Shown here: positions 1 through 36,718 of the stretch, piece by piece
Position numbering within the stretch: position 1 is the stretch's first letter
Layout of the letters: the number at the start of each line of letters is the position of its first letter
IMG/VR virus record: IMGVR_UViG_3300007754_000002
Length of the DNA stretch: 36,718 nt
Source of the DNA: an uncultured virus (IMG/VR IMGVR_UViG_3300007754_000002)
Taxonomy: Duplodnaviria > Heunggongvirae > Uroviricota > Caudoviricetes
Strand: one strand, 5' to 3'
Notes under the pieces: generated by a model
Database searches by the model: none
Seen by the model: the letters and a program-made list of their open reading frames with translations, nothing else
Told to the model about the DNA's origin: nothing
Translations under genes and position numbers: made by a program

Positions 1-197
1 GTCCAGGCGAAGGTCTCGGGCATCTCGGGGTCGCGGTCCTCATTGGCGAGGACCGGGTCCACGGTCGCCTGGAGGCTGAAGGTCAGCCACCTATCGGGCT
101 GACAGGAGTTCCGCGGCAGGATGCCGCGGCTGTGGACGTAGCCGTAGAACTTGTCGATCAGGCGGGACCAGGGGAGAGCGTTCGGGAGCAGAGTCAT
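1..197 (-). CDS. hypothetical protein (partial, runs off window start)
   Basis: ATG at 197 with GAGG RBS; open frame MTLLPNALPWSRLIDKFYGYVHSRG... to the window edge; promoter motif at 219-245. Confidence 0.7.
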   Translation of the reverse strand, partial: MTLLPNALPWSRLIDKFYGYVHSRGILPRNSCQPDRWLTFSLQATVDPVLANEDRDPEMPETFAW

Positions 198-218
198 TGT
201 AGTAAACCTCCACTCCTC

Positions 219-245
219 TATACGAGTACCCTGTCGAAACTTACA
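219..245 (-). promoter_or_regulatory. phage promoter-like motif (TGTAAG-N15-CGTATA)
   Basis: Variant of the recurring motif with the same 15-nt spacer, upstream of the ORF starting at 197. Confidence 0.55.
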
Positions 246-711
246 GGATTCCGAAGAACGGGTCTTGTGAGATATAGGCGGGGAATCTTGGGGACATGAG
301 CTTCTTGGAGACCCAGACGATTCGGTCTTTGGGTACGGCGGCGAGGTTTCCGTGGGGGGCCATTCCGAAGGCGAGGGTTGTGTGGTCCTGTCCGCGGTAG
401 GTCATGGTGTGGTGTTTGGCGGAGGAGTCGCAGATTCTCCGATATCGGTATCCGTCTTTCACCTTGGCGAACCAGTGTCCGTTGGGGACGTCACCTGCGA
501 GTCGCAGTCTCTTGAGCCGGAAGGGTCGTCCTTCGGCGTATTTCTCCCAGAGGGCCAGGAGAGCGGCTCGTCGGGTCTGGTGGTTGACCTTAGCGAATTG
601 GAGGAGGGCTTCTTTGAGCGGTCCTGACGGATCGGGTGTGTCGGGATCGGAGGCCCAGCACCAGTCGTAGTTCTGGAGGAGGTCTTCGATGGTGGCGAGG
701 TTGGTTGTCAC
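241..711 (-). CDS. hypothetical protein
   Basis: 156-aa ORF, 4-nt overlap with the upstream ATPase stop. Confidence 0.7.
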   Translation of the reverse strand: MTTNLATIEDLLQNYDWCWASDPDTPDPSGPLKEALLQFAKVNHQTRRAALLALWEKYAEGRPFRLKRLRLAGDVPNGHWFAKVKDGYRYRRICDSSAKHHTMTYRGQDHTTLAFGMAPHGNLAAVPKDRIVWVSKKLMSPRFPAYISQDPFFGIL

Positions 712-2186
712 AGCAGGCCGCTTCGGATGAGGTGAGCGAGCTTTGCTCCGAGTCGGGAGAGGGCGTCGTTGTACTTCTTGGAGAGGTGGTTGCCTTCGTA
801 CTCGTGCCCGAGTTCGTGGATCATGAGGTCATCGATCGCCTGTTGCCGGGCGGGGTCTTTGAGGTTGAACCACCGGAGCCCGAGGGTTCCCTGGTTGAGC
901 CTCATCCGGCGGTCTCCTTGTCGGTAGTCTGCGAGCTGCCCCCCCTTGGGTTCGTTGATGACTTCGACGGTGACGGTGTGCCCGATGAGGAGGTTGGCGG
1001 CCTTTCGGATGTAGGCGACCACCTCTCGGACGTCGGGGTTCATCTCAGGGGGTGCGATGAGGTCGAAGCCCCAGATGGTTTCCTTGGTCGTGCTGAATCG
1101 TGGGAGCCGACCAGCGGGGGGGAGGGGGTCTCGACCCTCTCCTTGGAAGCGTTTCCGGTTCTCCCGAATTCCGGCGGAGAGCTGTCGTCCTCGGACGGGG
1201 GTCCAGCCTGCTGCGGTGGCTCGGTTATTGGCTTCGCGGTCGGAGGGATCCCACATGAAGCGTTTGGTCCCGAAGCGTTTGTCCATGACGGAGTTGAAGG
1301 CTTCCTCGGAGATTCTCGGGGAGGCGACCGCTTCGGACACCCAGGTCTCTGCGGCGTCGGCCGGGGTCAGGCGTTCGTGGAGGTGCTCCAGGGCTTTGGT
1401 TCTCAGGTCGCGGAGGTAGCTGGGAGGGACGTTGTTCCTCTCCATCGCGATGGGGACCTTCTGGTCCACGTCATAGCTCCACCTGTCCCCGGTTTCCACG
1501 ACGGGTATCCCCATCTCGTAGAGGAACCCTTTGGCGCCTTCGGGCGGGGTGTAGATGGCAACCTGGGTGACTCTCCGAGTCCGTCTCATCGGGCCCTCAG
1601 GGGAGGCGACCATTGTCGGGAGGGTCACCTTGAAGGACCCGTGCTGTTCCGGTCGAACCAGCGTCTCTCCGTTGACGCAGGTGAGGATGTTCTCGGGGGG
1701 AATGAATCGCTTGACAGCGTCCAACTCCGCTCGGACCTCTTCGGGGGTCATTTCCAGCAAGGCCCAGAACTCGGTCCCGAAGTCCCTCTTCTTCCGGCGT
1801 CCATCCAGACGCCGGCCTCGGTGATCGAACACGACCACGCCGGTCGTGGAAGAGATCCTGGCTTCGATCGCTGTCGCCAGGACGAGCTTTTCGCCCAGGT
1901 TGAACCGGCCTCGCTTCCCCGGGTCTGTCGCCTTGTAGCTCCGGGCGAACAGGGTGTAAGCGTGGCTCAGATCCCTGAAGCCCGTGGGGGAGTCATCCAC
2001 GCAGACCAGGATCGCCGTCCCGGGTCGCTCGGGGTTGACGCGGAGGGTCAACTGGACCCTGGTAACCCCGTCCTCATCCCAGGGATTCTGGAGCGTCTCA
2101 CCGACACGCCATCCAGGTCGGCGGCGTGCCATCAGGTCTCGCAGCCCTTCTTTGTCTGCGGTGAACCAGGGGTTCGGGTCAGCCAT
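708..2186 (-). CDS. GHKL (HATPase_c/MORC-like) ATPase with C-terminal HExxH motif
   Basis: N-box ETLQNPWDE, G1 VDDSPTG, G2 RGRFNLGEK, G3 FGT; C-terminal IHELGHEY; start placed at ATG 2186 overlapping the upstream small ORF. Confidence 0.75.
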   Translation of the reverse strand: MADPNPWFTADKEGLRDLMARRRPGWRVGETLQNPWDEDGVTRVQLTLRVNPERPGTAILVCVDDSPTGFRDLSHAYTLFARSYKATDPGKRGRFNLGEKLVLATAIEARISSTTGVVVFDHRGRRLDGRRKKRDFGTEFWALLEMTPEEVRAELDAVKRFIPPENILTCVNGETLVRPEQHGSFKVTLPTMVASPEGPMRRTRRVTQVAIYTPPEGAKGFLYEMGIPVVETGDRWSYDVDQKVPIAMERNNVPPSYLRDLRTKALEHLHERLTPADAAETWVSEAVASPRISEEAFNSVMDKRFGTKRFMWDPSDREANNRATAAGWTPVRGRQLSAGIRENRKRFQGEGRDPLPPAGRLPRFSTTKETIWGFDLIAPPEMNPDVREVVAYIRKAANLLIGHTVTVEVINEPKGGQLADYRQGDRRMRLNQGTLGLRWFNLKDPARQQAIDDLMIHELGHEYEGNHLSKKYNDALSRLGAKLAHLIRSGLL

Positions 2187-2304
2187 CAGGGTCACTCCGG
2201 ATCTTGATCACGCTCAGGGGGACCCCAGCCACCCGCACGTCCAGGTTCAGCCCGGCAGCTCGGAGATCCCGGACGATTCTCGCTTGTAGTTGTTCGTCAG
2301 TCAT
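2179..2304 (-). CDS. small hypothetical protein (41 aa), probably leaderless
   Basis: MTDEQLQARIVRDLRAAGLNLDVRVAGVPLSVIKIRSDPDG; ATG 7 nt downstream of CGTATA (2312-2317). Confidence 0.55.
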   Translation of the reverse strand: MTDEQLQARIVRDLRAAGLNLDVRVAGVPLSVIKIRSDPDG

Positions 2305-2311
2305 ACCTGCG

Positions 2312-2338
2312 TATACGACCCGGCTTCAGAAAATCCCC
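2312..2338 (-). promoter_or_regulatory. phage promoter-like motif (GGGGAT-N15-CGTATA)
   Basis: Recurring motif, intergenic. Confidence 0.55.
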
Positions 2339-2379
2339 TAAGGGCTTGTACTGGCCGGGGAAATCCTCTCGGAGCCGGC

Positions 2380-2922
2380 CTACAGTCGTCCCTGAAGGAT
2401 CTTGACCCACTGGTCCCGGTGGGTGTCGTCGCAGGCGTCAGGGGTCTCCCAGGGGATTCCCAGCTCGGTAGCTCGGGCCTGGATACGGTCATACCGTTCG
2501 CGGGCCTGGGCTCTCTCGATCTCGGCATAGCGAGCCGAGTGGAGGAGCCGAGAGAGTCGGGGTTGGTCTTCTTTCCTCTCCAGGGTGGGGTATCCATTCT
2601 CCGCATAGGAGTCCAGAACAGCCGTGATCCCAGCCGGGTCCACGGGGGCTGAACCCAGGAGCATCTCCCGAATGTTCAGCGGGAGGACGTTCAGAAACTC
2701 TTCCTGGGGAGGCCAGATCGCCTCATAGGTCCCGTACCAGTCCTTATAGGTGGCCTTGTATCGACCCAACCCGAGCCCAGACGCCGCGAGGATGGCGTCG
2801 CGGACAGGGGGCAGGAAGTGATGGAACATCACTCCCCGAGAGGAGAGCAAGGGTTGGATTCCCCTGGGGGTCTGATGGAGGTACTCGGGCAGCAGCTCAG
2901 GGGGTCGTAGTGAAATGTCCAA
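2380..2922 (-). CDS. hypothetical protein
   Basis: 180-aa ORF, AGGAG RBS, promoter motif at 2945-2971. Confidence 0.7.
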   Translation of the reverse strand: MDISLRPPELLPEYLHQTPRGIQPLLSSRGVMFHHFLPPVRDAILAASGLGLGRYKATYKDWYGTYEAIWPPQEEFLNVLPLNIREMLLGSAPVDPAGITAVLDSYAENGYPTLERKEDQPRLSRLLHSARYAEIERAQARERYDRIQARATELGIPWETPDACDDTHRDQWVKILQGRL

Positions 2923-2944
2923 TTGGGGTGCTCCTATGGAGAGC

Positions 2945-2971
2945 TATACGCCCTACCCTCCGAGAGTTACA
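2945..2971 (-). promoter_or_regulatory. phage promoter-like motif (TGTAAC-N15-CGTATA)
   Basis: Recurring motif. Confidence 0.6.
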
Positions 2972-3399
2972 TCGGGGAAGTCTTCGATATAGGCCGCGGG
3001 GTAGTCGAGATTCCCGACACATTCCGGGACGGTACAGCGAGCCTCTTCGACAGAACCCCACTCGTCTGATTCCCAAGGCCACTCTGCGATGCAGGGGTTT
3101 GTCACTCGGAGTGCCTGAATCAGGGTCTCTTCTTCCCACCTGGGATGTAGCCACACCTCAACGGTCTCAGTCCAACCACATTCGTCGCATCGCTGGGTGA
3201 CCTTGACTCTGCCTAGAAGGGGAGCGAACCGCTCTCGGGCTTCTTCCAGGTCCAGCTCGCGGTCTCGTGTGTCCAGGCGGGCTCGGACCAGATCGAGAGC
3301 GTGGCCGAAAGCTCCGCGGCGGGAGCCCTGGACGCGATCGAGGATCGCTCGGAATTCCGCTCGCTCTTGTCGGATGGCGTCTCTCATCAGGCCCTCCAT
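2953..3399 (-). CDS. hypothetical protein with CxxC motif
   Basis: 148-aa ORF; CDECG and CTVPEC. Confidence 0.65.
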   Translation of the reverse strand: MEGLMRDAIRQERAEFRAILDRVQGSRRGAFGHALDLVRARLDTRDRELDLEEARERFAPLLGRVKVTQRCDECGWTETVEVWLHPRWEEETLIQALRVTNPCIAEWPWESDEWGSVEEARCTVPECVGNLDYPAAYIEDFPDVTLGG

Positions 3400-3471
3400 G
3401 TGGCTCCCGGAGCCTTCTCACTCCGGGAGCCGACCTGACCCCTCAGGTCAGAACACACAGCTCTATCTCTG

Positions 3472-3999
3472 TTACGCCATGGAGGAGGAAGTTGGGCCTA
3501 CCCAGGAATCACCTACGAGGGTGTGGTTTCGGATTTGTGGCATCAGGGCTCGGTTCTGAATCAGGCGGGGTTCTGCGAGCACTCTCGCGATCACGGAGGC
3601 GTACAGGAGGTTTGGTGTTTCCCGGGTGTCGTTTTCGCGGAGGTATCCGAGGGCGAGGCGACTTGCCTCAAGGAAGAGGTCTTCTGAGGGCCCCGCCCGG
3701 ATCGAGCTGCCGAGGGCTGTCAGGGGGAGCCTCTGTTCAATCTGCTCCGAGAGCAGGAGCCGGATCCTGAGGAGAGTCCACGAGGAAGCGGCACGGATCT
3801 CGGAGGGGATCTCCGGATGTTCCAGCACCAGGGCGAGCAGCACATCGCGGAGGAACTCTTCGCCCTCGTTGTCCATGTCGAGCCAACAGAGGTCGCGAGC
3901 AACCTTCAGGGCGTCATCCCTCTCGCCTCGCAGAGCGACCCTGGCTCGCCCTGCGAGCCGGTTAATCCGGCTCCAGTTGATGCTATTGAGAATGTCCAT
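3472..3999 (-). CDS. hypothetical protein
   Basis: Helical ORF; start trimmed to MDILNS (3999), 7 nt from a CGTATG variant of the promoter motif. Confidence 0.6.
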   Translation of the reverse strand: MDILNSINWSRINRLAGRARVALRGERDDALKVARDLCWLDMDNEGEEFLRDVLLALVLEHPEIPSEIRAASSWTLLRIRLLLSEQIEQRLPLTALGSSIRAGPSEDLFLEASRLALGYLRENDTRETPNLLYASVIARVLAEPRLIQNRALMPQIRNHTLVGDSWVGPTSSSMA

Positions 4000-4018
4000 A
4001 TCTGGACATACGACTAAC

Positions 4019-4954
4019 TCAGCCTGATTTTCCGGCTGAGTTAGGGCCTCCGGACTTCCTAGGCCGGAACCCTTTCTGGACCAGGAAAGAAGCGAGGGTG
4101 TTCCCCCCCTCAAGCCCCCGGGTCCCCTTCTGAAGGGCTCGGTTCACCATATTCCAGGTGAGGGAGCCATCTTCCGCCTTGAAGTGGGTGGCCGCTTCGC
4201 CTGAATAGTAGACGGGCAGCTTCCCTGTCTCTTCCTTGAAGGAGTGGACAGCCGCTTCGATCTGCTCTTCAGAGAGCAGAATCCTCGACCGTCGAATCTT
4301 CGGCCTGGGGATACCGAGCCCCTGGAGAGCTTCCGCGAGGGTCATGTTGTATTCCCTCCCCAGGAGGCTACGCACTCGATTCCACGACTCCTGTTGACCG
4401 AAGTAGGGGGTCGCGTCACCTGACCGCGGTGGGAACCTGCCATGTTCTTCCGCGTACTTTTTCCCAGCTCGCCGCACGTCTTCCAGAGGAGGACACTTCC
4501 CCCGCTCATGACAGAGCCCCGCCTCTACGGCGAGGACCCGAAGAGACTTCCCTCCAGTTAGCCCACAGCGACCGTGGCGGAGGCGTCCGTCGATCGTCGC
4601 CCAGGTGACCCCAGGGAGGTCCAGATAGGGCTCTACAGGGGCCTGGAGCCCTATCTGGAAGGGGAGCCGACCCCTATGGTCACCAGCAAACTCGCGGAGG
4701 GCCTGAGCAATCTCAGGCTCAGAGACAGGGGAAGAGTCCGGGAGGGGCTCCCGAAAGCCTTTCTCCACCAGGAATCGGAACAAGGAAGAACCGCCGTCCA
4801 GGCCCCTGAGACCGAAGCGGAGGGCGTTATCGATGTTCAGCCACGTCTCAGGCCCGCCAAAACACCAGCTCGCATCCCCGGTGAGCCGCGTAGGCGGGAC
4901 TCCCCGCCTACGAATGTGCTTCTGGACCGCCTGAATAATGCTCTCTTCCGTCAA
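4019..4954 (-). CDS. repeat-domain protein (four ~70-aa helical repeats), possibly DNA-binding
   Basis: Repeated I..A...F....G..P...SG.A..YF...W..I..AL..G.RGL.GG.SL pattern. Confidence 0.7.
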   Translation of the reverse strand: MTEESIIQAVQKHIRRRGVPPTRLTGDASWCFGGPETWLNIDNALRFGLRGLDGGSSLFRFLVEKGFREPLPDSSPVSEPEIAQALREFAGDHRGRLPFQIGLQAPVEPYLDLPGVTWATIDGRLRHGRCGLTGGKSLRVLAVEAGLCHERGKCPPLEDVRRAGKKYAEEHGRFPPRSGDATPYFGQQESWNRVRSLLGREYNMTLAEALQGLGIPRPKIRRSRILLSEEQIEAAVHSFKEETGKLPVYYSGEAATHFKAEDGSLTWNMVNRALQKGTRGLEGGNTLASFLVQKGFRPRKSGGPNSAGKSG

Positions 4955-5013
4955 GAGTTACCCCTGCCTATAGGGGTAACTCTACCCACCTCACTCGTAG
5001 TGTTGCTCGGAGC

Positions 5014-5286
5014 CTATTCTTCCGGACAGTAAGAGCAACGGACTCGCTTCGGAGGCGGCAGGGCTTCCGAGGTGCGGCGGGGGTGGTGGAGAGCCGCGAA
5101 GCCGAGGGGGCGGCGGTCTCCCCGAGGGGGATATCGGGGAGGTCTCTCTTCTACGTGTCCGCACTCCAGGTGCAGATCCCACCACGTCACCTGAAGTCGT
5201 TGGTTCCCGATGCAGTTGGCCCGGAGCGGGCCTTCTGCTCGGAGGACTCGCCGCCAGGGCTTTCTAGAAGGGGATTTCGTCTTCAT
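5014..5286 (-). CDS. hypothetical Cys/His (zinc-binding) protein
   Basis: LECGH ... RCSYC; start at MKTKSPS. Confidence 0.6.
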   Translation of the reverse strand: MKTKSPSRKPWRRVLRAEGPLRANCIGNQRLQVTWWDLHLECGHVEERPPRYPPRGDRRPLGFAALHHPRRTSEALPPPKRVRCSYCPEE

Positions 5287-5572
5287 CGTAGTCCGCCTCC
5301 TCAGCCGCCTGAGCCTCCGCCCACTCAGCCTCCTGCTGAGCCATCCGCAGCTCCATCCCACAGAGCCGCTGGTGCTGCTTGTAGATGGTGAACTCCCCAT
5401 CCTCAGTGAACACCTCGCGGCGGTACTTCTCACCCGCGAGGATGGGGTCCTCACAGGCGTTGCAGCGGTGAGGCTTCCGCGCGGTGGACACCCGCGCGGA
5501 GATCTGAACGAATTCCGGAGCCTCCGCCACCATCTCCGAGTAGCGGTAGTAGTCGCGAGCCGACCTGTACAT
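5264..5572 (-). CDS. zinc-ribbon protein with SSB-like acidic C-terminal tail
   Basis: ARKPHRCNACEDPILAGEKY; ends DYDEDEIPF; AGGAG RBS. Confidence 0.75.
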   Translation of the reverse strand: MYRSARDYYRYSEMVAEAPEFVQISARVSTARKPHRCNACEDPILAGEKYRREVFTEDGEFTIYKQHQRLCGMELRMAQQEAEWAEAQAAEEADYDEDEIPF

Positions 5573-5595
5573 GGTCTCTCCTGTTCTTGACCATG

Positions 5596-5622
5596 TATAC
5601 GACCTCCCCGCCGGAAGTTACC
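5596..5622 (-). promoter_or_regulatory. phage promoter-like motif (GGTAAC-N15-CGTATA)
   Basis: Exact consensus copy upstream of ORF 5572. Confidence 0.7.
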
Positions 5623-5978
5623 TAAAAAAGGTGTGGAAAGAGAACCGTCTTCGCGTGGCGACGTTGCTCGTGGGTGCCTTCGGATTCGGGGATGCCGAAG
5701 AACTCTGCTGCGGCTCTCCGGTGGACGTCGCTAGGGACCTCCAGGAGATCTTCTTGAATACCTGAGATCTCATCGAGCACAACGACTCCCCGATAAGTCA
5801 GGTTGTATCCCTGGTCCCTGGGGGTGATCAGATCTTGTTTCTCCAAGAGATCGGCTACCTGGGCATCGATCGCTCGGGGCTTCGTGGAGTGGGGGAGGCA
5901 TCCATGTTGGCGGAGCATCTGGAGGGCTCGCCAATGCGAGCCGGCGAGGTCCAGCTCTATCTGAACGGTGAATCTCAT
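5622..5978 (-). CDS. hypothetical protein; winged-helix-like N-terminus plus DNA polymerase A fingers-like C-terminal fragment
   Basis: GYNLTYRG wing-like motif; DVHRRAAAEFFGIPESEGTHEQRRHAKTVLF resembles the Pol I segment before motif B. Confidence 0.65.
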   Translation of the reverse strand: MRFTVQIELDLAGSHWRALQMLRQHGCLPHSTKPRAIDAQVADLLEKQDLITPRDQGYNLTYRGVVVLDEISGIQEDLLEVPSDVHRRAAAEFFGIPESEGTHEQRRHAKTVLFPHLF

Positions 5979-6002
5979 GGCTCCTCGCAGTGAGGGTTGT
6001 TC

Positions 6003-6584
6003 TCAATCATCGTCTTCCTCTTCATCCCACTGCCGTTCGTAGAGAGCCCAGCAGCCTCCCGGAGAGATGACGTAGCCGTCCCCCTGGCAGCGGTGACAGT
6101 CCGGGTAGGGGTCGTCACGGACGTCTCCGGTGAAGACCCACAGGAGCCCCTGAGAGGCGTCCAGGGGCGTTTCCCCATCCCAGCCCATCCGGCCCGCCAT
6201 CCACTTGATGACTTTGGCGGCGGGCAGGGGTTCTCGTGGTTCTCCGGCGGCTCCGGTCCAGTCTCCGAGCTGCCCGTGGCAGCCACACTCGCGATCGGAG
6301 GTCGTCATATAGCCCTTGGAGAGGATCTTGAACCGATCCTCTCCATCCTGGTACTCCTCGGGGAACGGGTAGGGCCCGAAGTGTCCCGAGTTGGGAGCCA
6401 CGACCAGGAGATCGGGGTCCCCCGAGGTCATGTCTCGCCCGAGGATGTAGTCCAGGTCCGGATCTTCCCAGAGAAAGACCGGGCTGTTGCTCCAGTAGGT
6501 CCCCCGCTCGGGGTTCTCGAACCCGTAGCCCCCGCCATCGAGGCCGTAGCCGATGTTCCAGGTCTGCCGTTGCTGATCAGTCAT
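6003..6584 (-). CDS. hypothetical protein with CxxCxGxG motif
   Basis: ORF with CHRCQGDG and an acidic tail; GGAG RBS before MTDQQ. Confidence 0.7.
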   Translation of the reverse strand: MTDQQRQTWNIGYGLDGGGYGFENPERGTYWSNSPVFLWEDPDLDYILGRDMTSGDPDLLVVAPNSGHFGPYPFPEEYQDGEDRFKILSKGYMTTSDRECGCHGQLGDWTGAAGEPREPLPAAKVIKWMAGRMGWDGETPLDASQGLLWVFTGDVRDDPYPDCHRCQGDGYVISPGGCWALYERQWDEEEDDD

Positions 6585-7227
6585 CGTTGCTCCAGACGGA
6601 AGCGTCAATCGCTTCCTCGGGGACCAGCCGCTCGACGTGCTCCCCCACCCAGGCCCACTGACCGTGAAAGCGGTAGTCGATCCCGGACTCGTTCACCATG
6701 ACCGCGGGGTTCTGATTCTTCATCAGGGTGACGGCGAGAGCCCCGTTCTTGTTGTTGGTTGCGATGGCGACTTCGTCGTCCGCATAGACGAAGATGGATC
6801 CTCTGGGGGCGTCATGGAGGAGCCGGTTTCCGATAGTCCGCTCCTCCAGGTAGAGGAGGCCCCCTTGGGTGAGGGACTTGCCCCGGCGGTCTACCAGGAG
6901 ACGGCAGCACTGAAGGAACCGGTAGTGAGGGCTCTTTCGGACGCCCACCTTCTCCTCCGCCCACTTGGCGAAGGACTTCTTCAGGACCAGATGGTACTTC
7001 CACGCGGAAGTGACGGAAAAGGAGTCTCCGGAAGTCTGACTCGCCAGGACTTTCTGGAGGTCTCTCCAGAGCATGTGAGCATTGTGGCTCGGGACAGGGC
7101 AGATCCTCTCGGGCTCCTCATCCTTGCATTCGACGTACAGGACCTTCCCGTTGAAAATCCCGAGGACCAGCCGAGTGTGGGAACCCTTGCGATAGATGCC
7201 ATTGACTTTGATTTCACGGCTCAGCAA
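6577..7227 (-). CDS. hypothetical protein, paralog of 7270-7839
   Basis: Shares FAxWAEE and DDxxAIAT...NP....GxxYRxHG; TTG start after GAAGGAGG. Confidence 0.75.
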   Translation of the reverse strand: MLSREIKVNGIYRKGSHTRLVLGIFNGKVLYVECKDEEPERICPVPSHNAHMLWRDLQKVLASQTSGDSFSVTSAWKYHLVLKKSFAKWAEEKVGVRKSPHYRFLQCCRLLVDRRGKSLTQGGLLYLEERTIGNRLLHDAPRGSIFVYADDEVAIATNNKNGALAVTLMKNQNPAVMVNESGIDYRFHGQWAWVGEHVERLVPEEAIDASVWSNDD

Positions 7228-7247
7228 AGCAACCTCCTTCAAGGGCT

Positions 7248-7274
7248 TATACGAACTACCTCGAAAAAGTTACG
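7248..7274 (-). promoter_or_regulatory. phage promoter-like motif (CGTAAC-N15-CGTATA)
   Basis: Recurring motif. Confidence 0.65.
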
Positions 7275-7839
7275 CGAGGAGATCTTGAACGTGGTCGATC
7301 AGCTCGGTGTACTCGCCGTGGACGCGGTAGGGGACTCCCTTTTCGTCGAGGTAGATGACCGGGTTGTGGTTTTCTCGCCGCTCGACCCACATCGCCCCGT
7401 TGGAGAGGCTGGTCGCGATGGCGATGGTGTCATCCGTGTAGACCATCACGTCCTGCTCGGGAGAGGACCGGCGACCCCATGTGAGCTGGTGCCCGGTGTA
7501 GTAGCCGTGATCCGCCGTGCGGATCTGTGTCAGAGGGGTGCCCTTTCGCCTGACCACTTCGCGGAGGAGCGCGAAGAACTTGAACGTGCTGTGGTCTTCC
7601 TGCCCAGCCGTCTCCTCTGCCCAGCGAGCGAAGGTCGATGCCTTGATCAATCGGAAATCGGGGGAGGTCGTGTAGCGGCTTCCGGGCGGGTTGGTCACCC
7701 ACTTAGGACGCTTATCCACGTCGCAGGGGAGGTAGAGCACCATCCCGTTGAAGAGAGCCCGGACGACCCGGTAAGCGAGGGTGCCATCGCTCATGCGTCG
7801 GCTGTAGTAGGAGTCACTCTGGATCTCGGAGGGCGTCAT
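7270..7839 (-). CDS. hypothetical protein, paralog of 6577-7227
   Basis: 189-aa ORF, GAGG RBS, shared motifs. Confidence 0.75.
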   Translation of the reverse strand: MTPSEIQSDSYYSRRMSDGTLAYRVVRALFNGMVLYLPCDVDKRPKWVTNPPGSRYTTSPDFRLIKASTFARWAEETAGQEDHSTFKFFALLREVVRRKGTPLTQIRTADHGYYTGHQLTWGRRSSPEQDVMVYTDDTIAIATSLSNGAMWVERRENHNPVIYLDEKGVPYRVHGEYTELIDHVQDLLA

Positions 7840-8042
7840 CGGGTGGCCTCGGTCAGGAGTCGTTGGACATGAGCAGCGTAAGACCTTGAGTGGTCTCGGT
7901 AGCTGTAGAGGTAGCCATCATGGTCTGCGTAGAGGATGGGGCTGTTGGATCGTCCCGGATCGTCCCGGAACGTCTTGGGTCGCTTCGCCCAGAGAATCCC
8001 GGATGAGGTGGAGACCGCGATCGAGATGGTGTCGTCCTCAAG
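7836..8042 (-). pseudogene. startless C-terminal fragment of a third paralog of the 6577-7839 family
   Basis: Frame reads LEDDTISIAVSTSSGILWAKR...NSPILYADHDGYLYSYRDH...HVQRLL, matching DDTIAIATSLSNGAMWVER...NPVIYLDEKGVPYRVHG...HVQDLL; no start codon found. Confidence 0.6.
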
Positions 8043-8643
8043 CCCCCGGCTCCTGAATGACGGTGTGGGGTCGAGAGCAGATCAGCTTCTTCCCGTGAGG
8101 GCCCTTGTTCCCCACCACGATGTACTCCTGAACGGAGGGGCTCCGGAGGATCTGGTCTTCCTTGATCCCGAAGATCGATCCCCCGCCAGGGGGAGGAGGC
8201 AACCGGGGGCTGATCCATTGCGTGACCCAGGCACCGAGAACCACCTGGGGCTGGTACTTCTGGACCGCGGCGAGGGCATCCAGATCTTCTACATCTTCCC
8301 CGTATTGGACCCGGGGCTGCCGTTGTAGGACGTACATCATGGCGACGTTAGGCCAGTTCTGGCTCATGTTGTCCGTCATGGGAATCCCCAGGGCCCTCCC
8401 CAGGCAGCCGTTTCCGGACCCGATCTCAATCGCCCGACGACCCCCGATGCGTGCCTTCAGCCACTCCAGCAGCTCCGTGGTGGGGAGGGCATAGAAAGCC
8501 TTCTTGTGGCACCACACTCGGAGATCAGTGGGATCAATCCCCTGATAGACCTCCGTAGGGACCACCTTCAACCGCCCTTTGCTGTCGAGCAACAGAGCGT
8601 CCAGGTGGTTGGTTTCACGGGCTGGCAGGTACGAAGCTTCCAT
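8038..8643 (-). CDS. putative SAM-dependent methyltransferase-like protein (possibly C-terminally truncated)
   Basis: AIEIGSGNGCLG motif I-like glycine loop. Confidence 0.6.
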   Translation of the reverse strand: MEASYLPARETNHLDALLLDSKGRLKVVPTEVYQGIDPTDLRVWCHKKAFYALPTTELLEWLKARIGGRRAIEIGSGNGCLGRALGIPMTDNMSQNWPNVAMMYVLQRQPRVQYGEDVEDLDALAAVQKYQPQVVLGAWVTQWISPRLPPPPGGGSIFGIKEDQILRSPSVQEYIVVGNKGPHGKKLICSRPHTVIQEPGA

Positions 8644-8705
8644 GCCCCTCATACGACCTCCCCGCTATTCATCCCCTCCCGGTGTAAGGTGGAGGGAGGT
8701 GGTTT

Positions 8706-8960
8706 ATGAACTCTTACTTAATCTGCTCTCAGTGCGGGGCTCGGAGCCCTTCTGTTCGTAGCGAGCCCGGGACTCCTACGGAGAGCATCCTGAACCGGGT
8801 GCGGATCGCGGCTCACCGAGCAGGGTGGGCTTTCGTCAAGTCAACCGGCTCGGAGACGCTCGTTTGCTCCGATCATGTCCTCGGGGCTTCTCAGCCTTCC
8901 GAGGCTGTCTTTATCTCAGGCTCGGGTCGCCCATCGCCGCCCCTCTCCAAACACCACTGA
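8706..8960 (+). CDS. small zinc-finger protein
   Basis: GGAGG RBS, CSQC ... CSDH. Confidence 0.6.
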   Translation: MNSYLICSQCGARSPSVRSEPGTPTESILNRVRIAAHRAGWAFVKSTGSETLVCSDHVLGASQPSEAVFISGSGRPSPPLSKHH

Positions 8961-10422
8961 CGATCCCCAGGTTGGTCAGCTCGACGATCACGGGGTCGCC
9001 CAGCCCGAACGAGAGATACGGGCTCTTCCGGGCGTCATAGACGGTCTCGCCCTCGGGATGACGGGGGTTGAGTCTTGTGTGTTTATCGCCCCTGTAGGTG
9101 ATCACGACCTCATAGCGACTTCGCCGCTTGGTTCGGTCCAGGGTCCCGGACCCAACATCCGGCCAGAAGAGGTCCCGATGGGTGCCCGCGTCAGAAAGTC
9201 CTGAGGAAGAGGTTGACCCGGCGTTCTTCCACACCCAGGTGGTGTAGTCGCAGTAGGACTCTTCCACAGACTCATCGCACTCCCGCTCACACTCCAGGTC
9301 GCACTTGTCGTCGCAGACTTCCTTGGTCCCGCAGACCTCATCGCAGACCTCATCGCAGACCTCGTCGCAAACGACCCCGGATCCCAGGTCTTGACAGGAA
9401 GAGCGATCCGGTCGGCAGGTGCTTCGATCGATCCGGCAAGAGGATTCGTCCACCCGACAGGTAGAGGGATCGCGGACCTGCCGACAGGTAGAGGGATCGG
9501 GCCGGCAATTGACCTCCTGGCAGTTGGCGTCCCGACAATTCTCCCCGCAATCGTTGTCCGTGGGGCAGAGGATAGACTTCCAGTGGTGGTGCCTCAGGTC
9601 GCAGGAGCCAGGGATGATACTGGCTCCTCCTACGCCCCCAGAGCCGTTGACGGGCATGACCGCACGGCGTTCATGAATGTCATCCCGCCACCCGGACTCG
9701 CGGACTTGCGTGAAGGTCTCCCGCGAGACGGTGTGCTCCCACTCCATTGAGGTGACCTCACCGGGATAGTCCGTCGTCTTGAAACCCCACCAGAGGAAGC
9801 AAACCAGCCCAGCTAGCGCGAGCAACCCGCCAAGGATCTTCAACGTCGGCGGCTCTCCCCCTGAGCCGCGAGCGCGTGGGGGATCATTTGGGGGCGGAGG
9901 GTCGCTCTGATGCTTGCGTCGGGATGCTTCCCACCCCGCCCCGCAGGTGGGGCACCCAGCTCCACGATCCGGCGGGTTTTCATGCCCACAGAAGGCACAG
10001 GAGGCCCCCCAGGGCGTCGTAGGGGCCACGGGAGGGGTAGGAGTCGAGTCTCCAGAGAGGGAAGCCCCAGGGGCCTTTGAGGGGCCTTTGAGAGTGGGGG
10101 TGATCTTCTTGAGTTGACCCGGCTCAGGTTTGTAGTCTACGAACTCCCCCGTTCCACCACAGCTCCCGCAACTCGTAGCGGCGCGGCGGTTGGCAGAGCC
10201 GCAGTAGAGACAGAACTTGTCTCTCTGGGAGAGCGTCTGAGCGACCCTTTCGTCCTCGACGGGGGTGGTAGACACCTCTGCGTCATGTAGCTCCCGCCCG
10301 TCCATCGGGTTCCCGCAAGATGGACACCGAGAGTGACGGGTCGCGACTGCGGAACCGCAGGATGTACAGGTAGCGGTCTTCTCGTAGACCAGCTTCCGAC
10401 CCGTCTTCTTCCGACGCCGCAT
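8911..10422 (-). CDS. zinc-ribbon, single-TM protein with Cys-rich repeat ectodomain
   Basis: Several CxxC pairs at the N-terminus, TM ILGGLLALAGLVCFLWWGF, repeats DPSTCR and CDEV. Confidence 0.75.
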   Translation of the reverse strand: MRRRKKTGRKLVYEKTATCTSCGSAVATRHSRCPSCGNPMDGRELHDAEVSTTPVEDERVAQTLSQRDKFCLYCGSANRRAATSCGSCGGTGEFVDYKPEPGQLKKITPTLKGPSKAPGASLSGDSTPTPPVAPTTPWGASCAFCGHENPPDRGAGCPTCGAGWEASRRKHQSDPPPPNDPPRARGSGGEPPTLKILGGLLALAGLVCFLWWGFKTTDYPGEVTSMEWEHTVSRETFTQVRESGWRDDIHERRAVMPVNGSGGVGGASIIPGSCDLRHHHWKSILCPTDNDCGENCRDANCQEVNCRPDPSTCRQVRDPSTCRVDESSCRIDRSTCRPDRSSCQDLGSGVVCDEVCDEVCDEVCGTKEVCDDKCDLECERECDESVEESYCDYTTWVWKNAGSTSSSGLSDAGTHRDLFWPDVGSGTLDRTKRRSRYEVVITYRGDKHTRLNPRHPEGETVYDARKSPYLSFGLGDPVIVELTNLGIVSGVWRGAAMGDPSLR

Positions 10423-10471
10423 AAAGGGCTCCCAGCTATTTCCCTAGCCTGTATACGACCCCTACCCGGAA

Positions 10472-10690
10472 TTACCGGCGACCCCGGTTCCTCCTCCGGG
10501 AAGCCGCAGCCTGCTTCCGCTTCTTCTTCCGGCGAGCTTTGTCCATCGACTTCGGCTTCCTGGTAGTTGCAGGAGGGATGAATCCACCAACCGCGAAAGA
10601 GTCCACGCGAAGCGTCATCTCCTCGTCGGTGGCGTCAGAGGCGCCGTCGTTGGTCCGGATCGTAAGAGACTTAACGTTCCAATCTTCCAA
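10472..10690 (-). CDS. small basic-tailed hypothetical protein
   Basis: Ends KARRKKKRKQAAASRRRNRGRR; start uncertain. Confidence 0.5.
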   Translation of the reverse strand: MEDWNVKSLTIRTNDGASDATDEEMTLRVDSFAVGGFIPPATTRKPKSMDKARRKKKRKQAAASRRRNRGRR

Positions 10691-10715
10691 GGGAGTAGCT
10701 CCGATGAAACCGGAG

Positions 10716-11120
10716 CTACTCTACCTCCCGAACCCAGGGCTTCCCTTCCTTGATCACGGTCTGGATGTACCGCTTGATGGTTGAGGGCTGGAATCCCGGG
10801 CCCTTGGTGATCAGGCGGAAGGGCTCACACCGAGCCTCATCCATGAAGTAGCAGTCCCCCCGACAGGGCTCCCCGTTGATGACCCCGTGTCGATCCCCGA
10901 CGACCGTGAAGAACTTGTCGTAGCGGACCCAATAGGTCTCCCCGGTCGGGCTGCGGATCCGGACACCAAGGTAGCTTCGGCCAACTTCGGGCTCTTGAGT
11001 CGTCGCGGTCTGCCAGGACCACACTTCTCCTTCGGAGAAATGTAGCTTTCGCTTGAAGTGCCGGACTCGGGGGCCAGCCCCCCTCGGGGGCCTGCGGTGA
11101 CTCGGCTTATGGGATCGCAT
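10716..11120 (-). CDS. hypothetical protein
   Basis: ORF in tight minus-strand gene order. Confidence 0.55.
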   Translation of the reverse strand: MRSHKPSHRRPPRGAGPRVRHFKRKLHFSEGEVWSWQTATTQEPEVGRSYLGVRIRSPTGETYWVRYDKFFTVVGDRHGVINGEPCRGDCYFMDEARCEPFRLITKGPGFQPSTIKRYIQTVIKEGKPWVREVE

Positions 11121-11153
11121 GGTAGAGGATACCATCCCACATCAGAAGATCCC

Positions 11154-11954
11154 TTACCAGCGGTCCTGTCGCCCCATGCTCCGGTAGACCAGCCGGGCAT
11201 AGGAGGCGTTGAGTCGGACGAACTTCTGAGCCCATTGAGAGGCGTCCGCCGCTGCGGGGTTCAGGATGCGGGCTCGGCCGCCCGGGGAGACGATGGACCC
11301 GTCCACCGCGACCTCGATGGTCCAGGCGAACTCCTCATCGTTGTGGTGACCCGTCGAGAAATCCTCCGCGAAGGAGATCATCCACTTGTCGCCCACCTGA
11401 ACGACCGGGCTCCCGGTCCACTCCTCGATCCCTTCCGCGGCCTCTTGGAGCACCACGCCCAGGCGAGCCATCGCCTCGGGGGAGGTGTCCACTTCGGTGA
11501 GCCCGGTGAGGGCCTCCGCCCCCTTGATCCCAGCCTCCAGCACGGCGTCCAGCTTCTTCCAGGCCAGGGCTTCCCGCTGGACCTTGAACATGGGCTTCCG
11601 CCCCTTGACGTGGTTGGCGAACACCTTCCACTGGCGGTAGTCGTCGAACGCGGAGTGCCAGAACACCGCGGACCACTGAGCCCGACCCCGAGATCCACGA
11701 GCGGGGGAGGCCGAGATCGTCAGGCTCACGACAGCCTTGGGGCCGAACTGCGGGACCTTGATGAGGACCCTGTTCGTCATCTGGGGGTTGGCGATGGTGG
11801 AGACGCTCGCCCACCCGGAGATCTGCACCTCGTCCGCACCGAGGGCGTAGGCCAGCCGCTCCCCGTACTCCCGTAGCCGCTCGGTCCACTTGTCCAGGTC
11901 AGTCGTCTGACCCAGGTTGTACAAGCTCGGGTCAGCCGGGATTCCGCTCTGCAT
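11154..11954 (-). CDS. hypothetical protein
   Basis: 266-aa ORF, AGGAG RBS, GC-rich third positions, promoter at 11978-12004. Confidence 0.75.
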   Translation of the reverse strand: MQSGIPADPSLYNLGQTTDLDKWTERLREYGERLAYALGADEVQISGWASVSTIANPQMTNRVLIKVPQFGPKAVVSLTISASPARGSRGRAQWSAVFWHSAFDDYRQWKVFANHVKGRKPMFKVQREALAWKKLDAVLEAGIKGAEALTGLTEVDTSPEAMARLGVVLQEAAEGIEEWTGSPVVQVGDKWMISFAEDFSTGHHNDEEFAWTIEVAVDGSIVSPGGRARILNPAAADASQWAQKFVRLNASYARLVYRSMGRQDRW

Positions 11955-11977
11955 GATCGCTCCTGTTCTTGAACGTG

Positions 11978-12004
11978 TATACGAGCGGACCCGGAAAAGT
12001 TACC
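11978..12004 (-). promoter_or_regulatory. phage promoter-like motif (GGTAAC-N15-CGTATA)
   Basis: Exact consensus copy. Confidence 0.7.
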
Positions 12005-12017
12005 CTACTTTTCTCGA

Positions 12018-12590
12018 TTACGAGCGGTAGCCGTAGGCTTCCATCTCGCCAACGCGGCGGCCCAGCTCGGTCTCCAGGGCTCGGAGACAGCGGCGGTACT
12101 TCCGAGCCCGCCGGGCGGTTTGCGTGGCAGTCAGCTCGCCGTCACAGGACAGGTTCTCGGGGCTGAGCGATGAGTACATCTGCCGGATCGATCCCATGAT
12201 CTCCTCTTCGGAGCGGGGCGGACAGGGCTGGGCGTCCGCGTAGGGAGCCAGCTTGGTCCGCCCCGTAGCGAGCAGCACCTCATAGAAGCCGCCGACCGCC
12301 TTCACGACCACGCCGGAGATCAGCTCCTCTCGGCTCCGCCCGTAGTTGTACGCGGGGACCTTGATCGCCTGACCCACTCGATACTTGGGAGTCTCCTCCG
12401 AGACCCCTTCCGGGCGGAGGAGACTGAAGGGGACGTTCCACACCCCGGCGGTCGTCCGGCTCCCTCGGGGGGAGTCCACCTGCACCTTCGCGCGGGTGCG
12501 GTTCACCTTGGTCACCGTCCCGGTGCTCTGCTGACCCCGGTCCCGACCGAATACTACTCGCATCCCGACCTTGACTTCGCTCTTCTGCAT
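12018..12590 (-). CDS. hypothetical protein with SH3/KOW-like beta domains
   Basis: VKVGMRVVFG...GTVTKVNRTRAKVQV...WNVPFSLL; start MQKSEV after AGGAG. Confidence 0.7.
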   Translation of the reverse strand: MQKSEVKVGMRVVFGRDRGQQSTGTVTKVNRTRAKVQVDSPRGSRTTAGVWNVPFSLLRPEGVSEETPKYRVGQAIKVPAYNYGRSREELISGVVVKAVGGFYEVLLATGRTKLAPYADAQPCPPRSEEEIMGSIRQMYSSLSPENLSCDGELTATQTARRARKYRRCLRALETELGRRVGEMEAYGYRS

Positions 12591-12609
12591 GATCCTTCTC
12601 CTGACCATG

Positions 12610-12636
12610 TATACGAGCGACCCCTGGAAAGTTACC
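12610..12636 (-). promoter_or_regulatory. phage promoter-like motif (GGTAAC-N15-CGTATA)
   Basis: Exact consensus copy. Confidence 0.7.
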
Positions 12637-13252
12637 TTTCCTTTTTTCGATATTGGAGGACTCCTCGGACTCGGATACGAGCGGGGTTGTTGTACAGCGA
12701 GGGAGTCAGGAGATCCCTGAATGCCGGACACCGGTACCGTTTGGAGGACCCGACCAGAGACCGGGCCCTCACCACAGCGGCACCCTCCCAGGTCCGCTGT
12801 GCCCCGTGCTTCTGAGTCTCACTGAGACAGGCCGCCGTCGCCAGAGTATCGATCTCCCCGTCCTTGGTCAGGACCACGTAGGGGCTCCCCGCCTGATGGT
12901 CCAGAAACTCCGCGATCTCCTCCTTCGTGCTGGGGAGAGGGCTCTCCGGGGGAGGCGGCTCCTCCTGTCCGCTGAGAATGAAGAGAGCCCGAGGGACGGT
13001 CATCACGTCAGGCTTCCGCTCCTTCAGTTCGACCACGAACGGCTGCTTAGGAGGCTCCGAAGCAGCCGTCAGAACGTTCTGAACCAGCCGACGAGACCGG
13101 GCCCGGCCGACTCCTACGCTGATCAGATCCTCGACCGTGATGTAGGGGAGGTCTTCCGGGGTGAGGTCTTCTCCGTTCCTCTCGTTGAGAGAGACCACCT
13201 GCTCCTGGGTGAGGCCGGCAGAGACGAGCGCGGTCGAGACAGCGGTGACCAT
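12632..13252 (-). CDS. hypothetical protein (SAM-like helical N-terminus)
   Basis: Start trimmed to MVTAVST; LPYITVEDLISVGV resembles a sterile-alpha-motif helix pattern. Confidence 0.55.
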   Translation of the reverse strand: MVTAVSTALVSAGLTQEQVVSLNERNGEDLTPEDLPYITVEDLISVGVGRARSRRLVQNVLTAASEPPKQPFVVELKERKPDVMTVPRALFILSGQEEPPPPESPLPSTKEEIAEFLDHQAGSPYVVLTKDGEIDTLATAACLSETQKHGAQRTWEGAAVVRARSLVGSSKRYRCPAFRDLLTPSLYNNPARIRVRGVLQYRKKER

Positions 13253-13256
13253 TGTC

Positions 13257-13790
13257 CTATACCTTTTGGAAGTCTGGACCTTCCAGTACGTTGATGAGCG
13301 AGCGAATCGCCTGGAGGGCGACGAGATCCTGCATGTCTGTCCGAGAAATCTCGGCTGTGGGCGCGGTGACCTGGAATGTGGAGGCGTGCCCGTTGATGCT
13401 GATCGCGATCCAGGCGGTCGGCTTGGGGACACCGGGAGCAGCTTCGGCGTAGCCCGTCGTCGCGAGGGAGACTTGAGACCTGTTTCTCCGAGCCGCCCCG
13501 GCCGCCATCTCCGCCGCCACCCGAGGCGAGACGCAATCACAGCCTCGGGCGTGGGCTCGATCGATCCTCAGCTTGTCCACCTTCCGGTCCAGATTGTACG
13601 CCACGTCCCCGCCCTGAAGCCAGCGAGAGGCCCCGCTGGTCATGCTGATGACATGACACACCCGCCCACCCGTGAGGCTCTCCGCGGTCGCGATCGTCCA
13701 CCCCTGAGCGAGGAGGATCTTCCCCAGCCGGGCCGAGAGATCTTTGGCCTCCAGATGACGAGAGACCAGATGAAGGCAGCGTCGGATCAT
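13257..13790 (-). CDS. pncC: CinA C-terminal domain / NMN deamidase (PncC family)
   Basis: TIATAESLTGG, SGAS, VAYN..K, VSPRVAAEMAAG, ATTGYA; ATGA-coupled to the upstream gene. Confidence 0.8.
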   Translation of the reverse strand: MIRRCLHLVSRHLEAKDLSARLGKILLAQGWTIATAESLTGGRVCHVISMTSGASRWLQGGDVAYNLDRKVDKLRIDRAHARGCDCVSPRVAAEMAAGAARRNRSQVSLATTGYAEAAPGVPKPTAWIAISINGHASTFQVTAPTAEISRTDMQDLVALQAIRSLINVLEGPDFQKV

Positions 13791-15280
13791 GGGGGTGGTG
13801 TCCGGAAGGCCCCGAACCCAGAGAACTTCTGCCTGAAGAGAGAATCGGCTTCCGTTAGCGGAATCTCCGAACCCAGAGGATCCCACTTGTGAGGATCGTG
13901 GATATGATCCCACCCCAGCAACCCCTGAGTCATCCATTCGGGGATGCACTGCTTCCCAAGACGAATCGCCGCGATACAGCCAGCCATCGCGCAGACGGTG
14001 TCGGTGTCTCCGCCGCTAGCAGCGGCGGAAAACAGGGCGTCTTCGTAGGACGCCGCTTGATGACCGCACTGGATCGCCCAGGGGACCCCCGTGAGGGCGA
14101 AGCCGTCCGCGGCACACCGGAGCTGCTTGTTGGAGCCATTCCGCATGGCCCACCTGACGAGGCGGTCTTCCCCCTTCTTGAGAACCCGGAAGGCTTCCAG
14201 GCTCAGATTCCACGCCTCCGCCAGCGGCGGAGGAATCTCACCCCAATCCGCAGGCGTCACGGAGGCGTCGGGGTGGCTTTCTTTCCAGCACACCATCGCG
14301 AAGAGGATCGTCCCTGCCAGGGAAAGAGGACTGGACGTTGTCCCTCGGGACACCTGATGTATCCAGGGGAGGATCTCCGCTGGATCCTCCAACATCGTCG
14401 CGACCGGACCCACTCTCATAGGAGCCCCCAGCCCCGCGGTGGGTACCGCCCGGCCAGTCATCACCGCTTTGCGGAAGTTCCCGCCCGTCCCCCGATGAAC
14501 ACCGAAGCTGTTGTATGGAATCTCTTCCTGCTGGAGAATCCGGCACCACTCCATGAACTTCCCTCGGATGAAGGACCCTGGTGCGGTGGGGAACTCAGAT
14601 CGCAGGAACATCAGCAGGAGGGCTTGCTGAGTGTCGTCGGTATACACCCCAGGCTTCCGCCAGTAGGCGGGGTTGGGCTGGCCTACGTCTTCCCTGGAGC
14701 AGACATAACGCTGCTCAGCGAGAGACAGCTCAGCCATCTCCCGGGCGTTGGGCTGAAACTCGAAAGGAGCCCCATAGGCATCGCCACAGGCTTGCCCCGC
14801 GATGGCGGCCAGGGTGCTCTCCGTGTACGACACTTGATTCTCCTGGAGGACGGAACGAACCCTCATCAGGACTTGGCCTAGCAAGTCCCTGCCGTGAGGG
14901 AAATTCGGGCCTCCCCCCCACCAGGGGTCCCTGGAATTCTCATGCAGCGGACGAGCCCCGGTCCCGAGCAAGACCGCTCGGAGATGGACGTTCTGCTCAA
15001 ACTTCGCCAGGACCGCCCTCTCCATGAAGACGACCTTCAACCGATCCCAATTTGCCCGAAGGGCGACACTACGACCCAGCCGCTTCACCCGAGCTGGGGA
15101 AGCGACTCTCTGGATTCTGACGTGAAAGGTCGGATCCGTGGACTTCATCGCCACGTAGTAGTGCTCTACCGTGGGCCACTCTCGCCCTTCCAGGACGAAG
15201 GGCGAGGGGAAGAAGTTGCTGAACTCTCCCCAGGGGTTTCTCGCCCCATAGAAGAGTACAGGTTGGTCCATGCTGTCCAT
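13787..15280 (-). CDS. NADAR (YbiA/DUF1768) - ADP-ribosylglycohydrolase fusion
   Basis: N-terminal FSNF...WPTVEHYY.AMK...KFEQN..LR..LLGTG...D..WG; C-terminal GDAYGAPFEF, YTDDTQ, GGDTDT. Confidence 0.9.
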   Translation of the reverse strand: MDSMDQPVLFYGARNPWGEFSNFFPSPFVLEGREWPTVEHYYVAMKSTDPTFHVRIQRVASPARVKRLGRSVALRANWDRLKVVFMERAVLAKFEQNVHLRAVLLGTGARPLHENSRDPWWGGGPNFPHGRDLLGQVLMRVRSVLQENQVSYTESTLAAIAGQACGDAYGAPFEFQPNAREMAELSLAEQRYVCSREDVGQPNPAYWRKPGVYTDDTQQALLLMFLRSEFPTAPGSFIRGKFMEWCRILQQEEIPYNSFGVHRGTGGNFRKAVMTGRAVPTAGLGAPMRVGPVATMLEDPAEILPWIHQVSRGTTSSPLSLAGTILFAMVCWKESHPDASVTPADWGEIPPPLAEAWNLSLEAFRVLKKGEDRLVRWAMRNGSNKQLRCAADGFALTGVPWAIQCGHQAASYEDALFSAAASGGDTDTVCAMAGCIAAIRLGKQCIPEWMTQGLLGWDHIHDPHKWDPLGSEIPLTEADSLFRQKFSGFGAFRTPPP

Positions 15281-15288
15281 CGGACCTT

Positions 15289-15315
15289 TATACGAGCGGC
15301 CCGGAGAAAATCACC
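15289..15315 (-). promoter_or_regulatory. phage promoter-like motif (GGTGAT-N15-CGTATA), leaderless start
   Basis: CGTATA 8 nt upstream of ATG 15280. Confidence 0.6.
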
Positions 15316-15320
15316 CGGAA

Positions 15321-15614
15321 TCAGCTATCGACCACCGCCAGGATATCGGTCTCCCGGATGATGAGGTGCTCCTCGCCGTCAAGACGAATCTCGTCCCCAG
15401 ACCACTTGCCGATCAAGACCGTCATCCCCTCTTCGACCTTCAGGGGGACCAGGGACCCGTCATCTCGCAGGCTACCGTTGCCGACAGCGACGATGAGGGC
15501 GAGATTGGACTTCTCCTGAGCCTGAGTCGGGATGATCAGGCCGCCACTGGAGACCGTCTCCGCGTCCTTCCGCTTGATGAGGACGCGGTCATAGAGGGGA
15601 CGAATCGTGGGCAT
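15321..15614 (-). CDS. groES: co-chaperonin GroES
   Basis: IRPLYDRVLIKR, SGGLIIP, AVGNG, IRETDILAV. Confidence 0.95.
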   Translation of the reverse strand: MPTIRPLYDRVLIKRKDAETVSSGGLIIPTQAQEKSNLALIVAVGNGSLRDDGSLVPLKVEEGMTVLIGKWSGDEIRLDGEEHLIIRETDILAVVDS

Positions 15615-15651
15615 GGGTGCTCTCCGAGAGGGTACGGGAGCACCCTACCCG

Positions 15652-15864
15652 TCAGGTCCCGTGAGCCTCTCTACCTGAGAGACCCAGGGCTGGGAGTTGA
15701 CCCGAGCCCTTCACCGCTTTTCGGGGCTGCTTCTTCTCCGTGAGATGATCCTCGCAAGATTTCTGGACCTTGCGGGACTCCTCCGGCGCCTTGTTCTTGG
15801 CGGCATCAGCGAGGCTATAGAGAGCGGCCCACATTTCCGTGGTGTCGAGGATCTCGGGTTTCAC
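15652..15864 (-). CDS. small hypothetical protein
   Basis: 70 aa, coupled to the upstream stop. Confidence 0.5.
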   Translation of the reverse strand: MKPEILDTTEMWAALYSLADAAKNKAPEESRKVQKSCEDHLTEKKQPRKAVKGSGQLPALGLSGREAHGT

Positions 15865-16514
15865 TGGAACTCCAGATTTAGGTAACGGCGAAGGATCTCA
15901 AGAACCACCCCCATCTTTACCAGAAACCAGATGAGCCCCACGGTCATATCCTTGACAGCTCGCCCTATCTTCTCCCGCTCCTTGTCGTCTCCCAACCTTC
16001 TGAGCAAATCGCTATAGATTGGCGGGGAGGGTCGGAGGTGTTCAGCTATCTCCTGAAGAAGGATAGACTGAGCCTGGAGGACTCGGAGGGTCCCTCTCTG
16101 CATGACCGCGGCTTGGTCGCTTTCCAGCTCTCGGAGATGCCTCTCGTGAGCCTCCCAGATAGTCTCGATGAGTCGGTCGGGCCCCTGAATGTCATGCTTG
16201 AACACAACCGCGGCGGCCCCCTCGCGGATAAGCTGACGCCGACCGAATCGGTCCTTCAACCCCGTCACCGCGATGATCGGGCTGCTCGCCGCTGTCCTCG
16301 CTCGCGTGAGAGGAACCAAGGGGTCGTGGGGTGGGATGTTCATGTCCAGCAACACGGCTAGCCATTCCTCTCGGAGAGCCCCGTTGGCCTCCTCTAAGGA
16401 GTAAAACGCCTCTACTCCAATCCCGGAGCCGTCCAATAGATCCCTGATCTCTTCAACGAAGACCTCGCTGTCGTCAATCAGGAGAACCTTTGGGATTTCG
16501 CCTGCCTCGCTCAT
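15861..16514 (-). CDS. response regulator receiver protein with hydrophobic C-terminal helix
   Basis: VLLIDDS, VLLDMNIP, IAVTG, GA..VVFK; C-terminal VGLIWFLVKMGVVLEIL. Confidence 0.85.
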   Translation of the reverse strand: MSEAGEIPKVLLIDDSEVFVEEIRDLLDGSGIGVEAFYSLEEANGALREEWLAVLLDMNIPPHDPLVPLTRARTAASSPIIAVTGLKDRFGRRQLIREGAAAVVFKHDIQGPDRLIETIWEAHERHLRELESDQAAVMQRGTLRVLQAQSILLQEIAEHLRPSPPIYSDLLRRLGDDKEREKIGRAVKDMTVGLIWFLVKMGVVLEILRRYLNLEFQ

Positions 16515-17551
16515 TCCCCTCTCCTAAGTGTGAAAAAAACGGTTGAGCCTGATTGCCCATCGCTCTCCATCCACAGCTTGCTCCGGTGCCGCTCCATGAT
16601 CCGGCGACATGTTGCCAGCCCAAGCCCACTACCAGGAATGTCGTCGTAACGATGGAGTCTCTTGGACGGGTCGAAGATGGAACCCAAATGCTTCTCTTGG
16701 ACTCCCATCCCGTTGTCCCGAACCCAGACAACCAGGAGGCTGTCTTCCACACGGGAGCCTACCTCCACCATCAGCTCCCGATGTGGGTGCTGATACTTCA
16801 CGGCGTTGTCGAACAAATTCCGCAGAACCGTGTGGAGCCCTGCCCGATGACCCCAGGCAAAGGTTTCCTCAAAAGCCAGGGTAGGGACGGGGATGCCGGA
16901 CACCTGCTTTTGAACAAACATCGTCAAGTCTCTCAGGGAAAGGCGGTCTTCTCCCCCCTCGGGAGCTGAGATATACTCGACAAAGTCCGAGGCGACTGTT
17001 TCCAGCTTACTAAGCCCACGATGCAAGAACCGCAGCCATCTCTCCCCCCGGGCATCCCACGGCTTCGGGTCTTTTCCCAGATAGGGCTTCACCTTCTGGA
17101 AAGCCGTCCGGCTTTCCCGGATTGGGTTCAACAGGTCGTGAGAGGCAGCAGCCCCAAACCACTCCACATCCTTTGCCCGACTCAAGGCATCCGTGACGTC
17201 GAGGTACGCCAGGGCGATGTGCTCTTCCGAAACCTTGAACACTTCGCACTGGTAGGTCCGGGGAAGCATTTGATCAGCAGTCCAGGTGTACTGGAAGTGA
17301 TGGGGTTGTCCGTTCCTTAAAACTTCCTGGTATACACGAAGGAGACCTTCGGGACCCATAAGGGAGGGCCAGGAGTCTCGCGCCGGGCTCCCTACCACTG
17401 CGGCAGCGTCGATCCCCCATTGCTCCTTTAGTTGATCCTGACAACCCTGGTTGGCTTGCAGCAGATAGGAAGCCCCCTCATCCGTAGGGTGGATAAACCA
17501 CACCGCGATAGGGACCGAGCATTGCTCGAAAAGTTGGCGGTAGTCAATCAC
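16511..17551 (-). CDS. PAS-domain sensor histidine kinase
   Basis: N-terminal PAS-like region; H-box ASHDLLNP, N-box NLFDNAVKY, DNGMG, GSGLGLA. Confidence 0.9.
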   Translation of the reverse strand: MIDYRQLFEQCSVPIAVWFIHPTDEGASYLLQANQGCQDQLKEQWGIDAAAVVGSPARDSWPSLMGPEGLLRVYQEVLRNGQPHHFQYTWTADQMLPRTYQCEVFKVSEEHIALAYLDVTDALSRAKDVEWFGAAASHDLLNPIRESRTAFQKVKPYLGKDPKPWDARGERWLRFLHRGLSKLETVASDFVEYISAPEGGEDRLSLRDLTMFVQKQVSGIPVPTLAFEETFAWGHRAGLHTVLRNLFDNAVKYQHPHRELMVEVGSRVEDSLLVVWVRDNGMGVQEKHLGSIFDPSKRLHRYDDIPGSGLGLATCRRIMERHRSKLWMESDGQSGSTVFFTLRRGE

Positions 17552-17999
17552 CGCACGCCTTAGGGTTCTGGAGCCCTTGCTTGCAAGTGCAGACGAGCGC
17601 ACTCCCCAAATCTCCGAGTACCGAGACCAGATCTTCGTATCGAACCGGCTTCTGGATGTATCGGCTGATTGGGTACTCAGAGACCCGTTCCCGCTCCACC
17701 CGGGCGGGGCTCGTCGTCATCACGACCACCTTGATCCGGTGAGCGAGGAGGCTTTGAGCCCAGATGCTCAAAAACTCGACGCCATCCATGACCGGCATGA
17801 ACAGATCCAGGAGAATCAAATCGGGGAGCGGGTTCTGGCAATTTCTCAGGTAATCCAGGGCTTCCTGCCCGTCGCGACACCACGCCAGATCAAGACTCAC
17901 CCCAGCATCCTCAAACCCCTCCTCAACAGCCACATGGAAGCTCTCTTCATCTTCCACATGAAGGATCCGAGCGGGTCTAGCGACTACGAGACTCATCAC
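17544..17999 (-). CDS. single-domain CheY/Rcp1-like response regulator
   Basis: ILHVEDE, DGQEALDYL, PDLILLDLFMPVMDG, VMTTS, YIQKP. Confidence 0.9.
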   Translation of the reverse strand: MMSLVVARPARILHVEDEESFHVAVEEGFEDAGVSLDLAWCRDGQEALDYLRNCQNPLPDLILLDLFMPVMDGVEFLSIWAQSLLAHRIKVVVMTTSPARVERERVSEYPISRYIQKPVRYEDLVSVLGDLGSALVCTCKQGLQNPKACGD

Positions 18000-18054
18000 C
18001 CCACAGGAGGCATAGCCAATCTATTGCGACCTAATTGATCTTGCGGTGTCAACT

Positions 18055-18444
18055 TCAGTACAGCTTGAGGCTGCCTGTCACGCGGTCCACTGCTTCTGAA
18101 AAAGCAGGCCCAACCGCGACACTGGTAAATGTCGGGACTCCCTTAAACTCAGTTATGCCGTGGTCCTGCACCAAAGCAGCAGGCAATCCAGCCGCCAAGG
18201 CGGCGTTGTAAACCGCGAGCAAAGCCTCTTCGGAAGACACCTGCGTCACCACCTTCGTGAAAGATCCCTCGACCCAGGCTCGCATCTCGGAAGTGATCTC
18301 AAGACCAAGAATGGGGGAGTCCGGGAGATCTACTTTCCTGTCGAGAAAGACCTTCAGGGAGGCATGAGCCCCTTGAGCGATCTCCTTCCCCCGCCTCATC
18401 TTGAGGTCCCTGCGTATGACAACCACCTGCTTGGTTGGGGTCAT
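18055..18444 (-). CDS. pth2: peptidyl-tRNA hydrolase Pth2
   Basis: KQVVVIRRDLKMRRGKEIAQGAHA, FTKVV, DHGITE, VAVGP, VTGSLKLY. Confidence 0.92.
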   Translation of the reverse strand: MTPTKQVVVIRRDLKMRRGKEIAQGAHASLKVFLDRKVDLPDSPILGLEITSEMRAWVEGSFTKVVTQVSSEEALLAVYNAALAAGLPAALVQDHGITEFKGVPTFTSVAVGPAFSEAVDRVTGSLKLY

Positions 18445-18719
18445 AGGTTCCCCCGCCCCCACTCTTCTTTCTCCTGCTCCCAGAATCTCAGGAGAGCCTC
18501 AGTGGACCAGGGGCCGGGATGGAACCGCGTGTATTCCTGCTGGATAGTCGTCAAACGAACCCGGTCCCGAGGGGTCTTATCCAAGAGCCACCGCCTGAAC
18601 TGGAGGAGGCGGAGGTAATGAGCCAAGGCACCGTCCACACCTCCCAGCTTGTCCGGCCAATGGATGCAAGCCACGATGCTGTGATCGATGAAGTCCAGGG
18701 TCTCTTCAGCAGATCTCAC
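18441..18719 (-). CDS. hypothetical protein
   Basis: 92 aa, ATGA-coupled to pth2. Confidence 0.55.
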   Translation of the reverse strand: MRSAEETLDFIDHSIVACIHWPDKLGGVDGALAHYLRLLQFRRWLLDKTPRDRVRLTTIQQEYTRFHPGPWSTEALLRFWEQEKEEWGRGNL

Positions 18720-18850
18720 TGGAGGGGCTCTTTGTTTATGAGTCCCCTCACTATATCCCTCAACGAGGACCCCGACACACCCCGGGGCGACCTTGACCGG
18801 TCAGTGAGGCGGGACTTATTTCACCCGCACCCCCGAGGGGCCGGGGAGAG

Positions 18851-18924
18851 TGCTCCAGGGGGGACTTGAACCCCCGTCCTCCTGATTGAGAGTCAGGCGA
18901 CCTTGACCGCTAGTCCACTGGAGC
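18851..18924 (-). tRNA. tRNA-Glu(CTC)
   Basis: Cloverleaf GCTCCAG/CTGGAGC, anticodon loop CT-CTC-AA, T-loop TTCAAGT. Confidence 0.9.
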
Positions 18925-18931
18925 AAGGTAG

Positions 18932-19005
18932 CACTGCTGACGGGATTTGAACCCGCGATTACCGCCTTGAAAGGGCGGGGGCTTAGACCGCTAGCCTACA
19001 GCAGC
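18932..19005 (-). tRNA. tRNA-Glu(TTC)
   Basis: Cloverleaf, loop CT-TTC-AA, T-loop TTCAAAT. Confidence 0.9.
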
Positions 19006-19131
19006 ACGAGGCTCAGTCAGATCCACTCACCAAACCACGGAGCGAGACGTTCTCGCTCAACGTGGATTTCTCCCGAGAGGTTGGTCCAGTGGAATGCCAT
19101 GACCCTTGTTTACTTCCACCCCCCTGAAGTG

Positions 19132-19245
19132 TCAACCCAGAAACCCCACGAGGAGAAACAACAGGAGCATCCCGAACAAGAGGCCCCCACAACCGGCGAC
19201 CAGCTTGAGGTGCCGTCGCCGGGTTGTCGCGGGATGGTTGTACAA
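19132..19245 (-). CDS. small membrane protein (37 aa)
   Basis: TTG start after GGAG; ...LKLVAGCGGLLFGMLLLFLLVGFLG. Confidence 0.45.
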   Translation of the reverse strand: MYNHPATTRRRHLKLVAGCGGLLFGMLLLFLLVGFLG

Positions 19246-19509
19246 CTAACTCTCCGTCTCCAGAACATACTTCACAGCCATGATGACTCCCGCGAGTGAA
19301 TGAGCTGAATCCGCATCCATACTCTGCACCCCGTGATCCCACCAGTGGAGGACCATCTCCAGAACACGGTGTGTCATAGGAGAGAGCCGACCATAACGGA
19401 TCTTCCGCTGACAAATCTGACAGATGTGGAGGGAGTAGCCCTTCCCAGAGTCTCGGACCTTCAGAGCTGAAGTCTGCGACCTCGGGTAGATGTGGTCACA
19501 AGGCCCCAT
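19246..19509 (-). CDS. small zinc-binding hypothetical protein
   Basis: CDH ... CQIC; GGAG RBS. Confidence 0.6.
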   Translation of the reverse strand: MGPCDHIYPRSQTSALKVRDSGKGYSLHICQICQRKIRYGRLSPMTHRVLEMVLHWWDHGVQSMDADSAHSLAGVIMAVKYVLETES

Positions 19510-19515
19510 GACTGC

Positions 19516-19743
19516 TTACTGCTCCTGAGCCAGAGTCCGAAGGAGGAGGTCCCGGAGAGCCTCCGGCGTCACAGACCCGGCCACAGCCACGTCCCGGAGC
19601 GGGATGAGGTAGCGGTTGTTCTTGAAGGGGAACGGCAGCTCAACCCCATCCGGGGGCCAGATAGCCACCGACCGGCGACCCACTTGGTAGTGCCAGATTC
19701 CAGGCATCCGGCCGAGAGTCTTGAAGGCGTGATCTTGACGCAT
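19516..19743 (-). CDS. hypothetical protein
   Basis: 75 aa in tight gene order. Confidence 0.55.
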   Translation of the reverse strand: MRQDHAFKTLGRMPGIWHYQVGRRSVAIWPPDGVELPFPFKNNRYLIPLRDVAVAGSVTPEALRDLLLRTLAQEQ

Positions 19744-19746
19744 GAC

Positions 19747-20238
19747 CTATCCGAAAATGGCGGATAGCCAGAGGAAACCCGCCCAGAAGAGGAAACCCGC
19801 GAAGAAGCCCTTCGCAAAGTCCGAAGAAAACCCCCACTTGGAAGCACGTAAGGCTACCCGGGTCGGGTTCTGCTCGATCAAATTGAGGAGGCGGGACCGG
19901 CCATTATCCGTATCGAAAATATCCCCGCAGTAGAGGAGATCCGCCGGGTTGACGATCCGGGAGTAGAGGCCCCTGAAAACCTCAAGCTTGCCTCGATCGG
20001 TATCCGTGATCTGTGCGAAAGCTCGGACTTGACCCGCAGTGAACGGGCGGTCGCTGTTGGCAAGTGTCCTCGCCAATCGACCCCTTCCGTTGTCCGTGTC
20101 CATCGACCGGAACTGCTTCATCAGGCGATCGAAGCCCGAAGGGTCAGGCTCTTCCTCTGGCTTGAACCCAGCCCCGCAGTAGAGGCACTGAGTTTCAACC
20201 TGGGGAGCACCGCAGAATCGACATTGAGGCTGTCTCAT
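19747..20238 (-). CDS. zinc-ribbon + DUF4476-like + C-terminal TM protein
   Basis: CRFCGA..CLYCG; repeated DTD.G[RK] helical motif; hydrophobic C-terminus; leaderless start 7 nt from CGTATA. Confidence 0.7.
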   Translation of the reverse strand: MRQPQCRFCGAPQVETQCLYCGAGFKPEEEPDPSGFDRLMKQFRSMDTDNGRGRLARTLANSDRPFTAGQVRAFAQITDTDRGKLEVFRGLYSRIVNPADLLYCGDIFDTDNGRSRLLNLIEQNPTRVALRASKWGFSSDFAKGFFAGFLFWAGFLWLSAIFG

Positions 20239-20281
20239 GGGTCAGTATACGAGTCGCAGGAGAAAGTTCTCCCGGAAAGAA

Positions 20282-20310
20282 GAAAAGCCTCGGATTTACC
20301 GAGGCTTTTC
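20282..20310 (-). terminator. intrinsic terminator after tmRNA
   Basis: GAAAAGCCTCGG/CCGAGGCTTTTC hairpin followed by a T-rich tract on the minus strand. Confidence 0.75.
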
Positions 20311-20317
20311 AAGGATT

Positions 20318-20713
20318 TGGAGCCGGCGGGAGTCGAACCCGCGTCCAGCCCAGCGTTAGCTTCACAGCGTTCGTAGCCTTGGTCCATACTCAGAACCATC
20401 GTGTCCCTGGTTGCTTTTACCAGGAAGCCATCTCACTGATGATCCCCCCAGCGGGGAACCTCACCACGTCGCGGTCAGGAGCGACACCGCGATGCTGCCG
20501 GGCTGATTAAAAAGAACTGAGCGGCGACCCCAGCCGGAGGTCAGCTACCAGTCCCCAGGGCTCACGTAGTCCCCGGACTTCTGGGTGGCTAGGCCGCCGC
20601 CCGGAAGTTGTTGTTGTTGTTGGCAGTTATTACCAGTTGAGCCCGTAAGGGGGTGCTCATGTCCTGCTACGCCTGATTCACCTCAGCCGACCTGTCGAAA
20701 CCGGTGCGGCCCC
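20318..20713 (-). ncRNA. ssrA: tmRNA, tag peptide ANNNNNFRAAA (20624-20589)
   Basis: 5' GGGGCCG..GGTTTCGAC, 3' GGGTTCGACTCCCGCCGGCTCCA with G3-U70, resume context TAATAACT-GCC-AAC, tag ending AAA-stop. Confidence 0.95.
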
Positions 20714-20717
20714 ATAA

Positions 20718-20730
20718 TGTCAAAGAGTGC
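20718..20730 (-). promoter_or_regulatory. boxA-like antitermination site
   Basis: GCACTCTTTGACA just 5' of tmRNA; compare rrn boxA TGCTCTTTAACA. Confidence 0.55.
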
Positions 20731-20738
20731 TGCTCCTA

Positions 20739-20765
20739 TATACGAGGAGCGGGAGGGAGCTTGCC
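20739..20765 (-). promoter_or_regulatory. phage promoter-like motif upstream of tmRNA (GGCAAG-N15-CGTATA)
   Basis: Recurring motif 25 nt upstream of the tmRNA 5' end. Confidence 0.6.
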
Positions 20766-20786
20766 AGAAAACTATCGCAGGGGGGT

Positions 20787-20973
20787 GGTGATGGAGGTCG
20801 AACAGGACATAGGAATGCGTGTTCGGGGTCCCCGGTTGGGGTTGGGATCGTCTAACCTGCCGCCGAAGGTGTCTGACGGTGATCAGTTTAATTCCCGAAG
20901 GGTCCGGGGTAAACGCGCCGAGGTGCTAACCGGCCCCTCTCAGGGCAAATTGAGTAGGCCTACCTCCATCACC
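20787..20973. ncRNA. candidate ~187-nt structured RNA
   Basis: 12-bp closing stem GGTGATGGAGGT/ACCTCCATCACC with internal stems; intergenic. Confidence 0.4.
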
Positions 20974-21015
20974 CGGATCAAGTCTCATTAGCGAGACTCG
21001 ACCCGTAACCCTGCG

Positions 21016-21525
21016 TTAATTGAAGAGGTCCACGGAGACCTCCTCGATCTCCACTTCCGTCGCGTTGGCGACCTGGATGGCAGCACGGAGATCCGAGGCG
21101 TACCGGCCAGCCCGGCGAGCCGCCGCGGTGGCGGTCTCCTCCGAGACCTGACGGACGGCGACGATCTCGCCCTCCCGGCGAGTCATCTCCCGCCCGCTGT
21201 ACTTATCCCGGCCCGTGTCGGTCGCCGCGGATCGCCACATCTTCTCAGCCCGGCCCGCTCCAGAGACCTTCTTCACAGCCTCGCAGAGCGTCATCTCGAC
21301 TCCCTGGACATGCAGCGTCACCGCGAGGTTATACCTCGCCTGAGCGGTCTGGAGAGCCGCGATCTTGTTCTCGTAGGCCCGGAACCTCTCCATGAGAGCC
21401 TGGGGGGAGGTCCCTTCCTCGCCCGGGAAGGCGAAGAGGGAGTCCTTCCACTGCTTGTTGACGATCGCGAGAGCGTGTCCCCACTCTCTCACGGCGTGCT
21501 GGAGCTGATAGCCGGTGACCTTCAT
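21016..21525 (-). CDS. coiled-coil hypothetical protein
   Basis: 169 aa, AGGAG RBS. Confidence 0.75.
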   Translation of the reverse strand: MKVTGYQLQHAVREWGHALAIVNKQWKDSLFAFPGEEGTSPQALMERFRAYENKIAALQTAQARYNLAVTLHVQGVEMTLCEAVKKVSGAGRAEKMWRSAATDTGRDKYSGREMTRREGEIVAVRQVSEETATAAARRAGRYASDLRAAIQVANATEVEIEEVSVDLFN

Positions 21526-21581
21526 AATCTCTCCTGGTAGCCTCTATACCCGCCGCGGTATGTTTCTGGGGGAGGAGCACC

Positions 21582-21809
21582 TTGAAGCCCGAGCACTACC
21601 ACTGCCCGTTTGACTGCGAGCACCCCCAGCCGTTTACCTTGACCGGCTACTTGACCCTCCGGGCTATCAAGGTGGGATTTCGTCGAGGCAAACGCTACTG
21701 CGGGCGGTGCTGGCACAAATTCTCGGAAGTCGTGGAGGTCATTCTATGCACCCCCGAGACCTGCCCGGACGATGTGCTCCTTGATCCCGCTATAGCATCT
21801 CCGACATAG
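21582..21809 (+). CDS. small Cys/His-rich protein
   Basis: GGAGGAG RBS, CPFDCEH, CGRCWH, CTPETC. Confidence 0.55.
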   Translation: MKPEHYHCPFDCEHPQPFTLTGYLTLRAIKVGFRRGKRYCGRCWHKFSEVVEVILCTPETCPDDVLLDPAIASPT

Positions 21810-21866
21810 GATCCCCCCCCGGGTGATCAACGCCTGAAGAATCTTCTTGGCATAGGATTCCTGAGA

Positions 21867-22670
21867 TTATTGGGTGGTTCCGTAGGCACCTAGCAAGTGC
21901 CAGTGAACCCGAAAGCTCCCAGACCTGGAATCCCATTCGATGTAGTTCTGAGCCACCAGCCAGAGGAGGCGGGCCACGAGCATCACCGGGAGCATCTGAA
22001 AGCCTAGCCCGAACGCCGCAGCCACGGCTCCAACTGCACTCTCAGGGAGGGAGCCCAGCAGCTCCGAGAGAGAGATAGCTCCCGTGAACCCAGCGGCGAG
22101 GCCCCGGAAATCCCAGGAGATCTCAGCGACGTTGAACCAGATGAACGCGAAGATAGCGGCGTAGACCGGCCGCCGGAGAGTGGGGAGGTACTTCGCGAAG
22201 AGGCGATCGATGTAATCCACCCCGGGCTTCACCCGTGTCCTCAACACCTCCCCCACCCCGGTCTCCTTCATGATCCTCCCGATGAGGTCCGTGAGCGTAG
22301 GGAGGTTCGCCCTGGGGTGGAAAAAGATCCCTAGCGGAAACTCATGAGCCGCACGTCTGAGCACCTTTCCGAGGGCTTTCTTGCCCTCCTGAGCCCACTT
22401 TCGGATGTTCTCCGGGGTCAGCTCCCCGATCATGTCTTTGAGGCGACTCAGGAAGCGTGGCTGCTTCCGCAGCATCTTCAGGAAGCTCTTCAGCCTCCGA
22501 ACCATCGTGCCAAACCCTGCGGTGCGTTCAAAGAACGAGTCCGCGAGGGCTTCAAAGGTCTCTCTGTCGAGCTGGGATGCGAAACGCTGATTCCCAGGCG
22601 AGCCCCATGCCTCTCGGCAGGCTCGTCGAATCATGTGCCGGTGGGCTACTCGGGCAGGATCGGGTCGCAT
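21867..22670 (-). CDS. hypothetical membrane-associated protein with N-terminal RVAxR motif
   Basis: MRPDPARVAHRH; hydrophobic C-terminal helices; upstream TAA-N5-CTAT motif. Confidence 0.75.
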   Translation of the reverse strand: MRPDPARVAHRHMIRRACREAWGSPGNQRFASQLDRETFEALADSFFERTAGFGTMVRRLKSFLKMLRKQPRFLSRLKDMIGELTPENIRKWAQEGKKALGKVLRRAAHEFPLGIFFHPRANLPTLTDLIGRIMKETGVGEVLRTRVKPGVDYIDRLFAKYLPTLRRPVYAAIFAFIWFNVAEISWDFRGLAAGFTGAISLSELLGSLPESAVGAVAAAFGLGFQMLPVMLVARLLWLVAQNYIEWDSRSGSFRVHWHLLGAYGTTQ

Positions 22671-22739
22671 TCTGACCAGCCCGAGACATAGAAAGATTAG
22701 GGAGCCCGTTAGACAGCCTGAGAATCCGACAAGAGGCTT

Positions 22740-23030
22740 TTAGCTGGGCTCCCGGGGGTCCAGGGCTTCTACCCAGGCTTGAGCCTCTGAGAGGCTTCTG
22801 AAGGGCTCTGTACGCAGCTTGGGGAACCCCGCCATAAGCCGCCCATCTTCCCCGGTTTTGAAGACCCACCAGTTTCCGTCGTCGTGCTTTTCCAAAAAAG
22901 CACGCCCGTCTGATGGGTAACTGGACCAGTTACCCGTCCTCCAGGTGATTATGGAGCCACCAGCGGGATTTGAACCCGCGACCCCATCCTTACCAAGGAT
23001 GTGCTCTTCCCCTGAGCTATGGCGGCTCAT
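22740..23030 (-). CDS. possible hypothetical protein whose 5' part overlaps tRNA-Thr
   Basis: ATGA-coupled to the upstream stop; protein-like 3' part; true start uncertain. Confidence 0.4.
   Translation of the reverse strand: MSRHSSGEEHILGKDGVAGSNPAGGSIITWRTGNWSSYPSDGRAFLEKHDDGNWWVFKTGEDGRLMAGFPKLRTEPFRSLSEAQAWVEALDPREPS
22952..23026 (-). tRNA. tRNA-Thr(GGT)
   Basis: Cloverleaf, loop TT-GGT-AA, encoded CCA. Confidence 0.92.
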
Positions 23031-23338
23031 GACGGTGGTTCCTCCGGAAGAGCGACGCTCGTGTTCAACATAATAACACCAGCGTCAGCGTCAAAGACAG
23101 CGTGAAGGACATGCTCGTCCGTGTCGCTGTCCAACCCCTCTTCCTGAACCTTCGTTTTGATTTCCTTCGTTCGATAGAGGATCGCTTCCGGGTGCTTCTC
23201 TTCGTGGAAACGTAGCACATCCACGATGGCTTGATCCCACCCGGCTGTCTTCAAGAGGTGTTTTACGGCGTCCTCAAACCCCATGCCTACCGGAACGGGG
23301 ACGACGACCACCTTCGATTTCTGGTGCAAGATCGACAC
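23027..23338 (-). CDS. hypothetical protein
   Basis: 103 aa, GGAGG RBS. Confidence 0.65.
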   Translation of the reverse strand: MSILHQKSKVVVVPVPVGMGFEDAVKHLLKTAGWDQAIVDVLRFHEEKHPEAILYRTKEIKTKVQEEGLDSDTDEHVLHAVFDADAGVIMLNTSVALPEEPPS

Positions 23339-23396
23339 CTCCAGTCTGATCCGGGCTTCATTGAAGGCTTACCGGAATTGGACTGGAGTCTGAAAG

Positions 23397-23469
23397 AGCG
23401 GGCGACCGGGGTCGAACCGGCGACAATCGGCTTGGAAGGCCAATGCTCTACCAACTGAGCTACACCCGC
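23397..23469 (-). tRNA. tRNA-Gly(TCC)
   Basis: GCGGGTG/CGCCCGC, loop CT-TCC-AA. Confidence 0.92.
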
Positions 23470-24110
23470 GAATGTTTCGGAAGAGCCAACCGAAAGTTAG
23501 AACCCCATGTTTTGAGAGGAAAGACCACCAAGCTCGCCTCTCTTCCGAGGAGAGGCTGGAGGGGCCGACAGACCACAACGACTTCCTTCTCCGGCCAGAA
23601 GAACCCAAAGTCTGTGACTTGGAAACGAGACTGATAAGTCCTCCTGGCAGCAATCGAGCGAGGTGAGGGTCGGCTCGACCAAATAGAACCCACCAGAGGG
23701 TAATGGGGTTCCATCAGGGATGCCTCTGAAAGGTTCAGGTGAGCCAAATCCTGAGCCTCCTGAGGAGGCTCTTCGCCCGGAAGATACACCAACCCCATGA
23801 AGAAGACTCTCTCCTCGGGATTGCGACCCAGGGTAGTGACCCTGACCGGCTCTTCCGTATCGAGGAAGACTTCTGGGTGCTTGAATGTTCCGACCCATTC
23901 TGCGAGGCAAGAGTCGCAGATGACCATCTCCAAGGTAGCCATGTCTGGAGGGAACGAATCCCCATAGCCACCCGAGATATTGATGACGTGAAATCCAGGC
24001 GGGATGAATCCGTCGGTCGCCGCCTTCTCTGACCCGCACTTGTTACAGGAGGCCCCTTTGATAACAGGAACAGCCTCAAGACGCTGGCGGTACACGGTTT
24101 TGATCGGCAT
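23460..24110 (-). CDS. zinc-finger + DUF1653-like protein; stop codon inside tRNA-Gly
   Basis: CNKCG...CDSC; FQV...E.EVVVVCRPL...VFPL..W..NF. Confidence 0.65.
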   Translation of the reverse strand: MPIKTVYRQRLEAVPVIKGASCNKCGSEKAATDGFIPPGFHVINISGGYGDSFPPDMATLEMVICDSCLAEWVGTFKHPEVFLDTEEPVRVTTLGRNPEERVFFMGLVYLPGEEPPQEAQDLAHLNLSEASLMEPHYPLVGSIWSSRPSPRSIAARRTYQSRFQVTDFGFFWPEKEVVVVCRPLQPLLGREASLVVFPLKTWGSNFRLALPKHSRV

Positions 24111-24149
24111 GTCTTGTTATACCTGAAAGCCCTGTTCTCTGGGCTATAG

Positions 24150-24222
24150 CGGCGCCAGGGGGAATCGAACCCGCCTACCATCTCCTCGACAGGGAGAGCC
24201 CTCGCCATTCGGACTTGGCACC
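24150..24222 (-). tRNA. tRNA-Asp(GTC), atypical
   Basis: GGTGCCA/TGGCGCC, loop CT-GTC-GA; lacks U8 and has an irregular T stem. Confidence 0.65.
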
Positions 24223-24313
24223 TGGGGGGTCCACTACTTGATTACACGCCGCCGGCCCCCGGGCGTGGCTCCAGATTCTCTCGGCATCGGAACATCCACC
24301 GAGTCTCGCGAGA

Positions 24314-24391
24314 TGGTAGGGGTGAGAGGGCTCGAACCTCTAAACCTCCCGGGTCAGAGCCGGGCGTTCTACCAAATTGAACTACACCCCT
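24314..24391 (-). tRNA. tRNA-Gln(CTG)
   Basis: Cloverleaf, loop CT-CTG-AC, encoded CCA. Confidence 0.85.
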
Positions 24392-24396
24392 GAGTA

Positions 24397-24519
24397 GAGA
24401 GACAGCGATTCAGCCCGGCGACTACCGGCCCCACCTGTGTAGGAGCCACCTACACAGGTCAGGGCCAGCGTCTCTCCGAGCTTCCTCGCTGGACTGCGAA
24501 GCGGCTAACCTCGCCTCTC
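24397..24519 (-). ncRNA. candidate ~123-nt three-way-junction RNA
   Basis: Starts 7 nt after CGTATA (24527); terminal stem plus long hairpin ACCTGTGTAGG/CCTACACAGGT. Confidence 0.5.
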
Positions 24520-24550
24520 ATAAACGTATACGAGTGGGCCCTGATAATTC

Positions 24551-25108
24551 TCAGGGCCACGCTAAGATTTCTGGGCAGTGATCCCACTGGTCAAAGCCCA
24601 TGTCTCTCAGCATGAGCCTCACGTAAGTGGAGCCTATGCGGTCAAGGGAGACTGCGTCTACTCCTTGGCTCGCCTGAAATTGCCTCCAGGCGTACAGCAA
24701 CCGGACGAAGCTGCGGCAATCGGCCCCCCCAGGTTCTCGGGCTTCTGGGGGGAGATCTTGTTGGAATCTGCTGATGACCGCGGGGAGGTGGGGGCGGAGG
24801 TCGCCCATCCACAGCAGCTTGCGGTATCGGGCTTCGATGAAATGCCGATAGCCTCTCGGGTTCCCGGACATTTCGACCAGACATAGGATAGGGCCAATGT
24901 CTGTCTGGACGGCTCGCTGAAGGCTCACAGCAGCGTTCAGAGGCCACTCACTCCCAGCTTCCAGGGTCTCCCCTACCTGAAGGTCTCTGCCGTCAGAGAA
25001 CCTCATCTTGAGGTCCGCTGGGGCGACAAACCATCCTCGGACAGGGTCCGGGAGTGTCTGGTCACCTCCTTTCGGAGTGTAGTGCTGGTTCTGGAGCATA
25101 GGGGACAT
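24551..25108 (-). CDS. hypothetical protein
   Basis: 185-aa ORF between tRNA clusters. Confidence 0.65.
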   Translation of the reverse strand: MSPMLQNQHYTPKGGDQTLPDPVRGWFVAPADLKMRFSDGRDLQVGETLEAGSEWPLNAAVSLQRAVQTDIGPILCLVEMSGNPRGYRHFIEARYRKLLWMGDLRPHLPAVISRFQQDLPPEAREPGGADCRSFVRLLYAWRQFQASQGVDAVSLDRIGSTYVRLMLRDMGFDQWDHCPEILAWP

Positions 25109-25115
25109 TACCTAG

Positions 25116-25228
25116 AAACAGCGGAGGATTTGAACCTCATTTCCCCTGGATTCTCCCTCAAGGGTAGCAGGGAGGGGGAGCCGCTACCGGACTCCCCGAG
25201 GCGTCTTACCGGGTTGGACCACGCTGCT
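25116..25228 (-). ncRNA. tRNA-like RNA with anticodon arm replaced by two kissing-compatible hairpins
   Basis: Acceptor AGCAGCG/CGCTGTT, D-like arm, T-loop TTCAAAT; insert loops GGTAGC and GCTACC. Confidence 0.65.
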
Positions 25229-25232
25229 TCGA

Positions 25233-25306
25233 TCTGGGTGGAGGGATTTGAACCCCCGACCATCTGCTCCCAAAGCAGAAGCTCTTCCAGGCTGAGCTAC
25301 ACCCAG
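25233..25306 (-). tRNA. tRNA-Pro(TGG)
   Basis: Cloverleaf, loop TT-TGG-GA. Confidence 0.92.
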
Positions 25307-25331
25307 GTGATCCCCCGAAGGGGGGATGCTG

Positions 25332-25568
25332 TCAGAAGTTGACCTTGGTATCGGTCATCTCGACACCACGCCTCATGAGAACATGGAAGCTCTCATGGTC
25401 CGTGATGTTCAGCTCGAAAAATTCCTCTCCGGCGACCCGGAGAGACGCCTCGCCACAACACCCGCAGCCGTAGCCGTCAAGGGTGGCTCCGTACTCTCGA
25501 AACAACTTCTTCAGCTTGCTCAGGAATTCCTGAGCATTCGCGTTCTCACGCGACGTGTCAGCACTCAT
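25332..25568 (-). CDS. hypothetical protein
   Basis: GGAGG RBS before MSADTS; GCGCCG motif. Confidence 0.6.
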   Translation of the reverse strand: MSADTSRENANAQEFLSKLKKLFREYGATLDGYGCGCCGEASLRVAGEEFFELNITDHESFHVLMRRGVEMTDTKVNF

Positions 25569-25632
25569 GCTGCACCTCCTTCCGCGGAGGTAGATAGGAT
25601 CGACCCGTCCGAGGCGGGACGCAGTATTTTGT

Positions 25633-25705
25633 CGCATGGAGCAGGATTTGAACCTGCAACCTTCGGTGCCTAAAACCGACGCTCATCCAATTGAGCTGTC
25701 TATGC
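25633..25705 (-). tRNA. tRNA with TAG (Leu) anticodon on an Arg-like short-variable-arm body
   Basis: Loop TT-TAG-GC, 5-nt variable loop, G73, C8, one acceptor mismatch. Confidence 0.65.
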
Positions 25706-25735
25706 TTGTGTGCGTGCCCAGATGGGGCGGGTCAA

Positions 25736-25811
25736 TGGATGCGGAGGCGAGACTCGAACTCGCGTCGCCGGGGTATGAACCCGGGCTGGAACCCCTCCAG
25801 TCTACTCCGCA
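25736..25811 (-). tRNA. tRNA-Met(CAT), initiator-like
   Basis: GGG/CCC at the base of the anticodon stem, loop TT-CAT-AC, encoded CCA; unusual D arm. Confidence 0.75.
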
Positions 25812-25830
25812 GAAGGTTCCCCTGGTAAAG

Positions 25831-26076
25831 ATGGGGGTGCCCACTGATCCTGTCATCGACCTGTTGGTCGCGCGAGCTAAGCTAATACGCCGCCGCGAGG
25901 AACGTCTGACAGAACACTTAATCGATCTTCGATGCCGGGGGTTGACGCCAACAGATGTAGACTTGCTCTTGGAAGAGCTGGCGAATCAAGCCTGTGAAGA
26001 CAGGGCTTTTTTGTCCGAGCTAATCCGAGCTGTCCAGAAACAGCGTGCTCCTCGTCTCTGGTGGCGTCTCTGGTAA
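25831..26076 (+). CDS. hypothetical protein
   Basis: MGVPTDPVIDLLVARAKL..., helical, fills the gap between tRNAs. Confidence 0.5.
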   Translation: MGVPTDPVIDLLVARAKLIRRREERLTEHLIDLRCRGLTPTDVDLLLEELANQACEDRAFLSELIRAVQKQRAPRLWWRLW

Positions 26077-26106
26077 AGAGTGTTCGCGCCGACGACGCGA
26101 ACACAA

Positions 26107-26184
26107 TGGCGGGGTAGACGGGACTCGAACCCGCGAGCCTCCGGCGTGACAGGCCGGCGTTCTTGCCATCTGAACTACTACCCC
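26107..26184 (-). tRNA. tRNA-Asp(GTC)
   Basis: Cloverleaf, loop CT-GTC-AC, G73, CCA. Confidence 0.92.
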
Positions 26185-26498
26185 GTAGGTAGGCTCCAAC
26201 CAACAGACTGGAGCAACTCAGCGATCTTGTGGGGCCTCTCCAGGCACTCCGTCAACGCCTCGGGATCCCATTCCCGAGACTCAACCACGTACAACTCACC
26301 GAACAGCCCCCGGTACTTTCGCCGGTTCTTCCGGCACCAAGACGAGATGGATTCGGCTTCCCCGTGCTTATGCAGCACCACCCGTCCATCCAGAACGGAA
26401 AAGCAGAGACCCACGGAATCCGCCATCAGTTGCATCCGGCCGTTCTCGTAGAAGTAAAACGACCCGTGCTCTTTCCGGTATCTTCTCTTCCGCTTCAT
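26178..26498 (-). CDS. hypothetical protein; stop codon inside tRNA-Asp
   Basis: Start trimmed to MKRKRRYRKEHG. Confidence 0.6.
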   Translation of the reverse strand: MKRKRRYRKEHGSFYFYENGRMQLMADSVGLCFSVLDGRVVLHKHGEAESISSWCRKNRRKYRGLFGELYVVESREWDPEALTECLERPHKIAELLQSVGWSLPTG

Positions 26499-26530
26499 AC
26501 CCCGGATACCGCTGCTGCCCTCAGATAGGG

Positions 26531-27235
26531 CTACGGGAAGACCCCGATATCTTGAAGATGGGTGTAGACCCCCTTCAGAATGGTCTTCTTGGTCTTCGGT
26601 GTCAGGTAGGGCTCTATGTCCGACCACTTGGAGTCTGCTAGGGCGGAGTGGAGAGCCTGTCGAGGCTCCATCCCCATGTCCAGGTACTCCTGCACCTCAG
26701 ACTCAACTCCGGTCACCACGTCTCTCATGAGAGCTTTGACCTCAGCGGGGTGGTTGTGGTGCTTCCGCTTAAACTCCTCTCGGGTGCTGTCGAGAGCGTG
26801 GGCTCCGGAGCCCTTCCCGGACCAGATATCCGCAGCGTGGGTCAACTCATGAGCGAGGATTCGGTACAGCTCGTCTTCCGCGATGTGCCGGGGCCACCGA
26901 TCAAACGACTTGATGTGCGGGTTGACGAACACCATGAGGAGGGGTTCCTCACCAGGACGCTTCTTGAGAAAGCCCCCGTGAATCAATTCACGGTTGAAAG
27001 GATCTGACCGAGGAGACCCACCTACCCGGACCTCAACAACAACCTCTTCTCCCCGGACATTCGTGAGTGGGAACCACTCCTGAGCAATCACTCGTCCAGG
27101 CTTGGGGAGCCCCCAGGCACGAAGCCTCTGAGCCAGCTTCCGGGCGAGATCCGTCAGCTCCTTCGTAGGGAGGGCAATAGGTCGAGCTGCGGTGAGCCAT
27201 CGGTAGGCAACCCGAAGAGAGGAATCCACGATCAA
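26531..27235 (-). CDS. HExxH (zincin-like) protein with RVAYRWLTAARPI leader
   Basis: LAHELTHAAD ... HPAEVKA; paralog of 27232-28005. Confidence 0.75.
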   Translation of the reverse strand: MIVDSSLRVAYRWLTAARPIALPTKELTDLARKLAQRLRAWGLPKPGRVIAQEWFPLTNVRGEEVVVEVRVGGSPRSDPFNRELIHGGFLKKRPGEEPLLMVFVNPHIKSFDRWPRHIAEDELYRILAHELTHAADIWSGKGSGAHALDSTREEFKRKHHNHPAEVKALMRDVVTGVESEVQEYLDMGMEPRQALHSALADSKWSDIEPYLTPKTKKTILKGVYTHLQDIGVFP

Positions 27236-28005
27236 CCCACCAAGCCAGCGTCCTGAGTTGCGGTGTAGACCGCCTTCAGGATCCGGTTTCGGTTCTCGCG
27301 AGTCAAGTGCCGCTGGATTTTCTTCCAGGTGGGGCTCTTCCGCAGGCCCACCCGGATGCCCTCTTCCATGTTGGAGCGGTCGCGGAATCTCTGGACCCTC
27401 ACGGAAGGGATGACTTCCTCTACCACCTGCCTCATGAAGGCTCGGATTTCGTGGGGCTGGTTGATGTAAGCGGCGGCCCCATCCCGGGCATCAGCGGGGC
27501 TGTAGTCGTCCCTCATCCTCCCGACGAGATCTACCGCGTGGGTCACCTCGTGGAGGAGGACCGAGTAGATCTCTCTCTGGAGGAGCCCATTTTGATCCCG
27601 GTACTCAGACGCCGACAGGGCGGAGCTGGCTCGGATTTCCAGGGAGTGTTGAAAGCCACTGAACAGGTCGCTCTGGGAGACCAGACTTCCTCCCAGCAAG
27701 AGGGTCATGTTCCGGGGGGGCCTATTGAGGAACCGGACCTGAATCGGGACATGGAGGTCGCTGGGGACCAGCCCTTCGCCATCCCGAATCACCTGCGAGA
27801 GGGGGAATGAGCCTCCGTCGATCTGACGAGGGATCCTCTGCGAGGAGAGAGGCTCATCCGGATCGCCGCTTCGCGAGTTGATCGCGAGCATAATCCGGCG
27901 GGTGACTTCGGACGTCGCCTCGTTGATCGCCCTCTTGTCCAGCGGGATCGGACGTGCGGCGGTGAGCCACCGATAAGCTACGCGGAGGGGAGATGAAGTC
28001 GTCAT
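27232..28005 (-). CDS. HExxH (zincin-like) protein with RVAYRWLTAARPI leader
   Basis: LLHEVTHAVD ... YINQPHEIRA; start trimmed to MTTSSPLRVAYRW. Confidence 0.75.
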   Translation of the reverse strand: MTTSSPLRVAYRWLTAARPIPLDKRAINEATSEVTRRIMLAINSRSGDPDEPLSSQRIPRQIDGGSFPLSQVIRDGEGLVPSDLHVPIQVRFLNRPPRNMTLLLGGSLVSQSDLFSGFQHSLEIRASSALSASEYRDQNGLLQREIYSVLLHEVTHAVDLVGRMRDDYSPADARDGAAAYINQPHEIRAFMRQVVEEVIPSVRVQRFRDRSNMEEGIRVGLRKSPTWKKIQRHLTRENRNRILKAVYTATQDAGLVG

Positions 28006-28040
28006 ATCCGTCGCGAAGCATAGAGGGTTTAGTGAAGGAA

Positions 28041-28180
28041 TGCCTGTCCCGAGGTGGAGCACAGTGATTGCTCTTTCCCCCCGTAAGAGTGGAGGGGGTG
28101 GGAATCGAACCCACCTAGCGAGATGCTTCTCAACAGCAGTTGCTTCCTGGCTTGTGTGTGCATCCTGGTGGGGACAGGCA
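28041..28180 (-). ncRNA. circularly permuted tRNA-Ala-like RNA (YrlA / two-piece tmRNA topology)
   Basis: Ends pair (TGCCTGTCCC/GGGACAGGCA); order is T arm, acceptor 3' strand CCCCTCCA, linker, GGGGGGA, D arm. Confidence 0.65.
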
Positions 28181-28182
28181 AA

Positions 28183-28255
28183 TGGCTGCAACAGGAATCG
28201 AACCTGTGGCCTGGAGGATATGAGTCTCCTGCTCTTCCAACTGAGCTATACAGCC
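28183..28255 (-). tRNA. tRNA-Met or Ile2 (CAT)
   Basis: Cloverleaf, loop CT-CAT-AT. Confidence 0.85.
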
Positions 28256-28259
28256 TGAA

Positions 28260-28335
28260 TGGTGGGCGGTACAGGGCTCGAACCTGTGACCCTCAGCTTG
28301 TAAAACTGACGCTCTCCCAACTGAGCTAACCGCCC
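28260..28335 (-). tRNA. tRNA-Val(TAC)
   Basis: Cloverleaf, loop TT-TAC-AA, CCA. Confidence 0.92.
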
Positions 28336-28340
28336 TCCTA

Positions 28341-28413
28341 AGCGACAGACCGGGATTGAACCGGCGACCTTCAGCATGGCAAGCTGATGCTCTTCCAACT
28401 GAGCTACTGTCGC
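28341..28413 (-). tRNA. tRNA-Gly(GCC)
   Basis: GCGACAG/CTGTCGC, loop TT-GCC-AT. Confidence 0.9.
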
Positions 28414-28637
28414 GTGAGAGACTTCTGAAGCTGGAGACGGGCCTTCAGGTACGCCCTGGTGTCATCCGTGTGAGCGTCGGAGTGTTCACACGAGCGACAA
28501 CGGACCAGGAAGCCTTCCCGGCCAGCCTTCACTCCAGACTGAGACCCGCAGACCCAACAAGACCCGTAGCCGTTTCGCTCTCGCAAGAGACGGAGCCTCT
28601 TCTGGAGCTTGCGACGACGCTTTCCCTGGTCGGACAT
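28404..28637 (-). CDS. small zinc-ribbon protein; stop codon inside tRNA-Gly
   Basis: GAGG RBS, CWVCG...CRSC. Confidence 0.65.
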   Translation of the reverse strand: MSDQGKRRRKLQKRLRLLRERNGYGSCWVCGSQSGVKAGREGFLVRCRSCEHSDAHTDDTRAYLKARLQLQKSLTRQ

Positions 28638-28649
28638 GGCGGACCTCGA

Positions 28650-28725
28650 TGGCTCCGGGGGCGGGACTTGAACCCGCAACAACCTGATTAACAGTCAGGT
28701 GCTCTGCCAATTGAGCTACCCCGGA
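28650..28725 (-). tRNA. tRNA-Asn(GTT)
   Basis: Cloverleaf, loop CT-GTT-AA, GCCA end. Confidence 0.93.
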
Positions 28726-28757
28726 ATAGGGATGGAATCTACCGGATTCACCGCGAG

Positions 28758-28832
28758 GGTGTAGGACGGGACTTGAACCCGCTTCGTCCAGCTTCACAGG
28801 CTGGCCCCTCGACCACTTTGGGTTCCTACACC
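28758..28832 (-). tRNA. tRNA-His(GTG)
   Basis: G-1:C73 pair, loop CT-GTG-AA. Confidence 0.88.
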
Positions 28833-28840
28833 AGATCAAG

Positions 28841-28913
28841 AGACAGCGGTGGGAGTCGAACCCACTTTTACCCGATTTGCAATCGAGAGCCTTACCGTTC
28901 GCGCCTCGCTGTC
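28841..28913 (-). tRNA. tRNA-Cys(GCA)
   Basis: Loop TT-GCA-AA, U73. Confidence 0.85.
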
Positions 28914-28917
28914 TGAC

Positions 28918-28944
28918 TATACGACTCGCCCTTGGGAAATTGCC
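28918..28944 (-). promoter_or_regulatory. phage promoter-like motif (GGCAAT-N15-CGTATA)
   Basis: Recurring motif just upstream of tRNA-Cys. Confidence 0.55.
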
Positions 28945-28960
28945 GTTTTAGACGGTCAGC

Positions 28961-29207
28961 GGTGAGCGGCGGGGAACCGAACCCCGCATCTCCAGGGTAA
29001 AAACGCTGGCAAGCTGGTCCCTGGTGAGTTTCCATTGCTCCACAATCTCACGCCAACCGAATGGATACTTCCCCAAGACCTCCCGCCTCGATTTCCCGAA
29101 TCATTCGCTTGCCAGCGTCATCTCCCCAGAGGGAGAGCCTCCGAATTGATCCCCGGGAGGTCGGGTGCTTCGTTCTCTCGTGGTTTTAGTCCGGGCTTTC
29201 TCCCGGC
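28961..29207 (-). ncRNA. ~250-nt RNA with 3' tRNA-like domain (copy 1)
   Basis: Homologous to 30672-30921; enlarged anticodon loop GCTTGCCAGCGTT complementary to GACGCTGGCAAGC (29119-29107). Confidence 0.7.
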
Positions 29208-29210
29208 GAG

Positions 29211-29284
29211 TAGGGAGAGGGGGGCTTGAACCCCCGACCTATCGCTTATAAGACGAACGCTCTCACCAACTGAGCTATCTCCCC
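29211..29284 (-). tRNA. tRNA-Ile(TAT)
   Basis: Cloverleaf, loop CT-TAT-AA, A73. Confidence 0.88.
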
Positions 29285-30558
29285 TCAAGGTCTCCCAGGA
29301 CTTGAAACAGCTTCTCTGCGACGACCTTCGTGGTGTGAGGCTCCAGGGCGTAGCTGAACCGAATCCACCGGTCGGCGTACCTGCTGAAGAAGGACCCGGG
29401 GACGATCGCGATCCCGTGCTCCTCCGCCAGCCACAACCCCAGCTCGGCTGAAGTCTGGAAGTCTGCCTTGTCCAGACAATCGCCCACCTCAAGGAAGGCG
29501 TAGTAGCCCTGCCCCATGATGTGTTTGTGGCCTCGGGCGACCAGGAAATCCTTCAGGTATCTCCGGCTCTTGGAGATGGGCTCCAAGATACCTCGACAGG
29601 CCCGGTGATACCCCATCTGGTAAGCGGCCATAGCCACCGCCATTCCGTAGAAGCTTGGGATCACTCCGTGGGAAGCCCGACGCTTCGTGAAGCCCACCAC
29701 TTTCACCGAAGCGATCAGGTGAGCGTTCCTGATGTTGGAGCCTCCGAGGGACTTTGTCACTCCGTCGAGGATGATCAGCCGTTCTCTCTCGTCTGGGGGG
29801 AACATCGCGAAGAAGTCGTTCAGGTCGTAGGGCTCCTCGTCCGTCACGTAGTGGTAGATCCAGTCAAACAGGACGAAGGGGATGCCTTCTGCGATGGCGG
29901 CCTTTGCGATGGCAGCTTGATCGACCAGCGAGGTCACACGACCTGTAGGATTATCCGGGCTGGTTACCACCACCCCTGCGATTCGTCGCCCCTGGCTGGC
30001 TGCGAAGGCTGAGCACTCCCGGATACTGTCCGGGGTCAAGGCCCAGGCGTCCTTCTCTTCTCCAGGGGCCAGGAGAACGTTCGCTCCCATAAGGTAGGGG
30101 CCCCAATTGTAGGAGACCCAAGGTACACGAGGGAGGACGATGAGGTCTCCGGTTCTTCCGTGCCCCAGGTGGAGCATCGCCGCGTATGCCTTCAAGAGAG
30201 CATCTCGGCCCCCAAGGGCTGAGATAACGTTCTGAGGGCCGCCGTAGCGGGAATCCAGCTTCCAGTAGTCTTCGACGACTGACCGCCAGAATGCAGGGAC
30301 TCCGTGGGGCTTCCCGTATGCGGTCCCCCGGTCTCTCTGAAGCCGACAGGCGGCTTCCAGAATCTCGGGCGGGACACCGGGTAGGCTCGCTCCTCCGTCG
30401 CCCTGACAGGCATCGTAGAGCCGGGCTTCCGGGTGCTTCCGGTGGAAGCCCATGAGGGCTTCCCGGAGCCCGAACATCTGATTCTGGGGGATAGGGTGGA
30501 GGGTCTGGAGATCAGAGAGAGGGTGCTCTGTACCCTCAGGGACCACGATGGTCGGCAT
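29275..30558 (-). CDS. PLP-dependent aminotransferase class I/II; stop codon inside tRNA-Ile
   Basis: SPDNPTG, FDWIY, GVTKS, IVPGSFF, IRFSYA; AGGAGG RBS. Confidence 0.9.
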   Translation of the reverse strand: MPTIVVPEGTEHPLSDLQTLHPIPQNQMFGLREALMGFHRKHPEARLYDACQGDGGASLPGVPPEILEAACRLQRDRGTAYGKPHGVPAFWRSVVEDYWKLDSRYGGPQNVISALGGRDALLKAYAAMLHLGHGRTGDLIVLPRVPWVSYNWGPYLMGANVLLAPGEEKDAWALTPDSIRECSAFAASQGRRIAGVVVTSPDNPTGRVTSLVDQAAIAKAAIAEGIPFVLFDWIYHYVTDEEPYDLNDFFAMFPPDERERLIILDGVTKSLGGSNIRNAHLIASVKVVGFTKRRASHGVIPSFYGMAVAMAAYQMGYHRACRGILEPISKSRRYLKDFLVARGHKHIMGQGYYAFLEVGDCLDKADFQTSAELGLWLAEEHGIAIVPGSFFSRYADRWIRFSYALEPHTTKVVAEKLFQVLGDLEGR

Positions 30559-30671
30559 ACCGCCTCCTGTTGCTGTACTACCAGGGGAACAGGGGCTTTA
30601 CCGCTCGGTTTTTACCCTCTCCAGGAGGGCTTTAAAGGGTGCCGTTTTAGACTCTCCACGTCGCGTTGATT

Positions 30672-30921
30672 CGGCTCGGTCTGGGAGGAGTCGAACCCCC
30701 GCCCTCCGATTTTCCAAACGCTAGCAAGCTATCGGCGCTCTGCCCACTGAGCTACAGCCGAGCAGTCCCGCGGGCTTTGAGAATGGGCACTCCCTGGTTT
30801 CCGCGAAGCGTACTAAGGAATCGGTAGCTTGCTAGCGTCTTCCCGAAGGAAGACCCCTATTGAAACCCGGGGGCTCGGGCTGATCCGTTTCTTCTCCGTT
30901 TCTCCAGGGCAGGTCCCCGGC
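30672..30921 (-). ncRNA. ~250-nt RNA with 3' tRNA-like domain (copy 2)
   Basis: D arm GCTC/GAGC, T-loop TTCGACT, enlarged loop TAGCTTGCTAGCGTTT complementary to AGACGCTAGCAAGCTA (30840-30825). Confidence 0.7.
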
Positions 30922-30924
30922 GAG

Positions 30925-30998
30925 TCGGGATAGCAGGATTTGAACCTGCGACCTTCGGTCCCCCAGACCGACGCGCTTCCAGGCTGCGCTATATCCCG
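30925..30998 (-). tRNA. tRNA-Pro(GGG)
   Basis: CGGGATA/TATCCCG, loop CT-GGG-GG. Confidence 0.92.
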
Positions 30999-31101
30999 AA
31001 AACCAGCGGAACCACGCCGATCCCTCGGCGGGGCGGAGGCTAGCCACCTCCTCTCACGTCCTCACGACTTGCTGGTTAGCCGTTGAGCCAACAACTCAAC
31101 T

Positions 31102-31929
31102 CTAAAACTCGGCACGATGGGGATCAGCCCAATCGATCTTACCCTGGGCCATGTCCTTCACGGCGGAGGGGACCTGATGGGGCTCGATGACCGGCATGTC
31201 CCGTCGGGCAGGTGCCCAGGAGGGGACTGACTTGGTCACAAGATCCGCGTGCCCAGCCATTTTTTCGATTCCGGCCTCTTCCGAGCCGAAAACAGCGACC
31301 AGAGTGCTCTTCACATCCTCAGGGCTCCAGGGGAACTTTCCTGGAAGCCCGTTGACCGTGGCCTGCTCCAGAAGCGCCCGGACCTTCGGAGCTGTGTAGT
31401 CAGCGAGTGAGCCTTTCCCGGGCTTGCCGTTACGGACCCGGAATTTCCCCTTGGTGAGCAGGTTGAGAACCTGAACGAGCTTCGCTCCAGGCAGGGCGGC
31501 CTGATAACCGCCGACAGTACCGGCTGATCCCGTCGCAAGGATGGTAGCCGACCAACGGTGGTGACCATCCATAATGTGATTGTCCGAGGAAATCAGGGCT
31601 CCGAGGTCGCCGCCGACCTTGCCTGTCTTGAGCATGAAGAGAGCCATGCCGATGCTCTTCGCCAACACCATTGAGGTTTGGCTGGGCTTGAGCGAGGAGG
31701 CTGGGAACGAAGCTTTGCGGACAGGGATCTTGTCGTCCGACCGGTCGCCATCCTCAAGGCCTGATTGGACGATGATTTCAGCCAACGAAGGGTCGATCTG
31801 GCTGAGCTGGCCGGCTCGCTCCACCTGCTGCTTCACACGGCGTGCGTCTGCAAGTAGCGGCAGGAGCCCTGCCCGCAGTTCGGGATGGGCATGAGCCATG
31901 CGAATCACTCTCTTCCGCAGACTGGACAT
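31102..31929 (-). CDS. ParB/Srx-like domain protein with LRxxxIRxAHxxPELR leader
   Basis: LKPSQ ... ISSDNHIMDGHHRWSA; AAGGAGG RBS. Confidence 0.8.
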   Translation of the reverse strand: MSSLRKRVIRMAHAHPELRAGLLPLLADARRVKQQVERAGQLSQIDPSLAEIIVQSGLEDGDRSDDKIPVRKASFPASSLKPSQTSMVLAKSIGMALFMLKTGKVGGDLGALISSDNHIMDGHHRWSATILATGSAGTVGGYQAALPGAKLVQVLNLLTKGKFRVRNGKPGKGSLADYTAPKVRALLEQATVNGLPGKFPWSPEDVKSTLVAVFGSEEAGIEKMAGHADLVTKSVPSWAPARRDMPVIEPHQVPSAVKDMAQGKIDWADPHRAEF

Positions 31930-32169
31930 GACTTCAGCCTCCTTTTTTAAGAAAGAGGGATAGAAGCATTACCGGTGGCGTGAGGAAGAAGGAAGACCCA
32001 GGAAACTCGTGGTCTAAGCACGAGCCCTTCTCTATAGAAGGCTCTTGTTCCTCAAGGGCTCTGGGTTCAGCCCTATCTCCCGGGGACGAATCGGCGTCCC
32101 TACCCAGGTGCCGTCCTGGGCTTCAGCGACACCCACCTACTGACACGGCTTGTCGGTGGGCCGGAGAGA

Positions 32170-32242
<73 letters not shown>

Positions 32243-32244
32243 GT

Positions 32245-32495
32245 ATGCCCTGGAGGACCCCGGCCGGGGTCCTCCTAGCCTGAAGGAGGGCGAGGTACAC
32301 CCCCGCCTTAGCTTCGTTCCTCGCAAGGGCCCCTGCGATTCAACCTTCAGATCCAGTCGGGCGGTATCTGGAAATTCCCGCCACCGCCCACGGTCAGCAT
32401 CAGGTACTTCACGACCTCCCCGAAGGGAGACCCTCCCCAGGCTTACGCCTGGACGTTTTCATGGGCCACGAACCGCACCTGACTGTCATGGCGGG
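32245..32495 (-). ncRNA. candidate multi-domain structured RNA
   Basis: Nested stems, GTAA and TTCG tetraloops, 24-bp palindrome at 32252-32275; no credible ORF. Confidence 0.45.
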
Positions 32496-32498
32496 GAA

Positions 32499-32575
32499 TG
32501 GTTGGGGGAGCGGGAATTGAACCCGCCACCTCGGCCTTATCAGGACCGCGCTCTTACCATCTGAGCTATCCCCCA
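32499..32575 (-). tRNA. tRNA-Ile(GAT)
   Basis: Loop CT-GAT-AA, ACCA end. Confidence 0.92.
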
Positions 32576-32726
32576 ATAGGGTGAACCTGCCCCACGAGCC
32601 GTCAACAGCGGGATCCTTCGCCTCGGGCTTGCGGGCTTTACCGCCACTCCACCGCGGAGTTGAGCGACGACCAGGGAACCGGTCCTTATCCCTGTTGGAG
32701 CGGTCATGCGTGACACTCCGCTCCGA

Positions 32727-32801
32727 TGGTGGGTCTGGAGGGACTCGAACCCCCAACCTAGCGATTAAGAGTCGCTTGCTCTTCCATTGAGCCACAGACC
32801 C
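32727..32801 (-). tRNA. tRNA-Lys(CTT)
   Basis: Loop CT-CTT-AA, ACCA end. Confidence 0.92.
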
Positions 32802-32892
32802 AGGAAGGAGAGTGCCACCTATGTCACCACAGCGGCAGGCCGGGTAGCTCCCGTGTGACCCCGGGCTGGCCCCTTACAACCTTTCTCTCCTA

Positions 32893-33032
32893 TGGAGGCA
32901 GCGGTAGGAATCGAACCTACTTATGCTTGTGGGCTCTTCCGAGGATCCCCTGGGAGGGGGAGGAGATGGGGAGCCGGGAGGCGTTAACCTCCGGGTGATG
33001 ATCCCGGTGCTCATCCATTGAGCTTCACTGCC
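32893..33032 (-). ncRNA. giant-insert tRNA-like RNA A (loop ATCATCA)
   Basis: Acceptor GGCAGTG/CGCTGCC-T-CCA, D and T arms, ~70-nt insert ending CCCACAAGCATAA. Confidence 0.75.
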
Positions 33033-33035
33033 ATA

Positions 33036-33177
33036 TGGAGCCGTTGGTAGGAATCGAACCTACTAATTTGCTTGTGGGCTAGCTGGGAGGATCTCCCGAA
33101 GGAGAGGAGGCCAACAGCCGGAGGTCGCAAGACCTCCACCTTAAAAGGGTGGTGCTCAACCATTGAGCTTCAACGGC
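33036..33177 (-). ncRNA. giant-insert tRNA-like RNA B (Lys-type loop CT-TTT-AA)
   Basis: Acceptor GCCGTTG/CAACGGC-T-CCA, insert ending CCCACAAGCAAATTA. Confidence 0.75.
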
Positions 33178-33182
33178 AAATT

Positions 33183-33390
33183 TCGATAGAGTGTGCTGTT
33201 ACGCCAAAGACGGGGATCTAAGCCGGCAATTGCTTCCCCACGGTCCTACCGCTCCTATCCCCACGGGTAATCCCCTACACCCAAGACGCCACCTACCGGC
33301 GAGGTTTGTCGTTGGGATTCGGTCCTATGGTGGTCCCGTGGTTAAGCCACTCATCAAGGCTGGCTGCTTCTAAGCCCACCGCTCTATCGA
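33183..33390 (-). ncRNA. 23S rRNA H43/H44 (GTPase-associated centre) mimic RNA
   Basis: GGCTTAGAAGCAGCCA (33376-33361) and GCGTAACAGC (33204-33195) enclosed by the 9-bp stem TCGATAGAG/CTCTATCGA. Confidence 0.8.
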
Positions 33391-33393
33391 TGA

Positions 33394-33539
33394 CCGGGGA
33401 GGTAGGGATCGAACCTACACCTCTTATGCTTGTGGGATAATCGCGGGCCTCCTTGGAACAGGAGGGAGTGCGGTAGCCTGATCGCGGTTTTTCAACCTGG
33501 AATTAAGTTCCAGTGCTCTGCCAATTGAGCTACTCCCCG
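33394..33539 (-). ncRNA. giant-insert tRNA-like RNA C (loop ACTTAAT)
   Basis: Acceptor CGGGGAG/CTCCCCG, D and T arms, insert ending CCCACAAGCATAAG. Confidence 0.75.
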
Positions 33540-33543
33540 GTAA

Positions 33544-33618
33544 TGGTACACCCGGCAGGACTTGAACCTGCAACCTCTCGGTTCGTAGCCGAGAACTCTT
33601 CCATTGAGCTACGGGTGC
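33544..33618 (-). tRNA. tRNA-Arg(ACG)
   Basis: Loop CT-ACG-AA, ACCA end. Confidence 0.92.
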
Positions 33619-33713
33619 CCAGGATCAGAGGGCAGCTCCCGAAGGAGGCTGCACCTCGTCACCTTGCTGCCCTCGCTTGGGTGGCGAGGGCTCTTGTCGA
33701 ATTCATATTCAAG

Positions 33714-33726
33714 CTGTCAAAGACGG
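33714..33726 (-). promoter_or_regulatory. boxA-like antitermination site
   Basis: CCGTCTTTGACAG near the head of the RNA array; same TCTTTGACA core as upstream of tmRNA. Confidence 0.5.
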
Positions 33727-33759
33727 TCGCAAGACGTTGTACGACGAAGTCGCGACCAA

Positions 33760-33831
33760 TACACCCGGCAGGATTTGAACCTGCGACCCCAGCCTTCGGA
33801 GGGCTGTGCTCTTCCACTGAGCTACGAGTGT
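33760..33831 (-). tRNA. tRNA-Arg(CCG)
   Basis: Loop CT-CCG-AA. Confidence 0.9.
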
Positions 33832-33850
33832 CTGGGGGCCTCTAAACGCC

Positions 33851-33885
33851 GAAACCCCGGTCTGCTTGGTGCTGACCGGGGTTTC
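33851..33885 (-). terminator. attenuator terminator hairpin
   Basis: 12-bp stem GAAACCCCGGTC/GACCGGGGTTTC; competing GACCGGGG (33934-33927) inside the leader ORF. Confidence 0.65.
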
Positions 33886-33911
33886 TGGCTGAGTGCCTAT
33901 GGTGGTAGGAC

Positions 33912-34040
33912 TTACCTCACTTCCATCCCCGGTCGTGCGGGACCGATCCGCTGATCATTCCCTCGCTTGACCACACAGGTCATCGCGGCGGCGGGCTTCG
34001 CCGTGGTCGCGGTGACGGGGATGGTGGTCAGGGAGGACAT
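33912..34040 (-). CDS. putative leader peptide (42 aa)
   Basis: MSSLTTIPVTATTAKPAAAMTCVVKRGNDQRIGPARPGMEVR, ending 26 nt before the terminator hairpin. Confidence 0.6.
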   Translation of the reverse strand: MSSLTTIPVTATTAKPAAAMTCVVKRGNDQRIGPARPGMEVR

Positions 34041-34124
34041 TGAAGAGCGGTTCCTGTTGTCGGGCGACTGACGCCCTCGGTGTGCTCTATCCTTACACCA
34101 GCCCTACCTGCCCCGCAACCCCTC

Positions 34125-34199
34125 TTGTCGCGTTTTTTCCGGCGACCTCCCGTATCCCTCTGGATTCACGGGATCTTTTTCTCAGGTTGTCGCGTTTTT
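34125..34199. repeat. 13-bp direct repeat TTGTCGCGTTTTT (34125-34137, 34187-34199)
   Basis: Two identical copies 62 bp apart, upstream of the leader ORF. Confidence 0.6.
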
Positions 34200-34208
34200 G
34201 GCGCGTTC

Positions 34209-34823
34209 TCATTTGCCGGCGAAGGGGTCGATGACCTCCGCGGTGCCGGAGGAAAACTCCTGCTGGGTGTGCGCGGTGACGATGACGGGGTAGTCGAGGA
34301 CGGTCAGGATGCCGTCGCCGTCGAGGTCCGAGGGCGGGGCGAGCTGGCCCTTGACCTCACGGGGGAAATCCCAGAAGCCTGCGAACATAGCGTTGACCGC
34401 AGTCTGGGTGTAGGTCGCGTAGGACCGCTGGTGGTCGGTCATCACCGCCTGGGCGGTCGTCCACTCGTTGAGGCGAGCTTCCATGATGCTCTGGACCTTC
34501 TTGAAGAGATCCGGGGTGGGGTTCGGGTTCTGCTCCGTGATCCACTGCATCATGGCTTGGGAGCCGCCGTCGCCGTAGCGACCCTCCTGGGCCGCCTGGA
34601 AGATCTCGTTGAAGCTCTCCCGCTCGGCGTTGGCGACGCTGGCCGCTCCGGTGATCTGCTGGTAGGCGTTGTCCCGGACGTTCATCATGTTCTTCCAGGC
34701 CGCCTTCGCCCCTTCCTCCGCCGCGATGGCGTTGTCGTGGACGCTGAGGGCCTTTCCGAAGATGCCGAATCCGACGACGGCGACAGAACCCAGGAAAGCC
34801 AGGACGATGATCTTGCTGTTCAT
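34209..34823 (-). CDS. LemA-like membrane-anchored protein
   Basis: N-terminal TM, helical body, MMQWITEQNPN, FAGFWDFP. Confidence 0.7.
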   Translation of the reverse strand: MNSKIIVLAFLGSVAVVGFGIFGKALSVHDNAIAAEEGAKAAWKNMMNVRDNAYQQITGAASVANAERESFNEIFQAAQEGRYGDGGSQAMMQWITEQNPNPTPDLFKKVQSIMEARLNEWTTAQAVMTDHQRSYATYTQTAVNAMFAGFWDFPREVKGQLAPPSDLDGDGILTVLDYPVIVTAHTQQEFSSGTAEVIDPFAGK

Positions 34824-34859
34824 TTTTGAGAGTCCCCTTATGGGAGGTTGGACGGACGG

Positions 34860-35912
34860 CTAGAAGCGACGGCGAGAGGAGCCGCCGAAGAGATCCTTCT
34901 CGATGGCGACGAAGGAGTAGATGAAGCTGGCGGCGATGAGCAGGAACGCCTCCAGAACCAGGAACCACGTAGGGGGCTTCGCAGCCTTGAAGAGGTACTC
35001 CAGATCAGACATGGGATCCCTGTCGTACTGCTGGAGGACTACGGGCTCCATCCAGCCCAGGATGCTGGCGTGGTCGGTGACCGAGAACCCCTGCTTGGGG
35101 AGGTCGTCCCGTACCGTGATCTCCAGATCTTCGATCGAGGAGAAACTGAACGCCCTCGCCCAGGCGATATCGCTTCCGCTGGTACCCAGAACCAGGGTGA
35201 GCTGATTCTTCGCGCCGTAGAGCCAGTCCGCAGCGATCTTCTCCGTGAAGAGGGGATCTCGATGGTCAGTCTTCACGACGACCAGGGTGATCTGCTTCTT
35301 GGCTCCCCAATCCGCGTTCCACTCCATGAGGGCGGCGTTCCACGCCTTGCTCAGCCCGATCGCGTTGTTGACCCGGTAGTGGTCGTGGATCTGCGGACGC
35401 TTGGGGCTGGCCCCCTGCATCCCCGGAGGGGGCCTCGGGATCAGGATGCTGTTGGGGTCCGCGTAGAGGTAGTTCTTGTACGAGTGAGCAACCGCGGCGG
35501 CCTCACCTACCTCGGAGTTGACCCACCGCTTCGGGTCCCTGGAGGACCCCTCACAGGTCCAGGGCTTCTTGGTGTCTCCCGTGGAGAACTTCCAGCCCCA
35601 CCAGTAGTCCATGCTGTGATCGCACTCTTCATGCGAGCGAGTGCAGTTTCCGTCGTCATCCCGGGCGTCGCAGACCGTTCGACAGTGGCAGCAGCTCTCG
35701 GTGCCGCTGATCTTCTTCGTGATCCTGCCGTTCCAGTGCTCCGTGTCCGTGACAGAGAGGTGCTTCGCCGCGTGGAAGCTACCTACTGCCAGGAGCACAC
35801 CGACCAACGCCCCGACGATGTACTCCTCGGAGGTGAACCGCTTCCCGTTGGTAAACGCCATAAACCCCATCACGACAATGGGAATCAGGCACATGGCTAT
35901 CTGGATGAGCAT
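34860..35912 (-). CDS. multi-TM membrane protein (partner of the LemA-like gene)
   Basis: Two N-terminal TMs, Cys-rich loop SCCHCRTVC, C-terminal TM; AGGAG RBS. Confidence 0.75.
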   Translation of the reverse strand: MLIQIAMCLIPIVVMGFMAFTNGKRFTSEEYIVGALVGVLLAVGSFHAAKHLSVTDTEHWNGRITKKISGTESCCHCRTVCDARDDDGNCTRSHEECDHSMDYWWGWKFSTGDTKKPWTCEGSSRDPKRWVNSEVGEAAAVAHSYKNYLYADPNSILIPRPPPGMQGASPKRPQIHDHYRVNNAIGLSKAWNAALMEWNADWGAKKQITLVVVKTDHRDPLFTEKIAADWLYGAKNQLTLVLGTSGSDIAWARAFSFSSIEDLEITVRDDLPKQGFSVTDHASILGWMEPVVLQQYDRDPMSDLEYLFKAAKPPTWFLVLEAFLLIAASFIYSFVAIEKDLFGGSSRRRF

Positions 35913-35932
35913 CTCAGGTTCTCCTGGGTTCG

Positions 35933-35959
35933 TATACGAACAGGCCGCGAATTATTCCG
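35933..35959 (-). promoter_or_regulatory. phage promoter-like motif (CGGAAT-N15-CGTATA)
   Basis: Recurring motif upstream of ORF 35912. Confidence 0.55.
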
Positions 35960-36718
35960 TCCAAGGTTCGTTTTCCAACAGAATCGCTACCTGCTTGCTG
36001 GGCAGGTGGATCAGGACTCTGAAGGAGCAGGTGGGGGTCCTATAGATCCCCTGGAGGAGGCCGGTCTTGGCTTGAATCACCTGAGCGTTCTTAGCCGGGT
36101 CTGCGTCTCCGAAGTCCCCTTGGATCGCCCGATGAACGCAGTAGGCAAAGAAGCCCTTGTCAATACTCAGCTCCCGGGTCACTTCTTGGGCCCGGGGGGA
36201 TACACGGAAAGTGTTGGGGAGCCTCATGTCCACGATCTTGTTTCTGGAGACCCGAGTCTGACCAAACCCGAATCCGGTGGCTTCCTTGGAGGGTGGCTTC
36301 ATCAGGTCCACAGCGGTGATCCACTTAGGGCGAACGACCCCCCGATAGAACCAATGGAATCGGGCCCACTCTTCTCCGCCGTCAGCTTCGATCAAGCCCG
36401 CGAGCCAGTGCCGATTTACTCGCCTAGGCGCCCAGGTGAGCCAGTGATGAAGCTTTCGTCGAGCGGAGGTCGGGATGCGGACAGTCAACCGGGCTTCGGC
36501 CTTGTCGCAATGGAGCGGGGAGACTTCCACGCCTTCGACGTGCGTGATTCCTTGAATCCGGTAGCTATGAGTCATCCAATGCTGGTTGGCATAGACCGGA
36601 TCCTCGGTCAGCCAGGGAGCCTCGATCTTCCCGCGAACAGAGATAGCCACGTCGCCCCGGTTGATACCCTGGGTCAGGATGCTGGGGACACGAGACTTCT
36701 TCGTGAAGTGGTAGAGCA
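35952..36718 (-). CDS. putative ADP-ribosyltransferase-fold protein (partial, starts beyond window)
   Basis: Frame stays open to the window end: LYHFTKKSRVPSILTQGINRGDV...PWLTEDP...WFYRGVVRPKWI. Confidence 0.55.
   Translation of the reverse strand, partial: LYHFTKKSRVPSILTQGINRGDVAISVRGKIEAPWLTEDPVYANQHWMTHSYRIQGITHVEGVEVSPLHCDKAEARLTVRIPTSARRKLHHWLTWAPRRVNRHWLAGLIEADGGEEWARFHWFYRGVVRPKWITAVDLMKPPSKEATGFGFGQTRVSRNKIVDMRLPNTFRVSPRAQEVTRELSIDKGFFAYCVHRAIQGDFGDADPAKNAQVIQAKTGLLQGIYRTPTCSFRVLIHLPSKQVAILLENEPWTE

Follow-up and report, generated by a model that had tools for sequence, protein, structure and literature searches.

Two paralogous units in the tRNA array of an uncultured phage as candidate tRNA-derived RNAs with a leader-to-loop helix

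Results

The window considered here, namely the whole 36,718-nucleotide stretch of DNA from an uncultured virus of the Caudoviricetes (IMG/VR IMGVR_UViG_3300007754_000002), contains an array of 26 tRNAs and a tmRNA that looks like the array of a huge marine phage. The canonical tmRNA, found at positions 20317-20713, was the sole tmRNA call made in the window by both tools used, with the presence of this gene pointing to a bacterial host. Embedded within the array are two paralogous units of approximately 270-285 nt each, i.e., copy 1 (29210..28940) and copy 2 (30924..30640), both encoded on the minus strand, to which ARAGORN also assigned the tmRNA and every one of the 22 tRNAs that it called. 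When the whole window was searched using nhmmer and a covariance model (R1), exactly two copies of the unit were found. Given this strand and context, the units may well be transcribed into RNA, although no RNA run was listed among seven public runs. Examination of the six frames revealed no reading frame conserved between the copies, the longest common peptide being 5 aa. The array also holds further odd tRNA-like pieces.

Copy 1 is directly preceded by tRNA-Ile(UAU) (29210..29284, minus strand; ARAGORN and Rfam) and copy 2 by tRNA-Pro(GGG) (30924..30998, minus strand; ARAGORN, and Rfam at 66.3 bits), neither of which has an encoded CCA. An earlier, sequence-only reading of this DNA had noted that each unit begins with GCCGGG, 3 nt (CTC) past the tRNA, and this proved true in both cases. 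The CTC junction as such, while present in both, is not special, with C and then T following the discriminator in 7 of the 13 CCA-less tRNAs of the array; what sets the two units apart is just the longer CTCGCCGGG. The same reading had delimited the units as 28961-29207 and 30672-30921, spans that are enclosed by, yet too short for, the homologous units obtained from alignments, nhmmer and covariance model R1, which run from the CTC junction further 3', to the common GTCTAAAACGGCA at 28941-28953 (copy 1) or 30640-30652 (copy 2). In a motif search, the common 3' motif GUCUAAAACGGCA was matched twice in the window, at these same positions behind each unit, with at least two matches being obtained in 6 of 100 shuffles. 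The downstream neighbors differ, with copy 2 being followed by an aminotransferase gene and copy 1 by tRNA-Cys.

In the 5' part of the units, the shared motifs reported earlier were borne out, with 72 of 118 columns of the copy alignment being invariant. Three small hairpins (H1, H2 and H3) are predicted here in both copies. H1 spans 29191..29206 in copy 1 (CCGGG/CCCGG) and 30904..30920 in copy 2 (CCGGGG/CCCUGG; base-pair probability 0.88, no covariation), while H2, identified by RNAalifold and a pair check, spans 29152..29165 in copy 1 and, at the same offset from the 5' end, 30866..30879 in copy 2 (CCCG/CGGG). Both hairpins are invariant and other pairing combinations are possible for each; because it is invariant between the copies, H2 is uninformative. 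In the predicted folds, H3 corresponds to 29121..29136 in copy 1 (UCUCCC UCUG GGGAGA) and to 30837..30854 in copy 2 (GUCUUCC UUCG GGAAGAC), where its final 3 nt overlap the start of the arm described below; one of six aligned H3 pairs differs on both sides between the copies. A possible likeness of the 5' end of the units to RNase P CR-I was set aside, no RNase P match having been obtained in Rfam.

Downstream of the hairpins lies a 13-nt segment, arm A, reading GACGCU(G/A)GCAAGC in the two copies, for which a complementary segment, arm A', reading GCUUGC(C/U)AGCGUU, is found further 3'. In copy 1, arm A (GACGCUGGCAAGC) is located at 29107..29119 and arm A' (GCUUGCCAGCGUU) at 29002..29014, inside a loop of 21-23 nt; in copy 2, arm A (GACGCUAGCAAGC) is located at 30827..30839 and arm A' (GCUUGCUAGCGUU) at 30717..30729, inside a 20-nt loop. 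The distance from arm A to arm A' is 92 and 97 nt in the two copies. The complementarity claimed in the earlier reading was confirmed, with 29119-29107 pairing with 29014-29002 over 13 bp, including one G-U, in copy 1 (duplex energy -24.1 kcal/mol) and pairing in copy 2 comprising 16 bp, including one G-U and 14 contiguous Watson-Crick pairs (-25.0 kcal/mol; extendable to 30842-30825). The terminal G-U of the A:A' helix can pair only in a minus-strand transcript. The compensatory change noted at the same time was likewise recovered, since RNAalifold reported 12 of the 13 pairs to be unchanged and one to be altered on both sides, from G-C in copy 1 to A-U in copy 2, a single compensatory event in a long helix seen in two paralogous, non-independent sequences of one genome.

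The complementarity of the arms was next compared with that of dinucleotide shuffles. A Watson-Crick stem of such length arose in 3 of 1000 shuffles of copy 1 and in 1 of 1000 shuffles of copy 2, values which rose to 90 and 3 of 1000, respectively, when G-U pairs were permitted. Moreover, the two copies are identical at 12 of 13 positions in each arm, as opposed to 144 of 263 aligned columns elsewhere (~55%). As judged from the two sequences, it is supported that A:A' is conserved far beyond background, with the sole difference being compensatory; selection on the complementarity is evident. A:A' is also part of the minimum-free-energy fold in both copies, with a pair probability of 0.99. The folding energy of copy 2 as a whole is unexceptional (z -1.33; 22 of 200 shuffles were equally stable).

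Both units had been described as ending in a tRNA-like domain. This description holds for copy 2, in which a module with a D arm, a T arm and a 9-bp acceptor-like helix containing one bulged A (30676..30760) matched the Rfam tRNA model (RF00005) at 38.1 bits, above the cut-off of 29, with a 20-nt loop; it holds less well for copy 1, which gave no match at E values up to 10. Instead, the tail of copy 1 (28959..29053) was called as a tRNA only by ARAGORN in relaxed intron mode and is degenerate, with a 3-bp D stem, a T loop reading UUCGGUU and an imperfect acceptor-like helix containing two mismatches. The anticodon-like arm of copy 2, taken from the Rfam alignment, consists of a 5-bp stem (CCGAU/AUCGG) and the 20-nt loop (30706..30735), whereas that of copy 1, taken from ARAGORN and a pair check, consists of a 5-bp stem (CCAGG/CCUGG) and a 23-nt loop, or of 6 bp and 21 nt (28992..29024). 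The T arm spans 30684..30700 in copy 2 (GGGGG UUCGACU CCUCC) and 28970..28986 in copy 1 (CGGGG UUCGGUU CCCCG).

An anticodon loop of 7 nt is absent from both tails, as is a regular acceptor stem of 7 bp, and when the arms were masked, thermodynamic folding yielded a cloverleaf in neither copy. In copy 1, the regularity of the D arm and the acceptor is mostly lost, while A, A', the stem closing around A' and the T hairpin are kept. In that closing stem, three of five pairs are changed on both sides between the copies with pairing intact throughout, and the T stem shows one double change. The irregular loops and acceptors, together with what copy 1 retains, point to selection acting on these elements and not on decoding.

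The sequence-only reading had further proposed a long-range pseudoknot or, alternatively, an RNA in two pieces after RNase P cleavage. Conservation of the helix, the compensatory pair and retention of the closing stem speak in part for the first of these proposals, with the support coming from two paralogues of one genome. If A:A' and the closing stem form together, then the modeled topology would be that of a pseudoknot. The span available for the return from the 13-bp helix to the closing stem is only 5-6 nt. Folds with A:A' are better by 15-16 kcal/mol than forced cloverleaf folds without it, so that the long helix might replace the tRNA shape and not coexist with it.

To place the units among known RNAs, a series of searches was performed. 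No Rfam family fits either unit, as had been anticipated earlier. Neither unit was called as a standard tmRNA (RF00023) by either tool, the best score against permuted tmRNA (RF04321) was 10.2 bits relative to a cut-off of 47 and involved only the T arm of copy 1, and YrlA (RF02553) matched copy 2 at 15.9 bits (E 0.98) relative to a cut-off of 69. A gene for Ro60 (Rsr) next to the RNA would be characteristic of YrlA, but a Pfam scan of 26 window proteins gave no TROVE-type protein. No intron family and no ribozyme family, HDV-type included, was matched at E values up to 10 when the units were searched against Rfam, each unit also being searched alone in the case of ribozymes. A layout in which a structured leader is joined to a tRNA-like tail, the oversized anticodon loop of which would pair with that leader, thus has no known family, and no description of such a layout was found in open-access papers and preprints.

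Homologues were sought using covariance model R1, and no credible match was obtained in 108 loci, corresponding to 28 viral and 80 metagenome loci encoding relatives of a 275-aa neighboring protein, or in six whole records of related phages (five from IMG/VR and one 485-kb phage record). The best match in the 80 metagenome loci had an E value of 0.23, while a match of 21.5 bits in one locus (L032) lay within a reading frame, kept none of the hairpins of the model and was rejected. tRNAs were found near the relatives of the 275-aa protein in 3 of the 28 viral loci and in another 3 from the metagenome set, of which 60 out of 80 loci were covered by the tRNA scan. In pattern searches, arm A with GATTC matched seven loci in viral contigs, all apparent chance matches in coding sequence without the partner arm; patterns based on H2/UCAAU and on the T arm with GTCTAAAACGGC were matched in no viral contig; and a two-arm pattern was matched in no metagenome contig and once in genome contigs, in an unrelated Gordonia palindrome. 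When positions 28600-31100 were compared with GenBank phages by blastn, tRNAs alone were matched. Within the window, a 19/22 match to arm A and its 3' flank in the ORF at 708-2195 (BLAST E 0.087) carries a central mismatch to both loops and was judged to be due to chance. Of the proteins encoded nearby, the aminotransferase is an ordinary bacterial-type enzyme, sharing ~57% identity with MAG proteins labeled Aminicenantes, Thermoanaerobaculales and Anaerolineales. No viral relatives were found for this protein or for a 319-aa neighbor, which gave one weak match in GenBank phages; a 623-aa frame gave none.

Discussion

Ever since T4, stable RNAs of unknown role have been known to lie in the tRNA clusters of phages, and huge phages carry dozens of tRNAs, for which codon supply, recoding and evasion of host anticodon nucleases are debated as purposes. 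The reading that we favor, as a serious if tentative possibility, is that the two units specify structured, tRNA-derived RNAs that do not decode and in which a leader-to-loop pseudoknot has been selected, of a kind comparable to T4 RNA C and RNA D. The units would be co-transcribed with the phage tRNA array and excised from the array transcript by host tRNA-processing enzymes. From 5' to 3', each RNA would comprise a domain of ~90 nt containing the three small hairpins and A-rich linkers, the 13-nt arm A, a variable stretch of ~90 nt that includes the 5' half of the former tRNA and, finally, the 3' half. The insertion of 13-16 nt (A') in the former anticodon loop would pair with arm A, so that the anticodon loop would give way to a rigid helix, anchored to the 5' domain and pseudoknotted with respect to both the acceptor-like helix and the anticodon-like stem. 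With its anticodon loop so replaced, the molecule could not decode. The tRNA-like tail would probably serve as a handle for processing and stability (RNase P, 3' trimming), and might, in addition, act as a tRNA mimic toward some factor of the host or phage that binds tRNA. Transcription, processing, the coexistence of both helices and any biological role are what we infer.

Were this reading true, a non-decoding tRNA scaffold with its anticodon loop locked to a leader would represent a new viral reuse of the tRNA shape, with possible uses as a processing handle, as a decoy for tRNA-binding defense or modification enzymes, or as a gated antisense loop. Were the insertion instead removed, an unrecognized route of tRNA splicing in the bacterial world would be at hand. 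In either case, the units form a small pseudoknot candidate that lends itself to testing, since they already contain a compensatory pair.

Such removal has to be considered, as the units could be precursors of real tRNAs, the anticodon loop of which carries, at its 5' edge, a mini-insertion that arm A marks by pairing. An endonuclease together with an RNA ligase, or else a ribozyme formed by the 5' domain, would then take the insertion out, such that normal 7-nt loops result. In intron mode, ARAGORN called both copies as tRNAs, placing an insertion of 13 nt (AGCUUGCUAGCGU) at 31/32 in copy 2 and one of 16 nt at 30/31 in copy 1, the called insertion being the leader-complementary strand in both copies. 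The residual loops, UUGGAAA and UUUUUAC, offer U33 and A37, as in a true anticodon loop, and the body of copy 2 exceeds the Rfam tRNA cut-off. Yet U at the second and a purine at the sixth of the last seven loop bases would be met in about 1/8 of random loops, and so in about 1/64 of cases for both copies, these values being estimates that were not computed. Furthermore, the insertion lies away from the canonical site, 37/38, inspection by eye revealed no bulge-helix-bulge motif, a group I intron would be far longer than 13-16 nt, intron and ribozyme families were not matched, both copies have irregular acceptor helices and copy 1 does not pass the tRNA model. Copy 2 would also have a class I-type body with anticodon GGA and without a long variable arm, the element that bacterial seryl-tRNA synthetase uses, and neither ligase nor endonuclease was found among 26 window proteins (Pfam) and 37 (PHROGs). 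Such precursors are considered distinctly unlikely. Guide-directed tRNA maturation, in which a leader guide would pair with the 13-16-nt insertion and so direct excision and resealing to yield tRNAs with normal loops and the anticodons GGA and UUU, is considered very unlikely; the agents may be a host or phage nuclease and ligase or the leader domain as ribozyme, and, if true, this route would reveal a type of tRNA 'intron' that is neither group I nor bulge-helix-bulge. Finally, it seems highly improbable that the upstream tRNA has its 3' end released through self-cleavage by a ribozyme that the 5' domain forms, as proposed for HDV-like theta ribozymes. The units do start 3 nt beyond CCA-less tRNAs, and theta ribozymes are described as lying at most 5 nt from phage tRNA ends, where they are proposed to cut the 3' trailer (PMC10879173). 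Still, apart from the lack of a ribozyme match, no P3/L3 hairpin before a P1 partner strand was seen by eye, and a ribozyme would leave both the tRNA-like tail and the A:A' helix unexplained.

Other accounts concern the helix itself. A:A' and the tRNA-like fold could be mutually exclusive states of a switch, or A:A' could be an RNase III-type processing stem, with pairing governing cutting or maturation of the tail. In copy 2, the outer three pairs of the helix compete with H3 and the inner two with the closing stem, while an alternative 13-pair helix, in which the D-arm region pairs with the segment immediately 5' of the tRNA module, has a probability of 0.89-0.98 in nested folding; the energetic advantage over forced cloverleaves favors a switch as well, and the tight return loop speaks against easy coexistence of both helices. 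Nonetheless, no alternative helix outside A:A' is shared by the copies, a stem of 13-16 bp would be short as a substrate of RNase III, and no regulated gene is common to the regions downstream of the copies, rendering this account unlikely in our view. An account without RNA function, likewise judged improbable, would see the units as decaying duplicated tRNA pseudogenes plus spacer, with the inverted repeat staying matched through template switching or through gene conversion between the arms, both at the level of DNA, or serving as a DNA site, for instance for recombination or protein binding. The eroded tRNA features of copy 1, the failure to find homologues, the other odd tRNA-like pieces in the array and the ability of quasi-palindrome correction to create apparent compensatory changes all agree with this account. 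On the other hand, the arms are conserved far better than their surroundings in both copies, which is not what decay predicts, the closing stem around A' is likewise kept via double changes, and an arm spacing of 92 and 97 nt is far for template-switch correction. No inversion joint or variant within the units was found in contigs of four public runs (contigs drop rare forms). As to a recurrent DNA site, all four exact motif matches in the window belong to the units, and two further matches with 1-2 mismatches are at chance level, given that at least six matches were obtained in 24 of 100 shuffles. A miniature transposon inserted in a tRNA was rejected, since no flanking target duplication exists and the 5' half of the tRNA lies inside the repeats; an invertible segment was rejected as well, no inversion joint having been seen.

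The favored reading, i.e., that of non-decoding, tRNA-derived RNAs, can be set against known systems. The theta ribozyme fold is a nested double pseudoknot with a catalytic C in J4/2. The units resemble these minimal HDV-like folds of gut phages in abutting phage tRNA 3' ends, 3 nt past the discriminator and hence within the limit of 5 nt given for theta ribozymes (PMC10879173). They differ in being far longer, in having a tRNA-like tail and in giving no ribozyme match. Like YrlA and the pseudoknot-containing tmRNA, the units combine a tRNA-like module with a further structured domain. The tRNA-like part of tmRNA is, however, built from both ends and has no anticodon arm, whereas the tail of the units has an anticodon-like arm, and the canonical tmRNA of the window lies elsewhere.

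The likeness to tRNA itself (RF00005) is clearest in the tail of copy 2, with its D, anticodon-like and T arms and a score above the cut-off, while the partner strand of the insertion lies outside the tRNA, in the 5' leader. As in tRNA introns, the extra bases are found in the anticodon loop. Group I introns in tRNA genes, however, present a detectable catalytic core and an insertion of ~200 nt or more, and archaeal or eukaryal-type tRNA introns occupy position 37/38 or show a bulge-helix-bulge motif elsewhere; the insertion in the units lies at the 5' edge of the loop, measures 13-16 nt and has no intron core. In split and permuted tRNA genes, such as those of Nanoarchaeum and Cyanidioschyzon, a leader or trailer segment pairs beside the anticodon region in a helix of 12-14 bp that joins the two halves and offers a bulge-helix-bulge to the archaeal or eukaryal splicing endonuclease. 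In the units, the two halves are contiguous and no such motif was seen by eye.

T4 RNA C and RNA D, the stable RNAs also named species 1 and 2, are finally to be compared; they are encoded directly after a tRNA in the T4 tRNA cluster, and their roles are given as unknown (PMC3014915; NC_000866 annotation). At 139 and 119 nt, these RNAs are shorter than the units, the T4 locus gave no match to the 5'-domain model R1, and the predicted fold of RNA C, unlike that of the units, contains no enlarged anticodon-type loop paired with a leader. Nevertheless, RNA C ends in a tRNA-type T arm (GGUUCGAAUCC) and has an end-to-end closing helix, in which respects it resembles the units. Like RNA C and RNA D, the units are non-tRNA elements, here as candidate RNAs, that directly follow a tRNA in a phage tRNA cluster.

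Layout of the Two Units

Two paralogous putative RNAs, each the sole relative of the other within the window, are encoded on the minus strand. Each lies directly after a tRNA, as the sequence-only reading had it: copy 1 (29210..28940) after tRNA-Ile(UAU) and copy 2 (30924..30640) after tRNA-Pro(GGG). Both units start with CUCGCCGGG, and neither of the preceding tRNA genes encodes CCA. From the 5' end, the copies present in common order a small hairpin (H1), an A-rich linker, a second hairpin (H2) at an identical offset in the two, UCAAU, a third hairpin (H3) whose loop is UUCG or UCUG, and a 13-nt leader segment, arm A, GACGCU(G/A)GCAAGC, with GAUUC a short distance beyond it. The next 82-91 nt align poorly between the copies. 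3' of this stretch, a 5-bp stem surrounds an enlarged anticodon-like loop of 20 nt (copy 2) or 21-23 nt (copy 1) within which lies, in both copies, the complement of arm A, arm A', GCUUGC(C/U)AGCGUU. Both copies then continue through a T-arm hairpin and a 3' strand of acceptor type to a common GUCUAAAACGGCA. No conserved reading frame was found in the units. In copy 2 (30741-30775, minus strand), GCCCGCGGGACUGC, just upstream of the tRNA module, can pair with the 5' acceptor/D-arm region of that module (13 positions, probability 0.89-0.98 in nested folding); the long hairpin that occupies this place in copy 1 is a different one.

Predicted Pairing of the Leader with the Enlarged Loop

Pairing between arms A and A' had been put at 13 and 16 bp with one G-U, and both lengths were reproduced: the helix comprises 13 bp with one G-U in copy 1 and up to 16 bp with one G-U in copy 2, including 14 contiguous Watson-Crick pairs. 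Both copies contain it in their minimum-free-energy folds (probability 0.99), and its duplex energy is -24 to -25 kcal/mol. Watson-Crick stems of such length were seen in 3/1000 (copy 1) and 1/1000 (copy 2) dinucleotide shuffles; with G-U allowed, these values became 90/1000 and 3/1000, respectively. Because the copies are paralogues, conservation is the stronger argument for the helix. Each arm is identical between copies at 12 of 13 positions, as compared to 144 of the 263 aligned columns in the rest, and the sole difference affects one pair, copy 2 having A-U where copy 1 has G-C; this is the compensatory change claimed earlier. The terminal G-U would correspond to an A/C mismatch on the opposite strand, which fits an RNA helix formed on the tRNA strand. 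The layout and the complementarity seen in the units are real and non-random.

Elsewhere, 19 of the 22 bases at 1700-1721 (minus strand, inside ORF 708-2195) match arm A of copy 1 and its 3' flank (BLAST E 0.087). If the loop paired with this site in antisense fashion, a mismatch would fall in the centre, and the resemblance is probably due to chance.

The tRNA-Like Tails and the Possible Coexistence of Helices

The proposal that both units end in a tRNA-like domain held for copy 2, whose tail scored 38.1 bits against the Rfam tRNA cut-off of 29 when its 20-nt loop was handled as an insertion, but not fully for copy 1, for which no Rfam tRNA match was obtained at E up to 10. The copy 1 tail was called by ARAGORN only in a relaxed intron mode; it retains a 3-bp D stem, a UUCGGUU T loop and an imperfect acceptor-like helix. 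Copy 2 closes the enlarged loop with the stem CCGAU/AUCGG and copy 1 with CCAGG/CCUGG; three of the five pairs are altered on both sides, with pairing kept. One double change each is found in the T stem and in H3, while H1 and H2 are invariant.

Since arm A lies outside the closing stem and acceptor-like helix and arm A' lies inside, all helices together would form a pseudoknot. Their coexistence is in doubt, given that the link from the far end of the 13-bp A:A' helix back to the closing stem is only 5-6 nt, that forcing a cloverleaf costs 15-16 kcal/mol relative to nested folds containing A:A', and that energy minimisation did not recover the cloverleaf when the arms were masked. The pseudoknot or tethered-module interpretation offered previously is reasonable as judged from two paralogues, its topology following if all helices form.

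Proposed Nature of the Units

The reading preferred here, held tentatively and somewhat short of probable, is that the units are predicted non-decoding, tRNA-derived structured RNAs. Pairing with the 5' domain would lock the anticodon loop, tRNA enzymes would process the RNA from the transcript, and the processed RNA would act as a scaffold or mimic. The boldest reading, namely that an anticodon-loop insertion is removed from a putative tRNA precursor, is quite unlikely. ARAGORN in intron mode takes out the leader-pairing strand of each copy, 13 nt in copy 2 and 16 nt in copy 1, at the loop's 5' edge, leaving UUGGAAA and UUUUUAC, respectively. The presence of U33 and A37 in both remaining loops is suggestive of such an insertion, although chance is estimated to yield this in ~1/64 pairs of loops; moreover, the insertion lies at a non-canonical position, the acceptor helices are irregular, and no nuclease or ligase was seen among the window proteins scanned (26 for Pfam, 37 for PHROGs).

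A small transposon inserted in a tRNA was ruled out, since target duplication is lacking and the repeats themselves contain the tRNA 5' half. No inversion joint or variants were found in the units in contigs from four runs.

Homologue Searches

No true match was obtained with four DNA patterns against viral contigs or with a two-arm pattern against metagenome and genome contigs, and blastn against GenBank phages returned tRNAs only. A covariance model of the 5' domain yielded no credible match in 108 loci of phages encoding the 275-aa neighbour protein and 0 matches over 6 whole phage records. In related phages, tRNAs are rare at the corresponding place. As this phage itself was absent from the collections searched, the lack of relatives says little.

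Genomic Setting

ARAGORN identified 22 tRNA genes and a tmRNA in the window, all on the minus strand (18850-33831), and Rfam added 5 tRNA-type matches. CCA is encoded in 13 of the 26 tRNA-type genes of this array, with T nearly always next; in 7 of the 13 lacking it, the discriminator is followed by C and then T, such that 'CTC' alone is no hallmark of the units. This pattern may reflect a shared 3'-processing signal. The tmRNA (20317-20713; Rfam 79.4 bits) has the predicted tag ANNNNNFRAAA (ARAGORN).

Three further tRNA-type genes on the minus strand, at 33394-33539 (Rfam 45.4 bits; anticodon loop CUUUUAA), 33039-33177 (54.0 bits; ACUUAAU) and 32896-33032 (39.7 bits; AUCAUCA), carry an insertion of ~65-70 nt that separates the anticodon stem from the T stem, ending in CCCACAAGCA in each. 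Two of the three encode CCA, none was called by default ARAGORN, and a pattern for their common 3' part had no match in viral contigs. At 28090-28182 (minus), just after tRNA-Met, a lone T-arm hairpin (GTGGG TTCGATT CCCAC, 28098-28114) lacks any recognisable acceptor or D arm; it overlaps ORF 27232-28191 at the beginning of the frame. The 200-250-nt inter-tRNA spacers at 32243-32498 and 33178-33393 (minus) contain many GC hairpins with UUCG loops, such as GGGUCUCCCUUCGGGGAGG near 32416-32436; no Rfam family matched these spacers, and additional structured RNAs may lie there.

Reading frames amid the tRNA genes mostly lack known families. Pfam families were found in 6 of 26 window proteins scanned and PHROGs in 8 of 37, with function unknown for nearly all of these PHROGs. 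A class I/II aminotransferase gene (29275-30558, minus) lies between the copies, its last 10 bases overlapping tRNA-Ile(UAU). The product is ~57% identical to bacterial MAG proteins labelled Aminicenantes, Thermoanaerobaculales and Anaerolineales, and the gene looks like a host-derived metabolic gene. At 13787-15280 and 15861-17999 (minus), a fused NADAR and ADP-ribosylglycohydrolase protein precedes a histidine-kinase-type ATPase and two proteins with receiver domains. The stretch is present in six marine/seawater DNA runs from two studies, and relatives of the 275-aa neighbour protein lie on contigs of 250-340 kb; we infer that the window is part of a huge marine phage.

Comparison with Described RNAs

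Rfam gave no significant family other than tRNA, also when each unit was searched alone, in agreement with the earlier statement that no recognised family has this layout; ribozyme, intron, RNase P and riboswitch families gave no match. YrlA (15.9 bits, cut-off 69) and permuted tmRNA (10.2 bits, cut-off 47) were rejected. In the open-access papers searched, no description was found of an enlarged anticodon loop that pairs with a leader. Theta ribozymes are phage structured RNAs likewise placed at tRNA 3' ends (PMC10879173), although the theta fold was not recognised in the units. The closest kind is that of T4 RNA C and RNA D, two stable RNAs whose role is unknown and whose genes immediately follow a tRNA gene within that phage's tRNA cluster (PMC3014915). 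While neither shares sequence or fold homology with the units, T4 RNA C, like them, has a T-arm tail.

Follow-up and report, generated by a model that had tools for sequence, protein, structure and literature searches.

A candidate ribosome-dependent attenuator between a virion-protein operon and a tRNA cluster in an uncultured marine phage

We examined a locus of an uncultured marine phage of high G+C content (IMG/VR record IMGVR_UViG_3300007754_000002). The whole stretch of DNA that was analysed, 36,718 nucleotides in length, is referred to here as the window; the analysis of the locus was computational and is based on this single sequence. The locus lies where a virion-protein operon meets the first tRNA cluster, and its elements are listed in Table 1. 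Along the minus strand, the gene of a 350-aa protein and the gene of a LemA-like virion structural protein (GC3 = 0.90) are followed by a spacer, an open reading frame of 42 codons (ORF42), a strong hairpin and tRNA-Arg(CCG), the first member of an eight-gene tRNA cluster that extends to position 32170. The stop codon of the LemA-like gene lies 168 nt upstream of ORF42, with no terminator in between. The spacer carries two exact AAAAACGCGACAA boxes where 0.36 are expected, a number also reached by 5 of 100 shuffled sequences. A search of 33832-34208 against Rfam, including the T-box and all other families, gave no matches at E-values up to 1.

Transcription of the locus probably starts at a promoter motif of the phage. 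The word CGTATAM occurs 13 times, against 1.12 expected. A PWM of the promoter was made from ten training sites, which are all on the minus strand and score at least 18.5 by construction. The nearest copy upstream of the leader scores 19.7, while the next match on the minus strand scores 11.6 and the maximum on the plus strand is 5.2; this copy likely marks where the transcription unit leading into the leader begins. The PWM found no further match between 35964 and 28949, and therefore the tRNA cluster must be transcribed through the hairpin at 33885-33851. Within the 168-nt spacer itself neither a sigma-70-like nor a phage-type promoter was found.

Table 1. Elements of the junction between the virion-protein operon and the first tRNA cluster, in order of transcription of the minus strand
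Element	Position	Strand	Basis or remark
Nearest upstream copy of the phage promoter motif	35930..35964	(-)	motif G.AA.TTTC ... TCGTATAC
Gene of 350-aa protein, phrog_2087	34860..35912	(-)	PHROGs E 2.4e-55; same unit, upstream of leader
Gene of LemA-like virion structural protein, 204 aa	34209..34823	(-)	phrog_1383, E 3.1e-33
Spacer with two exact AAAAACGCGACAA boxes	34125..34199	(-)	boxes at 34199-34187 and 34137-34125
Antisense 34-codon ORF, MTTQVIAAAGFAVVAVTGMVVREDIEERFLLSGD	33967..34071	(+)	shares wobble phase with ORF42
ORF42, candidate leader peptide, 42 codons, MSSLTTIPVTATTAKPAAAMTCVVKRGNDQRIGPARPGMEVR	33912..34040	(-)	ATG 34040 to TAA 33914-33912
Segment 1, CCATCCCCGTC	34014..34024	(-)	codons 6-9, inside TTIPVTATTA; pairs with segment 2
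Segment 2, GACCGGGGATGG	33923..33934	(-)	codons 36-40; pairs with segment 1 or segment 3
Extended irregular stem, 23 bp in total	33837..33897	(-)	surrounds hairpin; ends 5 nt before tRNA
Segment 3, hairpin 5' arm, GAAACCCCGGTC	33874..33885	(-)	read directly; duplex
Segment 4, hairpin 3' arm, GACCGGGGTTTC, then tail GGCGTTTAGA	33851..33862	(-)	pair probabilities 0.99-1.0
tRNA-Arg(CCG), first of the cluster	33760..33831	(-)	ARAGORN; Rfam 69.4 bits
boxA-like word, TCTTTGACA	33715..33723	(-)	in spacer, 37 nt after first tRNA

An original prediction, made from the DNA letters and a list of open reading frames, had placed a 42-codon reading frame at 34040-33912, and direct reading finds ORF42 at exactly these positions. 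Its length is unremarkable, as 73 ORFs of at least 30 aa occur within 6.7 kb, and its use of 16 of the 20 amino acids is ordinary (69% of windows have at least 16). Its codon score of 0.222 per codon is matched by only 1 of 3020 random stop-free stretches. The coding signal is limited to the first 24 codons, a part that ORF42 has in common with the antisense ORF: by synonymous choice, codons 1-24 rank at the 98th percentile among real genes, codons 26-42 are unadapted with a score of 0.02 per codon, and wobble positions are G or C in 23 of 24 cases in 33967-34040 as against 11 of 19 in the last third of the frame. The Shine-Dalgarno sequence is weak, an AGGA 11 nt upstream of the ATG that is partly paired in the predicted folds. 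ORF42 was predicted as a gene in a public collection, where a search for homologues recovered only ORF42 itself; a search against 1.84 billion representatives gave only three low-complexity matches to long proteins, and there was nothing meaningful in PHROGs and nothing in Pfam. We infer that ORF42 is translated.

The codons of ORF42 agree rather well with the tRNAs that the phage encodes. Altogether, the 22 phage anticodons read 34 of its 42 codons, compared with a fraction of 0.655 in 22 phage genes (binomial p 0.022). An equal match is reached by 3.0% of 5606 windows from real genes and by 1.9% of 159 six-frame ORFs of 35-60 codons. ORF42 engages 20 of the 22 phage anticodon species, which 2.5% of windows also do. 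The match is not significant when the tRNAs of the first cluster are taken alone (p 0.10), and the antisense ORF has no such match (22 of 34 codons). The codon test came after several others, and therefore some discount for multiple looks applies to these values.

The hairpin is found at 33885-33851, where a stem of 12 bp just before the first tRNA had been predicted, and lies 19 nt upstream of tRNA-Arg(CCG). It consists of 12 perfect base pairs and 2 additional inner G-C pairs around a loop of 11 nt. Perfect stems of at least 10 bp occur at 14 loci of the window, this hairpin included. The extended stem at 33897-33837 has a minimum free energy of -37.5 kcal/mol (z -7.48), and none of 200 shuffled sequences was as stable. 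The U-tract is weak, again in agreement with the prediction: UUUC is inside the stem and is followed by GGCGUUUAG, with 3 T in the first 8 bases of the tail, where the consensus terminator scan calls for 5 T in 8. Consistently with this tail, the scan did not list the hairpin, while two other terminators in the RNA-gene regions of the minus strand were listed. Termination at this hairpin is putative.

The last codons of ORF42 can compete with the hairpin. The word GACCGGGG, located in codons 36-38 (33934-33927), has its complement in the 5' arm (CCCCGGTC, 33881-33874), as originally pointed out, and is identical to part of the 3' arm. Together with a segment in the early codons, these sequences form three mutually exclusive helices of similar strength, with energies of -20.5 kcal/mol for segments 1:2, -18.7 kcal/mol for 2:3 and -22.5 kcal/mol for 3:4. 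The antiterminator helix 2:3, as predicted in silico, has 8 bp, uses the 5' arm of the hairpin and thereby excludes the hairpin. Folds of the alternative structures on a growing transcript switch in the order that an attenuator needs: 1:2 is present when the transcript ends at 33916-33880, 2:3 takes over at a probability of 1.0 for ends at 33872-33860, and 1:2 together with 3:4 are formed from 33856 onward. With segment 1 masked, as it would be by a stalled ribosome, the fold of the nascent transcript contains 2:3, and with a ribosome placed at the stop codon of ORF42 the masked fold contains 3:4.

We compared the 2:3 pairing with several null expectations. Of 2000 dinucleotide shuffles, 3.4% have a match of at least 8 nt to the 5' arm within the upstream 195 nt, or 1.6% when duplex energy is used instead. 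When the truncated transcript was folded in full, 0.5% of 400 shuffles formed a helix of at least 8 bp onto the arm, and 1% equalled the energy gain. Given the word frequencies of the window itself, 0.053 matches of 8 nt are expected, and 2 of 29 control cases of a hairpin and strand in the window have such a match. Among the other hairpins that lead tRNAs none has a comparable upstream complement, the longest being 4 and 5 nt. The 2:3 pairing is therefore unusual without being overwhelming, with p between 0.005 and 0.05 depending on the null. The 1:2 pairing, which involves CCAUCCCCGUC at 34024-34014, is not beyond chance (p 0.10), as 10% of shuffles provide segment 2 with a partner of equal strength.

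The position of the stop codon is of importance for the way in which translation might act on these helices. It lies 9 nt after segment 2, and therefore a terminating ribosome would mask part of this segment; geometrically, a footprint of about 15 nt on either side of 33914-33912 covers 33929-33923. On the basis of these predicted structures we propose the region, tentatively and at somewhat less than an even chance, as a candidate for ribosome-dependent attenuation of transcription. Transcription entering from upstream would probably have begun at the phage promoter around 35938, and ORF42 would be translated. A ribosome that reaches the stop codon at 33912 would cover GACCGGGGAUGG in segment 2, the hairpin at 33885-33851 would form, and part of the polymerases would halt before the tRNAs. 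A ribosome that lags at codons 5-13 (TTIPVTATTA, over segment 1) would leave segment 2 free to pair with the 5' arm of the hairpin once this is made, and transcription would continue into the tRNA genes. If no ribosome is present, 1:2 and 3:4 would form and transcription would stop. Since most codons of ORF42 are read by phage tRNAs, such a loop would raise tRNA output when these tRNAs are scarce and lower it when they are plentiful. The original prediction that the tRNA array is controlled by ribosome-mediated attenuation finds partial agreement in silico, namely in the helices, the order of switching, the geometry of the stop codon and the codon match, and it is weakened by the absence of the hairpin from the terminator scan, by the weak Shine-Dalgarno sequence and by a short coding signal that the antisense frame shares. 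The coupling of ORF42 translation to the hairpin, and the physiological signal that would act through it, are inferred; induction by anticodon nucleases, toxins or antibiotics, which had also been suggested, is purely conjectural.

The hairpin could also have a simpler role, namely that of an unregulated, leaky intrinsic terminator which ends the virion-protein operon. A fixed share of polymerases would then set the ratio of mRNA to tRNA precursor, ORF42 would be a small last cistron or remain untranslated, and the 8-nt repeat would be due to chance, a view to which both the control cases and the word-rate expectation given above lend some weight. The stem is strong and G+C-rich, its base shows the same GAAA...UUUC layout as the canonical terminator that follows the tmRNA (a point equally in favour of the attenuator), and it is the first strong stem past the LemA-like gene, 27 nt after the stop codon of ORF42. 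We nevertheless regard this explanation as unlikely, because the tail is weak and the site is not listed by the consensus scan, and because it accounts neither for the ordered switching between three states (p 0.005-0.01) nor for the codon match of ORF42.

Long stems of this type are known as substrates of RNase III, and it seems possible that the 23-bp stem is cut in this manner, or that it shields the upstream mRNA at its 3' end after RNase P has freed the first tRNA, with polymerases reading through freely. With its stability (z -7.5) and its end 5 nt before the tRNA, the extended stem has more the look of such a processing or stabilising element. A comparable long stem without a U run is formed in the leader of tRNA-Gln (z -6.1), a 10-bp hairpin is located 9 nt before tRNA-Ala, other intergenic hairpins without U runs are found 31-41 nt past stop codons, and canonical terminators are few in this phage. 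However, the hairpin studied here carries U residues at its 3' base, unlike those of tRNA-Gln and tRNA-Ala, and a processing stem would leave the alternative pairing and the codon match without a role. We consider this explanation, too, improbable when taken by itself; jointly, an unregulated leaky terminator and a processing stem make up a contender about as probable as the attenuator.

The leader of tRNA-Gln also contains a possible frame of 20 codons that ends at its hairpin, and by a count made by eye 11 of these codons are read by phage tRNAs. We considered the same design for this leader and rejected it, since a U run is lacking and nothing upstream is complementary to the arm.

According to the original prediction, a boxA-like word at 33726-33714 gates the tRNA array together with the leader. 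The word TCTTTGACA is indeed present, at 33723-33715, the span first given being a 13-nt frame around it. It is situated after the first tRNA and not before the array, a position that excludes joint gating by word and leader. An identical copy is found at 20726-20718, 4 nt before the 5' end of the tmRNA, so that the exact word occurs twice where 0.17 are expected (two or more copies are seen in 1 of 100 shuffles). Use of the word as a -35 box was considered and discarded, as there is no -10 box at 16-18 nt from either copy.

These words enter into another explanation, in which the C-rich, G-poor first part of the leader is a Rho loading site that is masked by translation of ORF42, while NusB/S10, recruited by the TCTTTGACA words, would shield the long tRNA and tmRNA transcripts, which are untranslated. 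A C-rich stretch does extend over 34040-33966, and both exact words are on the strand of the RNA genes. They fit the core that is common to the quoted boxA consensus sequences of E. coli (UGCUCUUUAACA) and B. subtilis (AUGAUCUUUGAAA), and the same paper describes boxA before CRISPR operons as well (PMC13753749). On the other hand, the degenerate 9-nt core TCTTTRAMA is found twice where 0.41 occurrences are expected, a count that 9 of 100 shuffles attain; relative to the 12-nt E. coli consensus, the copy at 20.7 kb has 3 mismatches and the copy at 33.7 kb has 4; and the predicted folds show strong pairing of the C-rich stretch. Rho control as the main explanation of the locus is, in our opinion, very improbable.

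It is just as hard to credit that the coding-like signal belongs to the plus-strand ORF of 34 codons, a small membrane peptide antisense to the tRNA leader, with ORF42 as its shadow. This ORF scores 0.30 per codon, its sequence suggests a composition like that of a membrane helix with a hydrophobic helix and an acidic tail, and a strand test with the codon model slightly favours the plus frame, with only 3.6-4.5% of true sense windows scoring as low; its wobble G+C of 23/24 holds only across the overlap and is 8/11 in the part upstream of the ORF42 ATG. It is opposed by the plus strand having none of the 22 training genes, no other convincing gene and no phage promoter motif (maximum score 5.2), by a TTG start without a Shine-Dalgarno sequence, by a synonymous score that favours the minus frame (10.8 against 6.1), and by the lack of a PHROGs family match, the best being a holin PHROG at E 0.36.

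The attenuator that we tentatively favour can be compared with known systems. The enterobacterial attenuators of the amino-acid operons (trp, his, thr, ilv) have a short leader ORF and the alternative pairings 1:2, 2:3 and 3:4. The phage locus resembles them in its short leader ORF, its four segments, a putative terminator that is the strongest helix, a stop codon about 60 nt upstream of the 3' boundary of this helix, and threonine at 5 of 9 codons over segment 1 (inside TTIPVTATTA), a cluster that is not significant (p 0.04-0.09). It differs in that a phage tRNA cluster lies downstream instead of biosynthetic genes, ORF42 is longer and ends after segment 2 instead of before it, the U-tract is weak, and a broad match to the phage tRNA set replaces a run of a single codon. 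Intercistronic stem-loops include the RNase III sites of T7 early RNA and protective hairpins at 3' ends, and the phage stem, which is long and irregular with about 23 bp and sits between genes next to an RNase P site, is similar to these; the difference, as far as can be judged from sequence, is in the competing upstream partner and the U residues at the 3' base.

A general sensor of translation stress is the mycobacterial whiB7 attenuator: in the reported model antitermination is held to result when ribosomes stall in a longer uORF, the composition of the uORF determines what is sensed, and knock-down of tRNAs and tRNA synthetases activates the system (PMC10274678). The earlier reading of the phage locus had likewise proposed such a sensor. 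However, whiB7, as described there, controls an actinobacterial transcription factor and is backed by genetics (PMC10274678), whereas in the phage tRNAs would be controlled and the case is in silico. As regards boxA of rrn and CRISPR transcripts, UCUUUGACA fits the common core of E. coli and B. subtilis (PMC13753749) and belongs to long untranslated transcripts, but the phage words, as putative boxA elements, are found after the first tRNA or 4 nt before the tmRNA, and their flanks mismatch the 12-nt consensus.

A megablast search with 33500-34900 against 50,697 phage records gave no match, and tblastn with the neighbouring genes gave only matches below 60% identity; those of the 350-aa protein, all below this value, came from 477 large-phage records. 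Xanthomonas phage X1 has kept the two-gene pair, with no annotated tRNA after it, and one relative at 27% identity in IMG/VR has no tRNA nearby. Further IMG/VR scans (with the tRNA pattern, P0002 and the 350-aa protein) and two metagenome scans for relatives gave no matches, and a scan with the T-arm pattern found 7 phage tRNA arrays, all unrelated. At the protein level there are relatives, P0002 at 74% identity and eight more at 33-48%. Seven public runs, none of them of RNA, were listed for the sequence; of the four examined, three contain the leader without differences; one diverged contig from public runs covers only the LemA-like gene and is then unlike the window. The locus is one candidate, high in G+C and marine, and a single locus, from an uncultured phage and with a weak terminator, cannot alone establish an attenuator.

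Large phages carry many tRNA genes, and little is known about how these are timed and dosed. In the literature searched we did not find leader-peptide attenuation before tRNA genes. It is possible, though less likely than not, that the phage gauges its own tRNA supply: a test gene of 42 codons, most of which phage tRNAs read, would end inside a three-way RNA switch heading the tRNA cluster, slow decoding due to loss or cleavage of host tRNAs or to the high demand of late genes would lead to transcription of the tRNA genes, and ample tRNA would shut it down, while the boxA-like words may keep Rho off the long untranslated transcripts. If this is true, it would be a case of leader-peptide attenuation in which the controlled product is the sensed molecule itself. 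Phages would then have a direct sense of translation capacity and adjust tRNA supply by feedback, which would bear on how they cope with host codon bias and with defences that cleave tRNAs.

The window belongs to a large uncultured marine phage, with a G+C content of about 0.60 and all of its convincing genes on the minus strand. No close relative was found among 50,697 phage records, and the matches of its proteins to those of jumbo and T4-like phages are below 60% identity. ARAGORN called 22 tRNA genes, which lie with a tmRNA between 18.8 and 33.8 kb, and Rfam gave five further tRNA matches, three of which carry a 65-75-nt insertion. ORF42, a 42-codon ORF considered here as a leader peptide, and a hairpin precede the first tRNA cluster. 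A diverged second strain from the same waters occurs in one public sequencing run, with about 83-86% identity to the window in two pieces of the LemA-like gene (window 34221-34595); towards the leader its contig no longer resembles the window, so divergence is greater in the leader than in that gene.

Features of the leader locus and of related elements in the window
Feature	Position	Strand	Remarks
350-aa gene (phrog_2087)		minus	first in order at the locus
LemA-like virion protein gene, 204 aa (phrog_1383)	ends 34209	minus	
Spacer, 168 nt		minus	between LemA-like gene and ORF42; two exact AAAAACGCGACAA boxes
AAAAACGCGACAA boxes	34125-34137, 34187-34199	minus	62 nt apart; short T-rich hairpins in plus-strand reading
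ORF42	34040-33912	minus	
Segment 1, CCATCCCCGTC	34024-34014	minus	
Segment 2, GACCGGGGATGG	33934-33923	minus	
Hairpin (arms: segments 3 and 4)	33885-33851	minus	
tRNA-Arg(CCG)	33831-33760	minus	first of eight tRNA genes running to 32170
Plus ORF	33967-34071	plus	peptide with hydrophobic helix and acidic tail; good codon statistics
TCTTTGACA, first copy	33723-33715	minus	downstream of first tRNA
TCTTTGACA, second copy	20726-20718	minus	4 nt from tmRNA 5' end
Three paralogous tRNA genes, 137-146 nt	33394-33539, 33039-33177, 32896-33032	minus	variable-region insertion of 65-75 nt ending in CCCACAAGCA; Rfam 45, 54, 40 bits; not called by ARAGORN; anticodon loops UUA (C at position 33; would read UAA stop), UUU (Lys), CAU
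tRNA match, 38 bits	30676-30760	minus	20 nt in place of 7-nt anticodon loop (13-nt insertion)
Class I/II aminotransferase gene	29275-30558	minus	among tRNA genes; Pfam E 9e-25; final 10 nt overlap tRNA-Ile(UAU)
tRNA-Gln leader region	24532-24391	minus	phage promoter, one-stem leader, tRNA-Gln, tRNA-Asp; possible 20-codon frame (ATG 24521) stopping at stem foot; neither U run nor competing complement
tRNA-Gln leader stem, 11-bp perfect core	24459-24433	minus	
tmRNA	20318-20713	minus	tag ANNNNNFRAAA; Rfam 79 bits
Terminator after tmRNA	20310-20282	minus	clearest intrinsic terminator of window
Strong promoter motif copies (high ends, 35-nt sites)	2343, 5627, 7279, 10483, 12009, 12641, 15320, 20277, 24558, 35964	minus	
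Weaker promoter motif copies	250, 28949	minus	28949 just upstream of tRNA-Cys

Direct reading recovered every element named in the original prediction: the 12-bp hairpin, the 42-codon ORF, the 8-mer complement and the boxA-like word. The hairpin stem is a perfect 12 bp with two extra G-C pairs within the loop, and GACCGGGG, in codons 36-38 of ORF42, repeats its 3' arm. The minimum-energy fold adds a further element, in that segment 1, at codons 6-9 within the Thr-rich TTIPVTATTA, pairs with segment 2. The three mutually exclusive helices are of similar strength (1:2, -20.5; 2:3, the candidate antiterminator, -18.7; 3:4, the hairpin, -22.5 kcal/mol). Folding of the alternative structures, a check put forward with the original prediction, was performed on the transcript at increasing lengths and predicts an ordered exchange of helices: 1:2 forms when segment 2 has emerged, 2:3 displaces it with a probability of 1.0 when the 5' arm has emerged, and emergence of the 3' arm brings 1:2 and 3:4 in its place. 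Masking segment 1, which mimics a stalled ribosome, leaves 2:3 in the nascent transcript, and masking the surroundings of the stop codon results in 3:4; both outcomes are consistent with the attenuator model. The rarity of the 2:3 pairing depends on the null chosen: its duplex energy is reached by 1.6% and the exact 8-mer by 3.4% of 2000 dinucleotide shuffles, a helix of at least 8 bp in the full fold by 0.5% and the energy gain in the full fold by 1% of 400 shuffles; word frequencies of the window itself give 0.053 expected, and 2 of 29 other hairpin/strand cases within the window match. The 1:2 pairing does not exceed chance (10% of shuffles), and, apart from the hairpin, the leader shows moderate structure (z -2.8).

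When 22 anticodons are used (20 species from ARAGORN, with His GUG and Lys UUU added from the further Rfam matches), 34 of the 42 codons of ORF42 are cognate to phage tRNAs, versus a fraction of 0.655 in 22 phage genes (binomial p 0.022); single phage genes span 0.56-0.68 with the 20-anticodon set. This match is reached by 3.0% of 5606 real-gene windows and 1.9% of 159 six-frame ORFs or, with the 20 ARAGORN anticodons only, by 1.2% of real-gene windows and 0.4% of random ORFs. ORF42 touches 20 of the 22 anticodon species, a figure reached by 2.5% of windows. Its 16 distinct amino acids are an ordinary count, and neither its Thr cluster nor its match to first-cluster tRNAs alone is significant. 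Competing helix and codon match are independent features that the model predicts, and each is unusual at approximately the 1-5% level.

The phage promoter-like motif consists of G.AA.TTTC followed after about 10 nt by TCGTATAC/A, and CGTATAM occurs 13 times in the window versus 1.1 expected. The PWM was built from ten minus-strand copies, which score at least 18.5 by construction; the next minus-strand match reaches 11.6, and no plus-strand site exceeds 5.2. These ten strong copies share the strand of the genes, and most of them lie 10-30 nt upstream of start codons. The PWM scan found no motif between the copy at 35964-35930 and the next, weaker one at 28949, and no sigma-70-like site is present in the spacer before ORF42. 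Barring a further class of promoter, then, transcription has to go through the hairpin to reach the first tRNA cluster. An attenuator would suit such a layout, as would a harmless stem; an efficient terminator would not.

The terminator role of the hairpin is the weakest link in the attenuator reading. An unregulated leaky terminator seems unlikely: the hairpin and the tmRNA terminator have a GAAA...UUUC base in common, but its tail, GGCGTTTAGA, is poor, with three U's making up the stem base, and it is absent from a consensus terminator scan that lists the tmRNA terminator and one at 25445-25424. We also give a low probability to a processing or stabilising stem, a role that stems ahead of tRNAs could have. 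The hairpin forms the centre of an extended 23-bp stem (33897-33837, z -7.5) whose end is 5 nt from the tRNA. The tRNA-Gln leader is taken up by a long stem of comparable kind (z -6.1), which has no U run, and a 10-bp hairpin lies 9 nt ahead of tRNA-Ala. Among the 28 RNA genes, none of the other 70-nt upstream stretches comes close to that of the first tRNA in structure (next z -3.5).

ORF42 has an ATG start codon and is gene-called on 6 public contigs, but its Shine-Dalgarno sequence is weak (AGGA at 11 nt). Its codon score, equal to the real-gene median, is matched by 1 of 3020 random stop-free stretches. The coding signal is limited to 33967-34040, where wobble G/C is 23/24 versus 11/19 in the last third; by synonymous choice, codons 1-24 rank at the 98th percentile of real genes, and the final 17 codons score 0.02 per codon. 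Searches of 5.8 billion clusters and of 1.84 billion representatives found no homologues, in contrast to a neighbouring gene with a relative at 74% identity; therefore ORF42 is not a conserved protein, which is compatible with a leader peptide as well as with the absence of a gene. It is highly improbable that the signal stems from the plus ORF, an antisense 34-codon ORF encoding a membrane-helix-like peptide: it uses the same wobble phase and a codon-model strand test slightly prefers its frame, but the synonymous score prefers the minus frame, and it has a TTG start without a Shine-Dalgarno sequence or promoter motif. Its cognate codons are not enriched (22/34).

The boxA-like word TCTTTGACA had been proposed to act with the leader in gating the array, which its position downstream of the first tRNA excludes. 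It agrees with the core that the boxA consensus sequences of E. coli and B. subtilis, as quoted in PMC13753749, have in common; the flanks differ. The exact word is present twice versus 0.17 expected, both times on the RNA-gene strand, and the degenerate core shows only mild enrichment. A part in keeping Rho off long untranslated RNA is conceivable but doubtful. Rho-based control as the explanation of the region is barely credible, and a locus without function takes up what probability remains.

The attenuator claim draws on the competing helices, their predicted switching order and the codon match; the terminator tail is poor. This support comes from one sequence and folding programs, and several other tests were not significant; the best literature matches listed included none on leader-peptide attenuation of tRNA genes. 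The anatomy of the locus fits an attenuator of the trp/thr type, or of the whiB7 type as modelled in PMC10274678, better than expected. We tentatively suggest that the region may be a ribosome-dependent attenuator, in which a ribosome stalled over segment 1 would favour the 2:3 helix and transcription of the tRNA genes.
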